NCBI GenBank assembly: GCA_902607435.1
Contig: CACLJX010000008.1
Coordinates: 2,427-66,426 of the forward strand
Origin: an uncultured Alphaproteobacteria bacterium
GTDB taxonomy: Bacteria; Pseudomonadota; Alphaproteobacteria; HIMB59; GCA-002718135
Length of the DNA stretch: 64,000 nucleotides
Direction: 5' to 3'
Made by a program: the position numbers and the translations under genes
Notes under the pieces: model-generated
The model's input: the letters and a program-made list of their open reading frames with translations, nothing else
Told to the model about the DNA's origin: nothing
Database searches by the model: none
Part shown: positions 1 to 64,000 of the stretch, one piece after another
Layout: every line of letters begins with the position of its first letter
Position numbering within the stretch: the first letter of the stretch is position 1

Positions 1-621
1 TAAAATTCTAAGAGGATTAGTATGAATTTTTAATTTTGATTCATCAGATAAATCATTTTTATATTTGTCAAAATAACTAGATAATTTTTTTTTATATTCA
101 ACTAGTGTATCTAAATCTCCCAAAGAATTAAGATATAACTTTATTTTTTTATTTAAATTAATATTTTTTAAAAATTCACTTGCTAAAACAATTATTTCAG
201 TATCAGCAAATGAATCAGAGGATCCTAATATTTCAAAGTTTATTTGATTAAATTGTCTATATCTACCTCTCTGAGGTCTTTCTCTTCTAAACATAGGGCC
301 CATTCCAAAAAGCTTTAAAGGCAAATTATTTAATAAATTATTTGTAATTGCTGCTCTAATAATTGGGGTTGTGTATTCAGGTCGTAATGTTATCAAAGAT
401 TGATTACGATCCTCAAAAGTATACATTTCTTTAAGTACAACATCTGAAAGTTGTCCAAGTGGTTTTTGAAATAATTCACTTTTTTCAAATATAGGAGTAA
501 TGATTTCATTAAAATCATAATCATTTGCTATTTTAGAAATAATTTTTTCTATATGTTTGTACAAAAACAAATTTTTTCCAAATAAGTCATGAGTCCCTCT
601 AACTGGTAGTATTTTTGTCAT
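1..621 (-). CDS. hisS: Histidyl-tRNA synthetase, N-terminal part (truncated by window edge)
   Basis: Not in the ORF track. Hand translation from ATG at 621 gives [12 protein letters not shown]...EMYTF...LRPEYTT...[16 protein letters not shown] (class II motif 2). ATGA overlap with the ispG stop. Confidence 0.95.
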
Positions 622-1724
622 TGATTATTTTTTATTTGTTCTTTTTTTTTAGCTTTCTCTCTAATCAAAGAATCCAAATAAGAAACCAATTCTACATCTT
701 TTATTCTATGACCTTTTTTACCGTCTATATAGATCATATGTGTATTATTACCTCCACCCGTTATTCCAATTTCAGTCATAGTAGCCTCTCCAGGACCATT
801 TACAACACAACCAATGACAGAAACTGTTATTGGGGTTAAAATATCTTCAAGAGATTTTTCTAATTTTTTTACTATATCTATCACAGGAAACTGCTGTCGA
901 GCACAAGATGGGCATGATATAATTTTAACACCTCTATGTCTCAAATTTAAACTTTTTAAAATATCAAAGCCAACTTTAATTTCTTCTTCAGGTTCATCTG
1001 AAAGTGAAACTCTAATGGTATCTCCAATACCATTTAAAAGTAATTTTCCAATACCTATTGATGATTTAACTGAACCAAAACGTTTTCCCCCTGCTTCTGT
1101 AATTCCTAAATGAAAGGGATAATCACATTTTTTGGCAAGGATCTCGTATGATTTGACAGCTAAAAAAATATCTGATGCTTTTACACTAATTTTAAAATTA
1201 AAAAAATCATTATCCTCTAAAATTTTAATATTATTAATTGCACTTTCTACAAGGGCATCAGGATTAGGTTCGCCATACTTTTCTAATATTTTACGTTCTA
1301 AACTTCCTCCATTAATACCTATTCTTATTGAGCATTCGTGATCTTTAGCAGCTTTAATAACTTCTTTTACTTTATCTATAGAACCAATATTGCCAGGATT
1401 AATTCTAAGACAATCAGCTCCATTAATTGCTGATTCTATAGCTCTTTTATAATGAAAATGAATATCTGCTATTATAGGTAAGTTACTTTGTTTACAAATA
1501 ATCTTTAATGCTTCCGATGATTCTTGATCAGGAACAGAGATTCTTACAAGATCTGCTCCAACTCTTTCTATTCTTTTTATTTGTGAAAGTGTAGATTTTA
1601 TATCAGTAGTAAGCGTGTTTGTCATAGTTTGAACACTAACCGGTGCCCCATTCCCAATTTTGACTTTTCCAATATTAATAGAACGAGACTTACGTCTATC
1701 AATATTTTGATATGAACGGAGCAT
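618..1724 (-). CDS. ispG: (E)-4-hydroxy-3-methylbut-2-enyl-diphosphate synthase
   Basis: [26 protein letters not shown] and GCVVNGPGE Fe-S motifs. Confidence 0.97.
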
Positions 1725-1738
1725 AATATAAATATTTT

Positions 1739-2578
1739 TTAGTTAAAAAAATCAGAAGAAATAATTAATTTTTCTATTACTTCACCTTTTTTTCCTAACT
1801 TGCCTTTAACTTCACCATTAATTAAAACCATTAGATTGCCAGCATTACCCGCGGTAATCAAATACTCATCAAGGATATCATAACTATATTCATCATTTTT
1901 TTGCATCAAACTACTAAATATAATTTCATTATTAGAATTTCTTAACTGTATCCATGTTGGGGTAAGAGATTTAATTGTTACTAAGTCAACTAACATTTCA
2001 TCGTCTATAGAAGCTATAGCAGCAGTGGTATTTACATCTTTATTTAAATTATCTCTACTAATTAAAAACTGATTATTAGATTCATCTTTTAATAAATCTT
2101 TTCTTTCTTTTTTTAATTCTGTTAAAGCATTAGTAAATTCAATTTCTTCAATTCGAGCTTGAATATTTTCTGAAATCTCTGGTGTAATAGCATATTTAGG
2201 AAAAAAATCATTATCAACAATAAACAAAAAATAAAAAGACAATGATAAAGATATAACTCCTAAAATAGAAATTAATTTATTAGATAAAAAAAAGTTAAAT
2301 GATTCAATAGGTTTTTTAATTTTCATTGGTACTTTTTGATTAGCAAAAAATACCTGTTCTTTGTAAAGCTTTACGATATCATCAGCATTCAAATCTAAAT
2401 AATTTGAATAAGAACGAATATATCCAATAGTATACGCCTCTCCATGTATGTTTGAAAAATCATCGTTTTCGATAGACTCAAGAATATAAACAGAAATATT
2501 AAGGCTGTTAGATACGCTGTTAAGAGATAGGTGCTTGCTTTCTCTTGTTTTCTTTAAATTTCCTCCAATTAATTCCAT
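1739..2578 (-). CDS. rodZ: RodZ-like protein (HTH, one TM helix, C-terminal DUF4115-like domain)
   Basis: N-terminal HTH with [10 protein letters not shown], central TM segment, C-terminal GNAG motif; upstream of ispG. Confidence 0.85.
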
Positions 2579-2614
2579 AACCTTTGTATATTTACTTTAT
2601 ATAAAATAGTAAAT

Positions 2615-3838
2615 CTAATTCAGGATTTTATTACTAAGTTTATATTCTTTATGAAGAGATTTAATAGCTTTTTCTGTATATTTTTGTTCAATCAGAACGC
2701 TGATTTTTATTTCTGAAGTAGAAATTGCTAGTATATTGATTTTATTATCAGCTAAAGTCTGGAACATTTTCTGGGCTACTCCAGATTGTGATTTCATTCC
2801 CATCCCAATCACAGATACTTTAGCTACATTTGAATCTGAAGTGATAGATTTATAATTTATCTCTAATTTACTTTTTTCTAAAAGATTCATTGCTATGCCT
2901 ACTTCATTTGATTGAACTGTAAAAGTCATATTAGCACTAATTCCATCTTGAGAAATATTCTGAACAATCATATCAACATTAATATTATTTTTTGAAAGAA
3001 TTCCAAAAATAGTTGCTGATATACCTGGTTGATCTGGTACACCAGATATTGTTATTTTGGATTCATTTTTACTATAAGATATGCCGCTTATTATTTCTTT
3101 TTCGATTAGCTTTTCTTCATTAACAAGCATAGTACCTTTAGAATTTACAATAGAAGAAAGCACTTGAAGATTAACATTATTTTTCATTGCTAGTTCTACA
3201 GATCTTGTTTGAAGGATTCTAGAACCTAAAGATGACATTTCCAGCATTTCTTCATAGGAAATTTTATCAATTTTAATAGCTGAGTTGTCTATTTTTGGAT
3301 CTATTGAATAGACTCCTTCAACATCTGTATAAATATCACATCTTTTTGCTTTTAATGCTATTGCTATTGCTACAGCTGAAGTATCTGAACCTCCTCTACC
3401 TAATGAAGCAATTTTACCTTCAAGGCTAATGCCTTGAAAGCCAGCTACTACCACTACATCAAATTCTTTTAAATTTTTTTTAATTTCTTTATCTAGGATA
3501 TTTAATATCTTTGCTTTTCCATAGGAATTGTCAGTTATTATTGGAATTTGCCATCCAAGCATAGGATTACTCTTTATATTTTTTTTATTCAAAATCATTG
3601 AAAGTAAAGCAACAGAAACCTGTTCTCCAGAAGTAATGACCATGTCTGTTTCTGGAGAATTAGTATAATTAACTTCGTCAATTAACTTCTGCAAATTATC
3701 AGTAACACCAGCCATTGCTGATAGTACTACAATCACCTTAAAATTTTTATATTCATTCTCTATAATTGAAGCTACTTTTCGAATACGATCGAGATCTGCT
3801 ACAGATGTGCCTCCAAATTTCATAACAAGTATCTTCAT
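2615..3838 (-). CDS. lysC: Aspartate kinase
   Basis: KFGGTSV, LGRGGSDTSA, TDVEGVY, two C-terminal ACT domains. Confidence 0.96.
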   Translation of the reverse strand: MKILVMKFGGTSVADLDRIRKVASIIENEYKNFKVIVVLSAMAGVTDNLQKLIDEVNYTNSPETDMVITSGEQVSVALLSMILNKKNIKSNPMLGWQIPIITDNSYGKAKILNILDKEIKKNLKEFDVVVVAGFQGISLEGKIASLGRGGSDTSAVAIAIALKAKRCDIYTDVEGVYSIDPKIDNSAIKIDKISYEEMLEMSSLGSRILQTRSVELAMKNNVNLQVLSSIVNSKGTMLVNEEKLIEKEIISGISYSKNESKITISGVPDQPGISATIFGILSKNNINVDMIVQNISQDGISANMTFTVQSNEVGIAMNLLEKSKLEINYKSITSDSNVAKVSVIGMGMKSQSGVAQKMFQTLADNKINILAISTSEIKISVLIEQKYTEKAIKSLHKEYKLSNKILN

Positions 3839-3907
3839 TGACTTAGTATTTTTTTATATTAAATTGAATTAGCTCCATATTATTTTTAAACGCAACTAAC
3901 AAGTTTT

Positions 3908-4642
3908 ATGATTAACAAAATTAATGAAAACAAAGAATTTGATCATTTTCAAGACCTTGCTAATGAATGGTGGCATCCAGAAGGTAAATTTAAAATTTTA
4001 CACACAATAACACCTTTAAGAATAAATTATATTAAAAAAAATGTTAAAAATTACCAAAAAAATAAAAATATAAAAAATATCCCCTTTTTTAATTTGGATA
4101 TCCTTGACTTAGGATGTGGTGGGGGTCTTATTTGTGAACCTCTTTGTAGATTGGGAGCAAATGTTACAGGAGTTGATTTTGTGACAAAAAATATAAAAGT
4201 TGCTAAACAGCATGCCCTTAAATCCAATTTGGATATTGAATATTTTAAACAAGATTTATCTTCTCTAAATCTAAAAAAAAAATATGATGTGATACTGCTT
4301 CTTGAAGTAATTGAACATCTAGATAATTGGAAAAAAATAATTACCAGAAGTTTAAAATATTTAAAACCAAAGGGGAGAATTATATTTTCTTCAATAAACA
4401 GAACTATTACATCAAAAATATTTGCTATATTTCTTACAGAGCAAATCTTACACTGGATTCCAAAAAAAACACATACTTATAATAAATTAGTAAAACCTGA
4501 AGAATTAATATTATTTATTGAAAAAAACAAAATGAAAACAATTAATACAACTGGTCTATTTTTTAATCCAATTACTAGGGAATGGTCTTTGAACAATAAA
4601 AAAATGAAAATAAATTATTTTTGTACAGCAGAAAAAATTTAA
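3908..4642 (+). CDS. ubiG: Ubiquinone biosynthesis O-methyltransferase
   Basis: WW..G.FK.LH, LDLGCGGGL, EVIEH motifs; divergent from lysC as in alphaproteobacteria. Confidence 0.93.
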   Translation: MINKINENKEFDHFQDLANEWWHPEGKFKILHTITPLRINYIKKNVKNYQKNKNIKNIPFFNLDILDLGCGGGLICEPLCRLGANVTGVDFVTKNIKVAKQHALKSNLDIEYFKQDLSSLNLKKKYDVILLLEVIEHLDNWKKIITRSLKYLKPKGRIIFSSINRTITSKIFAIFLTEQILHWIPKKTHTYNKLVKPEELILFIEKNKMKTINTTGLFFNPITREWSLNNKKMKINYFCTAEKI

Positions 4643-5055
4643 TTTGTTTTTTTTGCGGACATCCAAGGCAATGGCATAACCTGTATTTCTTCTTCCATTA
4701 ATTCTTTAGTCTGTTCTAAGCTTGCTTCCCCATAAATAGGTCGATCTTTTGCTTCTTCATATTTAATTTTTTTAGCTTCTTCAGTAAAATTATCGCCTAC
4801 ATAGTCAAAATTCTTTTCAATAATTTTTCTATATTTATTAACATCATTTATCATTGCTTTTTTTAATTTACTTTTTTTTGAATTCTCTTTTTTTGAAAGA
4901 TTAGGTGCCATCAATGATTTATTTACAGATGCACTATTGCAACTTGGGCAAAGCAATAAATTTTTTCTTTTCTGTTTTTCAAATTCTTTTGAACTATCAA
5001 ACCAGCCCTCGAATTCAGTTTTACATGTTTTGCATATAAGATTAAAATTAATCAT
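4639..5055 (-). CDS. DUF1178 family protein
   Basis: MI.F.L.C...EFEGWF...CPSC...MAP, then DYVG.NF.EEA...RPIYGEA. Confidence 0.88.
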   Translation of the reverse strand: MINFNLICKTCKTEFEGWFDSSKEFEKQKRKNLLLCPSCNSASVNKSLMAPNLSKKENSKKSKLKKAMINDVNKYRKIIEKNFDYVGDNFTEEAKKIKYEEAKDRPIYGEASLEQTKELMEEEIQVMPLPWMSAKKTN

Positions 5056-5111
5056 TTCTTTTAATATTGTCTTTTTATTTTTTTTTTCAATGTTTTTTAG
5101 CGATAAAATGA

Positions 5112-5567
5112 CTATTCAGTTGTAATTGATAAAATAATAGATTTTTTATTAGTGTTTTCGCTAATAATAGTATTATGACTAATAACTGTACCTACGTTTT
5201 TTATTATAGTAAATTTGACTGATTTATTCGGTTTATACTTATCAAAAATTGATAATATTTTACTTCCTTCTAGCACTATGTTTAAAGTTTCTTTTTGAAT
5301 ACTCTGTTTAATTGTAGAGGCAGATTTCTCATAATAATTGATATTATAACTAATTGGTCTGTTATTAAAAACTTGCTTTTTTGAAAGTGTCCCCTGATTC
5401 ATTAATTCCGATTTTAAATCTTGCATAATATTTTTATCTAATACAACTAGTTTTTCAATCAATTTAACTTTGATAACTTCAAGATAATTTATACCAACAA
5501 TTTTTTCATTTATAGAATTATTAATTTCAATTAATAAATTATCTAAAAATTCTATAAAAGGATTCAT
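5112..5567 (-). CDS. Hypothetical protein (possible degenerate cupin-like fold)
   Basis: 151-aa ORF starting 2 bp after the argJ stop; no recognisable motif. Confidence 0.6.
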   Translation of the reverse strand: MNPFIEFLDNLLIEINNSINEKIVGINYLEVIKVKLIEKLVVLDKNIMQDLKSELMNQGTLSKKQVFNNRPISYNINYYEKSASTIKQSIQKETLNIVLEGSKILSIFDKYKPNKSVKFTIIKNVGTVISHNTIISENTNKKSIILSITTE

Positions 5568-5569
5568 AT

Positions 5570-6787
5570 TTAAGATCGATAATCTGCATTAATTATTATA
5601 TATTCTTTTGTTAAATCAGATGACCAAACTGTTTTCTTACTTTTTCCTAAATTAAGATTAAGATTTACTCTAATAATATTATTTTTCACATATTTATTTA
5701 ATTTCTTTATATTAATTTTTTCAGCCATTGTACCATTTTTTGCCACAATAAAATTTCCAAATTTTAAAATTAATTTATTTTGATTGATTTTTTCACATGC
5801 TTTACCAATAGCCATAATTATTCTGCCCCAATTTGCATCCTCACCGAAAACTGCAGTTTTGACAAGAAGTGATTCAGCTATCGAAAATGCAATGTTAGAA
5901 GCCTGATTTATATTTTTTGCCTTTATAACATTTACTTCTATTAATTTAGATATACCTTCTCCATCACAAACGATTTGTTTTGATAAATTTAACATTATGC
6001 TTCTAACTCCTAAAGAAATAGATTGAATAAATTTAGAATCTTTTTTTAATAATATATTTTTATTTTCTAAAGAAAAAAGCATAACAGTGTCATTGGTGGA
6101 GGTATCTCCATCAACAGAAATTGAATTAAAAGTTGAATCAATATGTTCAGTCAAAATTTTATTTAATTCAACTTTGCTAAGAGGTGCTTCAATAAAAATG
6201 TATGATAGCATCGTTCCCATTTTAGGCGCTATCATGCCAGATCCCTTAGCTATACCAAAAATTCTTATTTTATCTTTTTTATTTTTAACAATTACTTTTG
6301 CAATTTTAGGATAAGTATCTGTTGTCATTATTGCTTTCGCCGCTTCTAAAATATTTTTTGAAGAAGTATTTTTAAGAAGATTCAATTTATTAATAATTAA
6401 ATCAGAATTAAGTTGTTCACCTATAACGCCAGTTGAAGAAACAAAAACTTCACTAATTTTACAATTGAATAATGTTGAAGCAACTTTTGTATAACTTTTT
6501 ATAGCATTTAATCCTTTTATTCCAGTAAATGCATTTGCATTACCTGAATTGACAATTAATATTTTACATAAATTTTTATCAATTTTTCTATCCCATATAA
6601 CTGGAGCTGAAGGTGTAGAGGATAGTGTATAAACAGCAGACATAGGAACTAATTTATCAAATACAATTACAAGAAGATCATTGTTGTAGTTCTTAAAACC
6701 AGCTTTAAATGTATAGATTTCAAAATGTAATGGTTTAAATTTAGCAAAGTTTTTTGGTTTAAAGGGAGATATATATTTTTTTTTCAT
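5570..6787 (-). CDS. argJ: Ornithine acetyltransferase / N-acetylglutamate synthase
   Basis: NSGNANAFTG, STGVIG, IMTTDT, KGSGMIAP.M.TML, DGDTSTND, DGEG, NADYRS. Confidence 0.96.
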   Translation of the reverse strand: MKKKYISPFKPKNFAKFKPLHFEIYTFKAGFKNYNNDLLVIVFDKLVPMSAVYTLSSTPSAPVIWDRKIDKNLCKILIVNSGNANAFTGIKGLNAIKSYTKVASTLFNCKISEVFVSSTGVIGEQLNSDLIINKLNLLKNTSSKNILEAAKAIMTTDTYPKIAKVIVKNKKDKIRIFGIAKGSGMIAPKMGTMLSYIFIEAPLSKVELNKILTEHIDSTFNSISVDGDTSTNDTVMLFSLENKNILLKKDSKFIQSISLGVRSIMLNLSKQIVCDGEGISKLIEVNVIKAKNINQASNIAFSIAESLLVKTAVFGEDANWGRIIMAIGKACEKINQNKLILKFGNFIVAKNGTMAEKINIKKLNKYVKNNIIRVNLNLNLGKSKKTVWSSDLTKEYIIINADYRS

Positions 6788-6870
6788 TATTATAATTTTA
6801 AATTTCGTAAAATATTAAAAACTTTATAGAAGAATAACAGCTCATATGCTATCAGCATTTTACCATAAAA

Positions 6871-9396
6871 ATGCTAAATTTTGTAAATAAGTTATTTGGA
6901 TCTTCAAGTTCAAGAAAATTAAAATCATACTCAAAATTAGTTGAAACAATTAACAATTTTGAAGACAAAATAAAATTGCTGTCTGATTCAGACTTAAAAA
7001 ATAAAACAAATGAATTTAGAAAGAAAATTTCAGATGGTTCTACTCTTGATGAAATTTTACCAGAAGCATTTGCTGTAGTAAGAGAATCATCTATTCGAAC
7101 AATTAATTTAAGACATTATGACGTGCAAATGATTGGAGGCATTGTTCTTCATAGAAATATGATTGCAGAAATGAAAACTGGGGAAGGGAAAACTTTAGTT
7201 GCTACACTTGCTGCTTATCTAAACTCATTTAGTAATAAACCTGTACATATAATAACAGTTAATGATTATTTGGCTAAAAGAGATTCCAAATGGATGGGAG
7301 AAATATACAGTTTTTTAGGATTAAGTGTGGGTTGTATAACCTCGTCTACATCTCTCGAAGATAAATTAAAAGAATATAAGGCTGACATTGTTTATGCGAC
7401 TAATCATGAAATTGGCTTCGATTACCTTCGCGACAATCTAAAAAGTAATTATGATATATTATTTTTTAAGTCACCTGGATATGCAATAATTGACGAAGTA
7501 GACAGCATACTCATTGATGAAGCCAGAACACCTTTGATTATATCAGGTGAATCACAAAGTTCTGTTGATTTGTATCCAAAAATTAATTCTTTGGTAAAAT
7601 TTTTAAAAGAAAAAGATTATGAATTAAATGAAGAAAATAGAACAGCTCTTTTAACTAATAAAGGTATGGAAATAATAGAGAATTTATTAAAAAAAGAAGG
7701 ATTGATTATAAATGGCACTCTACAAGATTTAGATAATTTTTCTTTTAATCACAACATAAATCAAGCTTTAAGAGCTCAAAAACTTTTTATTAAAGATAAA
7801 GATTACATAATAATGAATAATAAAATTGTAATTATTGACGATCTAAGTGGGAGACCAATGGAAGGTCGAAGATATGGTGATGGACTACATCAGGCTATTG
7901 AAGCTAAAGAAAATTTATCAATACAGAAAGAAAACCAAACAATTGCTTCTATTACATACCAAAATTTTTTTAAAACATATGAGAAATTAAGCGGTATGAC
8001 TGGTACTGCAACTACAGAAGCTGCTGAATTTGAAGGTATTTATAATCTTGAAGTTGTTGAAATTCCTCCAAACGTTCCAGTAAATCGTAAAGATCTTGAA
8101 GATCAAATTTTCATGACCAAAAAAGAAAAATATAATGCTATTTTGAAATTAGTTAAAGAAAGATTTGTAATAAAACAGCCGATATTAATTGGCACAACAT
8201 CAGTTGAAAATTCAGAAATTTTATCAAAACTTTTAGATACAAATAACATTCCACACAACATACTAAATGCTAAGTTTCATCAAAAAGAAGCAGAAATAAT
8301 AAAAGAAGCAGGTAGACCTGGTAAGGTTACCATATCTACTAATATGGCAGGTAGAGGAACAGATATCAAACTTGGGGGAGTAGAAGATGATAACGATGAA
8401 CTAAGAAATCTAGCTATTAAAGCAGGCGGCTTATTAATAATTGGAACTGAAAGACATGAAAGTAGAAGAATAGATAATCAGCTCCGAGGACGCTCTGGAC
8501 GTCAAGGAGATATTGGTGAAAGTATATTTTATTTATCTTTAGAAGACGATCTTATGAGAATTTTTGGTTCTAAGACTTTAGAAAATGTTTTATCTAAATT
8601 AGGAATTAAAGAAGGGGAAGCTATAACTCATAGTTTAATAACAAAATCCTTAGAAAGAGCTCAACAAAAAGTTGAATCTCATAATTATGATATAAGAAAA
8701 CAAATTCTTAAATTTGATGATATTCTTAATGATCAAAGAATGATTATCTATAAGAATAGAAAAGATATTCTTTCATCCCAAGATCATTCAGAAACTATTA
8801 ATGAAATGACCTTAGATATAATAGATAATTTAATTGTTGAAGCAATACCTCCTAAAAAATATTCTCATGAATGGAATGGACAATTATTAATAGATAAAGT
8901 GCAAGACATATTTAAAATAAATTTACCTATAAATGATTGGATTAACGAAGAAGGTGTTGATGATGAAGAAATTAAAAAAAGATTAATCGATCAAATCAAT
9001 CAAAAATACCAAGAGAAAAAAAATCAATATTCTGATGATTTAGTCAAATTTGCTGAGAAAAGAATTATGCTTTTCCAAATAGATAAAGATTGGAGAGATC
9101 ATTTAGCAGCTATGGATGCTCTGCGGAGCAGTGTAAATCTTAGAGCCATGGGTGGAAAAGATCCTTTTTATGAATATAAAAAAGAATCATTTGATTACTT
9201 TGATGAAATGTTATCAAACCAAAATGAAAAAGTTATTAAAAATCTTTTTAATATTGAGCTTGTTGCAACAAATAAAGATCCTAAAAATAAAATTATAAAA
9301 AAAGTAAGCAATTCTTATATAGGTAAAAAAATACCTAGAAATGCACCGTGTCCTTGTGGTTCAGGCAAAAAATACAAACATTGTCATGGTGCTTAA
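6871..9396 (+). CDS. secA: Preprotein translocase ATPase
   Basis: MKTGEGKT, DEVDSILIDEARTPL, NMAGRGTDI, QLRGRSGRQGD, C-terminal CPCGSGKKYKHCH. Confidence 0.99.
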   Translation: MLNFVNKLFGSSSSRKLKSYSKLVETINNFEDKIKLLSDSDLKNKTNEFRKKISDGSTLDEILPEAFAVVRESSIRTINLRHYDVQMIGGIVLHRNMIAEMKTGEGKTLVATLAAYLNSFSNKPVHIITVNDYLAKRDSKWMGEIYSFLGLSVGCITSSTSLEDKLKEYKADIVYATNHEIGFDYLRDNLKSNYDILFFKSPGYAIIDEVDSILIDEARTPLIISGESQSSVDLYPKINSLVKFLKEKDYELNEENRTALLTNKGMEIIENLLKKEGLIINGTLQDLDNFSFNHNINQALRAQKLFIKDKDYIIMNNKIVIIDDLSGRPMEGRRYGDGLHQAIEAKENLSIQKENQTIASITYQNFFKTYEKLSGMTGTATTEAAEFEGIYNLEVVEIPPNVPVNRKDLEDQIFMTKKEKYNAILKLVKERFVIKQPILIGTTSVENSEILSKLLDTNNIPHNILNAKFHQKEAEIIKEAGRPGKVTISTNMAGRGTDIKLGGVEDDNDELRNLAIKAGGLLIIGTERHESRRIDNQLRGRSGRQGDIGESIFYLSLEDDLMRIFGSKTLENVLSKLGIKEGEAITHSLITKSLERAQQKVESHNYDIRKQILKFDDILNDQRMIIYKNRKDILSSQDHSETINEMTLDIIDNLIVEAIPPKKYSHEWNGQLLIDKVQDIFKINLPINDWINEEGVDDEEIKKRLIDQINQKYQEKKNQYSDDLVKFAEKRIMLFQIDKDWRDHLAAMDALRSSVNLRAMGGKDPFYEYKKESFDYFDEMLSNQNEKVIKNLFNIELVATNKDPKNKIIKKVSNSYIGKKIPRNAPCPCGSGKKYKHCHGA

Positions 9397-10328
9397 TCAT
9401 TTGTGATATTTAAAAATTTCTCATTTCTTTGTTCAATAATATTTTCTAAAGGAATATTTATTAATTTTTGAATCTTAGAACTTAATATTTCTTTTAATAT
9501 TGCATACTGCTCTTCTCTAAACCGATGAGCCCCACCGGGCTTTTCAGGAATTATTTCATCAATAATATTTAGGTTAAAACATTCTTTTGCAGTTAATTTT
9601 AAAGAGTCAGCTGCTTTATTAACTGCATTAGAATCCCGCCACAATATTGAAGCACATCCTTCGGGAGAAATTACAGAATATATAGAATTTTCAAGCATCA
9701 TAACAATATCTGCTGTTGCCAATGCTATTGCCCCCCCAGAACCTCCTTCTCCTATAATAACTGATATGATAGGTGTTTTTACCCGTAAACTTCTAGCTAT
9801 AGAAGATGCAATAGACTCAGATTGACCTCTTTCTTCTGCCTCTTTACCTGGAAAAGCTCCGGCAGTATCAACCAACGTTACAATAGGGATTCTAAACTTT
9901 TCAGCTAAACTAAATAATCTCTGTGCTTTCCTATAACCCTCTGGTTTTGCCATACCAAAGTTGTGTTTAATTCGAGTCTCCATATGATTCCCTTTTTCTG
10001 TACCTATAACCATAATTGATAAATTTTCTAATTTTGCTAAACCCCCTACTATAGCTTGATCATCAGAAAATTTTTTATCTCCAGCTAGAGGAATAAAATC
10101 TTTAAAAATATTATTAATATAATCAAGAGAGTGAGGTCTGTTTGAATGTCTTGCTACCTGAACTTTTTCCCAAGGAGTTAGCTTTAAATATATTTTTTTA
10201 TAAAGATTTTCTTTTTCTTCTATATAATTATTAATTAAGTTTTGATTTTTTGGTTCGGTATTATTTAATGCTTCGATATTTTTAGTTATATCTTCAATAG
10301 GTTTTTCAAAATCAAAATAATCAACCAT
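9393..10328 (-). CDS. accA: Acetyl-CoA carboxylase carboxyltransferase alpha subunit
   Basis: DFEKPI, ARH..RP, NFGM.KPEGYRKA, GEGGSGGA, YSVISPEG. Confidence 0.97.
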   Translation of the reverse strand: MVDYFDFEKPIEDITKNIEALNNTEPKNQNLINNYIEEKENLYKKIYLKLTPWEKVQVARHSNRPHSLDYINNIFKDFIPLAGDKKFSDDQAIVGGLAKLENLSIMVIGTEKGNHMETRIKHNFGMAKPEGYRKAQRLFSLAEKFRIPIVTLVDTAGAFPGKEAEERGQSESIASSIARSLRVKTPIISVIIGEGGSGGAIALATADIVMMLENSIYSVISPEGCASILWRDSNAVNKAADSLKLTAKECFNLNIIDEIIPEKPGGAHRFREEQYAILKEILSSKIQKLINIPLENIIEQRNEKFLNITND

Positions 10329-12196
10329 TAAATAATTTTAATTTCCTCTAAAATTTCGATTATTAAATCTGAAAATATATTGTTTAATTTAACCTTTTGG
10401 AAAGCTTCAAGTATTGTCTTTAAATGGTATGGATGAATTTCGTTCCACAATTTACCATTCATAGAAATATTTGTGCTTAATATTAATTCTCCAACTTCAT
10501 TAGAGTTTGAAGAGTTTATAATTTTTTCTATTATGTATCTAGATGGCATAATTCTTTCATCTAATAATCGTTTATTTTCTTTTAATATAATAGTGGGATT
10601 AGTGTTTTCAATAATTACCGATAAAATTGTTGTTAAAATTTCGTTATTTAATGAATCAATGTTTTTTAATTCATAAAATTTACTTTCTTCTCCGTAAAGA
10701 TAAGCTAATAAAATTTTAACAAAACTATCATCGTTTTCAGATGTTTTTAGATTGTATAATAATTTAATAGATTGTAACTCTTGAACATTTAAATTTGAAT
10801 CTTCATAAATATAATTTTCAGCAAATAAAATCCATTTTTCTGCTAAAATAAAATTTTTGTTGTGAGTATGTGCTCTTGCAATTAACAATGCATATTCAGA
10901 TAGTTCCTCAGAAGGTTCAATTCCTTTAATTAAATCTCTTGAAATATCATATGCCAATATTTCCTTATTATTTATCTTCGCATAATACCAAAATTCTTTT
11001 AAGGATTCTAACCTAGTAATTGGCAATAACTGAACATTAGCTTTTTGGAAAAGAAAAGCCATCCCTATTTCTGGTTTATTTTGAGAATTTTCAAGTGCAT
11101 TTATAGGGCCATTTAATTGCTCATAAGTAAAGTCTACACTTCTATATAAAGCTGATAAACTTTCTGCATTAAGTAATCCTAACTCATAAGCTTTATGAGC
11201 TGATATTAATCTTAGCAAAATATCAGTTGAAGAACTTAAAATTATTGGTAATGAAAAATTGATTGGATCGTATTCCAGAAATTTTTCGTTTAAAGGGATG
11301 CTTCCAATTCGCAACATTGAACTATACAAGGCAAAGGATTCATCTTTAAAAGATAAAGAACTAATATTAATTAATTCATTAGAATTATTTTTAAGATTAA
11401 AATATATTTTTTGAAAATATTCATCATTATCATTTGTATCTAGTAATAATGAATTTAATAAATCTGCTTCTTCGATATTATTTTGAATAAATGAACAAAA
11501 TATATTTATCTTTAATAAGATATTATTTTTTTCATCTAGATTTTCTTGATAACTTTCTTTAAAATTACATGCCTTAGTTAAATCATTTATTGAAAAATAA
11601 TAATTCAGTTTCAATAAATCATAATAGTTTTTGTAATTATCATATGTATTTATATTATTAATTAATGCTAAAGCTTTTTCTCTTTGCCCAAGATTAATTA
11701 AAGTCCTTACTCTTAAATTATCAAATTCTGCTTGAGAATATACCTTTGGAGCATTGATATATTGAATCATAGTGTCAAGTAGTAATCTAGTTAAGATTTT
11801 TGAATTATTTATTTTTAAATTACTAAAAAGAAATTCTAAGTCATCTTTATCGGAATTTTGCCAAAAATCAGGTAAATTTTTAACTGATTCAGTTCTACTG
11901 TCTTTACTATTATTATTGATTAAAGTTTCATAGTTTTTTTTTCTAATTTTAAATTCTTCTAAAGATAATTTTAATTCATCATTGTGAGTTAAATTTTCCG
12001 CTAATTCTTCTTCTGTAATATCGATAAATTCTTCTTCATCTTGATTAGAAAGTAATTTTTCATCTGAAATTATTATTTCAGTAGTATTTTTTTCATTATT
12101 TTTTATATTATCATGCAGATTAATTATTTTAATATCTGCTGCATAACTTGAGAATGAATAGAAAAAAAATATAATAAAAATAATATAATAAGTCAT
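10328..12196 (-). CDS. Hypothetical exported protein, largely helical
   Basis: 622-aa ORF with signal-peptide-like N-terminus (..SSYA/ADI); stop overlaps the accA start. Confidence 0.75.
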   Translation of the reverse strand: MTYYIIFIIFFFYSFSSYAADIKIINLHDNIKNNEKNTTEIIISDEKLLSNQDEEEFIDITEEELAENLTHNDELKLSLEEFKIRKKNYETLINNNSKDSRTESVKNLPDFWQNSDKDDLEFLFSNLKINNSKILTRLLLDTMIQYINAPKVYSQAEFDNLRVRTLINLGQREKALALINNINTYDNYKNYYDLLKLNYYFSINDLTKACNFKESYQENLDEKNNILLKINIFCSFIQNNIEEADLLNSLLLDTNDNDEYFQKIYFNLKNNSNELINISSLSFKDESFALYSSMLRIGSIPLNEKFLEYDPINFSLPIILSSSTDILLRLISAHKAYELGLLNAESLSALYRSVDFTYEQLNGPINALENSQNKPEIGMAFLFQKANVQLLPITRLESLKEFWYYAKINNKEILAYDISRDLIKGIEPSEELSEYALLIARAHTHNKNFILAEKWILFAENYIYEDSNLNVQELQSIKLLYNLKTSENDDSFVKILLAYLYGEESKFYELKNIDSLNNEILTTILSVIIENTNPTIILKENKRLLDERIMPSRYIIEKIINSSNSNEVGELILSTNISMNGKLWNEIHPYHLKTILEAFQKVKLNNIFSDLIIEILEEIKII

Positions 12197-12321
12197 TTGA
12201 TATCTAATTGATAATTTTCATTGATAATTTTTGAAGGTGAGGGTATTTCAACAAAAAATAAAATTGTAAAAAAAACAATAAAAAGAACTAGAATAGATAA
12301 TGTAATATATTTTTTTTTCAT
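12193..12321 (-). CDS. Small 42-aa single-pass membrane protein (below ORF-track cutoff)
   Basis: MKKKYITLSILVLFIVFFTILFFVEIPSPSKIINENYQLDIK*; its TGA overlaps the downstream ATG (ATGA). Confidence 0.7.
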   Translation of the reverse strand: MKKKYITLSILVLFIVFFTILFFVEIPSPSKIINENYQLDIK

Positions 12322-12415
12322 TGTTTTAAAAAGGATATATAAATCGGGCTAAATATAGATATATATTGTTTTTTTAAGCTTTTTTTGAATAATTCATTAA
12401 AATATTGTCAAAAAT

Positions 12416-12982
12416 ATGGAAAAATACAGCTTTAAAAAAAAATTATTACTTCTAAAAAAAAGAAATGTGGCTTTAATTGGACATATGGGTTCGGGAAAAT
12501 CAGTATTAGGGCATATAATTGCGAAGAAATTAAATATTTACCATATTGATACAGATGAAGTATTATCAAAATTTGAAAATAGCACAATTAATGATATTTT
12601 TTTATCTAAGGGAGAAACTTATTTCAGAAATCTTGAAACTAAAATAGTAACAAAATCATTAGATCAAAAAAATATTGTGTTATCTTTAGGAGGAGGGTCG
12701 ATATTAAGTAGACAAACAAGGAATAAACTTAAATCTCATTCAATAACAGTCTTTTTAGATACTAATCTCAGAGATCTTAAAAAAAGACTTGCTCAATCTC
12801 ATAAAAGGCCCTTATTAAAAAATGTTGATATTTTTTCAAAATTGAAAGAACTAGACACCGAAAGAAGAAAGTATTATTTAAAAGCAGATATAAGAATACA
12901 AAATGCAAATTCAATCAATAAAACTTACTTAAATTTTATTGAAATGTTCTCTAAACTTAATGAAAAAAACAATAAGAATTAA
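12416..12982 (+). CDS. aroK: Shikimate kinase
   Basis: GHMGSGKS P-loop, GE..FR..E, SLGGG, RPLL. Confidence 0.95.
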   Translation: MEKYSFKKKLLLLKKRNVALIGHMGSGKSVLGHIIAKKLNIYHIDTDEVLSKFENSTINDIFLSKGETYFRNLETKIVTKSLDQKNIVLSLGGGSILSRQTRNKLKSHSITVFLDTNLRDLKKRLAQSHKRPLLKNVDIFSKLKELDTERRKYYLKADIRIQNANSINKTYLNFIEMFSKLNEKNNKN

Positions 12983-14048
12983 AAAGAATAATTTAAATTA
13001 TAATATAATTATTCAAAATGGTTCATTTAAAAAATATTTGAAATCATTAATTAATCAAAGATCAAAAAAATATGTAATCATAGATAAAAAAATTTATAAC
13101 ATATTTAAAAATTTTTTAGATAAAAATAAGGATTTAAATCTAATCAAAATTAACGTATCTGAAAAAATTAAATCATTTGAGTATTATCGAAAAATTTTAT
13201 TAATTTTACTTGACAAAAAAATTGATAGATCCTCTTTGATAATTGCAATAGGAGGAGGTACTATTGGCGATTTAAGCGGTTTTATAGCCAGCACAATTCT
13301 AAGAGGTGTTAATTTCACTTTAATTCCTACAACTTTGCTATCACAAGTTGATAGTTCAATAGGAGGCAAAAATGGCATTAATACAAAACGTGGAAAAAAT
13401 CTCATAGGAACTTTTTACCAACCAAATAAAGTAATTATTGATCCTTCTTTTTTAAATTCTTTATCGTTCAAACAAATTAAATCGGGATATGCAGAGATAG
13501 TTAAACATGCCATTATAAATGATAATCAATTTTATAAATGGTTAAAAAATAATTTAGATGATTTATACAAACTAAAAAAAAATATACTGATTTCGGCTAT
13601 CGAAAAAAGTATTAAAATTAAATTAAAATTTATTATCAATGATGAAAAAGAAAATCTTAAAAATTCTTCATCTAGAGCTATGCTAAATTTTGGACATACC
13701 TTCGGACATGTTTTGGAATCTATGAATAATTACAATTCCAATTTAACACATGGTGAAGCTATTTCAATCGGAATGATTCTAGCTGCAAAAGTATCATACA
13801 AAAAAAGAAAAATTTCAAAAAATCAATTAGAAGATTTAATTGTTCATTTTAAAAATGCTCAATTACCTATTAATAGTAATATGATTAAAAAAAATCAATT
13901 TTATAAGAAATTAATGAATGACAAAAAAAACATAAATGAAAAAATAAATCTTATTTTATTAAAGAGAATTGGAAGTGCATACTTTGCTAGAAATTTTGAT
14001 ATTAAAGATATTAAGGATTCAATTTTTAATAATAAAAAAATTTTATAA
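12960..14048 (+). CDS. aroB: 3-dehydroquinate synthase (ATG at 12960 preferred over 12939)
   Basis: GGGTIGDLSGF, PTTLLSQVDSSIGGKNGIN, LNFGHTFGH, HGEAI. Confidence 0.96.
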   Translation: MKKTIRIKKNNLNYNIIIQNGSFKKYLKSLINQRSKKYVIIDKKIYNIFKNFLDKNKDLNLIKINVSEKIKSFEYYRKILLILLDKKIDRSSLIIAIGGGTIGDLSGFIASTILRGVNFTLIPTTLLSQVDSSIGGKNGINTKRGKNLIGTFYQPNKVIIDPSFLNSLSFKQIKSGYAEIVKHAIINDNQFYKWLKNNLDDLYKLKKNILISAIEKSIKIKLKFIINDEKENLKNSSSRAMLNFGHTFGHVLESMNNYNSNLTHGEAISIGMILAAKVSYKKRKISKNQLEDLIVHFKNAQLPINSNMIKKNQFYKKLMNDKKNINEKINLILLKRIGSAYFARNFDIKDIKDSIFNNKKIL

Positions 14049-14055
14049 TATATAG

Positions 14056-15315
14056 ATGGATATAATTGATTTTTTATTGTTTATATTTATTATTTTTTTG
14101 ATCTTGATTTCAGGTTTTTTATCAGGATCAGAAACAGCTATAACAGCTGTCTCAAAACCAAGAATAATCTCAAGAATTAAACAAGGCAGTAAAAGAGCTA
14201 TTTACGTAAAAAAAATAATAGATTTAAAAGAAAGTGTCATTTCTGCATTATTATTATCTAATAATTTAGTAAATATTTTAGCATCATCACTAGCAACTGC
14301 TTTTTTTTATGAATTATTTGGCATTTCTGGGATTTTTTATGCAACATTATTAATGACTTTCCTATTAGTCATTTTTGCTGAAGTACTTCCTAAAACGTAC
14401 TCTATTAAAAAACCTACACGTACGGCTATCTTAATCTCACCAATAATTTATTATCTTAACAAGATACTTTATCCTTTTATAATATTAATTAATTTTATTG
14501 TAAATTTGCTAATAAAAAAAATTACTACTTCTAATGAACAATTTAAAGATGAACAATCTGAAGAAGAATTAAAAGGAATTATTGATTTATATAGAACTTC
14601 TAATCCTGATTCCGAGCATGAAAAGGAAATGCTACAAAGTATACTGAATTTAAATGATACAACTGTTGAAGAAGTTTTTACACATCGTAAAAATATTTAT
14701 TCCATAAATATAGAGCTTAATTTAAAATACATAATTAAAAAAATTAATACAAGTAATTTTACTCGCATTCCTTTTTGGAAAAACAATCCAGAAAATATTA
14801 TTGGAATTTTAGATAAAAGATCGCTCCATTTTGAAATATCATTGGATAAAGAAAATAAAAATAATATTATAAAACTACTTAAAAAACCTTGGTTTATACC
14901 CGAAACAACTAATCTTCTTGATCAATTAGTTTCATTTAAAAAAAGAAAAGAACATTTGTCTTTTGTTGTAGATGAATATGGGGAGCTTTTAGGATTAATT
15001 ACGTTGGAGGATATAATTGAAGAAATAGTTGGAGAAATTGTTGATGAGCATGATGCTCCACTTTTAGAATTTGGAATGAATAATCAAGGAAAAATTATCT
15101 CTGATGGAAGAATGAATATAAAAGATTTATATAGACAATTTAATTTAGATCTTGATCAAAGTGATGCTAGTACAATAGGCGGCTATGTAATGAATCTTGC
15201 AAAAAAAATTCCTTTATATGGTGAAACTGTTAAAGATAAATTTTTTAATTATAAAGTTCTATCTCATTCAAGAAAACAAATTCTAAGATTAGAAATATCA
15301 AAAATTAAAAATTAA
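14056..15315 (+). CDS. HlyC/CorC (CNNM + CBS) family membrane protein
   Basis: SGSETA, NNLVN, EVLPK, CBS pair with VVDEYG..GLITLEDIIEEIVGEI. Confidence 0.93.
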   Translation: MDIIDFLLFIFIIFLILISGFLSGSETAITAVSKPRIISRIKQGSKRAIYVKKIIDLKESVISALLLSNNLVNILASSLATAFFYELFGISGIFYATLLMTFLLVIFAEVLPKTYSIKKPTRTAILISPIIYYLNKILYPFIILINFIVNLLIKKITTSNEQFKDEQSEEELKGIIDLYRTSNPDSEHEKEMLQSILNLNDTTVEEVFTHRKNIYSINIELNLKYIIKKINTSNFTRIPFWKNNPENIIGILDKRSLHFEISLDKENKNNIIKLLKKPWFIPETTNLLDQLVSFKKRKEHLSFVVDEYGELLGLITLEDIIEEIVGEIVDEHDAPLLEFGMNNQGKIISDGRMNIKDLYRQFNLDLDQSDASTIGGYVMNLAKKIPLYGETVKDKFFNYKVLSHSRKQILRLEISKIKN

Positions 15316-15562
15316 TTTTTATTTCTAGTGCATGAAGACCACTTAAAAATTCCTTTTTTAATAATTTATTAATTTTTTGATGAATTAATAACTTTTTAAA
15401 ACCTTTAATTTTTTGCGATTGTAATGTTATTTTAAAATGTGTTTCATCTTTTCCACTAAAATTATTGTGTCCATAGTGAAGAAAGGATTTATCTTCAACT
15501 GAAATAGACCATGAGTTAAAATTATCTATTAAAATTTTTTCAATTCTTTTTTTACGTTTCAT
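15305..15562 (-). CDS. bolA: BolA family protein
   Basis: D.S..H.GH, ETHF, H..IN..L, GLHALEI. Confidence 0.9.
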   Translation of the reverse strand: MKRKKRIEKILIDNFNSWSISVEDKSFLHYGHNNFSGKDETHFKITLQSQKIKGFKKLLIHQKINKLLKKEFLSGLHALEIKINF

Positions 15563-15586
15563 GAAATTTGTATTATATTAGTCTTT

Positions 15587-16192
15587 ATGACTAAAATTAA
15601 ACCATGTATAGCTAAAAACAATTTGTCATGGGAAAATAATAAAAAAAATTATTTATGTGATCGTAATAATTGTTTTAAAAATGGAAAATATAAAGCTCCA
15701 AAATCTAGATCTAATCTAAACATTTATTTCTATTTTTGTCTTGAACATGTTAAAGAATATAATAAATCATGGGATTTTTATAAAGGATTGAGTGTTGATC
15801 AAATTGAATTATCTATAAGAAAAGACACTGTGTGGGATAGACCATCATGGCCATTAACTGGCAATCCATTAGAAATTATGAATCAAATTAAACGTTTCTT
15901 AAATAATGATTATAGCTTGTTTGAAGAAGAAAAAGATCTACAAAAATTTCTAAAAAACAAGATTATTGATGAAAATTTATCGCCTTTAGAACAAAAATGT
16001 ATTGATGTTTTAGGTATTTCTATGCCAATAAATGTAAATAATATTAAAAAAGCATATAAAAAGTTAGTGAAAATATTTCATCCTGATGTAAATAAAGATA
16101 GCAAAGAAGCAGAAAAAAGATTTAAAGAAATTAATGAAGCATATAAAATCTTACTTAAAAAGTTTCTTAAAACAAGCATTGTAGAGAGTTAA
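15587..16192 (+). CDS. J-domain protein (N-terminal Cys/His region, C-terminal J domain)
   Basis: C...C...G.YKAPKS...FCLEHVKEYN..WDF; HPD motif; upstream of cobS. Confidence 0.9.
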   Translation: MTKIKPCIAKNNLSWENNKKNYLCDRNNCFKNGKYKAPKSRSNLNIYFYFCLEHVKEYNKSWDFYKGLSVDQIELSIRKDTVWDRPSWPLTGNPLEIMNQIKRFLNNDYSLFEEEKDLQKFLKNKIIDENLSPLEQKCIDVLGISMPINVNNIKKAYKKLVKIFHPDVNKDSKEAEKRFKEINEAYKILLKKFLKTSIVES

Positions 16193-16198
16193 GCAAAT

Positions 16199-17191
16199 AT
16201 GATTAATAAAGATAAAACTATAAATTTTGAAGAGAAGTTATCTGTAGATATCAATACAAAAGAAATTTTTGGTGTTGACTGCAATTTTAAAGTACAAGGA
16301 TTTGCAAATCATAACTCTCATGTTCCTGAAATAGATAAATCCTACAAATTTGATCCTGAAACTACTTTGGCAATCTTAGCTGGCTTTGCAGGCAATAGAA
16401 GAGTACTTATACAAGGATTTCATGGTACAGGAAAATCTACACATATAGAACAAGTCGCAGCAAGATTAAATTGGCCTTGTGTTAGAATAAACCTTGATAG
16501 TCATATTAGTAGAATTGACTTAATAGGAAAAGACGCAATTGTTATTAAAGATGGAAAGCAAATAACTGAATTTCAAGATGGATTACTTCCTTGGGCTTAT
16601 CAGAACCCAATAGCTCTAGTATTTGATGAATATGATGCTGGAAGGCCAGATGTAATGTTTATTATTCAAAGAATATTAGAAGCAGAAGGAAAATTAACTT
16701 TACTTGATCAAGCAAGAATTATTAATCCAAATAAATATTTTAGATTATTTGCAACAGCTAATACTGTTGGCTTGGGAGATACCTCAGGACTATATCATGG
16801 TACTCAGCAAATTAATCAAGGACAGATGGACAGATGGAGTATTGTAACTTCTTTAAATTATTTAGAAAATGCAGAAGAAGAAGAAATAGTAGTTAGTAAG
16901 ATTAATCAATTAAATAACAAAAACGGAAAAGAAATTATTAAATGTATGGTTGCAACAGCTGATCTTACACGCTCAGGTTTTATAAATGGTGATATTTCTA
17001 CTGTTATGAGTCCCAGAACAGTAATTATATGGGCAGAAAATTATCTTATGTTTAACGACATTGAATATTCTTTTAAACTCGCTTTTCTAAATAGATGTGA
17101 TGAATTAGAAAGATCTGTAATTCATGAATATTACCAGCGTGCGTTTGGAGTGGATCTTTCTGAAGCTAAAGTTGTAAATGTTAGAGAATGA
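16199..17191 (+). CDS. cobS: Cobaltochelatase subunit CobS (MoxR-type AAA+)
   Basis: [49 protein letters not shown]. Confidence 0.96.
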
Positions 17192-18962
17192 AAATTTAAT
17201 TGATATTTTTAAAAGATCTCTTGCTACAACAATTAAATCTATTGGCAAAACTAAAGATGTAGAGATAAGTTTTGTTGCTGAAAATCCTTCTATAAATGGA
17301 AAAGAAATTAATTTATCTATACCAAGCATTTCATCCATAAAAAATAATTTGAATTATGTCAGGGGTGAGGCTGATGCTATGGCTTTAGAATTACGTTTAC
17401 ACAATTCTAAAATACACCTTAAATATTTAGGCTCAAATAATACTGTTAATCAGATTTTTAATGTAATTGAACAATCTCGAGTTGAAGCTATGGGTTCTTT
17501 TATTTTTCAAGGCATTAAATCTAATATTTTTAAAAAACATAATATTGATATAAAAGAAAAAATATCTAAGGAAAATAATAATGATCTTATCGATGCATTT
17601 AAGTATGTTAGTTATGGGGAGTTAACAAATCAAAATTTATCAGGAAACTATTCTTATTATAAAAAAATAATAAAAAATAAATTAGGCAATCAATACTCAA
17701 AATATTTTCAATGTTTGAAAAATAATATTAACAATCAAGAAGAATATGCAAACCAAATTAATTCTATGCTAGATAATTTGGGTTTGTTAAATTCTATAGG
17801 AGAAAATAATCCTGATATAGACAGCCTAGATCAGGAAAATAATGAATCACATAATAAAGAAAATCAATTGAAAGAAGAAAAGTTTGAAGGAAAATCTGAA
17901 AATGATTCTTCTGCTAAGACTCAGAAAACAACTACAACAAAAGAGCAAGAAGAAATAGGTGATGAATCAGTTGAAAATGAAATTGATTATTTTACAAATA
18001 TTGAATATTTAAAGAAAGAAAATAACTATAGGTCATATACAAAAGAGTTTGATGAAATAATTGATGCGGAAGAATTATGTGATTTAAAGGAACTTGAACG
18101 TTTAAGATTATCTTTAGATCAACAAGTTTTTTCTTTTAAGCCTCTAATTGCTAAAATTGCAAATCGACTTCAAAGGAAACTTTTAGCTCTTCAAAACAGA
18201 CAATGGGAATTTAATCTTGAAGAAGGCTATCTAGATACTGCAAGACTTGCTAGAATTGTTGCTAATCCAAATAATAAGCTCTCCTTTAAAAAAGAGAAAA
18301 ATATTGAATTTAAAGATACAATTGTATCCTTATTAATAGATAATTCTGGATCAATGCGTGGAAGACCTATAACGGTAGCTGCCTTATGTGCTGATATATT
18401 AGCACGAACACTAGAAAGATGCTTAATAAAAACTGAAATTCTTGGCTTTACTACAAAAGCCTGGAAAGGAGGTAAGTCTAGGGAAAAATGGATTCATAAT
18501 GGGAAACCCTCTAATCCAGGAAGATTAAATGATATAAGACATATTATTTACAAAAATGGAGATACATCATGGAGACGTTCTAAAAAAAATTTAGGTTTAT
18601 TACTAAGAGAAGGAATTTTAAAAGAAAATGTTGATGGAGAAGCTTTAATCTGGACTTTTAATAGATTGCAAAGACGTCAAGAAAAAAGAAAAATACTAAT
18701 TATAATTAGTGATGGTGCCCCCGTAGATGACTCAACTCTATCAGTAAATCCAGGTAATTATTTAGAAAAAAACCTTAAAGAATCAATTGAAAAAATTGAA
18801 AATAAATCTGATGTAGATTTAATTGCCATAGGCATAGGCCATGATGTGTCTAGATATTATAAAAAAGCCGTAACAATTATGGATGTAGATCAACTAGGTG
18901 AAGTGCTTTTAAATGAATTATCTAATATTTTTACCCCTCAAAATAAACTAAATGTAAACTAA
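17178..18962 (+). CDS. cobT: Cobaltochelatase subunit CobT (VWA domain)
   Basis: RGEADA, acidic linker, [34 protein letters not shown]. Confidence 0.95.
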
Positions 18963-20155
18963 GTTAAATACCATTTTTTTTCTGCTTCTTCTAGCGTATC
19001 ATTGTTTATAGCATCTCGGATAAGCAACATTAAAGCATTCATAAAATAAACATTATGTAAAGTTAATAACTGAAATCCTAACAATTCATTAGCTTTATAT
19101 AAATGATGTAAATATGCTCTTGAATAATTTACACAAGTTTTACAACTACATGTGTCTTCTAAGGGAAATAAATCCTCTCTATAAGAAGCATTTTTAATAT
19201 TAATTTTACCATTATTTTTTTTAGACAAAGCCACGCCATGTCTTGCTAATCTTGTAGGACTAACACAATCAAATGTATCAATTCCATATTTTACTAATTT
19301 CCAAATATCTTTTGTATCACCAATCCCTAAAAGATGTACCGGATGATCTGCTTTGAGCTTAGAAGCTGTATATCCCACCACTTCATACATTTGCTCTTTA
19401 GAAGAACCGAGACTACCTCCTATTGCTAAACCAAAAAAATTGTTTTCAAGATTAAATGAAATACTTATATCTCTTAAATCTTGATATATCCCTCCTTGAA
19501 TTATGCCATACAGTGCTTGCTTTCCCGCAGAACCATTACAAGAACCATAGTCTCCTTCTATCTGAAAGGTTTCTAAAGACCTTTTAGACCATCTATGACT
19601 TCTTTCCATTGATAATGCAGTATAATCTTTTTTTACATGAAAAGGTGTGCATTCATCAAATACTAAAATTAAATCTGCTCCTATCTGCCTCTGCAAACTA
19701 ATAGATTTTTCTGGAGTTAATAATTGATTTGATCCATCAATATACGATTTAAATAAAGCCCCTTCTTCTGTAATTTTAATAAGTGATTTATTCCTTTTAT
19801 TATTTATATTCCTGCCTTTAATTTCTTCGGCTACAGATCCATATCCAAGAGAAAAAATTTGAAAGCCTCCGCTATCTGTAAGCATAGGTCCGTTCCAATT
19901 CATAAATTTATGAATTCCTCCGTGTTTAGCTATAATTTCTCCTCCAGGTTGAAGCATAAGATGGTATGTATTTGACAAAATAATTTGAGTACCTGATTCT
20001 TTTGCTTCTTTTGAATTTAATGATTTTAAAGCAGCTTTAGTTCCACAAAAAATAAAAGCAGGTGTATTAACTTTTCCATGTGGAGTTGTGATAACACCTG
20101 TTCGTGCTCTAGATACTAAAGATTTATTTAATAATTTCCAATTAAATTGTTTCAT
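18959..20155 (-). CDS. tgt: tRNA-guanine transglycosylase (atypical pocket loop GGSLG)
   Basis: [46 protein letters not shown] zinc site. Confidence 0.95.
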
Positions 20156-20963
20156 TGTTCTTAGATGGAAGAAAAAATTTTGCTAAATATATAAAAGGAG
20201 TATCAATTAGAGCTATAAAAATTCTTAAAAAATAAGTACCAAGAATAAAAGTAAATACAACAGTACTAAAATTTAAAGGATTGGGATTTAATATAATCCA
20301 TGCAAAAAGACTAAATATTGTATTATCAATCAAAGAAGAAGTCATCGTTGAAAGATTATTTCTTAACCACAAAAAGCGTCTATTTGTTAATTTTGAAATT
20401 TTTTCAAAAAACCAAACATCAAAAAATTGACTAAATAAAAAAGAAATCATGCTAGCAACAAAAAAAGTTGGAAGAGGCATAAATATATTAAATAAATTAT
20501 TTTGAATTTCCAATGCCCAAAAATAATTTTGATCTACTGTAGTTGAATCAAGAGGTTTGAAACCAAGTGTGAAAAGCATAAATAATGTCATTAATAAAAA
20601 ACCCGAAAATCCGAGGAAAACATTTTTTCTCGCTTTTCTAGAAGAAAAATACTCTGCTAAAATATCAGTACATAAAAATGTTGAGGCAAAAAGTATTGTT
20701 CCCAAAGCCACAGGATCAATAAAAAAAGAAAATTTTACAAGTTTTAAAACTTGTATATTAGCAACAATTACAGCTACAACTGTATAGATGTATAAGCCTA
20801 CTTCCCCAAAAATCTTTAGAAATATTAAGACACTTACAAAACTAAATATTAGAAATGTTATCCAAGTATACTCAATAGAAATAGAATTATAGATTGTAAC
20901 GAAATTTTGAAAATCTAATTTAAATATCTGAATAAAACCAAAGAAAATATTATAAAAATCCAC
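20142..20963 (-). CDS. yhhQ: Queuosine precursor transporter (YhhQ/Vut_1 family)
   Basis: ANIQVLK, FLCTDILAE, SQ.FDV, LWLRNN.ST..S..ID..IF, DTPF; overlaps tgt. Confidence 0.9.
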   Translation of the reverse strand: MDFYNIFFGFIQIFKLDFQNFVTIYNSISIEYTWITFLIFSFVSVLIFLKIFGEVGLYIYTVVAVIVANIQVLKLVKFSFFIDPVALGTILFASTFLCTDILAEYFSSRKARKNVFLGFSGFLLMTLFMLFTLGFKPLDSTTVDQNYFWALEIQNNLFNIFMPLPTFFVASMISFLFSQFFDVWFFEKISKLTNRRFLWLRNNLSTMTSSLIDNTIFSLFAWIILNPNPLNFSTVVFTFILGTYFLRIFIALIDTPFIYLAKFFLPSKNNETI

Positions 20964-20970
20964 TGTTTAC

Positions 20971-21249
20971 TTATGAAACAGATAAAATAAGTTTTTTTAG
21001 TTTTTTGGCTTCAGTTGGAAGTTTATTATTTGATGTTTTTAATAAAAATTCATCTAATCCACCTTTTTTTTCAACCGTTCTAATTGTGCTTGCAGCTACT
21101 TTAAGTTGGATAGATTTGCCAAGTTTTTCGCTTATAAAAGATATTTTCTGTAAATTAGGTAAAAAACGTCTTTTTGTCCTGTTATTTGCATGACTAACAT
21201 TGTTGCCACTAAGAAAGTTTTTACCAGTAAGTTGGCACCGTTTCGACAT
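20971..21249 (-). CDS. rpmB: 50S ribosomal protein L28 (start corrected to 21249)
   Basis: MSKRCQLTGK...GNNVSHANNRTKRRFLPNL. Confidence 0.97.
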   Translation of the reverse strand: MSKRCQLTGKNFLSGNNVSHANNRTKRRFLPNLQKISFISEKLGKSIQLKVAASTIRTVEKKGGLDEFLLKTSNNKLPTEAKKLKKLILSVS

Positions 21250-21259
21250 GATGATGAGG

Positions 21260-21288
21260 CTTTTATTGATAATTTTCATTAAGGTCAA
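21260..21288 (-). promoter_or_regulatory. Putative sigma70 promoter for rpmB-yhhQ-tgt
   Basis: Minus strand TTGACC, 17 bp, TAAAAG, ending 10 nt before the rpmB ATG. Confidence 0.5.
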
Positions 21289-21298
21289 GACAGATATA

Positions 21299-22177
21299 CT
21301 AAAATTGGAATTTTGAACTCAAATAGGTTGGTGTAATGTTGTTTTTTATTAATTCATTGCTATCTGACTCCCATTTTGGATTAACTGTGTTAAAGTTTGA
21401 TCTATGAATTCCTGATGTAATTAACATGCTATCTATTTTAAATTCATTTGCCCCTTTAATATCATGATAAATTGAATCTCCAACAGCCAGAAATTTTGAT
21501 TTATCAATGCCTTGTATGTTCTTAGTTGCTTCTTGATAAATACAAATACTTGGTTTGCCCATTATGAAAACATTGCCACCAAAATCTCTGTAAAGCTCTG
21601 CTATTGTTCCCATACAAATATGCAAATCCTTAAATGATGAATTTATTGATTCAAAATCAGGATTCGCACAAATGAAAGGGATATTCTTTTTAATTGCCTT
21701 AACAAGTAATGGTACATAATCAAGAGTAGTAAGTCCCGGAGAAAGAGAACAACCCAAAATAAAATCAGCCTCCTCTATATTGTTAACAAAATTATAATCT
21801 AATCCATCAATATATTTTGAACCATCTTTTTGAGATTTATCAAAAAGAAAATAGCAATTAGTACCTAAAGTTTTAATAAATTCATGAGATTTAAGAAAAA
21901 GACTTTGCCATATCATCTCTCCACTAGTCATCACTTCAACAAAATGTTTTTTTTCAAAACCCAATTTTAACAATCTATTAGAGGTGATTTTTTTTCTTTT
22001 TGACGAATTTGAAATTATAATTAATTTTTTTTTAAATTCTATTAACTTGTTAACACAATCAATAGCATGAGGGTACCCAAATTTGCCGTCATGCATTACC
22101 CCCCATTGATCTAAAATAAATACATCATATTTATTAACTATTTCAGAAAAAAATTTTACATGGGGAACTAGTGTCAA
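21299..22177 (-). CDS. HAD-superfamily hydrolase, subfamily IIA (TIGR01459-like)
   Basis: LDQWGVMHDG, SNS, ANPD, GKP, VGDS..HDI.GA. Confidence 0.9.
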   Translation of the reverse strand: MTLVPHVKFFSEIVNKYDVFILDQWGVMHDGKFGYPHAIDCVNKLIEFKKKLIIISNSSKRKKITSNRLLKLGFEKKHFVEVMTSGEMIWQSLFLKSHEFIKTLGTNCYFLFDKSQKDGSKYIDGLDYNFVNNIEEADFILGCSLSPGLTTLDYVPLLVKAIKKNIPFICANPDFESINSSFKDLHICMGTIAELYRDFGGNVFIMGKPSICIYQEATKNIQGIDKSKFLAVGDSIYHDIKGANEFKIDSMLITSGIHRSNFNTVNPKWESDSNELIKNNITPTYLSSKFQF

Positions 22178-23235
22178 ACGTCTATACCAACAACTTCTTT
22201 AATATTGTTATAACCATCAGTATTTAAACATATTAAAATTTCTTTTTTAATTTTATTAATTATTTTTGGACCATTATATACCAAAGTTGTATACAATTGT
22301 ATCAATGAAGCTCCGGATTTAATTTTTTCATAACATTCAATGCCATTGCTTATTCCCCCTACTCCAATTAAAGGTATTTGACCATTAGTAAGATTGTACA
22401 TTTTTTTAAGCACAAGTGTAGACTTTAAAAATAATGGTTTACCACTCAAACCTCCAATCTCATTTTTTTTTGATGAAATAAGTGTACCAGGACGATCTAT
22501 TGTTGAATTTCCAATTATAAGACCATCAACTCCAAGAGCTAAACTCATTAATGCAATATCTCTTAGTTGCTCTTCGTCAATATCCGGTGCGATTTTAAAT
22601 AAAACCACTTTTGCTGCTAGATTTTCATGATTATTTCTAATTTTATTTAATGACTTAACCAAATTTTCTATTTGACCTCTTTTTTGTAAATCTCTTAAAC
22701 CGGGTGTGTTTGGTGATGAAATATTTATAGTTACATAATGTGCCAAAGGACCAAGTTTTTCTAGTCCATTACAATAATCTTCTACAATATTTATTGAATC
22801 TTTATTGCTACCAATATTAATTCCTACTACTCCTTTTGACAAAACATTTAAATTTAGTTTGTTTAATTTTTTTGCAACATATTCAATTCCTTGGTTATTA
22901 AATCCTAAATGATTAATTATAGCTTCATCTTCTGATAAACGAAAAACACGGGGCTTTTCATTACCTATTTGAGGTTTTGGAGTAACTGTTCCAGCCTCTA
23001 CAAATCCAAAACCCATATTAAGTAATGGCATAACAACTTCTGCATTTTTATCAAACCCAGCTGCTAGTCCAACTGGATTAAAAAAATCAAGTCCCCACAA
23101 ATGTTGATACAATTTTAAATCATCTTGATGTTTATTTTTTAAAAATTCTGGTTTTATTTTTAAAAGTTTTATACTTAAATCATGTGCTAGTTCTGGGGGA
23201 AGAATTTTAATAAAAAACAAGGGAAAATTAATCAT
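22174..23235 (-). CDS. pyrD: Dihydroorotate dehydrogenase (quinone), class 2
   Basis: GLAAGFDKNA, GTVTP.PQ.GN.KPRVFRL, NISSPNTPGLR, GGLSG. Confidence 0.97.
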   Translation of the reverse strand: MINFPLFFIKILPPELAHDLSIKLLKIKPEFLKNKHQDDLKLYQHLWGLDFFNPVGLAAGFDKNAEVVMPLLNMGFGFVEAGTVTPKPQIGNEKPRVFRLSEDEAIINHLGFNNQGIEYVAKKLNKLNLNVLSKGVVGINIGSNKDSINIVEDYCNGLEKLGPLAHYVTINISSPNTPGLRDLQKRGQIENLVKSLNKIRNNHENLAAKVVLFKIAPDIDEEQLRDIALMSLALGVDGLIIGNSTIDRPGTLISSKKNEIGGLSGKPLFLKSTLVLKKMYNLTNGQIPLIGVGGISNGIECYEKIKSGASLIQLYTTLVYNGPKIINKIKKEILICLNTDGYNNIKEVVGIDV

Positions 23236-23243
23236 AGTACATA

Positions 23244-24845
23244 TTAATTAAATAAATTTTTTCCTTTCAAAACTTTTTCGAGCAATAGACATGTATTATT
23301 TTTTCCATAGAGTTTCACAAAAGAACCCAATCTTGGTCCTTGTTCTTGGCCTAATAAAACTTGATAAATTAATTTAAAAAAATTTCTTAAATTGGAAAAA
23401 TGATGTTTTTTTCCTATTTCGTAAATTTCTGACTGAATCTGCTCAGAAGTTGATGTTTCTTTCATATTTTTTAATAAATTAAGCAAATCTTGAAATATAT
23501 GTTTATTTTCATTATTTACCAAAAGATATTTTTTTTTCGGAATAACAAAATCAATGTAATAATTGATGGCATGATCAATTAAATTATCAAGTATTGGAGA
23601 ATTATTAGGTTTGAGTGACTTGTCATATTCTTTAAGAAATCCCCAAATAACTTTTTTATCTGTTGAATTACAAATATTAACAAGATTCATTAAAGAATTA
23701 AAGTTTATTTCACTCTCAGGTTTAGGGGGAATTCCTTTATGAATATGCCAAATAGGATTATTATATTTATTAGGCAACTCTTCTAAAGAAATTTTACTAA
23801 GAAAAGATAAATATTCATCAACACTTTTAGGAATGACATCAAAAAAAAGTTTTCTTGCAGATTTAGGTTTTTGAAACATAAATAAGGATAAACTTTCTTG
23901 TGAAGCATATCTTAACCATTCATCAACACTGATACCATTGCCTATTGACTTTGATATTTTTTCTCCATTTTCATCTAAAAACATTTCATATATTAGATTA
24001 ATTGGTGGTTTTGCTTTCATAATTTGACAAATTTTAGATGCAAGATCAACACTCTCGGTTAAATCTTTACCACACATTTCGTAATCAACCTCAAGTGCTA
24101 TCCATCTCATAGCCCAATCTACTTTCCATTGAAGTTTGCAATTACCCTTAGTTATTTCAACTTCAGTTTTTTTGTTATTAGATGGATCAGTAAAAACAAT
24201 AGAATTTGAAGTTGGTCGATATTCATCTATTTTCACCTGTAATACATCTCCCGTAAGTGGACTTATTGGCAAAAAAGGACTGTAAGTTTGTTGTCTCTCA
24301 CTTCGTAAAGTCGGTTTAACAACTAAGTTAATTTTTTCATAATTTTCTAATATTTTTTTAAGAATCATATCAAAACTTCCAGATTTATATTTTTCAGTTG
24401 AACTTATAAATTCATAATTAAAATTAAATTTATCTAAAAATGATCTTAATTTTGCATTATTGTGATCACCAAAACTTTCAAATTTTTCAAAAGGGTCAGG
24501 AACTGATGTTAAAGGTTTTCCAAGATATTGTTGAAGCATTTTTTTATTAGGAACATTCTCTGGAATTTTTCTTAAACCATCCATATCATCAGAAAAGGTT
24601 ATTAACTTTGTCTTACAGTGTATTAAAGAGTTAAATGCGTGTTGAACCATTGTAGTTCTTAACACTTCTGCAAAGGTACCTATATGAGGAAGCCCGGAAG
24701 GACCGTAACCGGTTTCAAAAATTACATATTCTTTTTTTGGTTTTCGGAAATTTTCAAAACCACCAAATTTATTAATAATTTTAATTGCTTCTATAAAAGG
24801 CCATGCTTTCAAATCTTCATAAAATTTTTCATTAATTACACTCAT
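23244..24845 (-). CDS. lysS: Lysyl-tRNA synthetase, class I
   Basis: ETGYGPSGLPHIGT (HIGH-like), KISKS (KMSKS-like), GPRLGSF. Confidence 0.96.
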   Translation of the reverse strand: MSVINEKFYEDLKAWPFIEAIKIINKFGGFENFRKPKKEYVIFETGYGPSGLPHIGTFAEVLRTTMVQHAFNSLIHCKTKLITFSDDMDGLRKIPENVPNKKMLQQYLGKPLTSVPDPFEKFESFGDHNNAKLRSFLDKFNFNYEFISSTEKYKSGSFDMILKKILENYEKINLVVKPTLRSERQQTYSPFLPISPLTGDVLQVKIDEYRPTSNSIVFTDPSNNKKTEVEITKGNCKLQWKVDWAMRWIALEVDYEMCGKDLTESVDLASKICQIMKAKPPINLIYEMFLDENGEKISKSIGNGISVDEWLRYASQESLSLFMFQKPKSARKLFFDVIPKSVDEYLSFLSKISLEELPNKYNNPIWHIHKGIPPKPESEINFNSLMNLVNICNSTDKKVIWGFLKEYDKSLKPNNSPILDNLIDHAINYYIDFVIPKKKYLLVNNENKHIFQDLLNLLKNMKETSTSEQIQSEIYEIGKKHHFSNLRNFFKLIYQVLLGQEQGPRLGSFVKLYGKNNTCLLLEKVLKGKNLFN

Positions 24846-24852
24846 AAATCCT

Positions 24853-25311
24853 TCAATTTTTATCTACTTTAATTCTTAATTTTTTTCCTAAAATTAATTT
24901 TAATAAATTTATAAAATATGGTTTTGCATTATCTAGTTTATCAAAAATTCTCTTTTCTTCTAAATCTATTATAGGTTGAATTTCTTTATATAGTTTCTTC
25001 CCTATGCTTAACACTTCTATTGTTTTTTTTCTATTATCTATATTCATTGTTCGTTTTATTAAATTCTTGCTTTCAAGTAATTTCAAAACAACACTAACTA
25101 CACTTACGTTAATACTAGCAAAAATAGATACGATATTTTGATTCAATAATATTGAATTTTTTTGTAATTCTATAATAGACTCTAATATCAAGTATTCATT
25201 AAGAGTTAATTTATAGATTTTAAGTATATGCCTTAGTTTATTTTGCCAAAGGTTAGAGACTTGCCAAACTAAAAGTCCAATTTTTTTCTCAGATAGAGAA
25301 GTGTCTGCCAT
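24853..25311 (-). CDS. MarR family transcriptional regulator
   Basis: GLL.WQVSNLWQ...LT..EY.IL, winged helix LE.K.LI.R...D.R.K. Confidence 0.85.
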   Translation of the reverse strand: MADTSLSEKKIGLLVWQVSNLWQNKLRHILKIYKLTLNEYLILESIIELQKNSILLNQNIVSIFASINVSVVSVVLKLLESKNLIKRTMNIDNRKKTIEVLSIGKKLYKEIQPIIDLEEKRIFDKLDNAKPYFINLLKLILGKKLRIKVDKN

Positions 25312-25317
25312 TTATTA

Positions 25318-25358
25318 TGTATACAAACTATTTGTATACAAATTAAATAATTTGTCAA
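25318..25358 (-). promoter_or_regulatory. Promoter and inverted-repeat operator upstream of the MarR gene
   Basis: TGTATACAAA-cta-TTTGTATACA (25318-25340), a perfect 10-bp inverted repeat; consensus TTGACA on the minus strand at 25353-25358. Confidence 0.7.
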
Positions 25359-25361
25359 ATA

Positions 25362-25673
25362 TTATTCTGGTGCTAAAGTAAGATTAATTCCTTCATATTT
25401 ATCCTCATACTCAATTTGGCAACCCAAACGGGAAGTTTTTAAGATATGAAATGTTTGATCAAGCATTGCTTCTTCATCGCCTTCTTTAATAGGAAGCATA
25501 TCAAACCAATTATGATCTATATAAATGTGACATGTGGCACAGGCACAACAACCACCGCAGGCTGCTTCAATATCTAATCCTGCATCTCTAATTATTTCCA
25601 TAAATGTTGAACCTTTCTGAGCATCTAATTTATGGGTTTTCCCATCTCTATCATTAACAAAGATACTTCCCAT
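25362..25673 (-). CDS. 2Fe-2S ferredoxin (adrenodoxin type)
   Basis: CGGCCACATCH and SRLGCQ. Confidence 0.95.
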   Translation of the reverse strand: MGSIFVNDRDGKTHKLDAQKGSTFMEIIRDAGLDIEAACGGCCACATCHIYIDHNWFDMLPIKEGDEEAMLDQTFHILKTSRLGCQIEYEDKYEGINLTLAPE

Positions 25674-26686
25674 TATACACCAATCTTTTTCCTTAAATCC
25701 TTAGATACTGTTGTATATTTAAAAACTAATTTTTTATCTGGATTGCAATACCTAAAACATTGTTGAGCCATTAAAGCAGCTTCATGAAATCCTGAAAGAA
25801 TAAGTTTTAATTTTCCTGGATATGAATTGATGTCACCTATTGCAAAAATAGAAGGTATTGAAGTTTCAAATTTTTCTGTGTCAACTTTTATTAAGTTTTC
25901 ATTTAAATTAAGTCCCCACTCAGCAACAGGTCCTAGCTCCATTTTTAAACCATAAAATGGCAATAAATAATCAGTTTGAATTAAGTGTGTTTGATCTTCG
26001 GTTTTATATTCAATATTTCTGATTTTCCCATTTTCACCCTCAATTGAAGATAATTGACCTACTAAAAATTTAAGTTTATTTTGTTTTTCTAAATTAAGCA
26101 TTTTTAAAACAGAATCTGGCGCTGCTCGGAATTCTTTTCGTCTGTGTAACAAAGTAACATCAGCTATAGCTGCTAAATTAATTGTCCAGTCTAAGGCAGA
26201 ATCTCCACCTCCCACTATCAGAATTTTTTTTCCTTTCATTATAGAAATATCTTTTACTGCATAAAAAACACTTTTGTTTTCATACAGATCTATATTATTA
26301 ATAGGTGGCTTCCTTGGAACAAAACTACCTGCGCCTGAAGCAATAACAATGCATTTACCAATAATTATATTGCCTTCAGATGTTGTTATTTTCCATTTCT
26401 TGTCTTCGGTTTTTTCAACTACTTCTGCTTGTTGATTTAAATGAAAAACAGGATCAAAAATTTTAGCTTGCTTAAGCAAATTATCCGTTAAATCTTGAGC
26501 TGTAATGCTAATTCTTGAAGGAATATCTAAAATAGGTTTTTCAGGATATAATTCTGCACATTGTCCTCCTACTTTATCTAAATTATCTATAAGATGACAT
26601 TTTAGATTCAATAAACCTAATTCGAATATTGCAAAAAGACCCACAGGTCCTGCTCCAATAATCACAACATCTGTTTTATGTTCCAT
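25673..26686 (-). CDS. Ferredoxin-NADP+ reductase, thioredoxin-reductase fold
   Basis: GAGPVG, GGQC.ELYPEKPI.D, GGGDSALDW, YPGKLKLILSGFHEA; no CxxC; coupled to the ferredoxin gene. Confidence 0.92.
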   Translation of the reverse strand: MEHKTDVVIIGAGPVGLFAIFELGLLNLKCHLIDNLDKVGGQCAELYPEKPILDIPSRISITAQDLTDNLLKQAKIFDPVFHLNQQAEVVEKTEDKKWKITTSEGNIIIGKCIVIASGAGSFVPRKPPINNIDLYENKSVFYAVKDISIMKGKKILIVGGGDSALDWTINLAAIADVTLLHRRKEFRAAPDSVLKMLNLEKQNKLKFLVGQLSSIEGENGKIRNIEYKTEDQTHLIQTDYLLPFYGLKMELGPVAEWGLNLNENLIKVDTEKFETSIPSIFAIGDINSYPGKLKLILSGFHEAALMAQQCFRYCNPDKKLVFKYTTVSKDLRKKIGV

Positions 26687-26809
26687 GAATTTACAAATCT
26701 TTAATAAAAATGTTTAGATAAACGAACTGCGTCAAAAATACCATTGATAAATTAATAAATTCAAAAATAAGAACTTAAATTATAATTTATAATCATTATA
26801 TAGTATTTT

Positions 26810-27841
26810 ATGACTATAGTTTCAAAAAAAACAAATAATAGAATGGGTATTTTGGTTTGGTTAATATCTCTTACAGTATTTATTTTAATTATGATTATCA
26901 TTGGTGGTCTTACAAGATTAACTGAATCAGGTTTATCTATGGTTGACTGGAGACCAATAATGGGAACTATTCCTCCCCTATCTTATTCATCATGGATTGA
27001 AGTTTTTGAAAAATATAAATTAAGTCCGGAATTCAAAATTGTTAATTCATCAATAACCCTAGATGAGTTTAAGCAAATTTTTTGGTGGGAATGGTTGCAT
27101 CGTTTTTTTGCAAGATGTTTGGGTATTGTTTTTATCTTACCTTTTATTTATTTCTATTTAAAAAAAAAACTAGATAACTATTTAAGTTTTACTTTAATTA
27201 TTGTTTTTATTTTTGGCTTGATACAAGCAATTATTGGTTGGTGGATGGTTAAAAGTGGTCTAGTTGATAATCCTTATGTAAGCGCTTATAGGTTAACTAT
27301 CCATCTAGGTATTGCTTTGGTAATTTTTAGCATCCTTTTATGGCTTTCATTAACTTACTATTATGGAAAAGAAAAAATCTACAATAGACCAAAATTTATC
27401 AAAAATTTATTTCATATATCATTAATGTTAATTTTTTTAACGATTATTTCTGGTGGTTTTATGGCTGGCACAGACTCTGGAAAATCTTTTAATACTTTTC
27501 CATTGATGAATGAACAATTTTTCCCAGATGATTATTTTTTAAATGAATACGGTTGGAAAAATATTTTTGAAAATACTATTGCAATAAACTTCAATCATAG
27601 ATGGTTAGCAATCTTTACTTTTATATTTATTTCCTCTTTGACATTGTATTTAGTGAAAAAAGATAATTATAATAAATTTTCTCTATTTTTAGTTTTATCT
27701 TTATTATTGATACAAATTTTTTTAGGTATATTGACTTTAATTTACTCCGTACCACTTAATTTAGCTATTCTTCATCAAATTAATGCCACATTATTACTTG
27801 CTTCAATGATATTTGCCTATCATAGGTTAATATATAAATAG
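26810..27841 (+). CDS. ctaA: Heme A synthase (COX15/CtaA type 2)
   Basis: GGLTRLTESGLS..W, EW.HR, GWWMVKSGL, RL..HL, NTFPLM, HQ. Confidence 0.95.
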   Translation: MTIVSKKTNNRMGILVWLISLTVFILIMIIIGGLTRLTESGLSMVDWRPIMGTIPPLSYSSWIEVFEKYKLSPEFKIVNSSITLDEFKQIFWWEWLHRFFARCLGIVFILPFIYFYLKKKLDNYLSFTLIIVFIFGLIQAIIGWWMVKSGLVDNPYVSAYRLTIHLGIALVIFSILLWLSLTYYYGKEKIYNRPKFIKNLFHISLMLIFLTIISGGFMAGTDSGKSFNTFPLMNEQFFPDDYFLNEYGWKNIFENTIAINFNHRWLAIFTFIFISSLTLYLVKKDNYNKFSLFLVLSLLLIQIFLGILTLIYSVPLNLAILHQINATLLLASMIFAYHRLIYK

Positions 27842-27909
27842 ATTGATAAGAGAAAATTATTTATATAAATGAGGATTTAAATTTTTCTTTAACACTAATT
27901 TAGTTAAAT

Positions 27910-28587
27910 ATGCGAATATTAACAATTTTTTTATATATATTTACTTTTTTATTTGTAACTTCAGTTCAGGGTTTTCCAATTCCAAAAAATAATAAAGTTG
28001 TTTTTGATGTAATTCGGAAAAATAAAGTAATTGGATCACACGAAATTTTATTTTCAGAAAAAAATGGATACATACATATAGAAACAAATATAGATGTAGA
28101 AGTAAAAATTTTTTTTGTAACTGCTTACGAATTTTTCCATCAATCTACTGAAGTTTGGAAAGATGGAAATTTTATAAAAATAAATGGATATTCTGACTTT
28201 GAAGATGAAAGAGAGTATTTTATTAAAGGAGAGATTAAAGATGATTTCTTTTTTGCAAGTGGTATGGATGGTGAACTTAAATTGGATAAAAATCTAATTC
28301 CCTCAAATTTCTGGAATCAAGATGTAATGTATCAAAAACAAATTTTTGACACCCAAAAGGGCATTGTTCGGAAATTAGATGTTAAGGAAATTGGCGCAGA
28401 TACAATTGAAATTAACAATATAAAAGTTGATTGTATTAAATTTACTCTTAATGCAGAAAAACATCAAAAAGATAAAAAACAGTTTCCAGAATACACTCTT
28501 TGGTATTCAAAAAATAAAGAATTAATGAAATTTAAGTTTAAAAGCACGAAAGACGATAAAATTATTCAAATAATAAGAAAGCAATAA
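27910..28587 (+). CDS. Exported beta-rich hypothetical protein (DUF6134-like)
   Basis: Signal peptide; FDV.R....IG.H, E.W..G, PS..W pattern. Confidence 0.7.
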   Translation: MRILTIFLYIFTFLFVTSVQGFPIPKNNKVVFDVIRKNKVIGSHEILFSEKNGYIHIETNIDVEVKIFFVTAYEFFHQSTEVWKDGNFIKINGYSDFEDEREYFIKGEIKDDFFFASGMDGELKLDKNLIPSNFWNQDVMYQKQIFDTQKGIVRKLDVKEIGADTIEINNIKVDCIKFTLNAEKHQKDKKQFPEYTLWYSKNKELMKFKFKSTKDDKIIQIIRKQ

Positions 28588-28603
28588 TAAATATTATTAA
28601 AAA

Positions 28604-29686
28604 TTATATTTCTCCAATATAAATGTTAAGAGCTTTAGCTACTTTTATTAAGGGATCATTAATATTAATAGTTTTAGAGAAACCTGCTATTGTATTTAAA
28701 TCTACATCAGTTACTCCTCTATTTTGCCATACAACTACTCGATCAAATTTATTTTGAGCAATTAAATCTACGGCATGGACACCAAAAGCACTAGCTATCA
28801 ACCTATCCCTATGGCTTGGTTGAGCACCACGCTGAACATGGCCCAAAACTGTCACCCTGGTTTCAGCTTCAGCAAGTTTATAAATTTTATCTCCGATGTA
28901 TGCTCCTATCCCTCCTAATCTTACTTGCCCATCAATATATTTTATAAAAGCTTTAGAACCATTTTCTTTTCTTACTGATTCAGCAACTACGATCAAAGCA
29001 TGATTTCTTCCATCTTTTCGAATTTTTTCAATGTGTTTTGCAATAGATTTGAGAGAATATTTTATTTCAGGAATCAATATAACATCTGCTCCTCCAGCAA
29101 TGCCTGCATTTAAAGCAATATGACCTGCATCCCTACCCATAACTTCTAATATCATTGCTCTTTTATGACTAGCAGCTGTAGGTTGTAACATATCTAAGGC
29201 ATGTGTGACTACATCAACTGCAGTATCATAGCCAATAGATAATTCGTTATTCATTACATCATTATCAATTGTTTTTGGGATACCTACAAATTTTATTTTA
29301 CCTTTTTTTGTAAGAGCTTTAAGTATTTTCATACTTCCATCTCCTCCTACACCAATTAAGGCATCCAATTGCAATTTGTTAAACCCTCGAATAATTCTGT
29401 CTGACATATCAACTAAAGTTCCATCTTTTTGTCGATACTTGAATGGATTACCTTTATTATTTGAGCCTAAAAATGTACCACCCATTCTCATTAAGTTTCC
29501 ATCAAAATTGTTAAGTTTTAATTCAATAACATCAAGAGGGTCACTCATTAGACCAAGAGTTCCATCCTTTATTCCATAAACTTGCCAACCATGTTCATTA
29601 ATCGCACTGAAAGTAACTGCTCTAATAACAGCATTTAAACCTCCGCAGTCTCCACCACTTGTCAATATTCCTATTTTTTTTATCAC
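28604..29686 (-). CDS. pfkA: 6-phosphofructokinase, probably ATP-dependent (GTG start)
   Basis: TSGGDC.GLN, GGT.LG, GGDGS, PKTIDND, EVMGR.AG, LGHVQRG. Confidence 0.93.
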   Translation of the reverse strand: MIKKIGILTSGGDCGGLNAVIRAVTFSAINEHGWQVYGIKDGTLGLMSDPLDVIELKLNNFDGNLMRMGGTFLGSNNKGNPFKYRQKDGTLVDMSDRIIRGFNKLQLDALIGVGGDGSMKILKALTKKGKIKFVGIPKTIDNDVMNNELSIGYDTAVDVVTHALDMLQPTAASHKRAMILEVMGRDAGHIALNAGIAGGADVILIPEIKYSLKSIAKHIEKIRKDGRNHALIVVAESVRKENGSKAFIKYIDGQVRLGGIGAYIGDKIYKLAEAETRVTVLGHVQRGAQPSHRDRLIASAFGVHAVDLIAQNKFDRVVVWQNRGVTDVDLNTIAGFSKTININDPLIKVAKALNIYIGEI

Positions 29687-29765
29687 AAACTACTACTATA
29701 CTAAATCATATTAAGAAAAAAAAGATGATATTAGTTTATCAAAGAGTTTATATTACATTTCTATT

Positions 29766-29969
29766 ATGAATGTTGAAAAAAAAGAATTAATTGAACAATT
29801 GTTAATACTTGAACAAGAACATAGAGATCTTGATGAAATATTACAGAGGATACAAGAAGGCAAAACTGTTAATTTATTACAAATACAAAGGTTAAAAAAA
29901 CGTAAATTAGGTCTAAAAGATAAAATAGCTAATATAAAAGATAAAATTGAACCTGATATTATTGCTTAA
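29766..29969 (+). CDS. DUF465 / YdcH family protein
   Basis: EHRDLD...RLKKRKL.LKD.I...PDIIA. Confidence 0.9.
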   Translation: MNVEKKELIEQLLILEQEHRDLDEILQRIQEGKTVNLLQIQRLKKRKLGLKDKIANIKDKIEPDIIA

Positions 29970-30603
29970 ATTCCTTAGCTAAATTAAAAAAATTTGGTAA
30001 AAAAATAGAAGCTTTATTGAGCTTTTTCTTAATTTTCGGAATTATAGAAACTTTTTCTAGTTGTTTATTTAAAAAATTTTTTGTTTGATTAAAGTCTTTA
30101 TCATTATTTAACCAATAAAAAATTGTTGAACTATAAATTAATGCTAAAATTGCTCTTTTAGTATAAAAATTAAAATCAGTAGATTTATCTCCTGCAATAA
30201 ACCAAATTTGATCTACAATATTATAAAGAGATAAAGTTGCTATTTTAGAATGTTGAGGAAGCATTAATGTAAACATAGTTTTTTTTAGTAATTTTTTGTC
30301 TTTCTTATTCATTTTTAATCTTAATAAAATTATTTCCTTAACTCGTTCATGTGTTTTCATTCTACTTAAATTAATTTTTTGGCTTGCCTTAGTCATTCTA
30401 TCATTCAAAATTGAGAGATAAAATTCAAGAATTGATTTATATCCTTTAGGAAATAGAGCTAATATTACTTCTCTTCTAAATTTATTTTTGCTGACAATAA
30501 AATCAACGATATTATCGTTCCATCCATTTAAAATAATATGTTCTTTTGCTACACTTACAATATCTATGCGAATGTTATTTAATTTATTTTCTTTCTTTTT
30601 CAT
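29959..30603 (-). CDS. COQ9 family ubiquinone biosynthesis protein
   Basis: GW, LFP.G, VD.IW..AGD.STDFNFYTKRA.L. Confidence 0.92.
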   Translation of the reverse strand: MKKKENKLNNIRIDIVSVAKEHIILNGWNDNIVDFIVSKNKFRREVILALFPKGYKSILEFYLSILNDRMTKASQKINLSRMKTHERVKEIILLRLKMNKKDKKLLKKTMFTLMLPQHSKIATLSLYNIVDQIWFIAGDKSTDFNFYTKRAILALIYSSTIFYWLNNDKDFNQTKNFLNKQLEKVSIIPKIKKKLNKASIFLPNFFNLAKEFKQ

Positions 30604-31123
30604 TTTTCCAATAATCTTCTATTTCATTAACAAAGCCAAAAGCCCTACTATCTACAAGCCTATGTATATAAAGAATACCCATTAAATGATCAACCTCATG
30701 TTGCACTATCCTAGCATGTAGTCCTTCTGCTTCTTTTTTTATTAAATTGCCATTCATATCATGCCCTTTATAAGTAATTTTAGAAGATCTTTTTACTAAT
30801 CCAGTCATACCCGGAATAGACAAGCATCCTTCCCACTGATCTTCTGTTGCTTTTGAAATTTTTGTTATTTTTGGATTAATCAAAGCTGTAATTTCTATTG
30901 TACTATTTTTATTCTTTACTGCTTCTTCAGGCACTCTAAATATAATAATTTTTTTACTAACATGAACCTGAGGAGCTGCTAAACCGATTCCTTTAGCATC
31001 AAGCATTGTTTCTGTCATATCTTTAATAAGTTTCTTAATTGATGGATGAGGAATTTTTTTAACAATTGATGTTCTTTTTTGTAAGATGGGGTGCCCTAAT
31101 CTTGCTATTTTTAAAATAGACAT
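30584..31123 (-). CDS. def: Peptide deformylase
   Basis: GIGLAAPQ, EGCLS, QHEVDHL. Confidence 0.97.
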   Translation of the reverse strand: MSILKIARLGHPILQKRTSIVKKIPHPSIKKLIKDMTETMLDAKGIGLAAPQVHVSKKIIIFRVPEEAVKNKNSTIEITALINPKITKISKATEDQWEGCLSIPGMTGLVKRSSKITYKGHDMNGNLIKKEAEGLHARIVQHEVDHLMGILYIHRLVDSRAFGFVNEIEDYWKNEKERK

Positions 31124-31243
31124 AATAGTATTATATAAATCTCTATCATGTATTTCAAATAATTAAATAATCAATAAAAACAATTAGAACATTTGCTTTA
31201 TTAATTGCTTTATGTTAGTCCGATTAACGCAAAAGGAATAAAA

Positions 31244-31438
31244 TTGACAATACAAGTAACAGTTAAAGATAATAATATTGAACAAGCTCTCAGAAGCTTA
31301 AAAAAGAAAATGCAACGAGAGGGTCTTTACAAAGAAATGAAGCTCAGAAAACATTATGAAAAACCTTCTCTTCGCAAAGCAAGAGAAAAAGAAGAATCTA
31401 TAAGAAGAGTAAGAAAACTTAAAAGAAATAACGATTAA
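31244..31438 (+). CDS. rpsU: 30S ribosomal protein S21 (likely TTG start at 31244)
   Basis: [24 protein letters not shown]...YEKPS; AAGGA SD 6 nt upstream. Confidence 0.95.
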
Positions 31439-31453
31439 TTAAAATATTTATTT

Positions 31454-32845
31454 TTATCTTAATGCTTTGACTATATTTTCACACATTTTTTTAGCATCAC
31501 CAAAAAGCATCGTTGTATTATCTCTGTAAAAAAGTTCATTATCAACCCCAGAATATCCAGTTGCTAAAGATCTTTTAACAAAAAGCACTGAATCAGATTT
31601 TTCAACATCTAAAATTGGCATACCATAAATTGGAGATGTCTTATCAGTTTTAGCTGCTGGATTGGTTACATCATTAGCACCTATAACAAATGAAACTTCG
31701 GTAACGGGAAAATCATGGTTAATTTCTTCAAGCTCTAATACTTCTTCATATGGCACATTTGCTTCAGCAAGTAGTACATTCATATGACCTGGCATTCTTC
31801 CAGCTACAGGATGAATTGCATAACGAACGTTTATGTTTTCTTTTTTTAAAAGATCGCCCATTTCTTTTAAAGCATGTTGTGCCTGTGCTACAGCCATTCC
31901 ATAGCCAGGAATAATTATAACTGAATCAGCATTCTTCAAAATGTAGGCTGCATCTTCAGCGTTACCTTGTTTAACAATTTTATCAGAGTTGTCAGAACCT
32001 CCTACACTAGCTTGTTCTCCACCAAAACCACCTAAAACAACACTGATAATAGATCGGTTCATTCCTTTGCTCATAATGTAACTCAGTATTGCTCCTGACG
32101 CCCCTACTAGTGCGCCAGTAATAATTAATAGGTTGTTGCTGAGGGTAAAACCAATACCACAAGCCGCCCACCCTGAGTAAGAGTTCAACATTGAAATGAC
32201 AACAGGCATATCTGCTCCACCTATCGGAATTACTACTAAAAAACCCAATAAAATTGAAATGATAACTATTGTCCAAAAAATAGAAGATAATTGTGTTAAA
32301 ACAAAAATAACAATTAATGCTAAAATAAACAAAAATATTAGAGCATTAATTAAGTGTTGAAATTTAAATACAATTGGATTGCCAGATATTGTTCCTTGCA
32401 ATTTTCCAAAAGCAAGAACAGAACCAGAAAAAGTTACTGCTCCAATAAAAGTACCAATACTCATCTCAACAAGACTACTTTTAAAAATTGAGCCTACATT
32501 TCCTATATTAAATGACATAGGATCATAAAAAGCTGCTGCAGCAACAAACACTGCTGCAAGACCGACCAAACTATGAAATGCTGCAACTAGTTGGGGTAAT
32601 GCTGTCATTTCAATTTTAAGTGCAATTATTGTCCCAATAAAACCACCAATTAAAACAGCTACACCAATTTCTGTATAACTTAAAACACTCTTAAACATAA
32701 GCGTTGTAACTATAGCTATGACCATACCGATGATGCCCAAAATGTTTCCTAAGCGTGATGATTCTGGATGCGACAAACCTCTAAGAGCAAATATAAAAAG
32801 TAATGCAGAAATTAAATATAATACTGATACTATATTTGATGACAT
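31454..32845 (-). CDS. pntB: NAD(P) transhydrogenase beta subunit
   Basis: HSLVGLAA, IGGADMPVVIS.LNSYSG, PGYGMAVAQAQ, HPVAGRMPGHMN. Confidence 0.97.
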   Translation of the reverse strand: MSSNIVSVLYLISALLFIFALRGLSHPESSRLGNILGIIGMVIAIVTTLMFKSVLSYTEIGVAVLIGGFIGTIIALKIEMTALPQLVAAFHSLVGLAAVFVAAAAFYDPMSFNIGNVGSIFKSSLVEMSIGTFIGAVTFSGSVLAFGKLQGTISGNPIVFKFQHLINALIFLFILALIVIFVLTQLSSIFWTIVIISILLGFLVVIPIGGADMPVVISMLNSYSGWAACGIGFTLSNNLLIITGALVGASGAILSYIMSKGMNRSIISVVLGGFGGEQASVGGSDNSDKIVKQGNAEDAAYILKNADSVIIIPGYGMAVAQAQHALKEMGDLLKKENINVRYAIHPVAGRMPGHMNVLLAEANVPYEEVLELEEINHDFPVTEVSFVIGANDVTNPAAKTDKTSPIYGMPILDVEKSDSVLFVKRSLATGYSGVDNELFYRDNTTMLFGDAKKMCENIVKALR

Positions 32846-33171
32846 TATTGTTCCTCTTTTTTTGTCTTAGGTTTCTTCTTAAACATTGAAAGCATCCGAT
32901 AGGTCACAATAAATCCGCCAAAAATATTAACAGTAGCTAATATGACGCCGATCATTCCAAAAATTTTCGAAACCCCATACCCTCCTGGACCTGCCGCAAG
33001 AATAGCACCAACAATAATCACACTTGAAATCGCATTTGTTACACTCATTAAAGGACTATGAAGTGCTGGGGTTACAGACCAAACTACATAATATCCAATT
33101 ATACAAGCAAGAAAAAAAACTGTTAGACCGATTACAAATATATCTGAACTATGACTTACTATTCCATCCAT
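32845..33171 (-). CDS. pntAb: NAD(P) transhydrogenase alpha subunit, part 2 (membrane)
   Basis: [31 protein letters not shown]. Confidence 0.95.
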
Positions 33172-33172
33172 C

Positions 33173-34294
33173 CTATTTAAACTCCTCTAATTTTAATTCT
33201 CCATTATGAGTTAACACGACCGCATTAATAATTTCATCGTTCCAATCAATATCAATTTTTTTCTCATCTTTTTTTATGAATAGTGAAAGAAAATTTACAA
33301 TATTTTTTGCATACAAAGCAGAAGCATCCTTTGCAACACGCCCTGGAACATTTGCATGACCGATAATTTTTACACTATTATGAATTACAATTTCGCCTAA
33401 TTTACTAAGTGGGCAGTTACCACCAGCTTCCACAGCAAGATCAACTACTATTGATCCTGGGGCCATCGTGTTTATCATTTCCTCACTTACTAACACCGGC
33501 GCTGGTTTTCCTGGTATGAGAGCAGTACAAATTACAATGTCTTGTTTTGATATAGTTTCTGCAATTAATTGAGATTGTTTTTTTTTATACTCTTCACTCA
33601 TTTCTTTTGCATATCCATCTTTGGTTTCCGCATTTTCTATCTCTTCATCCTCCACCATTATGAATTTAGCCCCTAAACTTTCTACTTGTTCTTTAGTGGC
33701 AATTCTTACATCTGTAGCAGATACAACTGCTCCCAATCTTTTAGCTGTGGCGATTGCCTGTAAGCCTGCAACGCCTACTCCTAAAACCATAACTTTAGCC
33801 GGATTAATTCTTCCTGCTGCTGTCATCATCATAGGAAATGCTTTTCCAAATTGCTCAGCAGCATCAATGACTGACCTGTAACCTGATAGATTTGCCTGAG
33901 AAGATAAGACATCCATGCTTTGTGATCTGCTAATTCTTGGAATTAATTCCATACAACATGCAGTTATTTTATTATTAATTAAATCACTAAAACTATTTTT
34001 ATTTTCATAGGGATTAAGTATCCCAACTAAAATTGTGTTATTATTCATTTTATCAATATCTTCTTTTGGAGGCATCTGCACGCAAAGACATATGTTTGCA
34101 TCTAAGCATTCCGAACGATTTACTATTTTAGCACCAGCAGATTGAAAAGATTCATCAACAAATCCAGATAAAACACCAGCTCCTTTTTCAATCAAAACAT
34201 CGACACCTAACCTAAGTAAAAGTTTAACGGATTCAGGAGAAGTTGCTACACGTTGCTCACGCGAACTTATTTCTTTAATGATTGAAATTTGCAT
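33173..34294 (-). CDS. pntAa: NAD(P) transhydrogenase alpha subunit, part 1
   Basis: [38 protein letters not shown]. Confidence 0.96.
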
Positions 34295-34306
34295 ATAGAT
34301 AAATAT

Positions 34307-35650
34307 CTAAAGCTTTACTAATTTCAAAATTTTTTGTTGTCTAGTTTTCATTTTTTTTATTTCAAAATTTTTTATTAAACTATGAAAAATTTTGTGCCAA
34401 TTAACTTCAGCTTTTAAATGCATAAAAACAGATCCTAGTCCAACTGCTGCTCTATCCATAAATACAAATTCTTTAGGTGGTTTAACTCCTCCTAATTTTT
34501 TAAGCTCTTTATGGACTTCAGCTGCAACTTGTGCTCCATAAATTCCACTATCACTTTGTTGTATTTTTTGAACTTTATCTTCCATTAAAGGAGAATAAAT
34601 AAATTCTGCCCATTTATTTAATACTTCAAGTTTATTTTTAGTCATATCCGCAAATCCCCATTGAGTATATGCATAAACAGCTCTTTCATCATCATTACTT
34701 TGAAGAGCATAATAAAGATCGATGACACCTTGAATAAATTTGCCTTCAAATATTCTCATACATCCAAAATCAAAAAGATTTACTGTGTGATTTGGCTGGA
34801 TAGTATAATTTCCTAAGTGTGGATCTCCATGAATAATTCCGTATTCATAGAATGGTTTATACCAAGTATAAAACATATTTTTTGCAATTTTATTGCGAAC
34901 TTCTTTCTTCGCTTTTTTAAAATCTAATATAGGTTTGCCCTCTAACCAACTCATTGTTAATAATCTTTTTGTTGATAATTTTTTGATTGTTTTAGGAATA
35001 TGAACATATGTAGATTGAGAAAATATTTTATAAAATATTTGTGTAAGTTTTCTTTCGCGTTCATAATCAAGTTCTTCTGTTAATCTTTGAGTAATTTCTT
35101 TGTAAATTTCTTCAGTTTTTATGGCTTTATTATAAGATTGATAAATAGAAAAAATTAACTTTAGTTGAGATAAATCAGCTGTAACTGCTGATCCCATATC
35201 AGGATATTGTAATTTACAAGCAACTTCTTGTCCACTGGGGAGCTTTGCTTTATGTACCTGCCCTAAAGAAGCAGCTCTTGATGCTGTTTTACTAAATTCT
35301 TTGAAACTTTTTAACCAACTAAGTCCTAATTCAGTAGCCATTCTTCTTTTAACGAATAACCAACCCATTGAAGGTGCATTTGATTGTAGGTGCGTTAATT
35401 CAGTTGCATATTCTGGTGGTAATAAATCAGGAATCGTAGCAGATAATTGGGCAACTTTCATTAAGGGTCCTTTGATATTTCCAAGGGTATTTCTAACTTC
35501 TATTGCGTGTCTTTTTTTATCTAATTTTATACCTAGATATTTTTGACCAGCTAGTTTAGTAGCTAAAGTGCCAACCACTCCTCCAACTTTAGCATAACGT
35601 TTTATTTGTTTTGCAAAAGATATTGATTCTTTATCTTTATTTAATACCAT
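34307..35650 (-). CDS. ABC1/UbiB (COQ8-like) atypical kinase
   Basis: KG.LMK..Q, AASLGQVH.A, KLQYP, ELDY..E, HGDPH.GN, DFG. Confidence 0.93.
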   Translation of the reverse strand: MVLNKDKESISFAKQIKRYAKVGGVVGTLATKLAGQKYLGIKLDKKRHAIEVRNTLGNIKGPLMKVAQLSATIPDLLPPEYATELTHLQSNAPSMGWLFVKRRMATELGLSWLKSFKEFSKTASRAASLGQVHKAKLPSGQEVACKLQYPDMGSAVTADLSQLKLIFSIYQSYNKAIKTEEIYKEITQRLTEELDYERERKLTQIFYKIFSQSTYVHIPKTIKKLSTKRLLTMSWLEGKPILDFKKAKKEVRNKIAKNMFYTWYKPFYEYGIIHGDPHLGNYTIQPNHTVNLFDFGCMRIFEGKFIQGVIDLYYALQSNDDERAVYAYTQWGFADMTKNKLEVLNKWAEFIYSPLMEDKVQKIQQSDSGIYGAQVAAEVHKELKKLGGVKPPKEFVFMDRAAVGLGSVFMHLKAEVNWHKIFHSLIKNFEIKKMKTRQQKILKLVKL

Positions 35651-35652
35651 TG

Positions 35653-37464
35653 CTAATTAAGATCTTCTAGTTGATCAATAAAAGATTCTATTACTGATAA
35701 TCCTTTAAACCAAAAATCGGATTCAGAGGGATCAAGACCAAATGGTTTAAGCAATTCCCTATATTTTAAAGATCCTCCTGCTTCTAATAATGCAATATAT
35801 TTTTTATCAAATCCATCAAAATTTTCTTCATATAGTGCATATAATGAATTGACCAAACAATCACCAAAAGCGTAGGCATAAACATAAAAAGGGGAATGGA
35901 TAAAGTGAGGAATATATGTCCAATAATATTTATATTCTTCCTCAAATTTTATTGCTGGACCTAAACTTTTTTTCTGTATTTTTATCCAAATTTGACAAAT
36001 CTCTTCTGCGGTGAGTTCAGCTAACTGTCTTTTTTCATGAACTTGTTTTTCGAATTCAAAAAAAGCTATTTGTCTAACAACTGTATTTAACATATCCTCA
36101 ACTTTGTTAGCTAAAAGTGCTTTTTTTTCATTAGAATCACTTTCTCTATTCAATAATGCTTTAAATGTAAGCATTTCACCAAATACACTAGCTGTTTCAG
36201 CTAATGTCAAAGGAGTAGATGAGTTAAAATAACCTTGTTTCTTAGCTGATAAGTATTGATGTACTCCATGTCCTAATTCATGAGCAAGAGTTGCAACATC
36301 TCTTGTTTTGCCCTGATAATTTATTAAAATGTAAGGATGTGCTTTAGGAACTGTTGAAGCAGAGAAGGCTCCAGGGGATTTTCCTTTTAAAACAGGGGCG
36401 TGTATCCAAGACTTATCAAAAAATTTTTGAACTATTTTTCCAATCTTAGAATTAAATTTTGAATAAGCATCCAAAACTATCTCAGTTGCATTATCCCATT
36501 TATATAAACGATTACTTTGAAATGGAAGAGGTGCATTGCGGTCCCAATATTTCATTGTACTATCTCCAAACCATCGTGCTTTAATTTTGTAATATCGATG
36601 AGAAAGTTTTGAATAAGAAGATGTTACTGAGTGTACTAGTGCTTCTACAACTTCATCTTCTACTACATTGGATAAATTTCTAGAACTTATTGGATTTGCA
36701 TAATTTCTCCATTCATCATTAATAGATTTATCTTTTGCTAAAGTATTTGTAATAGTTGAAAAAATTCTCACATTTTGAGAAAGAATTTTACCTACTGACT
36801 TTGCTGCTTCTTTTCTTTTTAATGGATTTTCATCCGAAAAATAATTAAATATTTCTACACTAGATAATTCTTTCTTATTAAAGGGAAAACGTAAAGAAGC
36901 AATTGTTTCATCAAACAAACGAATCCATGCACTTGATGAAGTAATACTTTTATCTTTCATTAATTTTTCTATTTTTTTATCAAGTTGGTGGGGTTTAAAA
37001 GCTCTAGCTATTTTAATCCAAGTTTTGTATTTAGCTAAACCTTTGTGATTCAATAGATTCTTTAAACAAGCTTCATCAATATTGTTTAATTCCAAAGTGA
37101 AAAAAATTAATGATGAAGAATACTTAGTTATTTTTTCTTTTATTTGCTGAAAAAAAATTTTATTTTTCTCAATGTCAATATTTTCTGCATACAAAAGAAA
37201 TGCATAAGACATTATGCGTCCGATCGTTTCATTAATATCTTGCAATTTTTCTATAGCTTTAAATAATCCTGAAGCTTTTAAAGAGGTTATTTTGCCCTCA
37301 TATTTTTTTTCAAAATTCTTTGATGAATTTTTAATAAAATTCAAATCAGACTCAATATGTATTTTCTTTGGGGAATCATATAAATCTGATAGGTTCCAAA
37401 TAGGCAGATTTCCTAGTTTTTTTGAATTGTTAATTTCTATATTTTTATTATTTTTTTTTATCAT
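35653..37464 (-). CDS. pepF: M3B oligoendopeptidase F family
   Basis: W.LSDLY, TLAHELGHGVH, AETAS.FGE, IPHF.H.PFYVYAY. Confidence 0.93.
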   Translation of the reverse strand: MIKKNNKNIEINNSKKLGNLPIWNLSDLYDSPKKIHIESDLNFIKNSSKNFEKKYEGKITSLKASGLFKAIEKLQDINETIGRIMSYAFLLYAENIDIEKNKIFFQQIKEKITKYSSSLIFFTLELNNIDEACLKNLLNHKGLAKYKTWIKIARAFKPHQLDKKIEKLMKDKSITSSSAWIRLFDETIASLRFPFNKKELSSVEIFNYFSDENPLKRKEAAKSVGKILSQNVRIFSTITNTLAKDKSINDEWRNYANPISSRNLSNVVEDEVVEALVHSVTSSYSKLSHRYYKIKARWFGDSTMKYWDRNAPLPFQSNRLYKWDNATEIVLDAYSKFNSKIGKIVQKFFDKSWIHAPVLKGKSPGAFSASTVPKAHPYILINYQGKTRDVATLAHELGHGVHQYLSAKKQGYFNSSTPLTLAETASVFGEMLTFKALLNRESDSNEKKALLANKVEDMLNTVVRQIAFFEFEKQVHEKRQLAELTAEEICQIWIKIQKKSLGPAIKFEEEYKYYWTYIPHFIHSPFYVYAYAFGDCLVNSLYALYEENFDGFDKKYIALLEAGGSLKYRELLKPFGLDPSESDFWFKGLSVIESFIDQLEDLN

Positions 37465-37519
37465 TAGAATAAATTAAATATAGGTTTAATATCTAGCCTT
37501 GTTAAGGAGAACAAGAATA

Positions 37520-39310
37520 ATGTCTGTTGATTTTGATAAATTTAAAAGTGTTATTAGTTTATTTGATAAACAATCTACTACTTTAAGCGAAAAACCTTAT
37601 TTATGGTATAAAATTAACAATGAGTACATCGCTTTAACTTGGAAACAAGTTCGTAATAAAGTTGAAAAGTTATCTATTGTATTAAAAAATCTTGGAATTT
37701 TAAAGGGAGACAGAGTTGTTATCGTTTCAGAAAATAGACCTGAATGGCTAATTTCAGATCTAGCTATAATGGCTATTGGGGCTATTACAGTACCAGCTTA
37801 TATAACGAATACTATTTCTGATCATGAACATATTATAAAACATTCAGGTGCACGCTGTCTTATTCTTTCAAATCATAATCTTGCACAAAAAGTTTTACCC
37901 GCAGTTGCAAAATGCTCTCAATGTCAAACTGTTATAAAAATTGAAAATGATAATGAAATTTATGATAATCCAGTTTCTGTTTTATCTTGGAAAAGTTTAC
38001 TTGAAGAAAATATAGAACAATCTTTTAATTTAACAACAGCCGTAGAAGAACACAAACGTCAAGATACAGCATGTATTATTTATACTTCAGGTACAGGTGG
38101 CTATCCTAAAGGTGTCATGTTAAGTCATGGAGCAATGCTTACAAATTGTTCTGGGGCAGAATACTTATTAAAAGAAATTGTCTCTAATTTAGATGAAATT
38201 CGTTTTTTATCTTGGCTTCCTTTATCTCATTCTTATGAACACACTTTACAGTTTTATATAATAGGAATAGGTGCACAAATTTACTATGCAGAAGGGATCG
38301 ATAAATTACTTATTAATATGGGTGAGACAAAACCCCATTTTATGACAGCTGTTCCAAGATTTTATGATTCATTACATGCAAAGATTTCGCAAGGTTTGAA
38401 AAAACAAAGTAAACTTTCCCAAATCTTTTTTTCTGAAACAATAAGATTAGGAAAGAAAATATACCAAGGAGAAAATCTTTCTGGATTTGAGCATTTTAAA
38501 AACTCTATCTTAAATAAAATTGTCCGAAAAAAAGTTAATAAAAGATTTGGGGGAGATTTGAAGGCTTTAATTTCTGGAGGTTCAGCTCTTAACTTTGAGG
38601 TTGGTTTATATTTAACTGCCTTGGGTCTGCCTTTGTTGCAAGGATATGGCCAAACAGAAACAGGCCCTGTTGTTAGTGCAAATCCACCTTCTAAAATAAA
38701 ACTTGATACTGTAGGAATAGTTTTCAAAGGGACTAAAGTAAAAATTGCAGATGACGGTGAAATTTTAGTATCCGGTGAAAATGTGATGAATGGATATTGG
38801 AATGATCCAAAATCAACTTCTTCTACTCTTATTAATGGTTGGATTCATACTGGGGATATAGGTGCCTTTGATGATGAAGGATATTTGAAAATTACAGATA
38901 GAAAAAAAGATATTATTGTAAATGCAGGAGGAGATAATATTTCTCCAAGTCGTGTTGAAGAAAAACTAAATATTGAGCCAGAAATATCTCAGTCTATGAT
39001 GTACGGTGATTATAAAAATTACCTAGTTGCAATCATAGTTCCAGATAGAGAGTTTGCAAAAAAATGGGCAGAGGATAATAACAAAGAATTTTCAATTAAA
39101 GAATTAATAAAAGATGAAGCATTTCTTAAGGTAATAAAACAAACCACAGAAAAAGTTAATAAGAATTTATCTGCAATAGAAAAAATTAGAAAATTTTTAT
39201 TAATTGATAATGAATTTACTATTGAAAATGAAATGATGACACCAACCATGAAAGTTCGTCGTTTTCAGGTAAAATTAAATTATTCTAATCAATTAGAGAA
39301 ATTATATTAA
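37520..39310 (+). CDS. Long-chain fatty acid-CoA ligase
   Basis: IYTSGTGG.PKGVMLSH, LPLSH.YE, GYGQTE, TGDIG, ITDRKKD. Confidence 0.9.
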   Translation: MSVDFDKFKSVISLFDKQSTTLSEKPYLWYKINNEYIALTWKQVRNKVEKLSIVLKNLGILKGDRVVIVSENRPEWLISDLAIMAIGAITVPAYITNTISDHEHIIKHSGARCLILSNHNLAQKVLPAVAKCSQCQTVIKIENDNEIYDNPVSVLSWKSLLEENIEQSFNLTTAVEEHKRQDTACIIYTSGTGGYPKGVMLSHGAMLTNCSGAEYLLKEIVSNLDEIRFLSWLPLSHSYEHTLQFYIIGIGAQIYYAEGIDKLLINMGETKPHFMTAVPRFYDSLHAKISQGLKKQSKLSQIFFSETIRLGKKIYQGENLSGFEHFKNSILNKIVRKKVNKRFGGDLKALISGGSALNFEVGLYLTALGLPLLQGYGQTETGPVVSANPPSKIKLDTVGIVFKGTKVKIADDGEILVSGENVMNGYWNDPKSTSSTLINGWIHTGDIGAFDDEGYLKITDRKKDIIVNAGGDNISPSRVEEKLNIEPEISQSMMYGDYKNYLVAIIVPDREFAKKWAEDNNKEFSIKELIKDEAFLKVIKQTTEKVNKNLSAIEKIRKFLLIDNEFTIENEMMTPTMKVRRFQVKLNYSNQLEKLY

Positions 39311-39600
39311 ACTAAATTATTTTTTTTTAATTTTTCAAGTTGTTCTTTTGAAGCTTCTGATTGATATTTGTCTTTCCATTCATTGTAAGGCATACCATAT
39401 ATTAATTCTCTTGCTTTCTGATAATCTACTTTAATATTTTTTTTCTCCGCAGCGCTAACATACCATTTCGATAGGCAATTACGACAAAAACCTGACAAAT
39501 TCATTAAATCAATATTCTGAACATCAGTTCTTTTTTGTAAATGAATAATTAATCTTTCTAATACATCAGCATATATTTCTCTTTGAATTGCTTTATCCAT
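39307..39600 (-). CDS. DUF1244 family protein
   Basis: HL..RTDVQNIDLMNL.GFCRNCLSKWY...YGMPY.EWK. Confidence 0.9.
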   Translation of the reverse strand: MDKAIQREIYADVLERLIIHLQKRTDVQNIDLMNLSGFCRNCLSKWYVSAAEKKNIKVDYQKARELIYGMPYNEWKDKYQSEASKEQLEKLKKNNLV

Positions 39601-39680
39601 ATTTTTTCCTATTTTTAAAAAATTGGCTCTCTTAATAATACTTACATTCAAAAGCTTTTTGAATTATATACACTTTTAAT

Positions 39681-41123
39681 ATGAAACGTAATAGAAAGGC
39701 CAAAATACTAGCAACTCTTGGCCCTGCTTCTGCTTCTTCTGATGTGATTGAACAACTTTTTATAGAAGGCGCTGATGTTTTTCGTTTAAATTTTTCACAT
39801 GGTACTATCGAAGAACATAGAAAAAACTCTGAATCTATTAGAAATATTGAAAAAAAATACAATTATGCCAATTGTATTTTAGCTGATTTACAGGGTCCTA
39901 AACTAAGAATAGGAAATTTTAAAAATGATAAGGTATCATTAAAAAATGGCCAGAAATTCACTCTTGATCTTCTAAATGATCAGGGTGATCACAGTAGAGT
40001 TAATTTTCCTCATCCTGAAATTTATGAAGTTTTAACTCCTAATTCAATAATTTTGCTAAATGATGGTCGTATTAAAATGCAAATCATAGAACAACATAAA
40101 GATCGTTTAATTACTGAAGTTTTAAGTGAAGGAATCATTTCTAACAATAAGGGGGTCAATATCCCTGATGCTATACTTCCCATATCTTCTTTAACTTCTA
40201 AAGATAAGGGAGATTTATTAAAAGCCCTTGAAATGGGAGTAGATTGGGTAGCGCTTTCCTTTGTTCAAAATGCAAAAGATGTAGAAGAATTAAGAAAATT
40301 AGTAGGCAACAAAGCCTCTATTATGGCTAAAATTGAAAAACCATCTGCTTTAAAAAATATTGAGGAAATTTTAGAAGTAGCTGATGGTATTATGATTGCT
40401 AGAGGAGATCTAGGGGTTGAATTGCCCCCAGAAAAAATCCCATCCATTCAAAAACTGATTATTAATCTTTGTAGAGAAAAAGGTAAACCTGTGGTTGTCG
40501 CAACACAAATGCTTGAAAGTATGATTAATGATCATAGTCCAACTCGAGCTGAAGCTTCCGATGTTGCAAATGCTATATACGATGGAGCAGATGCAGTCAT
40601 GTTATCTGCAGAATCAGCAATTGGAAAATATCCTATTGCAACGGTCACTATGATGAATCGCATAATTCTAAGTGTAGAAAATGATAAAGAAAATTATAAT
40701 CTTTCAAATATTAATATCGAAGAAAAAAATAAAAAAAGAATTGGCACAACTGATGCCATTACAAGTGCTGCTTATACTATTTCAAAAAATGCTGAAGCAA
40801 AAGCAATTGTTACTTTTTCAGTAAGCGGAGGAACTACATTGCGCATGTCAAAAGAAAGAGCCCCTGTTCAAGTAATAGGAGTTTCTCCAAACATCTCTAC
40901 TTCGCGAAAGTTGCAAATTGCTTGGGGAGTTCACTCATGTCATGCACAAGATGCTAATAGTGTAACAGAGATGGTTGACATAGCTTGTAGAATTATAAAA
41001 GATCAAAAAATTACTAAATCAGGGGAATCAGTTGTAATTACAGCTGGTGTGCCTTTTGGAAATGCCGGAGCAACAAATTTACTTCGAATTGCAAAAATTA
41101 TAGATGACAAAGATCTTACTTAA
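39681..41123 (+). CDS. pyk: Pyruvate kinase
   Basis: KI.ATLGPAS, RLNFSHG, DLQGPKLR, ARGDLGVE, ATQMLESM, PTRAE. Confidence 0.98.
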   Translation: MKRNRKAKILATLGPASASSDVIEQLFIEGADVFRLNFSHGTIEEHRKNSESIRNIEKKYNYANCILADLQGPKLRIGNFKNDKVSLKNGQKFTLDLLNDQGDHSRVNFPHPEIYEVLTPNSIILLNDGRIKMQIIEQHKDRLITEVLSEGIISNNKGVNIPDAILPISSLTSKDKGDLLKALEMGVDWVALSFVQNAKDVEELRKLVGNKASIMAKIEKPSALKNIEEILEVADGIMIARGDLGVELPPEKIPSIQKLIINLCREKGKPVVVATQMLESMINDHSPTRAEASDVANAIYDGADAVMLSAESAIGKYPIATVTMMNRIILSVENDKENYNLSNINIEEKNKKRIGTTDAITSAAYTISKNAEAKAIVTFSVSGGTTLRMSKERAPVQVIGVSPNISTSRKLQIAWGVHSCHAQDANSVTEMVDIACRIIKDQKITKSGESVVITAGVPFGNAGATNLLRIAKIIDDKDLT

Positions 41124-42321
41124 GATTTGAACAAGCCCGCATAATTCTCTCGCACGCTTCATTCAAAGTATTTTCGTCTGTTGCATATGAAATTCTAAAA
41201 TATGGTGAAAGTCCAAAAGCTTCTCCATGTACACCTGCTATTCCTTCACTATCTAATAAATAATTCATAAAATCCTCATCAGTATTAATAGTGATATTTT
41301 TTGGTGTTTTTTTGCCAATACAACCTTTGCAACTTGGATACACATAAAAAGCCCCTGAAGGATTAGCACAAGTAATACCAGGAACTTTATTTAATTTTTC
41401 TACAACCATATCTCTTCTTTTTTTAAAGGATTGATTGTGAGTTTGTATAAAATCTTGATTACCATTAAGTGCTTCTACAGCTGCTGCCATACTAATAGAA
41501 GAAGCTGAAGTAGTACTTTGAGATTGTATTTTATTTATTGCTTTGATGATTTCCTCTGGTCCCCCACAGTATCCTAATCTCCAACCTGTCATACAATAAG
41601 CTTTGGAAACGCCATTCATTGTTACTGTCCTATTTTTTAATTTAGGTTCTACTGTGGCGATAGTATAAAAATCTATATTGTCGTACAATATTTTTTCATA
41701 GATATCATCTGATAGAATAAAAACTTGAGGATATTTCAAAAGTATTTCTGCAAGCTCTTTTAGTTCATTATACGAATAGACTGCTCCTGTTGGATTGCTC
41801 GGACTATTTAACATAAGCCATTTAGTGTTTTGGTTTATATGTTGTTCAAGTTGTTGTGGTAAAATTTTAAATCCTTGTTTGGCATCACAAGGAACAATTA
41901 CTGGTTTTCCTTCTGCTAATAGAACTATATCAGGATAACTTACCCAATAAGGTGCGGGAATAATAACTTCATCATTAGGATTGAGTGTTGCCATCATAAC
42001 ATTATAAATTATATGTTTACCTCCTACTCCCACCATAATTTCATCTAAATTATAGGATAAATCGTTATCACGTTTGAATTTATTAATTATTGCTTGCTGC
42101 AAAGCAGGAGTACCCCTACCTGGCACATAACGTGTTTGTCCTTCATTCATTGCTTTACTAGCAGCCTCACAAATATTTTTAGGAGTATTGAAATCAGGTT
42201 CACCTGCTGCCAAGACTAATACATCTCGACCTTCAGCACGCAGAGCATTAGCCTTAACATTTATAGCTACTGTTAAGGAGGGTTGAATGTTTTCCAATCG
42301 TTTAGATAATATATCTTTCAT
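41116..42321 (-). CDS. Class I PLP aminotransferase (aspartate aminotransferase AatA-like)
   Basis: GEPDF.TP, PYWVSY, NSPSNPTG, DDIYE, SKAYCMTGWRLG, RISYA. Confidence 0.92.
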   Translation of the reverse strand: MKDILSKRLENIQPSLTVAINVKANALRAEGRDVLVLAAGEPDFNTPKNICEAASKAMNEGQTRYVPGRGTPALQQAIINKFKRDNDLSYNLDEIMVGVGGKHIIYNVMMATLNPNDEVIIPAPYWVSYPDIVLLAEGKPVIVPCDAKQGFKILPQQLEQHINQNTKWLMLNSPSNPTGAVYSYNELKELAEILLKYPQVFILSDDIYEKILYDNIDFYTIATVEPKLKNRTVTMNGVSKAYCMTGWRLGYCGGPEEIIKAINKIQSQSTTSASSISMAAAVEALNGNQDFIQTHNQSFKKRRDMVVEKLNKVPGITCANPSGAFYVYPSCKGCIGKKTPKNITINTDEDFMNYLLDSEGIAGVHGEAFGLSPYFRISYATDENTLNEACERIMRACSNLK

Positions 42322-42327
42322 TATATT

Positions 42328-43143
42328 TTAATAAAATTGATCAAATACAAGACTTACACATACGAGCAATAAAAAAATAGCAAAAATCTTTTTTAATGTT
42401 TTTTTATTGGCTTTTTTTGAAAGTTTAGCCCCTAAAGGAGCTGTTAATACACTCACGGATGCAACTGATAAAACAATTGGCAAATTAACATATCCCAATG
42501 AGTATCTTGGAAGTCCTTCAATCATCCATCCAGTTGAAGCGTAAGTTATAAAGCCTGGAAGTGCTATCAAAAAACCAATACTTGCTGAGGTCCCAACTGC
42601 ACGATGAATATTTTTTCCAAAAGCAGTCAAAGTAGGAACACTAAAACTTCCTCCTCCTATACCAATCAATACTGAAAAAAATCCAATCACGAAACTTATA
42701 ATATTATTTAAAAAAAAATTTTGTGGTATGTCGTTTGATAAAACAATATTTATATTTAAAAACATGCTGATTGCAACAGTGCTCGCTATGACTCCAAAAA
42801 TAATAACCAATATATTTCCATTAAAAAAACTAGCTAAAATTGCGCCAATAATGGACCCAAAGACAACGCCCATAAACCATTTTTTTATTACATTCACTTC
42901 AATATTCTTTAGTTTATTATGAGCATAAATGGATGAGAGCGAAGTAATACATATAACTCCGATTGATGAAGCAATGGCAACATGCATTATAATATTCGTG
43001 GAATAACCATAAAAATTCAAAATATAAAATACAACTGGAATAATTACGAGTCCTCCCCCAACTCCAAGTAACCCAGCAATCAATCCTGAAAACACACCAG
43101 TAATTATTAATAAAATTAAAAATTGTAAAAATTCTAATTCCAT
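42328..43143 (-). CDS. TSUP (TauE/SafE) family membrane transporter
   Basis: Internal repeat AGLLGVGGG / LIGIGGG, H.A.(A/G)(S/T)S, multiple TM helices. Confidence 0.9.
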   Translation of the reverse strand: MELEFLQFLILLIITGVFSGLIAGLLGVGGGLVIIPVVFYILNFYGYSTNIIMHVAIASSIGVICITSLSSIYAHNKLKNIEVNVIKKWFMGVVFGSIIGAILASFFNGNILVIIFGVIASTVAISMFLNINIVLSNDIPQNFFLNNIISFVIGFFSVLIGIGGGSFSVPTLTAFGKNIHRAVGTSASIGFLIALPGFITYASTGWMIEGLPRYSLGYVNLPIVLSVASVSVLTAPLGAKLSKKANKKTLKKIFAIFLLLVCVSLVFDQFY

Positions 43144-43147
43144 AAAA

Positions 43148-44116
43148 CTAATTAGTTTTTGATATTCTTTCTGAAACTTTGTTTAAAATATTATCAATTG
43201 TTGGAGTTTTAATACTAAGTAAATCCCCAATTTCTTTTACAGTTAAGATAAGCGCATCTAATTCTAATTCTTTACCTTTTTCATAATCTTGCAACATAGA
43301 TGTTTTGTGAGCTCCTACTTTAGCGGCACCTTCTATACGTTGGTCAATACTAATGTTAAGTGAAATGTTTAATTTGTTCATTATTAAACTTGCTTCCTGC
43401 ATTGCTGCATATGCAATCTTTTTGTTTTCTTCTTTCGATAACAATACTTCAAGTGTTTCACCCGTAATGACACTTAGAGGATTAAATGCAAGATTGCCGA
43501 TAAGTTTCATCCATATTTCTTGTCTAATATTATTGCGAATTGGAGCTTTTAGATTAGCTCTGACTAAGGCTTTACTTATTATAGAGACTCTTTCAGATTG
43601 TATTCCGCTTGGTTCTCCGAGTGAAAAACGATTACCTTCTAGATGTTTTATAACCCCAGGTTGTATAATCTCAGTAGCTGGATAAACAACACATCCTATT
43701 ACTCTCTCAGGTGTAATTAATTTCCATTGAATATTATCAGGATCAATGCATTGAAATCGATAGTTATCAAATTGTCCACCAATATTGAAAAAATACCACC
43801 AAGGTATACCATTATAAGCTGTAATTACTGAAGTATTGTCATGAAACATTTTAGCAATTTCCTTAACTACTCCAGGTATTGAGTATGCTTTAAGAGTAAT
43901 AAAAATAAAATCCATTTCACCTAATTCCTCCATTGAATCTGAACATTTAGGTTTGCAGGTAATTTCTTTTTCGTTTTCAATTATAGTAAGTCCTGTTTTT
44001 TTCATTGCTTCTAAATGAGCTCCTCTTGCAACAAGTGAAACATCAAGACCTGCATTAATTAGCTTAACCCCTAAATAGCCGCCAGTAGCTCCAGCTCCTA
44101 CGATACAAATTTTCAT
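43148..44116 (-). CDS. Ketopantoate-reductase-family protein, probable oxalyl-CoA reductase (PanE2-like)
   Basis: GAGA.GG, ARGAHL, NGIPWWYF, GCVVY, W.KL.GN..FNP, HKTSMLQD; ATGA overlap with the oxalate-CoA-ligase-like gene. Confidence 0.8.
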   Translation of the reverse strand: MKICIVGAGATGGYLGVKLINAGLDVSLVARGAHLEAMKKTGLTIIENEKEITCKPKCSDSMEELGEMDFIFITLKAYSIPGVVKEIAKMFHDNTSVITAYNGIPWWYFFNIGGQFDNYRFQCIDPDNIQWKLITPERVIGCVVYPATEIIQPGVIKHLEGNRFSLGEPSGIQSERVSIISKALVRANLKAPIRNNIRQEIWMKLIGNLAFNPLSVITGETLEVLLSKEENKKIAYAAMQEASLIMNKLNISLNISIDQRIEGAAKVGAHKTSMLQDYEKGKELELDALILTVKEIGDLLSIKTPTIDNILNKVSERISKTN

Positions 44117-45636
44117 TTCTCTAATCCTAGTTTTTTAGCTAAACCAATTCTTTGAAGTTTGCCTGTTTTGCCTTTTGGTATTTCATCCAAAAAAACAATT
44201 GTTTGAGGAATTTTATAAGATATTAATATTTTGCTAAGAAATTCTTTAAGTTCTTGAGCTGTTAATTGATGATCATTTTTTAAAACAATAGCGGCTGCAA
44301 CTTCTTCTCCAAGCTTAGCATGCACAATTGGAAACGTTATGCCTTGAAAAACACTCTCATGTTGCATAATTGCGTCATCAATCTCTAAAGGTGAAATCTT
44401 TTCTCCTCCCTTATTTATAATTTCCTTGATACGACCTGTTATTTGAAGAAAGCCTTCTTCATCATAAAAACCTTGATCACCCGTACGAAACCATCCATTT
44501 ATAAATGAATCTTTATTCGCTTGAGAATTATTTAAATATCCTTTTGTGACATTTTTTCCTCTAATAATTATTTCTCCAATCTTTCCATTTTCTAAAATCT
44601 TATGACTATCATCTATAACTGAAACTTTAGGTCCTGCTGCAAATCCAACTTTTATAGCTTTTCTATTTCCGGGAGGTAAATGATTGCTTGTCATTTGATG
44701 TGAGGCCTCGGTCATGCCATATGATTCTATAACTGGACAATGAAAGATTTTTTCAATTTCTTTCATTGTCATTGAAGGTAATGGTGCTGAGCTAGATCTG
44801 ATGAATCTTAATTTTGTCTCTTCAATAATTTCAGAATTTCTATTAGCCCGAGTGAGAATTGCTTGGTGCATTGTTGGAACAGCACTATACCAAGTTGGAG
44901 AAAATACTTTAAGCCACGAAAAAAATTTCAATGCGTTAAATCCTGGTGAAGTGAAAATATTCCCTCCTGAAAATAGTGAAGAAAGCAACAAACCAACAAT
45001 TCCATGAATATGAAATAAAGGCATGATATTTATACATTTATCGGATCTATCTAAATTTAGAGTTTGAACAATATTTTTTGCAGAAGTGCAAAGGTTTAAA
45101 TGAGTCAAAGGAACCATTTTTGGTTTTGAAGTTGTCCCTGAAGTATGAAGTATTAAAGCTATGTCATCAGGTATAATAATATCATTTTGATTTATAGTAT
45201 TAGATATATTTTCATTTTTAGATCTTAAACTAAATTTTCCTGAGGGATCTATATTATTAACTAATAGGTTAAATATTTTAATCTTTTTTCTTTTTGCCAC
45301 TTCAATTACTGGTGAACTGGAATCTTCTTTTACTATAAGTGCTTTAGGTTTTAAGTCTTCAAGATAAAAATCAAATTCAGAAGCAGTATATGAAGGATTA
45401 AGTGGTGCAGCACAGCAATTGCTTGCTGTTGCAAGAAAAGAAGTAGCCATTACAGGACCATTTTCACATACAATTGCTATGGTATCTGTTTTTTGTATGT
45501 GATTCTTATGAAAAAAATCTTTTGTCCAATCAATTTGTCTGTTTAAATCAGCATAAGTGAAAACCGGTTGATCTTCTGTGAAGATATAGGCTTCTTCATC
45601 ATTAAAAAAATTAACAATTTCTGGTATAGTTTTCAT
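44113..45636 (-). CDS. Acyl-CoA synthetase, probable oxalate-CoA ligase (AAE3/Pcs60/Oxs-like)
   Basis: APLNP.Y, LHTSGTTSKPK.VPLTH.NL, PLFHIHG, TWYSAVPTMHQ, LRFIRSSSAPL, YGMTEASHQMTSN, GGEKISP.E. Confidence 0.85.
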   Translation of the reverse strand: MKTIPEIVNFFNDEEAYIFTEDQPVFTYADLNRQIDWTKDFFHKNHIQKTDTIAIVCENGPVMATSFLATASNCCAAPLNPSYTASEFDFYLEDLKPKALIVKEDSSSPVIEVAKRKKIKIFNLLVNNIDPSGKFSLRSKNENISNTINQNDIIIPDDIALILHTSGTTSKPKMVPLTHLNLCTSAKNIVQTLNLDRSDKCINIMPLFHIHGIVGLLLSSLFSGGNIFTSPGFNALKFFSWLKVFSPTWYSAVPTMHQAILTRANRNSEIIEETKLRFIRSSSAPLPSMTMKEIEKIFHCPVIESYGMTEASHQMTSNHLPPGNRKAIKVGFAAGPKVSVIDDSHKILENGKIGEIIIRGKNVTKGYLNNSQANKDSFINGWFRTGDQGFYDEEGFLQITGRIKEIINKGGEKISPLEIDDAIMQHESVFQGITFPIVHAKLGEEVAAAIVLKNDHQLTAQELKEFLSKILISYKIPQTIVFLDEIPKGKTGKLQRIGLAKKLGLEK

Positions 45637-45704
45637 CAGATTTAAGTAATTAATCTTTATATTTACTACAATAAAGATAATAGTTATAAAAATAAATTAG
45701 CAAT

Positions 45705-46829
45705 ATGAAAAACATTCATTGGCTTGGTTCGGGTCTTTCCTCTATCCCTGGTATCAGGCGCTTAGCATCAAATAATTACAATTTAACTGTCTGGAACAGA
45801 ACTCTCTCAAAGGCCCAAAAAAGCATTGATCACATTAAAACAGATAAAGTTTCCGCGAAAACTCTTAATATAGATTCAATTGCAGAAAACATTAAACAAG
45901 GTGATATTATAGTATCCCAACTTACAGCAAGTATGCATTTGGACATTGCAAAAATTTGTCTTGAAAAAAAATGTCATTTTATAACAACAAGCTATTTATC
46001 TCCTGATATTAAAAAATTGAATGAACAAACAGTTGCTCAAAATCTTGTTTTTATGAATGAAGTTGGGCTTGACCCAGGCATTGATCATTTTTTTTCACAC
46101 TTACTGGTCCAAGAACTTAAATCACTGAACCTTAGTAATTTATCAGTGAGTTATAAATCTTACTGTGGGGGAATACCTGCGGTACCTAATGATTTTAAAT
46201 ATAAGTTTAGTTGGTCTCCTGTTGGGGTAATTAAAGCTTTAAACAGTCCAGCTAAATATATTCAAAATTTTGAAAAAAAACTTGTTCTTCAACCTTATAA
46301 AGAAATCAAAAATTACTTAATTAATAATGAAAACTTTGAAGCTTATCCAAATCGAGATTCTTTGCCTTACATTGAAGAATATTTATTTTCTCCACAATGG
46401 AAAATTAAAGAATTTGTCAGAGGTACGCTTAGGTTAAATGGTTGGACATCAGCTTGGGAGGAAATATTTAAAATGCTTGAAAAGCAAGATGCTAACATTG
46501 AAGAACAAATTCAACAAAAAAGTGATGAACTTTGGAAGAACTTTAGATACGATAATAATGAAGAAGATCGAGTTGTGTTATGGGTTAATTTGGAAGCTAA
46601 GCAGCAAGACAAAAAAGTATTTTCATCAACTTATAAGTTAGATGAAAAAGGTTCGGGTGAAAATACGGCAATGGCAAAATTAGTTTCTATTACACTAAGT
46701 GCTGCTATAGATTTAATGTTACAAAATAAAATTCGACCAGGGGTTCAAGCTGCTCCGTCAAATAAAAATATTATTGATTATTTTTTTAAAGTATTATCTG
46801 ATTACTCAATAAAAATAGATCATCATTAA
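45705..46829 (+). CDS. Saccharopine dehydrogenase (glutamate-forming/Lys9-like) family
   Basis: T.SY, NEVGLDPGIDH, SYCGG.P, YKFSWSP.G, EAYPNRDS, RGTLR, TAMA..V. Confidence 0.88.
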   Translation: MKNIHWLGSGLSSIPGIRRLASNNYNLTVWNRTLSKAQKSIDHIKTDKVSAKTLNIDSIAENIKQGDIIVSQLTASMHLDIAKICLEKKCHFITTSYLSPDIKKLNEQTVAQNLVFMNEVGLDPGIDHFFSHLLVQELKSLNLSNLSVSYKSYCGGIPAVPNDFKYKFSWSPVGVIKALNSPAKYIQNFEKKLVLQPYKEIKNYLINNENFEAYPNRDSLPYIEEYLFSPQWKIKEFVRGTLRLNGWTSAWEEIFKMLEKQDANIEEQIQQKSDELWKNFRYDNNEEDRVVLWVNLEAKQQDKKVFSSTYKLDEKGSGENTAMAKLVSITLSAAIDLMLQNKIRPGVQAAPSNKNIIDYFFKVLSDYSIKIDHH

Positions 46830-46831
46830 AT

Positions 46832-48061
46832 ATGTATAAGATTGCCATAATTAGAGAATCTAGATCTGATGACAGACGGACCCCTTTAGTTCCAACACAT
46901 ATTAAAGATCTACTAAGTGCTTTTCCTGGATTAAGTATTACCGTCCAGCCTTCCAAGCATCGCTGTTTTTCAGACGAAGAATACGAAGAACAAGGTACGA
47001 TCATCAGTGAAAATTTAAGTGCGTGTGACTTGATTTTAGGAATTAAGGAAATAGAACCTAATCTTTTAATTCCCTCAAAAAGCTACATGTTTTTTTCTCA
47101 CACAAGTAAAATTCAACCAGATAATTCTGCAGCAGCACAAGGAACGCCAGGAATGGATAAAAAAGAATTACTTAAAGAAATATTAAAAAAAAAAATTACC
47201 TTAATTGACTATGAAAACATACGTGATGATCGTAGTCGACGTTATCTTGGCTTTGGTCGTTTTGCTGGTATTGTCGGTTGCTATAATTCACTTAATTTAT
47301 ACCTACAAACTTTGGGACAAAAAACAATGCCCCGTGCCCATGAATTAAATTCTTATGAAAAATTAAAAGATAACATTAATAAAAAAAATTTTGGAAATGT
47401 TAGAATTATTATTACAGGTGATGGACGTGTAGCTAAAGGATCTTTAGAGTTTTTAGATTTTACAAATATAAAAGAAGTATTACCAGATGAATATTTACAA
47501 AATAATAATTCTTCAGCTGTCTTTTGTAATCTACCTACTTCTGCCTATGTAATGAATAAAGATGGAAGTGATTTTAATTTACAACATTTCATCAATTCTC
47601 CTGAAATGTATATTTCTGTACTTGATAAATATATGTCTAGTACAAGTATGCTTATAAGTTCCCATTATTGGGATCCTAAATCACCGCGATTATTAAATAA
47701 AAAAGATATTGAAAAATATAATAATCTTAAAGTCATAGGAGATATTACTTGTGATGTGAATGGTTCTATTCCTACAACCTCAAGACCTTCCTCAATTCTA
47801 GATCCTTTTTATTATGTAGATCGAACAACATTGCAAGAAGTTAGCCAACACGATCAAGCTCTTGCTATTATGGCAGTTGATAATTTGCCTTCTGAACTTC
47901 CAAAAGATTCTAGTAAAGAATTTGGAGATGGTATTATAAAAGAAGTACTCCCTTATATTTTTGCAAAAGATGATGGAAGAATCAAAAGAGCTACAATTAC
48001 AGAAAATGGTGATTTTTTACCTTCTTACAAGTATTTAATAAATTATATAAATACCAAATGA
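46832..48061 (+). CDS. Lysine-ketoglutarate reductase-like protein (AlaDh/PNT fold)
   Basis: IIRE....RRTPL.P, VQPS..R.F.D.EY, FFSHT.K.Q, LIDYE, FGRFAG..G, YW....PRL, DITCD..GS, VDNLPSELP.D.S..FG. Confidence 0.85.
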   Translation: MYKIAIIRESRSDDRRTPLVPTHIKDLLSAFPGLSITVQPSKHRCFSDEEYEEQGTIISENLSACDLILGIKEIEPNLLIPSKSYMFFSHTSKIQPDNSAAAQGTPGMDKKELLKEILKKKITLIDYENIRDDRSRRYLGFGRFAGIVGCYNSLNLYLQTLGQKTMPRAHELNSYEKLKDNINKKNFGNVRIIITGDGRVAKGSLEFLDFTNIKEVLPDEYLQNNNSSAVFCNLPTSAYVMNKDGSDFNLQHFINSPEMYISVLDKYMSSTSMLISSHYWDPKSPRLLNKKDIEKYNNLKVIGDITCDVNGSIPTTSRPSSILDPFYYVDRTTLQEVSQHDQALAIMAVDNLPSELPKDSSKEFGDGIIKEVLPYIFAKDDGRIKRATITENGDFLPSYKYLINYINTK

Positions 48062-48064
48062 ATA

Positions 48065-50122
48065 ATGAATATAGTTGAACAAACTTCAAAAGAAGTTTTG
48101 ATTCCTTCTTATAACCAGCCTTTCAAGATAATTAGTGATTTTAAAGAAAGTGGTGATCAGCCTGGAGCAATAAACACATTAATCAAAAATATAAAAGACG
48201 GAGAACATGAACAAGTATTGTTAGGTGTTACTGGTTCTGGAAAAACATTCACTATGGCGAAGGTGATTGAATCTCTACAACGACCTACTCTTATAATGGC
48301 TCCAAATAAAACTTTAGCAGCTCAATTGTACGGAGAAATGAAAAGTTTGTTTCCAAATAATGCAGTAGAATATTTTGTCAGCTATTATGATTACTATACT
48401 CCTGAAGCCTATGTTCCTCGATCAGATACCTATATAGAAAAAGAATCCTCTATTAATGAACAAATTGATAGACTTCGTCACTCTGCTACTCGCTCTTTAG
48501 TGGAACGACGTGATACTATTATTGTTGCTTCAGTCTCATGCATTTATGGAATTGGTTCTGTTGACGCCTATTCTTCAATGTCTTTTACATTAACAAAAAA
48601 TCAAAATATTAATCGTGATTTAATTATTAGAAAATTAGTTGAACTTTTATACAAAAGAAAAGACATGGATTTTAAGAGAGGAAGTTTTAGGGCTAAAGGT
48701 GATATATTGGAAATTTTTCCCTCACACTATGAAGATCGCTCGTGGAAAATATCTATGTTAGGTGATAACATTGAAATTATTTCAGAAATTGATCCTTTAA
48801 CTGGAGAAAAAATTTCAGAGTTAAATCAAATACGCATATTTTCTAATTCTCATTATGTAACCCCTAGACCAACAATAAAAAAAGCAATTAAACAAATAAA
48901 GGCAGATTTACATGACCAATTAAAAGTATTTGAAGCCGAAAATAAATTACTAGAACGACAACGTCTTGATGAAAGGACTAATTTTGATCTTGAAATGATG
49001 GAAACTATTGGCAATTGTAGTGGTATTGAAAATTATTCAAGATATTTATCTGGGCGAAAACCAGGTGAACCTCCTCCTACATTATATGAATATATGCCAG
49101 AAGATGCTTTGTTATTTGTGGATGAAAGTCATATTTCTTGTAGTCAAATTGCAGGTATGTATAAAGGTGATTTTTCTAGAAAATCTACACTTTCTCAATA
49201 TGGTTTTCGCTTACCAAGTTGTCTAGATAATAGACCATTAAAAAGAGAAGAATGGGATATCATGAGGCCACAAACTATATTTGTTAGTGCTACACCTGGT
49301 GATTATGAATTAAATAAAACAGGTGGTGTTTTTGTAGAACAAGTTATTCGTCCAACTGGTTTAGTTGATCCTCCTATTGAGGTTAGGTCAACACAACACC
49401 AGATTGATAATCTCCTAGATGAATGTCGCCTTACTATAAAAAAAGGTTATCGTATAATAATTACTACTCTAACCAAAAAAATGTCTGAGGATCTAACTGA
49501 ATATATGCACGAGGATGGTCTAAAAGTTCGTTACTTACACTCTGATATTGAAACACTTGAACGTATTGCTATTATCCGTGACCTCCGTCTTGGTGTATTT
49601 GATGTTTTGGTTGGCATTAATTTATTACGTGAAGGATTGGATATTCCTGAATGTGCTTTAATGGTAATTTTAGATGCTGATAAAGAAGGTTATTTAAGAT
49701 CTAAAACAAGTTTAATACAAACTATTGGTCGTGCTTCTCGTAATGTAGATAGTAAGGTTATTATGTATGCAGATAGTACTACAAAAAGCATGAAAGATGC
49801 TATTGAAGAAACTAAACGTCGTAGAGAAAAACAATTAAAATTTAACGAAATTAATAAAATTACACCTCTTAGTATTAAAAAAAATATTGAAAAAATATTA
49901 GAACACACAGCAGAACAAGACCATATAACAATTGAACTTGAAGAAACAAAACAACTAGTAGGAAAAGATTTAGACAAGCATATTAAAACACTTGAGAAAA
50001 AAATGTTAGATTATGCTGCTAAATTAGAATTCGAAGATGCAGCCCGATTACGTGATGAAATTAATCGTTTAAAATCCATAGAAGTTGGTATTCCTAAAAA
50101 AATACTAAAAATAAAAAATTGA
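48065..50122 (+). CDS. uvrB: Excinuclease ABC subunit B
   Basis: GDQP.AI, GVTGSGKT, FVSYYDYY.PEAY, DESH, GINLLREGLD, FE.AA.LRD. Confidence 0.99.
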   Translation: MNIVEQTSKEVLIPSYNQPFKIISDFKESGDQPGAINTLIKNIKDGEHEQVLLGVTGSGKTFTMAKVIESLQRPTLIMAPNKTLAAQLYGEMKSLFPNNAVEYFVSYYDYYTPEAYVPRSDTYIEKESSINEQIDRLRHSATRSLVERRDTIIVASVSCIYGIGSVDAYSSMSFTLTKNQNINRDLIIRKLVELLYKRKDMDFKRGSFRAKGDILEIFPSHYEDRSWKISMLGDNIEIISEIDPLTGEKISELNQIRIFSNSHYVTPRPTIKKAIKQIKADLHDQLKVFEAENKLLERQRLDERTNFDLEMMETIGNCSGIENYSRYLSGRKPGEPPPTLYEYMPEDALLFVDESHISCSQIAGMYKGDFSRKSTLSQYGFRLPSCLDNRPLKREEWDIMRPQTIFVSATPGDYELNKTGGVFVEQVIRPTGLVDPPIEVRSTQHQIDNLLDECRLTIKKGYRIIITTLTKKMSEDLTEYMHEDGLKVRYLHSDIETLERIAIIRDLRLGVFDVLVGINLLREGLDIPECALMVILDADKEGYLRSKTSLIQTIGRASRNVDSKVIMYADSTTKSMKDAIEETKRRREKQLKFNEINKITPLSIKKNIEKILEHTAEQDHITIELEETKQLVGKDLDKHIKTLEKKMLDYAAKLEFEDAARLRDEINRLKSIEVGIPKKILKIKN

Positions 50123-51132
50123 AAAACTTAATTCTTTTTAAAGAAATTAATAGGACTGGTATTGTTCATTTAAATAGGCCTAAGGCGTTAAATGCACTTA
50201 ATCTACAAATGGCTGAAGAATTATTAAAACAATTAAAAAAATGGCAAAAGGATAAAAATATACAAAGAGTTTTACTAATTGGAGAAGGAAAGGCATTTTG
50301 TGCAGGTGGCGATATTAAATCTATGTTCTTGTCTACAAAAGCTTCTAACTTAAAAAAAAACTTTTTATTTAAAGAATACACTCTCAACTATGCCATAAGT
50401 CAATTTACTAAACCTTATTTAAGTATCTTGGACGGCATCGTAATGGGTGGTGGAGTTGGCCTTTCTATTTATGGTAATGCACAAATTGCTACTGAAAATT
50501 CAAGATTTGCTATGCCTGAAACTGGCATTGGATTTTTTCCTGATGTCGGCGGAAGTTATTTTTTATCTAGAATTTATGAAGGTGTTGGACTGTATCTAGG
50601 TATGACTGGACAAGTCATCAATGCTAAAGAAATGATTGTTTTTGGACTAGCAACTCATTTTCAGTATAGTAAAAACATTGAAACAATAAAATCGAACTTC
50701 ATTAAAAATGGATTGTTGCCCAATTCTCAAATTATCAAAGAAGAACCCTCTGAAGTATTAATTAATCTAAATTATATTAAAAAAACTTTTCAAGGAGATT
50801 GTATTTCTATAATGAATACTTTAAAAAATTCACCCTCAGAATTTGCAAAAAATACTTATAATAGTTTAATTAAACGTTGTCCTATGAGTTTAGCTATAAC
50901 AGTTGAGTTGTTAAACAGAGCAAAAAAGCTGTCGCTTAAGGAATGTTTAGAAATGGAATATCAACTAAGCCAACATATTGTATACCGAGATGATTTTAAT
51001 AATGGAGTTGATGCCATTTTAGTAAGTAAAAATTATAATCCAGCATGGAGTCCTGCTAAAATACATGATATTAATTTTGCAGAGGTTAATAAATTTTTTG
51101 AACCTCACATAAAACCATTGAATTTGAAGTAA
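50119..51132 (+). CDS. 3-hydroxyisobutyryl-CoA hydrolase-like crotonase
   Basis: LNRPKALNAL, FCAGGD, EY.LN, GIVMGGGVG, AMPETGIGFFPDVG, P.W.P. Confidence 0.9.
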   Translation: MKNLILFKEINRTGIVHLNRPKALNALNLQMAEELLKQLKKWQKDKNIQRVLLIGEGKAFCAGGDIKSMFLSTKASNLKKNFLFKEYTLNYAISQFTKPYLSILDGIVMGGGVGLSIYGNAQIATENSRFAMPETGIGFFPDVGGSYFLSRIYEGVGLYLGMTGQVINAKEMIVFGLATHFQYSKNIETIKSNFIKNGLLPNSQIIKEEPSEVLINLNYIKKTFQGDCISIMNTLKNSPSEFAKNTYNSLIKRCPMSLAITVELLNRAKKLSLKECLEMEYQLSQHIVYRDDFNNGVDAILVSKNYNPAWSPAKIHDINFAEVNKFFEPHIKPLNLK

Positions 51133-51137
51133 AATTT

Positions 51138-53588
51138 ATGAATAAAAATCTTCCTTCTGCTACAAAAGTCGTTGTAATCGGTGGCGGAGTGGCAGGATGT
51201 TCTGTTGCTTATCATCTCGCAAAATATGGCTGGAAAGATGTTATACTTTTAGAACGTGATCAATTAACCTCTGGAACTACATGGCATGCAGCCGGATTAG
51301 TAGGTCAATTAGGTGCTTCAGCAACAATAACAAAATTTCGCAAATATTCTTTAGATTTATACAAACAACTAGAAAAGGAAACAGAACTATCTACAGGATT
51401 AAAACAAAATGGAGCTGTCACTGTTGCTACAACAACAAGTCGTCTTGAGGAATTAAAAAGACAAGCAACAACGGCCCAACTTTTTGATGTTGAAGCAAAC
51501 ATATTAAATCCTTCTGAAATAAAAAAATTATATCCTATTATAAATACAGATGAAATCATCGGAGGAGTGCATATGCCTTTGGACGGTCAGGCAGATCCTG
51601 TTGGTGTTACAAATGTTCTAGCCAAGGCAGCAAAAATGGAAGGCGTAAAAATTTTTGAAAAATGCCCTGTAAAAAAAATACTTGTTCAAAAAAATAAGAT
51701 AGTTGGTGTGGAAACTGATGAAGGAAAAATTGATTGTGAGTATATTGTTTTAGCAACAGGTATGTGGTCGCGACAGCTAGCAGCTGAAGTTGATGTTAGT
51801 GTTCCTTTATATCCAGATGAACATTTTTATATTTTAACCGAACCTGTTGAAGGTATTGATCGTTCATTGCCTGTATTACGAGACTATAATCATTGTTTAT
51901 ACATAAAAGAAGATGCGGGAAAACTATTAGTTGGTATTTTTGAACCAAATGCTAAACCAGCTTTCATAAATACAAAAATAGTACCAAATGACTTTTCTTT
52001 TGGTGAACTTCCTGAAGATTTTGAACATTTTGAGCCCTATTTAAAGCATGCTATTAAAAGAATCCCAGCACTAGAGCAAGCTGGGATACGTAAGTTCTTT
52101 TGTGGTCCAGAAAGTTTCACACCGGATACAAATTATCTTCTTGGAGAAACACCTGAGGTAAAAAATTTTTTTGTTTGTTGTGGTTTTAATAGTATTGGAC
52201 TTGCAAGTTCAGGTGGCGCAGGTCGTGCAACTGCAGAGTGGATGATAAATGGTGGAATTAGTGAAGATATATTTTCTTTAGATATTAGCCGCTTTGAAAA
52301 ATTTCATTCGAAGATAAAATTCATTACAGAAAGAGTAACTGAAACACTCGGTGATTTATACGCAATGCATTGGCCTTACAAACAACATACTACATCTCGT
52401 AATCAAAAACTATTACCTTACCATAATAGTTTAAAAAAAGTTTCTGCCTGCTTTGGAGTTGGCGGAGGTTATGAAAGACCTATGTGGTATGCACTTAATG
52501 CCAATAAACCAGAATATCAATATAGTTTCGGTTATCAAAATTGGTATGAATCTGCAAAACATGAAACTATTCATGCTAGAAAACACGCTGCTCTTTTTGA
52601 ATTAACTCCTTTTTCAAAATTTGAAATAAAAGGATCACAAGCACATGATCTATTACAATATCTATGCGCAAATAATATTAAAGACATTGATGGTGCAACT
52701 ACGTATACGCAAATGTTAAACCCTAATGGTGGCATCGAAGCTGATTTAACTGTAACTTGTATAGAAAAAAATAATTTTAGGGTAATTAGCGGGGCTGCAG
52801 TACGAACACATGATAAGAAACATATTCTTAGTAATCTAAAATTTGATGTAGAATTTAATGACATAACAGAAAAGTTTGCTTGTTTAGGTATTTTTGGACC
52901 AAAAAGTAAAGAATTATTAACTGAACTAGTTGGGAATGAATTTAATACTGAACAATTTCCTTTTGCTACAGGTAAATTTTTAAAACTGTTAGGCATTAGT
53001 ATCTGGTTTCAACGGCTGTCTTATGTCGGGGAATTAGGTTGGGAGATTTATATTCCAATGCAAAATGCCAAAAAAATCTATGATGTAATTATTGAAGCTG
53101 GAAAAAATCATAATTTAACTCACGCTGGTGCACATGCCATGGATATTATGCGTATGGAAAAAATGTATCTGCATTGGGGACATGATATATCTCCTGAAGA
53201 AAATCCTTACCAAGCAGGCTTAGGATTTGCTGTCCAACTAAATAAAGAACAAGATTTTATAGGAAAAAATGCTTTAAAAAACATCAAACAAAGTCAATTA
53301 ACTAAAAGAATTTTTATGTTAACTTTAGATAACTCCAAACCAGGCCAACCCTTGTTATTACATGATGAACCAATTTACTGTGAAGAAAAAATTATTGGTG
53401 AAACAACATCTGGTAACTATTCCTTTAACTATAAAAAAAATATGGCTTTGGGTTATCTTAATTTGTTGGATTCAAAAGAAGAATTACAAAAAAAACAATT
53501 TCAAATTGAAGTGGCAAAAACTAAATACGATGCAACTCTTCAATTAAATGCACTACATGATCCAACAAATATTTTGTTGAAAAAATAA
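51138..53588 (+). CDS. Dimethylglycine/sarcosine dehydrogenase-like flavoprotein (DAO + GcvT domains)
   Basis: GGGV.G, LTSGTTWHAAG (covalent-FAD His motif), GPESFTPD, SYVGELGWE, R.EK.Y.HWG. Confidence 0.9.
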   Translation: MNKNLPSATKVVVIGGGVAGCSVAYHLAKYGWKDVILLERDQLTSGTTWHAAGLVGQLGASATITKFRKYSLDLYKQLEKETELSTGLKQNGAVTVATTTSRLEELKRQATTAQLFDVEANILNPSEIKKLYPIINTDEIIGGVHMPLDGQADPVGVTNVLAKAAKMEGVKIFEKCPVKKILVQKNKIVGVETDEGKIDCEYIVLATGMWSRQLAAEVDVSVPLYPDEHFYILTEPVEGIDRSLPVLRDYNHCLYIKEDAGKLLVGIFEPNAKPAFINTKIVPNDFSFGELPEDFEHFEPYLKHAIKRIPALEQAGIRKFFCGPESFTPDTNYLLGETPEVKNFFVCCGFNSIGLASSGGAGRATAEWMINGGISEDIFSLDISRFEKFHSKIKFITERVTETLGDLYAMHWPYKQHTTSRNQKLLPYHNSLKKVSACFGVGGGYERPMWYALNANKPEYQYSFGYQNWYESAKHETIHARKHAALFELTPFSKFEIKGSQAHDLLQYLCANNIKDIDGATTYTQMLNPNGGIEADLTVTCIEKNNFRVISGAAVRTHDKKHILSNLKFDVEFNDITEKFACLGIFGPKSKELLTELVGNEFNTEQFPFATGKFLKLLGISIWFQRLSYVGELGWEIYIPMQNAKKIYDVIIEAGKNHNLTHAGAHAMDIMRMEKMYLHWGHDISPEENPYQAGLGFAVQLNKEQDFIGKNALKNIKQSQLTKRIFMLTLDNSKPGQPLLLHDEPIYCEEKIIGETTSGNYSFNYKKNMALGYLNLLDSKEELQKKQFQIEVAKTKYDATLQLNALHDPTNILLKK

Positions 53589-53589
53589 A

Positions 53590-54669
53590 TTGAAAAAATT
53601 ATTTATCATTTTGTTATCGTGTGTATTTATCTGTGTAATAATTATATTTGTTGTTCGTGACCGATTTAGTATTGAAACAATAATATCAAATATTGAAAAC
53701 CAAGCTGGCTTGGATATTAAATTAAATGATATAAGCAAATATGTATTTTATCCTTCAATCAATTTTAATAATGAAAATGTCACTATAAATAAAAAAGATA
53801 TCCAACTTATTATTAAAAAAGCTAACATAAATATTTCTAAAAATTATTGGCCTACTTCTCCAATAAATTTAAATCTAACAACTCCTACTATCAATTACCA
53901 AGGGATAGAAATACGTGATGCTATTATAGATGCCTCCTATCAAAATAACATCATAACTATTAATAGCTTTATTGGAAAAATCATTGAAGGAGATGTTGAT
54001 TTAATTGGAAAAATAGAAATTAATGAAAAACAATCCTTTAATATTAAAGGCAATTTTAAAAATATTTCACTTAATACTCTTCTACAACAATCTCAAATGG
54101 CGAAATGGGACAGAGTAAATATTAAATTATCTTCAACTAATTTAAGTATATCTGGAAAAATTAATGATAATAATCCATTATTGGTTTTAAATGGAACTAT
54201 TCCTATTACAGGTATATTTTATTTAACAACTACTGAAGAAGAAAAATTTGGGGCTACTTTTCTTTCATTATTAGTTGAAAAAATTCCAGACTTATCTTCT
54301 ATTAGTAAGTCAATAAATTTTATAGTGTTTAATTATTCTAATATTCCAACTTCTCTTATTGGTGTTTTACAAATTAAAAATGGATTAATTAAGAGCGATG
54401 AAATTTTAATTCAAAATAAAAGTGCTAAATCTACATTAAAAGGATCTTACAATTTTATAAAAAATGAAATTGATGGTACAATATATTTTTTTAAAGAAAA
54501 TGATATTTTTGTTGAAGCACAATTAAAAGGTGAAATTGATAATCCACAAATTCTTGTTGGAGGGAAAGTTTTTGCTGAAAATGAAGAGGAACCACTTCAA
54601 GATATAAAAAAATTATTTGAGGAGGGTATTAATTCACTCATAAACAAACTATTAAATATAGATGAGTAG
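53590..54669 (+). CDS. AsmA-like protein
   Basis: N-terminal TM anchor, beta-rich body, C-terminal L.G...NP and terminal helix. Confidence 0.65.
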   Translation: MKKLFIILLSCVFICVIIIFVVRDRFSIETIISNIENQAGLDIKLNDISKYVFYPSINFNNENVTINKKDIQLIIKKANINISKNYWPTSPINLNLTTPTINYQGIEIRDAIIDASYQNNIITINSFIGKIIEGDVDLIGKIEINEKQSFNIKGNFKNISLNTLLQQSQMAKWDRVNIKLSSTNLSISGKINDNNPLLVLNGTIPITGIFYLTTTEEEKFGATFLSLLVEKIPDLSSISKSINFIVFNYSNIPTSLIGVLQIKNGLIKSDEILIQNKSAKSTLKGSYNFIKNEIDGTIYFFKENDIFVEAQLKGEIDNPQILVGGKVFAENEEEPLQDIKKLFEEGINSLINKLLNIDE

Positions 54670-55597
54670 TGTACTTGCTACAATTATGGGAGTTTTTAGC
54701 TATATTTTAGCTGGTTATATTTTGAAAAAAATTAATATTGTATCCACTAATATAGAAAAAATATTTTCATCAATTAGCTTTAATTTTTTGCTCCCACTTG
54801 CACTCATCGTAAACTTTTGGCTTATTGCTTTCCCTAATATTGTTGTTTTAAAATTAATAATTAGTTTTTTTGGAGCTGGTATTCTCATATTTATTATTTC
54901 CTTTTTTATTAGCAAGCAATTTTATAAGTTTAAAGTTGATGATAGTGCTCTCTTTGGTCTAGGAGCTTGCTTTGGTAATTCAGTAGCACTTGGTATTCCG
55001 TTAATGTATTCAATTTTAGGACCTGTCGATGCTATGCCCTATATGATCCTAGTATTATTTCATGGTATCATACACTTTACCTATACAACAATTATTATTG
55101 AAAGTTACCGAAATAGAAACCAATCAAATATTAATAAAATAATTAAAACAATATTTGGATTGGTGCAGAATATTATTCTAGTAGGAATGTTTGTTGGCCT
55201 AGCTCTAAATTATTTTGAAATTCCTTTTCCAAATACTTTACAAAACATCTTGCAACCAATTGCAAAACTTGCTTTGCCCACAGTACTTGTTTCAATGGGA
55301 ATGGCGCTTGGAGGATTTAAGATAACTGCCAATTTATCTTACTCTATTGTTCTCACAACTTTAAAAAACTTTATTCATCCTTTAATTGCATTTATTTTAG
55401 CTAAATACATTTTGTTTATGTCACCACTTTTAGTTTTTATTGTCACAATGGCTGCTGCCCTACCCAGTGGGACACAAACATATTATTTTAGTTATAGATA
55501 CAACTCTTTACAAAATATCATATCAACTAACATTGTTATTAGTACCTTTGTGAGTTTCTTTACACTCTCAATAATTTTATTACTATTTAGTTATTAG
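54662..55597 (+). CDS. AEC (auxin efflux carrier/malonate permease) family transporter
   Basis: FGNS..LGIP, LKN.IHP, AALPSG, about 10 TM helices. Confidence 0.88.
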   Translation: MSSVLATIMGVFSYILAGYILKKINIVSTNIEKIFSSISFNFLLPLALIVNFWLIAFPNIVVLKLIISFFGAGILIFIISFFISKQFYKFKVDDSALFGLGACFGNSVALGIPLMYSILGPVDAMPYMILVLFHGIIHFTYTTIIIESYRNRNQSNINKIIKTIFGLVQNIILVGMFVGLALNYFEIPFPNTLQNILQPIAKLALPTVLVSMGMALGGFKITANLSYSIVLTTLKNFIHPLIAFILAKYILFMSPLLVFIVTMAAALPSGTQTYYFSYRYNSLQNIISTNIVISTFVSFFTLSIILLLFSY

Positions 55598-56133
55598 GCA
55601 GAGTTTGATAATCTATTGATTAGCATTTCTTTTTTTTGGATTATAGAAGAATTATTTGGAAAAATTTCTAACATTGTATCATAGACATCTATTGCTTTAT
55701 CAAGCTGTTGATAATGAATAAAAATTAAACCCATGCCATCCATTGCTCCAAAATGTCGAGGCTCTAACTTCAATGTTTCATGAATATCTATCATAGAAGC
55801 ATCAAATTTTCCTAGCATATAGTAAACTGTTGCACGTTTATTCCACCCTTCAGCAAAATTTGGATTTTTATCTATAACGCGAGTAAAAAAAGCAACTGCC
55901 ATTAGCAAGTCCCCAGTACGCATAGATTCTAAGCCTCGATAAAAATCTGCTTCTATAATAGGATCGTTGGTTTCATGCCATATATCCCAAATACTAGATG
56001 TCACTTCATTTATTTTAATTTTATTTTCTGTTTTAGATAAAATCTTAAATAAATCTTCAAGACGAGGATCATTTTGATCAGCTTTTAGAGAAAAAGCGAA
56101 AAGTAAAAAAACAATTAAGGTTCTAGATAACAT
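55594..56133 (-). CDS. Exported TPR-repeat protein
   Basis: Signal peptide; P.FAEGWNKRAT, L.LEPRHFGA. Confidence 0.88.
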   Translation of the reverse strand: MLSRTLIVFLLFAFSLKADQNDPRLEDLFKILSKTENKIKINEVTSSIWDIWHETNDPIIEADFYRGLESMRTGDLLMAVAFFTRVIDKNPNFAEGWNKRATVYYMLGKFDASMIDIHETLKLEPRHFGAMDGMGLIFIHYQQLDKAIDVYDTMLEIFPNNSSIIQKKEMLINRLSNSA

Positions 56134-56191
56134 TTATGAATAATATGATAATGTAGATTTATTAAAATTAAATCAAAAGAAAACAACGATA

Positions 56192-56815
56192 ATGATTAAT
56201 CTATACACATGGCCCACTCCTAATGGACGTAAAATAAGCATTTTATTAGAAGAATTAGAGATTTCTTATAATGTTATTCCTATAAACATTAATAAAAACG
56301 AGCAATTTTCAAAAGAATTTTCATTAATTTCGCCTAGCAATAAAATACCAGCAATTTTTGATCAAGAAGCTAAAAAAAATATTTTTGAATCTGGAGCTAT
56401 CATGTTGTATCTCGCTGATAAGTTTAAAAAATTTTTACCGATTAAATACCACTGGCAGGTAATCGAATGGTTTATGTTTCAACAAACTCAGGTAGGTCCT
56501 CTTTTAGGTCAAACACATCAATTTCTTTTTTATAATCCTGGGAAAAGTAAATTTGCAGAAGAAAAATATAAAAATTATGCGAAAAGAATTTATCAAACAT
56601 TAGACCTTCAATTAAAAAAAAATGAATATTTAGGATTCAAATACTCTATTGCAGATATAGCTACTTGGCCTTGGGTAGCACGCTTTGAAAGACAACGTAT
56701 TGATTTAGAAAAATATCCTAACGTTTTACGATGGTACAAATTAATAGCTGACAGACCGGCTGTTATTAAAGGTTATAATGTTGTTGGAACATTTGAAAAG
56801 ATTCCACTTACATAA
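56192..56815 (+). CDS. Glutathione S-transferase, nu class (YfcG-like)
   Basis: TPNG.KI.I.LEE, KIPAI, FESGAI, YSIADIATWPW. Confidence 0.92.
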   Translation: MINLYTWPTPNGRKISILLEELEISYNVIPININKNEQFSKEFSLISPSNKIPAIFDQEAKKNIFESGAIMLYLADKFKKFLPIKYHWQVIEWFMFQQTQVGPLLGQTHQFLFYNPGKSKFAEEKYKNYAKRIYQTLDLQLKKNEYLGFKYSIADIATWPWVARFERQRIDLEKYPNVLRWYKLIADRPAVIKGYNVVGTFEKIPLT

Positions 56816-56820
56816 GTAAT

Positions 56821-57420
56821 TTATATTACAATTGAAATAGCTGTTCCAAAAAGAAGTATTGCCAAAAGATATTCGATAATTTTCTTTAATTTTTCATTGC
56901 TTAGATAATGCCGTATAACGCTTCCGCCAAATGCCCACATACTTATTGATGGTAGATTTATAATCGTAGACATAATTACCAGGAAAAGTGTCCCTATTAT
57001 TAAATTTTCTTTTTCTGGATAAAATAACGATACAGCTGTAATACAAATAACCCATGCTTTTGGGTTAACAAATTGAAACAAGATAGCTTCATAATATTTT
57101 AAGGGAGATGATTTTTCGTCTGTTGTTGAAATATTTAATGAACCGAACATTTTCCAAGCCAAATATAAAAGATAACAAGCACCGATATATTTTAATATTT
57201 CAAATAGTATAGGAAATTGCATAAATAAACTTCCTAAGCCAAAACAAACTAGTGCAAGTTGAATGCCATGTCCTGAAGAAATACCGATAATATTTGGAAT
57301 AGATTTTATAAAACCAAACTTTATTCCAGATGCAGTAAGTATGCTATTATTAGGACCAGGCGTCCCATACATCACAAAATAATACACACTGATAGTAACA
57401 ATTAGCTCCCATGTAATCAT
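56821..57420 (-). CDS. LysE family exporter
   Basis: TPGPNN, G..YLLYLAWK, FQFVNPKAW. Confidence 0.92.
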   Translation of the reverse strand: MITWELIVTISVYYFVMYGTPGPNNSILTASGIKFGFIKSIPNIIGISSGHGIQLALVCFGLGSLFMQFPILFEILKYIGACYLLYLAWKMFGSLNISTTDEKSSPLKYYEAILFQFVNPKAWVICITAVSLFYPEKENLIIGTLFLVIMSTIINLPSISMWAFGGSVIRHYLSNEKLKKIIEYLLAILLFGTAISIVI

Positions 57421-57424
57421 AAAA

Positions 57425-57910
57425 TTAATCGCGAAAGTTTACAAATTGAACAGGAATGCCGATTTTAGCTTCTTCAATCATTTGCATTACTGTTTGTAAA
57501 TCATCTTTCTTTTTGCCATCTACTCTCAATTCATTACCATTGATTTTTACTTGTACTTTAATTTTAGAGTTTTTGACATCAGCTGTAATTTTTTTTGCAA
57601 TAGTTTGCTCGATACCTTCTACAAGTTTATAGATTTGACGAATTTTATTACCTCCTGCCTTTTCTTTACTGCCAGAACTTAAACATAAAGGATCAACCTT
57701 ACGTCTTACAAAATGTGTAACTATCAAATCGCGTACTTGTTTCAATTTTAATTCATCGTCTGTGACTACTGTAAGTTCTTTGTCTTTATGCTCAATTGTT
57801 GTGTTGGAACCTTTAAAATCATACCGATTGCCAATTTCACGCAGTGCATTGCCAATCGCATTATCAATTTCTTGAAAATCTAATCGGCTAACAACATCAA
57901 AACTAGGCAT
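57425..57910 (-). CDS. yajQ: YajQ family nucleotide-binding protein
   Basis: MPSFDVVS, RYDFKGS, RV.GKKKDDLQ, QF.NFRD. Confidence 0.95.
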   Translation of the reverse strand: MPSFDVVSRLDFQEIDNAIGNALREIGNRYDFKGSNTTIEHKDKELTVVTDDELKLKQVRDLIVTHFVRRKVDPLCLSSGSKEKAGGNKIRQIYKLVEGIEQTIAKKITADVKNSKIKVQVKINGNELRVDGKKKDDLQTVMQMIEEAKIGIPVQFVNFRD

Positions 57911-57929
57911 AAATTAAAGAACATTTCCC

Positions 57930-58895
57930 TTAATTTATGTCGTCCTCTGAATCAATAGGCAATTGTTTATTAGTTGAAAGCCTACCCAAATTTTTCATTT
58001 TTTGAACCTTCTTTGTTAAACTTCCTGGCCCATCTTGTAGTCGTAATTTTGCCTCGTCCATTTTATCTTTAGCTTTGTTTATAGATTGATTGGCTTGATT
58101 AAATGATTCATACACATTAACAGTCTTTTCATAAATTTCAGTTGCTGCTGAGGCTATATCTTTGATTTGTTTTGTTTGTTTATCTATACGCCACATATTT
58201 TCAATTGCCTTTAACAAAAAAGGAAGAGTTGATGGACCTACAATAATGATTTTTTTTTGCCATGCGTCTTCAACAATTTTTTTTCCTTCATTATAAAGCG
58301 CTAATAATGCTGGCTCTATAGGCATAAACATTAATACGTTATCAATGGTATTAAGCTCATATAGGCTTGCATAATTATCTTTACTTAAATCTCTAACAAA
58401 ATTTTTAACAGACTCCAAAAATTTTTTTAGATGTTGCGACTTATGGTTTTCTTCCTTTGCATTAGAATAATCATGCCAGGCACTTAAAGAGACTTTAGAA
58501 TCAATTATGATATCACGTTTTCCTGGCATATGAACAATAACATCAGGTTTCTGTAAATTGCCATCAGTGCCCTTATAAGCTTTTTGTGTCTCGTATTCCT
58601 CCCCTTCTCTAAGTCCAGCACTATCCAATATATTTTTTAAAACAAATTCTCCCCATGCCCCTTGTTGCTGAGAACCGCCTCGGATCAAACTATTTTCAAT
58701 ACGATCTTGAGCTAAATTAAAATTTTGCAAGGATTGTTGAATTGACTTAATGTTATCTTTTAAAGATACTAAATCATCATTTTCTTTATTTTCGGAAGCT
58801 TGTTTGTAAGTAAGGAAGTAATATAATAATGCTATAATTCCTGCTCCAGAAAAAAAACCGAGCAAGAAAATAATTATTTGATTACTAAATTCCAT
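57930..58895 (-). CDS. rmuC: DNA recombination protein RmuC family
   Basis: N-terminal TM, G.WGE..L..IL...GL, PD.I...P, IDSKVSL, V.MF.P.E. Confidence 0.9.
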   Translation of the reverse strand: MEFSNQIIIFLLGFFSGAGIIALLYYFLTYKQASENKENDDLVSLKDNIKSIQQSLQNFNLAQDRIENSLIRGGSQQQGAWGEFVLKNILDSAGLREGEEYETQKAYKGTDGNLQKPDVIVHMPGKRDIIIDSKVSLSAWHDYSNAKEENHKSQHLKKFLESVKNFVRDLSKDNYASLYELNTIDNVLMFMPIEPALLALYNEGKKIVEDAWQKKIIIVGPSTLPFLLKAIENMWRIDKQTKQIKDIASAATEIYEKTVNVYESFNQANQSINKAKDKMDEAKLRLQDGPGSLTKKVQKMKNLGRLSTNKQLPIDSEDDIN

Positions 58896-58990
58896 AAATT
58901 AACACTATCCAATAAAACTAGATAAAAAAGTAAATACGTATAATACCTCTTTTAAGTTTTGTTTCACAATAATAAATAATTTGAAAAAAG

Positions 58991-59425
58991 TTAAAATATA
59001 TTGATTGCCCATAAAGCAGAAAAATAAATCACTAAGTACCGTGCTATTTTACCAATAGATACCAATAATAAAAATGGTAAGAATGAATAACGAAGTGTTC
59101 CTGCAACAAATGTAAGTGGATCACCAATAAAAGGTACCCAAGCAAAAAGTAAAGACCATTTTCCGTACTTCAAAAAAAAATTGCTGGCTTTGCTAATTTG
59201 ATTTTGATTAATAGGAAACCATTTTTTTTGAATAAAATAAGCCGCATAATATCCGCATATCCAATTAAATACAGAGCCAAGGATATTACCTACTGAAGCT
59301 ACTATTAAAAGCAATAAAGAATTATAATTATCAATAGCAAGTAAGGTAGCAAAATAAATTTCTGATCCAAATGGAATAATGGTAGCAACCAAAAAACTTA
59401 CTACAAATAAAGAAAAATATATCAT
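58991..59425 (-). CDS. YqaA / DedA-like inner membrane protein
   Basis: SFL.AT..P.GSE, GN.LGS..N, W.PFIGDPL...AG, GK..RY. Confidence 0.9.
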   Translation of the reverse strand: MIYFSLFVVSFLVATIIPFGSEIYFATLLAIDNYNSLLLLIVASVGNILGSVFNWICGYYAAYFIQKKWFPINQNQISKASNFFLKYGKWSLLFAWVPFIGDPLTFVAGTLRYSFLPFLLLVSIGKIARYLVIYFSALWAINIF

Positions 59426-59437
59426 AAGTATTATTAA

Positions 59438-60196
59438 TTAAAATAAATATTTTTTTTCTATTTCTTTCATTAAAAGGGAATCATAATAATTGTAATCAAT
59501 AATCTGTTGATATAATTTTTTAATCATTAAATCTATAAAATTCCTATTGTAATTTGCTACATTTTCATGAACATAAGATGGAAGATTGAAACCATAGTAT
59601 GAAATAAATTTATTTATAAATAAGTTGAAAGAATCTACATCACCAATTAGTTTAAAATATTTTAAATTATTAATAGCAGTTTCATAATCAGATTGAGTAA
59701 TTTTATAATCGTTTTCAACATAAAAATATTTTTCATACGGAATGCCTGCAATTGTTTTTGTAACAATATTTGATGTAATAAAGTTATTTTCTAATAATTT
59801 TATTATTATAGGAATATCGTTCTCAGACAAAGTTAATTGAAAAAATACATTTTCATTAATATTTTTTATATTATCTAAATTGCGTTTTTTTTGTAGGTAA
59901 GTATGAAAATATTTAAAATATATGTTGGAAAAAAAATGTTTATGAACATCTCTTACTAAAGTATACAAATCAACATTCTTACATTCATCACTAAAAACAA
60001 AATGACCACTTAAAAAATTTTTTGCTCCTTGTGGCTTAAAATAATCAAAAGAAAATTTGCGAAGATAAAATTTTTTACCTACTTGTAAATAATTAATATT
60101 GTTTTGATTTGATATTTTTTCCAAAATATGATTGAATGTTAATCCTCCAGTTTTTGGTATATGAAGAAAAACTATTGGTTTTAATATATTAAACAT
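59438..60196 (-). CDS. Sulfotransferase family protein
   Basis: FLHIPKTGG.T (5'-PSB loop), GH, TLVRD (3'-PB-like). Confidence 0.75.
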   Translation of the reverse strand: MFNILKPIVFLHIPKTGGLTFNHILEKISNQNNINYLQVGKKFYLRKFSFDYFKPQGAKNFLSGHFVFSDECKNVDLYTLVRDVHKHFFSNIYFKYFHTYLQKKRNLDNIKNINENVFFQLTLSENDIPIIIKLLENNFITSNIVTKTIAGIPYEKYFYVENDYKITQSDYETAINNLKYFKLIGDVDSFNLFINKFISYYGFNLPSYVHENVANYNRNFIDLMIKKLYQQIIDYNYYDSLLMKEIEKKYLF

Positions 60197-60313
60197 CTTT
60201 AATATTCTTTTTTCATAGCATTTTTTAGGTATTAAACTAGGTATTTAATTTGTTATTTTAATAATAAAGTCTATTTATTATTCTACTAAGTATTGATAAC
60301 ATATTGAAATATA

Positions 60314-61153
60314 ATGAATGTAAATGATTTAAAAAAACAATTTAAAAAAATAAATGATTTAAAAAAAAATAATAACTTTGATACTTATACGCTTAATGAA
60401 TTACAGAAATTACCAACATTTAATGGCTTGTGTGAATTAGGTTTTAAAAACACCTCTTTTTATATGATTAATATTTCTAATGACGATGCCATACCTTTGA
60501 AATATTTGTGGAGGAATAAATATGAGCATTTATCACTTAATCTTTGGTATGACATGACAAGAAAAGATGGTTATTTTTTTGATGTTGGTGCTCACACAGG
60601 CATATATTCAATAATAGGAAATCTAAATAAAAACCAAAATAATATTATTTCTATTGAACCGTATTTCCTAAATTTTTCTAGGCTTTTATCCAATTTAAAA
60701 ATAAATAATATAAAACCTAAAAGTTGTTTTTTGGCAGCTGCATCAAATAAAGAAGATGTTGGTAAATTTAATGTTAAAAATGCGCCTGACTACCATAGCA
60801 CTAGCGGAAAGATATCAGAAAATGGAAATATTAATATTCCTAAAATTAAAATTGATAATTTTAAATTAGATAAAACAATTATTGGAATAAAAATAGATAC
60901 TGAAGGTCACGAATTTGAAGTATTGGAAGGCGCACAAAATTATATCAATAAAGATAAACCTGATATAATTTTTGAAATACATAAAAATTGCTTTGATAAG
61001 TGTTTAGGCCTCTTAAAACTTAATGGGTACAATTTTTACTTTATAAATGAAATTGATGAAAAAATTACAGAAATAGAAAAATTTAGCTCTGATTTAAAAA
61101 GACCAGAAGGCTCAAACTGTTATGCTTCAGTCAATAAAATTAAAAAATTGTAA
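60314..61153 (+). CDS. FkbM family methyltransferase
   Basis: FFDVGAHTG.YS, IEP, IKIDTEGHE.EVL.GA, P.IIFE. Confidence 0.9.
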   Translation: MNVNDLKKQFKKINDLKKNNNFDTYTLNELQKLPTFNGLCELGFKNTSFYMINISNDDAIPLKYLWRNKYEHLSLNLWYDMTRKDGYFFDVGAHTGIYSIIGNLNKNQNNIISIEPYFLNFSRLLSNLKINNIKPKSCFLAAASNKEDVGKFNVKNAPDYHSTSGKISENGNINIPKIKIDNFKLDKTIIGIKIDTEGHEFEVLEGAQNYINKDKPDIIFEIHKNCFDKCLGLLKLNGYNFYFINEIDEKITEIEKFSSDLKRPEGSNCYASVNKIKKL

Positions 61154-61209
61154 TTATATATTCTAAATTTTTTGATAGTGCATGTATTACACATCTTCAA
61201 TAAATTAAT

Positions 61210-61248
61210 GAAGTTGAAGTCAAAGATTCGAATCCCTTCGCCCGCTCC
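61210..61248 (+). pseudogene. Decayed 3' half of tRNA-Gly (att-site-like remnant)
   Basis: GAAGTTGAAGTCAAAGATTCGAATCCCTTCGCCCGCTCC resembles the recalled alphaproteobacterial tRNA-Gly 3' half (..GGTTG.GGTCGAGGGTTCGAATCCCTTCGCCCGCTCCA); no 5' GCGGG strand or D-arm upstream; ends CCT, not CCA. Confidence 0.75.
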
Positions 61249-61415
61249 TAATTTTAGCGATATTCCCTTATTTGATTCACTTCATATTCAAAAAATGTTC
61301 ATTTGGTTATCGTAATTTGCACCCCTGTTAATAGTATATAAGCAACTAACGAAATGATCTCATTAATGTAAGAAAATAAAAAAGGCTTAAGTAGTGCAAG
61401 TACAATATAGCAACA

Positions 61416-62510
61416 TCATATTAAAGATTTTGTTTCTCCTATAGAGAGTTGCCATACTTGATTTGCTTGATATCCTTTTAGTTGCGCTGCTTTCTTAAAT
61501 TTTATTGGTGATTCCCACGGATCTTCTGCGCTTAATCGAATAGTTCCCCAATGCATACCGAGAATATTTTTACTATTGAGCATAGAGGTAATCTCAACAG
61601 CCTCTTCTGGTGTGCAGTGTGATGCTTGCATCATCCCTCTTGGTTTATAGGCTCCAATGGAAATAATTGATAAATCAAAAGGTCCCAATCTCTCCCCAAT
61701 TTCTGAAAACATAGGTCCATAAGCTGTATCACCACTAAAATAAATTTTCTTTGACTGATAGGAGATCGTGTATCCATTCCATAAAGTAGAATTGTATTTT
61801 TGTCCTAAGCGTCTTGACCAATGATAGGCTGGTACGGCTGTAATAGTAAAATTATTATTTTTATTTTCATCGTACCAATCAAGTTCGTTTATTTTTTTAT
61901 AACCAAGGCTAGTAAATGTTCTGGATAGTTTTAAAGGACAAATAACAGTAATATTTTTTTTATTCTTAATTTTTTTTAGAGTTCGAATATCTAAATGATC
62001 ATAGTGATTATGACTAATTAAAATAGTATTAATTTTAGGTAAGTCAGTTACCTTCATAGCTGCAGGAACATACCGATTGGGCCCAACACCAAAAGGACCT
62101 GCGGTCTTTGATAGAAAAGGATCAGTCAAAATAAACTCTTTTTCTAATTTAATTAAAAATGCTGCATGTCCTAACCATGTAATACTTATAGGATCAATAT
62201 TTTCATGAAATTGTTCAAGTGTTTTTTCATGTGTGAGTACATGTTCTGGAGGAATATTATCCGGTATTTCTTTTTGATCAAACATTTCTCTTTTAATGAT
62301 CCCTTTATAAAAAAAACGAAAAAAATTTAGAGATGAATGACTAGAAGAAATTTCACGTTTGGGACTTCCTGGCAAATTACGGAAAGTTCCGTCAGATAAA
62401 TGGTGATAAGGTAAAGATTCCACTGCTTTTACTGTTTTAAAATATTTTATACTAATTAATATTGCAAAAAAACCAAAGATAATTTTTACAAATTGACGTC
62501 GACTTCGCAT
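61416..62510 (-). CDS. Metallo-beta-lactamase-fold hydrolase (RomA/NAPE-PLD-like) with twin-arginine-like N-terminus
   Basis: SRRQF, TWLGHA, LTDP, SHNHYDHLD, HWSRR, GDT.Y, MHWGT. Confidence 0.88.
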   Translation of the reverse strand: MRSRRQFVKIIFGFFAILISIKYFKTVKAVESLPYHHLSDGTFRNLPGSPKREISSSHSSLNFFRFFYKGIIKREMFDQKEIPDNIPPEHVLTHEKTLEQFHENIDPISITWLGHAAFLIKLEKEFILTDPFLSKTAGPFGVGPNRYVPAAMKVTDLPKINTILISHNHYDHLDIRTLKKIKNKKNITVICPLKLSRTFTSLGYKKINELDWYDENKNNNFTITAVPAYHWSRRLGQKYNSTLWNGYTISYQSKKIYFSGDTAYGPMFSEIGERLGPFDLSIISIGAYKPRGMMQASHCTPEEAVEITSMLNSKNILGMHWGTIRLSAEDPWESPIKFKKAAQLKGYQANQVWQLSIGETKSLI

Positions 62511-62566
62511 ACAATAATAACGTATATAATGATAAAAATAAAATTGAACAAATATAAAAGGTTTTA

Positions 62567-63721
62567 ATGAGAGGTTTTAGTACTACTGAATTTGAAGAGC
62601 GATTAAGAAGAGCACGTCTATTAATGCAAGAAAAAAAATTTGAGATGCTGCTTATTACATCGCCACATAACTTTCGTTATTTTACTGGATTGGATTCCTA
62701 TTTTTGGGAAAGTCCAACACGTCCATGGTTTTTATTATTATCACTGAATCATGATCCAATAACAATTGTTCCTTCCATCGGAAAAACTGCTCTTCAAAAA
62801 ACTTGGATTAAAAATGTTAAAACATGGCAATCCCCTAACCACAAAGATGAAGGAATAACAGTACTTCAAGATACGATTCTCTCCATACAATCAAATCAAT
62901 GTTCTATTGGATGTGAAATAGGGATGGAAAGTCAACTGCGCATGCCTGTTAATGATTTTCAAAAATTAAAAACTAATCTCTCAGATCATAGTTTTGTTGA
63001 TGCAAGTCCGCTTATTTGGAAATTAAGAATGATTAAATCGGAAAATGAAATTTATAAAATAAAAAAAATTATTTCTATAGCTAGTAATGTTTTTGATGAA
63101 CTGCCAAAAGATTTACAAATAGGTCAATCTGAAATTGAGATATGTAATATAATGAAAAAAAAAATGCTAGATCTAGGAGCAGATCATACTTTGTATATGT
63201 CCTGTGCTTCTGGTCCTGGGGGCTATGATCAAATTATTTGTGATCCAACAGAAAAAAAATTGCAGGATGGAGATATTCTCATCATCGATACAGGTACAAC
63301 ACTAGATGGTTATTTTTGTGATTTTGATCGTAATTTTGGATTTGGCAAAATAGCAGACAGCGCAAAAATAGCTTATGAAATTTTATGGCTAGCAGCTGAA
63401 GCAGGTATGAATAGTGCTAAACCAGGAGCAACTTGCGCTGATGTGAGCAATGCCATGCTCTCCATTCTTCAAAAAGAGGGACTTTCGTCAAATAGTGTTG
63501 GACGCATGGGGCACGGCTTAGGTTTGCAAATGACAGAACCGCCAAGCATTATGTCAAATGACAATACAGTCCTAGAAGAAAACATGGTGATTGCCATTGA
63601 ACCTTGTTTTGAATATGCACCTGGTACGATGCTTGTGCATGAAGAAAATATTTTAATAACTAATAATGGATATGAGAGACTTACATCTCGTACCCCACAA
63701 ACTATTCCAATAATCAATTGA
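62567..63721 (+). CDS. M24 family metallopeptidase (Xaa-Pro type)
   Basis: Creatinase-like N domain; metal ligands in IDTG....GYFCD, GHGLG, IEP, HEE. Confidence 0.9.
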   Translation: MRGFSTTEFEERLRRARLLMQEKKFEMLLITSPHNFRYFTGLDSYFWESPTRPWFLLLSLNHDPITIVPSIGKTALQKTWIKNVKTWQSPNHKDEGITVLQDTILSIQSNQCSIGCEIGMESQLRMPVNDFQKLKTNLSDHSFVDASPLIWKLRMIKSENEIYKIKKIISIASNVFDELPKDLQIGQSEIEICNIMKKKMLDLGADHTLYMSCASGPGGYDQIICDPTEKKLQDGDILIIDTGTTLDGYFCDFDRNFGFGKIADSAKIAYEILWLAAEAGMNSAKPGATCADVSNAMLSILQKEGLSSNSVGRMGHGLGLQMTEPPSIMSNDNTVLEENMVIAIEPCFEYAPGTMLVHEENILITNNGYERLTSRTPQTIPIIN

Positions 63722-63739
63722 TATTATTATAATGAAGAA

Positions 63740-64000
63740 TCATGAATAAATAGATTCAATTTTTGGCATTAAACTAATTAATTCTTTAGTGTATTGATGA
63801 TTAGGATTGTTAAAAAGATTTTCAGTTTTTTCAACTTCGCATAAATTGCCGTTTTTTAATACTGCTATCCTATCACACATTTGCCTAACTACAGGCAGAT
63901 CATGACTAATAAATAAAATTGTTAAATTCAATTCCTCTTGAAGATCCTTTAAGAGGTTAAGAATTTGGGCTTGAATACTTACATCTAAAGCAGATGTTGG
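63740..64000 (-). CDS. Peptide/nickel ABC transporter ATP-binding protein, C-terminal part (truncated by window edge)
   Basis: Open from 64000: [35 protein letters not shown]...P.HQYT..LI. Confidence 0.93.

Follow-up and report, generated by a model that had tools for sequence, protein, structure and literature searches.

Oxs and PanE2 of Methylobacterium/Methylorubrum extorquens AM1 reportedly convert oxalate to oxalyl-CoA and then to glyoxylate, as Schneider et al. are said to have described in 2012, and the same organism is said to hold oxc/frc for energy. The DNA analysed here, a stretch of 64,000 nucleotides from an uncultured alphaproteobacterium (the window), encodes members of both enzyme families next to each other, and the chemistry proposed for them is the same, as far as the M. 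extorquens system is described in papers citing it. In M. bullatum the two homologs are also adjacent, with 43.8% identity to the window protein for the reductase and 50.1% for the ligase, but there the order is oxlT, a FAH-family gene, reductase and ligase, whereas in the window the ligase comes first, the reductase is followed by a TSUP permease, and neither oxlT nor a FAH-family gene accompanies them. According to PMC9485241, PanE purified from M. extorquens converts glyoxylate and oxalyl-CoA into one another.

A second described system is that of C. necator H16 (PMC7486775). There apbA2 adjoins frc-oxc and shares 51% identity with M. extorquens panE2, and the doubling time during growth on oxalate, normally 6.5 h, rises to 10 h when the gene is deleted. 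Cupriavidus reductases in our sample (L052, L075) share the NF005089 subfamily and its signature with the window protein, to which they are 46-47% identical (49-50% to the M. bullatum reductase), and form a derived clade of their own (13 rows, support 100). Unlike the window gene, the Cupriavidus gene is accompanied by frc, oxlT and pntAB and lacks an adjoining AMP-forming ligase, its oxalyl-CoA being made by a CoA-transferase. Because members of the family are tied to oxalyl-CoA and glyoxylate in published work, we regard the sequence oxalate to oxalyl-CoA to glyoxylate as well supported.

OxlT/Frc/Oxc oxalotrophy has the oxalyl-CoA intermediate in common with the proposed route, and many reductases of the family are embedded in such clusters. 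The window differs in that all three genes are absent, ATP would drive the activation in place of CoA transfer, and neither a decarboxylation nor a step that yields energy is apparent. A Pfam scan covering 59 of the 63 open reading frames of at least 100 aa (one partial frame at the edge and three antisense overlaps were left out) found no TPP-enzyme, CoA_transf_3 or MFS domain, bearing out the initial annotation, which had stated that oxc, frc and OxlT do not occur in the window.

The ligase and the reductase

The ligase gene (44113..45636, minus strand, 507 aa) encodes AMP-binding (5.6e-64) and AMP-binding_C domains. Its top solved relatives are all oxalate-CoA ligases, namely yeast Pcs60, Lathyrus LsOCS and Arabidopsis AAE3 (8aff, 2.2e-113; 6qjz, 4.8e-113; 5ie0, 1.1e-111), and the next kind of enzyme, malonyl-CoA synthetase, follows about 58 orders of magnitude behind at 9.2e-55. 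Eight residues are said to shape the oxalate pocket of AtAAE3 (PMC8905533), and two of them, Ser289 and His319, are reported as specific to oxalyl-CoA synthetases. In our alignment five of the eight are identical in the window ligase (H211=H216, S283=S289, M308=M314, H313=H319 and K493=K500, window residue first), both specificity residues included, and the other three are conservative changes from AtAAE3 (Val to Ile, Cys to Ser, Ala to Gly). S283 and H313 are invariant in all 67 bacterial family members (the window, 58 loci and 8 database proteins) and missing from both control ligases. No NCBIfam model reaches its cut-off on this protein, the best being the FadD7 family at 382.7 against 650. 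The reading that fits the gene best is that of an oxalate-CoA ligase (oxalyl-CoA synthetase) of the AAE3/Pcs60/Oxs type, and the structural relatives and pocket residues agree with the initial annotation on this point. In plants oxalyl-CoA passes to oxalyl-CoA decarboxylase and on to CO2, whereas in the window we propose that it passes to a reductase. Close relatives of the ligase are far rarer in the databases than those of the reductase, which could mean that many relatives pair the reductase with another partner. One ligase relative, 71% identical (P0357), carries the depositor label 'putative sulfoacetate--CoA ligase'.

The second gene (43148..44116, minus strand, 322 aa; Pfam ApbA and ApbA_C) encodes a putative oxalyl-CoA reductase of the PanE2/ApbA2 type, that is, a CoA-acylating glyoxylate dehydrogenase. 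Among NCBIfam models NF005089 scores highest (423.6 bits, cut-off 223), and it is also the best model for all ten relatives tested, members of frc/oxc clusters included. A signature made up of NGxP[W/Y]WYF and HKTSMLQD occurs in 85 of 85 family rows and is missing from a generic PanE paralog, which scores just 88.9 on NF005089. In the family tree the window lineage nests within the family, in a subclade other than those of the Cupriavidus or Methylobacterium-like proteins, and groups with two low-GC loci (L016 and L036), a placement that is unsure given the deviant composition of these rows. The protein is 44-53% identical to relatives whose gene context or genetics support the function. Judged by model, signature and tree, it belongs to a distinct PanE-like subfamily, and together with the context of its relatives these data uphold the earlier likening to the PanE-like group, which is tied to the interconversion of oxalyl-CoA and glyoxylate.

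Linkage of the two genes was followed in 80 fetched loci that carry the reductase, with a ligase ortholog defined as at least 45% identical. The ligase lies directly upstream of the reductase on the same strand in 53 loci; in three more it adjoins the reductase but is broken into fragments or truncated at the edge of the contig, and in seven it lies elsewhere within the locus. The remaining 17 are without it, and 11 of these have frc, oxc, oxlT or gcl above curated cut-offs. The loci come from Alpha-, Beta- and Gammaproteobacteria, Gemmatimonadota, Acidobacteriota, Chloroflexota, Latescibacterota and Poribacteria, so that the pairing stands as a cross-phylum module. Genes flanking the pair or the reductase include malate synthase G (L019), malate synthase (L026) and isocitrate lyase (L035).

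The permease, the aminotransferase and the gene block

The two enzyme genes are followed on the minus strand by a permease gene (42328..43143) and an aminotransferase gene (41116..42321), the junctions being, in order, a 4-bp overlap and gaps of 4 and 6 bp, exactly as first annotated. Protein lengths in close database relatives match those of the window (ligase 506-507 aa, reductase 320-322 aa, permease 271 aa, aminotransferase 401 aa). The tight spacing is the norm of this genome and no more than chance: coding density in the window is about 96%, and the 40 same-strand neighbour pairs have a median gap of 4.5 bp, with 28 of them at 10 bp or less. Spacing alone is thus weak evidence for a functional operon. 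In a consensus scan of the block, neither promoter-like sites (15 against 23.5 expected) nor terminator-like sites (3 against 1.9 expected) were in excess. Its sole space for a promoter, as a candidate only, is the AT-rich intergenic region of 68 bp (45637..45704) between the ligase and a divergent saccharopine-dehydrogenase-like gene, and within this region lies a perfect 8-nt inverted repeat, ATCTTTAT-N10-ATAAAGAT, at 45653-45678. No Rfam family matched anywhere in the 64,000 nt.

The permease (271 aa) has a full-length match to Pfam TauE (1.1e-46), the domain of the TauE/SafE (TSUP) anion permeases; it hit no NCBIfam model and no solved relative, and an Atlas search with it returned TauE clusters only. 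To our knowledge, the described members of this family handle sulfite, sulfoacetate or sulfonates, and among the papers listed by a literature search on TauE or TSUP with oxalate or oxalyl-CoA, none connected a bacterial TSUP protein with oxalate. Over 262 aa the permease shares 37% identity with a TSUP protein encoded after the ligase in five Comamonadaceae loci, and in Azospirillum a distant TauE gene lies between oxlT and the reductase. The initial annotation had the permease linked to the enzyme pair, which holds in these two other lineages but not across the sample, no TauE-family gene being present in 74 of the 80 loci.

The aminotransferase (401 aa; Pfam Aminotran_1_2, 1.1e-77) is of class I and AatA-like, with near-full-length matches to housekeeping AatA, its best solved relatives being 'Aspartate aminotransferase A' (6f77, 3e-147) and 6f35 (3.3e-142), and scores 553.9 on the NCBIfam aspartate transaminase model NF004769, under the cut-off of 617. 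Only one of the 80 loci has a match to it, a weak one with 25% identity that lies several kb off. A part for it in the oxalate pathway, which had been suggested, finds no support here; in line with the accompanying caveat that it looks like an ordinary AatA and may be a mere neighbour, it is probably an unrelated housekeeping gene in a gene-dense genome.

These observations bear on how far the four genes act together. The enzymes could be as described without the four genes being a functional unit, the permease and AatA being unrelated to them and the pair clearing or salvaging intracellular oxalate rather than oxalate from seawater. Such a role matches the catabolic or detoxifying one reported for plant AAE3 and yeast Pcs60 (the plant papers call AAE3 an enzyme of oxalate catabolism), and the genome-wide tight spacing, the many loci without a TauE-family gene and the unlinked aminotransferase all agree with this explanation. 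Against it, about 1.1 Mb of related loci contained six TauE-family genes, and each of the six directly adjoins the ligase or the reductase; they represent two independent lineages. Other transporters beside the pair in other lineages, namely oxlT (immediately before it in L059; also L081), components of ABC systems in loci of the Mesorhizobium type and an MFS gene that follows the reductase (L017, L022, L024), fit the uptake of an outside substrate, and a shared longest-contig value of 2348 for relatives of the permease (P0274) and the reductase (P0026) hints at adjacency in a close relative. We consider this explanation a serious one, if somewhat short of probable. The TauE-family genes beside the module in the two other lineages lend weak to modest support to the permease as part of it, in which it may, speculatively, carry oxalate or another small anion.

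Other possible activities for the pair

That the second gene encodes PanE itself, a ketopantoate reductase serving pantothenate and CoA synthesis, next to an unrelated short-chain acyl-CoA synthetase, seems to us very unlikely. All databases name the protein 2-dehydropantoate 2-reductase; it has the conserved Lys, Glu and Asn that typify the KPR fold (K204, E285 and N102), presumably the equivalents of the E. coli catalytic residues; and the broad PanE model TIGR00745 is passed (175.6 against 141.35), so that ketopantoate reductase activity is still compatible with the sequence alone. However, every equivalog-level PanE model falls under its cut-off, the family's own signature is missing from the generic PanE paralog, and the context of the relatives, an oxalate-type ligase or else frc, oxc, oxlT or gcl, shows no pantothenate link. 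What has been published on the genetics and enzymology of family members, in the papers cited above, likewise concerns oxalyl-CoA and glyoxylate.

We give similarly little credence to the pair running oxidatively as a glyoxylate sink. The reaction reportedly goes both ways, and a passage from glyoxylate through oxalyl-CoA to formyl-CoA and further breakdown has been proposed for C. necator (PMC7486775); but that route requires oxc and frc, both absent from the window. The partner here is, moreover, an AMP-forming ligase. Ligases of this ANL type in practice run solely toward the thioester, so the pairing of ligase and reductase makes sense only in the reductive direction.

Hardly credible is a sulfoacetate block, in which a SauT-like sulfoacetate-CoA ligase and the reductase would yield sulfoacetaldehyde and the TauE-family protein would export sulfite released later: the logic is that of the C. 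necator sulfoacetate pathway, a ligase plus an acylating reductase, and both the exporter family and the P0357 label fit it, but that label is automatic and from the depositor, the oxalate-specific Ser and His are kept with oxalate-CoA ligases leading the solved relatives by a wide margin, the relatives' context (oxlT, frc, oxc, gcl, malate synthase) is that of oxalate and glyoxylate rather than sulfonates, and the window holds no TPP enzyme to serve as Xsc.

Proposed route and its host

We thus think it likely that oxalate is turned through oxalyl-CoA into glyoxylate in two steps, first by the ligase and then by the reductase, with a permease that may import oxalate and an AatA that is probably a housekeeping neighbour. 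By homology and the conserved pocket residues, the ANL-family ligase would adenylate oxalate and then transfer it to CoA (oxalate + ATP + CoA to oxalyl-CoA + AMP + PPi; EC 6.2.1.8). The PanE-like reductase would then act on the thioester with NAD(P)H (oxalyl-CoA + NAD(P)H to glyoxylate + CoA; EC 1.2.1.17 run backwards), as its family, the gene context of its relatives and published work suggest. As the first step is AMP-forming, the route would be effectively one-way toward glyoxylate. The permease, encoded 4 bp downstream of the reductase, may move oxalate across the membrane, which is speculative. Possible sinks for glyoxylate are malate synthase, a glyoxylate aminotransferase forming glycine, and the glycerate pathway; the Pfam scan found no glyoxylate-consuming enzyme or further oxalate gene in the window.

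The initial annotation had invoked the glycine limitation of SAR11. Close relatives of the window proteins are labelled 'Alphaproteobacteria bacterium', in one case 'MarineAlpha5', and a pfk gene is present in the window; according to the AEGEAN-169 paper, AEGEAN-169/HIMB59 and some SAR11 have pfk, whereas none is reported for subclade Ia. With these labels and pfk, the SAR11 argument does not transfer automatically to the organism of the window. Most likely, a route already known from soil bacteria is found here in a small-genome bacterium of the ocean.

The putative oxalate pocket of the ligase

Four genes run in one direction on the minus strand between 41116 and 45636: a ligase of 507 aa with AMP-binding and AMP-binding_C domains (44113..45636), a reductase of 322 aa with ApbA and ApbA_C domains (43148..44116), a TSUP permease of 271 aa with a TauE domain (42328..43143) and an aminotransferase of 401 aa with an Aminotran_1_2 domain (41116..42321). 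The ORF coordinates agree with the layout described in the initial annotation, in which ligase and reductase overlap by 4 bp and gaps of 4 bp and 6 bp follow. As short gaps are usual across the window, where same-strand neighbours have a median gap of 4.5 bp, 28 of 40 such pairs lie 10 bp or less apart and about 96% is coding, the tight spacing of the block carries little weight.

The ligase has the ANL fold (PF00501, 5.6e-64; PF13193, 1.7e-09), and its top solved relatives are yeast Pcs60 (8aff, 2.2e-113), LsOCS of Lathyrus (6qjz, 4.8e-113) and Arabidopsis AAE3 (5ie0, 1.1e-111). These three score 377-383 bits, whereas the next kind of enzyme, a malonyl-CoA synthetase, scores 189.7 bits (9.2e-55), so that the protein is nearer to proven oxalate-CoA ligases than to other characterised acyl-CoA ligases. 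No NCBIfam model reached its cut-off, the top one being the FadD7 family (382.7 against 650), and no model specific to oxalate-CoA ligase surfaced for this protein.

An excerpt of the paper on LsOCS (PMC8905533) lists eight residues for the oxalate pocket of AtAAE3, V215, H216, C288, S289, A313, M314, H319 and K500, and states, citing the structure paper of that enzyme, that S289 and H319 are conserved in oxalyl-CoA synthetases only. In the HMMER alignment to 5ie0 the equivalents in our ligase are I210, H211, S282, S283, G307, M308, H313 and K493; five of the eight are identical, three are conservative changes, and both specificity residues (S283 and H313) are retained. K493 aligns with K500 of AtAAE3, the catalytic lysine of the adenylation step. 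A MAFFT alignment of 67 family members (the window protein, 58 from related loci and eight database proteins) showed S283, H313, M308, H211 and K493 each to be invariant in all 67, and both control ligases, one from the window (37499-39310) and an unrelated one from locus L023, lack S283 and H313. Judged by its closest solved relatives and its pocket serine and histidine, the first gene most probably encodes what the initial annotation took it for, an oxalate-CoA ligase of the AAE3/Pcs60/Oxs type (EC 6.2.1.8).

The control ligase of the window (603 aa) is a second, unrelated AMP-binding ligase that is FadD11-like with a score under the model cut-off and without the oxalate pocket residues; together with the DUF1244 gene that follows it, it occupies 37499-39651, 2 kb from the block.

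A distinct, PanE-like reductase subfamily

The second gene has the fold of ketopantoate reductases (PF02558, 8.7e-26, with the N-domain match ending at residue 104; PF08546, 3.7e-24), and G7, G9 and G12 of its N-terminal GxGxxG are invariant. Among solved structures its nearest match is 3ghy (1.1e-63), deposited as a 'ketopantoate reductase protein' and uncharacterised, and the second follows at 2.7e-22. That it might be a true PanE (EC 1.1.1.169) has some basis in the broad TIGR00745 subfamily model, which it exceeds (175.6 versus 141.35). We rate this reading low: the equivalog PanE models are all under cut-off (e.g., NF005091, 139.4 versus 252), so that no equivalog-level model is passed, and the top NCBIfam model is NF005089 with 423.6 bits against a cut-off of 223. 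The same model is the top one in all ten relatives tested, which represent both types of gene context and include Cupriavidus, Pandoraea, Xanthobacter, Burkholderia and Azospirillum.

Relatives were collected by a genome scan with a 16-sequence reductase alignment, which gave 80 loci among the matches listed. These are 45-53% identical to the window reductase, with none from the window's own lineage among the matches listed, and span Alpha-, Beta- and Gammaproteobacteria, Gemmatimonadota, Acidobacteriota, Chloroflexota, Latescibacterota and Poribacteria. A signature that we define here, NGxP[W/Y]WYF (N102-G103-x-P105-[W/Y]106-W107-Y108-F109) and HKTSMLQD (H270-K-T272-S273-M-L275-Q276-D277), is common to all 85 family rows, comprising the window, five close database relatives and 79 loci (L020 was excluded as too short). 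Both motifs are missing from a generic PanE paralog in locus L062, which reaches 88.9 bits against NF005089. In a quick maximum-likelihood tree with SH-aLRT support only, rooted on this paralog, the window lineage forms one clade (support 100) within the family and groups with the low-GC, ligase-adjacent loci L016 and L036 (support 95), and a derived clade (13 rows, support 100) is made up of the loci adjoining frc, oxc, gcl or oxlT; as the amino-acid composition of the low-GC rows is deviant, their exact place is unsure.

The reductase therefore belongs to the same subfamily as reductases residing inside frc/oxc/oxlT clusters, of the Cupriavidus ApbA2 kind, and it overlaps a putative oxalyl-CoA-forming enzyme by 4 bp. 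The linkage recurs in 53 of the 80 loci listed: immediately upstream of the reductase, and on its strand, these encode a ligase ortholog with 46-56% identity over ~500 aa. The placement of the second gene in the PanE-like group of putative oxalyl-CoA reductases, which would form glyoxylate at the expense of NAD(P)H, is as first annotated and is borne out by NF005089, the shared signature, the tree and the locus context.

The chemistry and the gene pair are already known from Methylobacterium. A search of C. necator with panE2 of M. extorquens found apbA2 close to the frc-oxc operon with 51% identity, and deletion of apbA2 slowed growth on oxalate, the doubling time rising from 6.5 h to 10 h (excerpt of Claassens et al. 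2020, PMC7486775). The reductases of the Cupriavidus loci L052 and L075 are presumably apbA2 orthologs, since frc and oxlT adjoin them. On a Methylobacterium bullatum replicon from the plasmid collection, an oxalate/formate antiporter (629.7 bits against a cut-off of 335) is followed by a FAH-family protein, the reductase and the ligase, the last two being 43.8% and 50.1% identical to those of the window. The M. bullatum reductase shares 49-50% identity with those of Cupriavidus, in agreement with the published 51%; we infer that it is the PanE2 ortholog and use it in place of M. extorquens PanE2. [quoted passage not shown] That the pair of the window runs in the oxidative direction is a reading that we rate low, since an AMP-forming ligase in practice works towards the thioester alone.

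The gene abounds in metagenomes. At least 120 database clusters, mostly from marine metagenomes, are at least 80% identical to the window reductase, and clustering at 50% identity leaves 769 representatives at E ≤1e-30 with a top identity of 48%. Ligase relatives fall to ~55% identity by about rank 43, whereas the reductase has those clusters at 80% or above; it may be that more of the close relatives have the reductase than the ligase, with a CoA-transferase as a conceivable partner. Reductase fusion proteins carry ACT, GNAT or FAH domains, among which only FAH gave an oxalate clue.

Gene context of the pair in the window and in related loci

Outside the 53 loci with the pair in direct order, the ligase adjoins in fragmented form in L006 and L030, is cut by the contig end in L051, lies 3-7 kb away in seven loci (L004, L040 and five of Comamonadaceae) and is absent from 17 of the 80 loci listed. 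Eleven of these 17 carry oxalate or glyoxylate genes within 8 kb that score above curated NCBIfam cut-offs, namely formyl-CoA transferase (L052, L056, L071, L075, L077 twice, and L078), oxalyl-CoA decarboxylase (L038, L076, L077), oxalate/formate antiporter (L021, L052, L077) and glyoxylate carboligase (L021, L031, L050). Further neighbours agree with this: the ligase is preceded by malate synthase G in L019 and the reductase by isocitrate lyase in L035, L026 has a malate synthase close to the pair, and six loci have class-V aminotransferases near it, three passing the pyridoxamine-pyruvate transaminase model and three being BhcA-like under the cut-off. ORFs in these loci were picked with an imperfect GC3 filter, hence neighbour counts from clustering are approximate.

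The commonest third partner of the pair in relatives is a FAH-family gene (L081:6176-6952; cluster C2 in 20 of the 80 loci listed, e.g., L042:8972-9757 and L054:7156-7998), which is fused to the reductase in the database protein P0132 (604 aa) and is absent from the window. In Azospirillum, Cupriavidus, Burkholderia and Caballeronia (L021, L082, L052, L075, L056, L071) pntAB adjoins the reductase, which may reflect NADPH supply; as pntAB of the window (31454-34294) is ~9 kb from the reductase, no such linkage can be claimed there. In Burkholderia and Caballeronia (L056:6224-7636, L071:6234-7646) the reductase is immediately preceded by pyruvate kinase, which occurs also in L067 (1093-2235); its recurrence near the window block may be a coincidence. 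Locus L044, titled as an Akkermansia muciniphila MAG, hardly differs from the Comamonadaceae loci L034, L041, L048 and L054 in its genes or its reductase sequence, probably through an error of binning or labelling.

In close relatives of the window, equal longest-contig sizes were noted for ligase and UvrB (89030, 41216), ligase and reductase (18962, 18174, 9298), TSUP and reductase (2348) and AatA and UvrB (44656), which, if equal size is taken as contig identity, hints at conserved synteny.

The window has 63 ORFs of 100 aa or more, and the Pfam scan covered 59 of them, all but a partial ORF and three antisense overlaps. No TPP-enzyme, CoA_transf_3 or MFS domain occurred in these 59, and the window therefore holds no oxc, frc or oxlT, as had been noted at first sight; the classical oxlT-frc-oxc oxalotrophy cluster is not found within these 64 kb. 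Four ORFs of 151-622 aa (10328-12196, 53590-54669, 59438-60196 and 5112-5567) have no Pfam match at E ≤1e-5.

On its upstream side the block borders an AT-rich stretch of 68 bp, beyond which a saccharopine-dehydrogenase-like gene diverges; on its downstream side a convergent pyruvate kinase (39681-41123) overlaps the aminotransferase by 8 bp. The Rfam search of the window gave zero matches, and therefore no riboswitch ahead of the block. The putative divergent promoter region of 68 bp contains, at 45653-45678, a perfect 8-nt inverted repeat, ATCTTTAT-N10-ATAAAGAT, which may be a chance product of very AT-rich DNA. Beyond it, 45705-48061 holds two genes divergent from the ligase and with weak family matches, the saccharopine-dehydrogenase-like one (374 aa) and one resembling AlaDH/PNT (409 aa), which may be a saccharopine/lysine or polyamine pair.

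The aminotransferase is best read as a housekeeping gene. It matches the Rhizobium-type 'Aspartate aminotransferase A' (6f77, 3e-147, residues 5-398), scores 553.9 against a cut-off of 617 on the aspartate transaminase model NF004769, and has a match of any kind in only one of the 80 loci listed, at 25% identity and several kb away. This is in keeping with the reservation in the initial annotation that it may be an ordinary AatA neighbour.

Possible oxalate transport and supply of glyoxylate

The permease matches PF01925 over its full length (1.1e-46, residues 12-265 against positions 1-237 of 237); finer classification found no NCBIfam model and no solved relative, and the Atlas returned TauE clusters only. 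A census with a reseeded local profile against all six-frame ORFs of the 80 loci identified TauE-family genes in only six of those listed, each directly beside the module. Five of the six are Comamonadaceae loci closely related to one another; there the gene comes ~120 bp after the ligase and is 37% identical to the window TSUP over 262 aa. The Azospirillum oryzae gene has oxlT on one side and the reductase on the other, and this order recurs in the RefSeq annotation of A. ramasamyi, namely oxlT, TauE/SafE, '2-dehydropantoate 2-reductase', CBS, pntA and pntB, with gcl further on. As the Azospirillum TauE has no BLAST similarity to the window TSUP, we regard it as a family-level coincidence and not as orthology. 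The Azospirillum OX-1 proteomics paper and one supplement make no mention of TauE or the reductase, and literature searches showed no link between TSUP and oxalate among the top-ranked matches. Linkage of TSUP to the module, part of the original proposal, recurs in the five Comamonadaceae loci and, at the level of the family, in Azospirillum, but not in the other loci listed; two independent recurrences in addition to the window do not suffice for a statistical test.

The TauE/TSUP family has so far been tied to sulfite and sulfonates, and on that ground the block might handle sulfoacetate. We rate this low, the ligase having the pocket residues of oxalate-CoA ligases. Elsewhere the pair is found beside other transporters, including oxlT (immediately before the ligase-reductase pair in L059), NMT1-type ABC components in Mesorhizobium-like loci, TctA/TctC and an MFS gene after the reductase. 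This is in keeping with a module whose substrate comes from outside, and makes the TSUP permease a reasonable candidate transporter and nothing more. In the Mesorhizobium-type and related loci (L025, L028, L029, L045, L047, L055, L064) a GntR regulator, an NMT1-type binding protein, two permeases, an ATPase and a FAH-family gene accompany ligase and reductase, and this apparent operon suggests that the same module is supplied there by an ABC importer. Import of oxalate by the TSUP permease is a bolder, unproven reading.

The GC content is mostly ~0.22-0.35 per 2-kb window and the region is rich in housekeeping genes. GC and the 96% coding density fit SAR11 (Pelagibacterales); the named close relatives (UvrB 84-87%, reductase 81%, ligase 71%) are labelled 'Alphaproteobacteria bacterium', in one case 'MarineAlpha5', and none at 71-87% bears the name Pelagibacter or Pelagibacterales. 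Both pfk and pyk are present in the window, and pfk is described as typical of AEGEAN-169/HIMB59 and some SAR11 and as missing in subclade Ia (excerpt of PMC10308909). The organism may or may not belong to SAR11 proper, and the initial argument from the glycine limitation of cultured SAR11 does not simply carry over to it.

A description of oxalate potential in SAR11 invokes a yfdE-like CoA-transferase, that is, a system other than the ligase-reductase pair (PMC12636525, excerpt of supplement file 2). Literature searches yielded no description of the pair in SAR11, Pelagibacter or HIMB59-type bacteria among the top-ranked matches.

Oxalate, a common small acid in a highly oxidised state, forms in sunlit seawater, and in SAR11-type cells glyoxylate feeds both glycine supply and the malate synthase step. 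It is conceivable, if rather doubtful, that ligase, reductase and TSUP permease constitute a self-contained scavenging module in an abundant streamlined marine alphaproteobacterial lineage, in which the permease imports seawater oxalate that is turned into glyoxylate and on into glycine or C4 units without frc, oxc or oxlT. Were this so, a large part of the oxalate turnover in the sea would escape surveys that rely on frc, oxc and oxlT as markers.

The chemistry of the route itself is not new. What the window presents is a predicted route of this kind, with an ATP-driven ligase and a reductase, in a marine alphaproteobacterium whose DNA is low in GC and densely coding. The label '2-dehydropantoate 2-reductase' is probably wrong for thousands of genes, and the route, if active, would provide these oligotrophs with one more source of glyoxylate.
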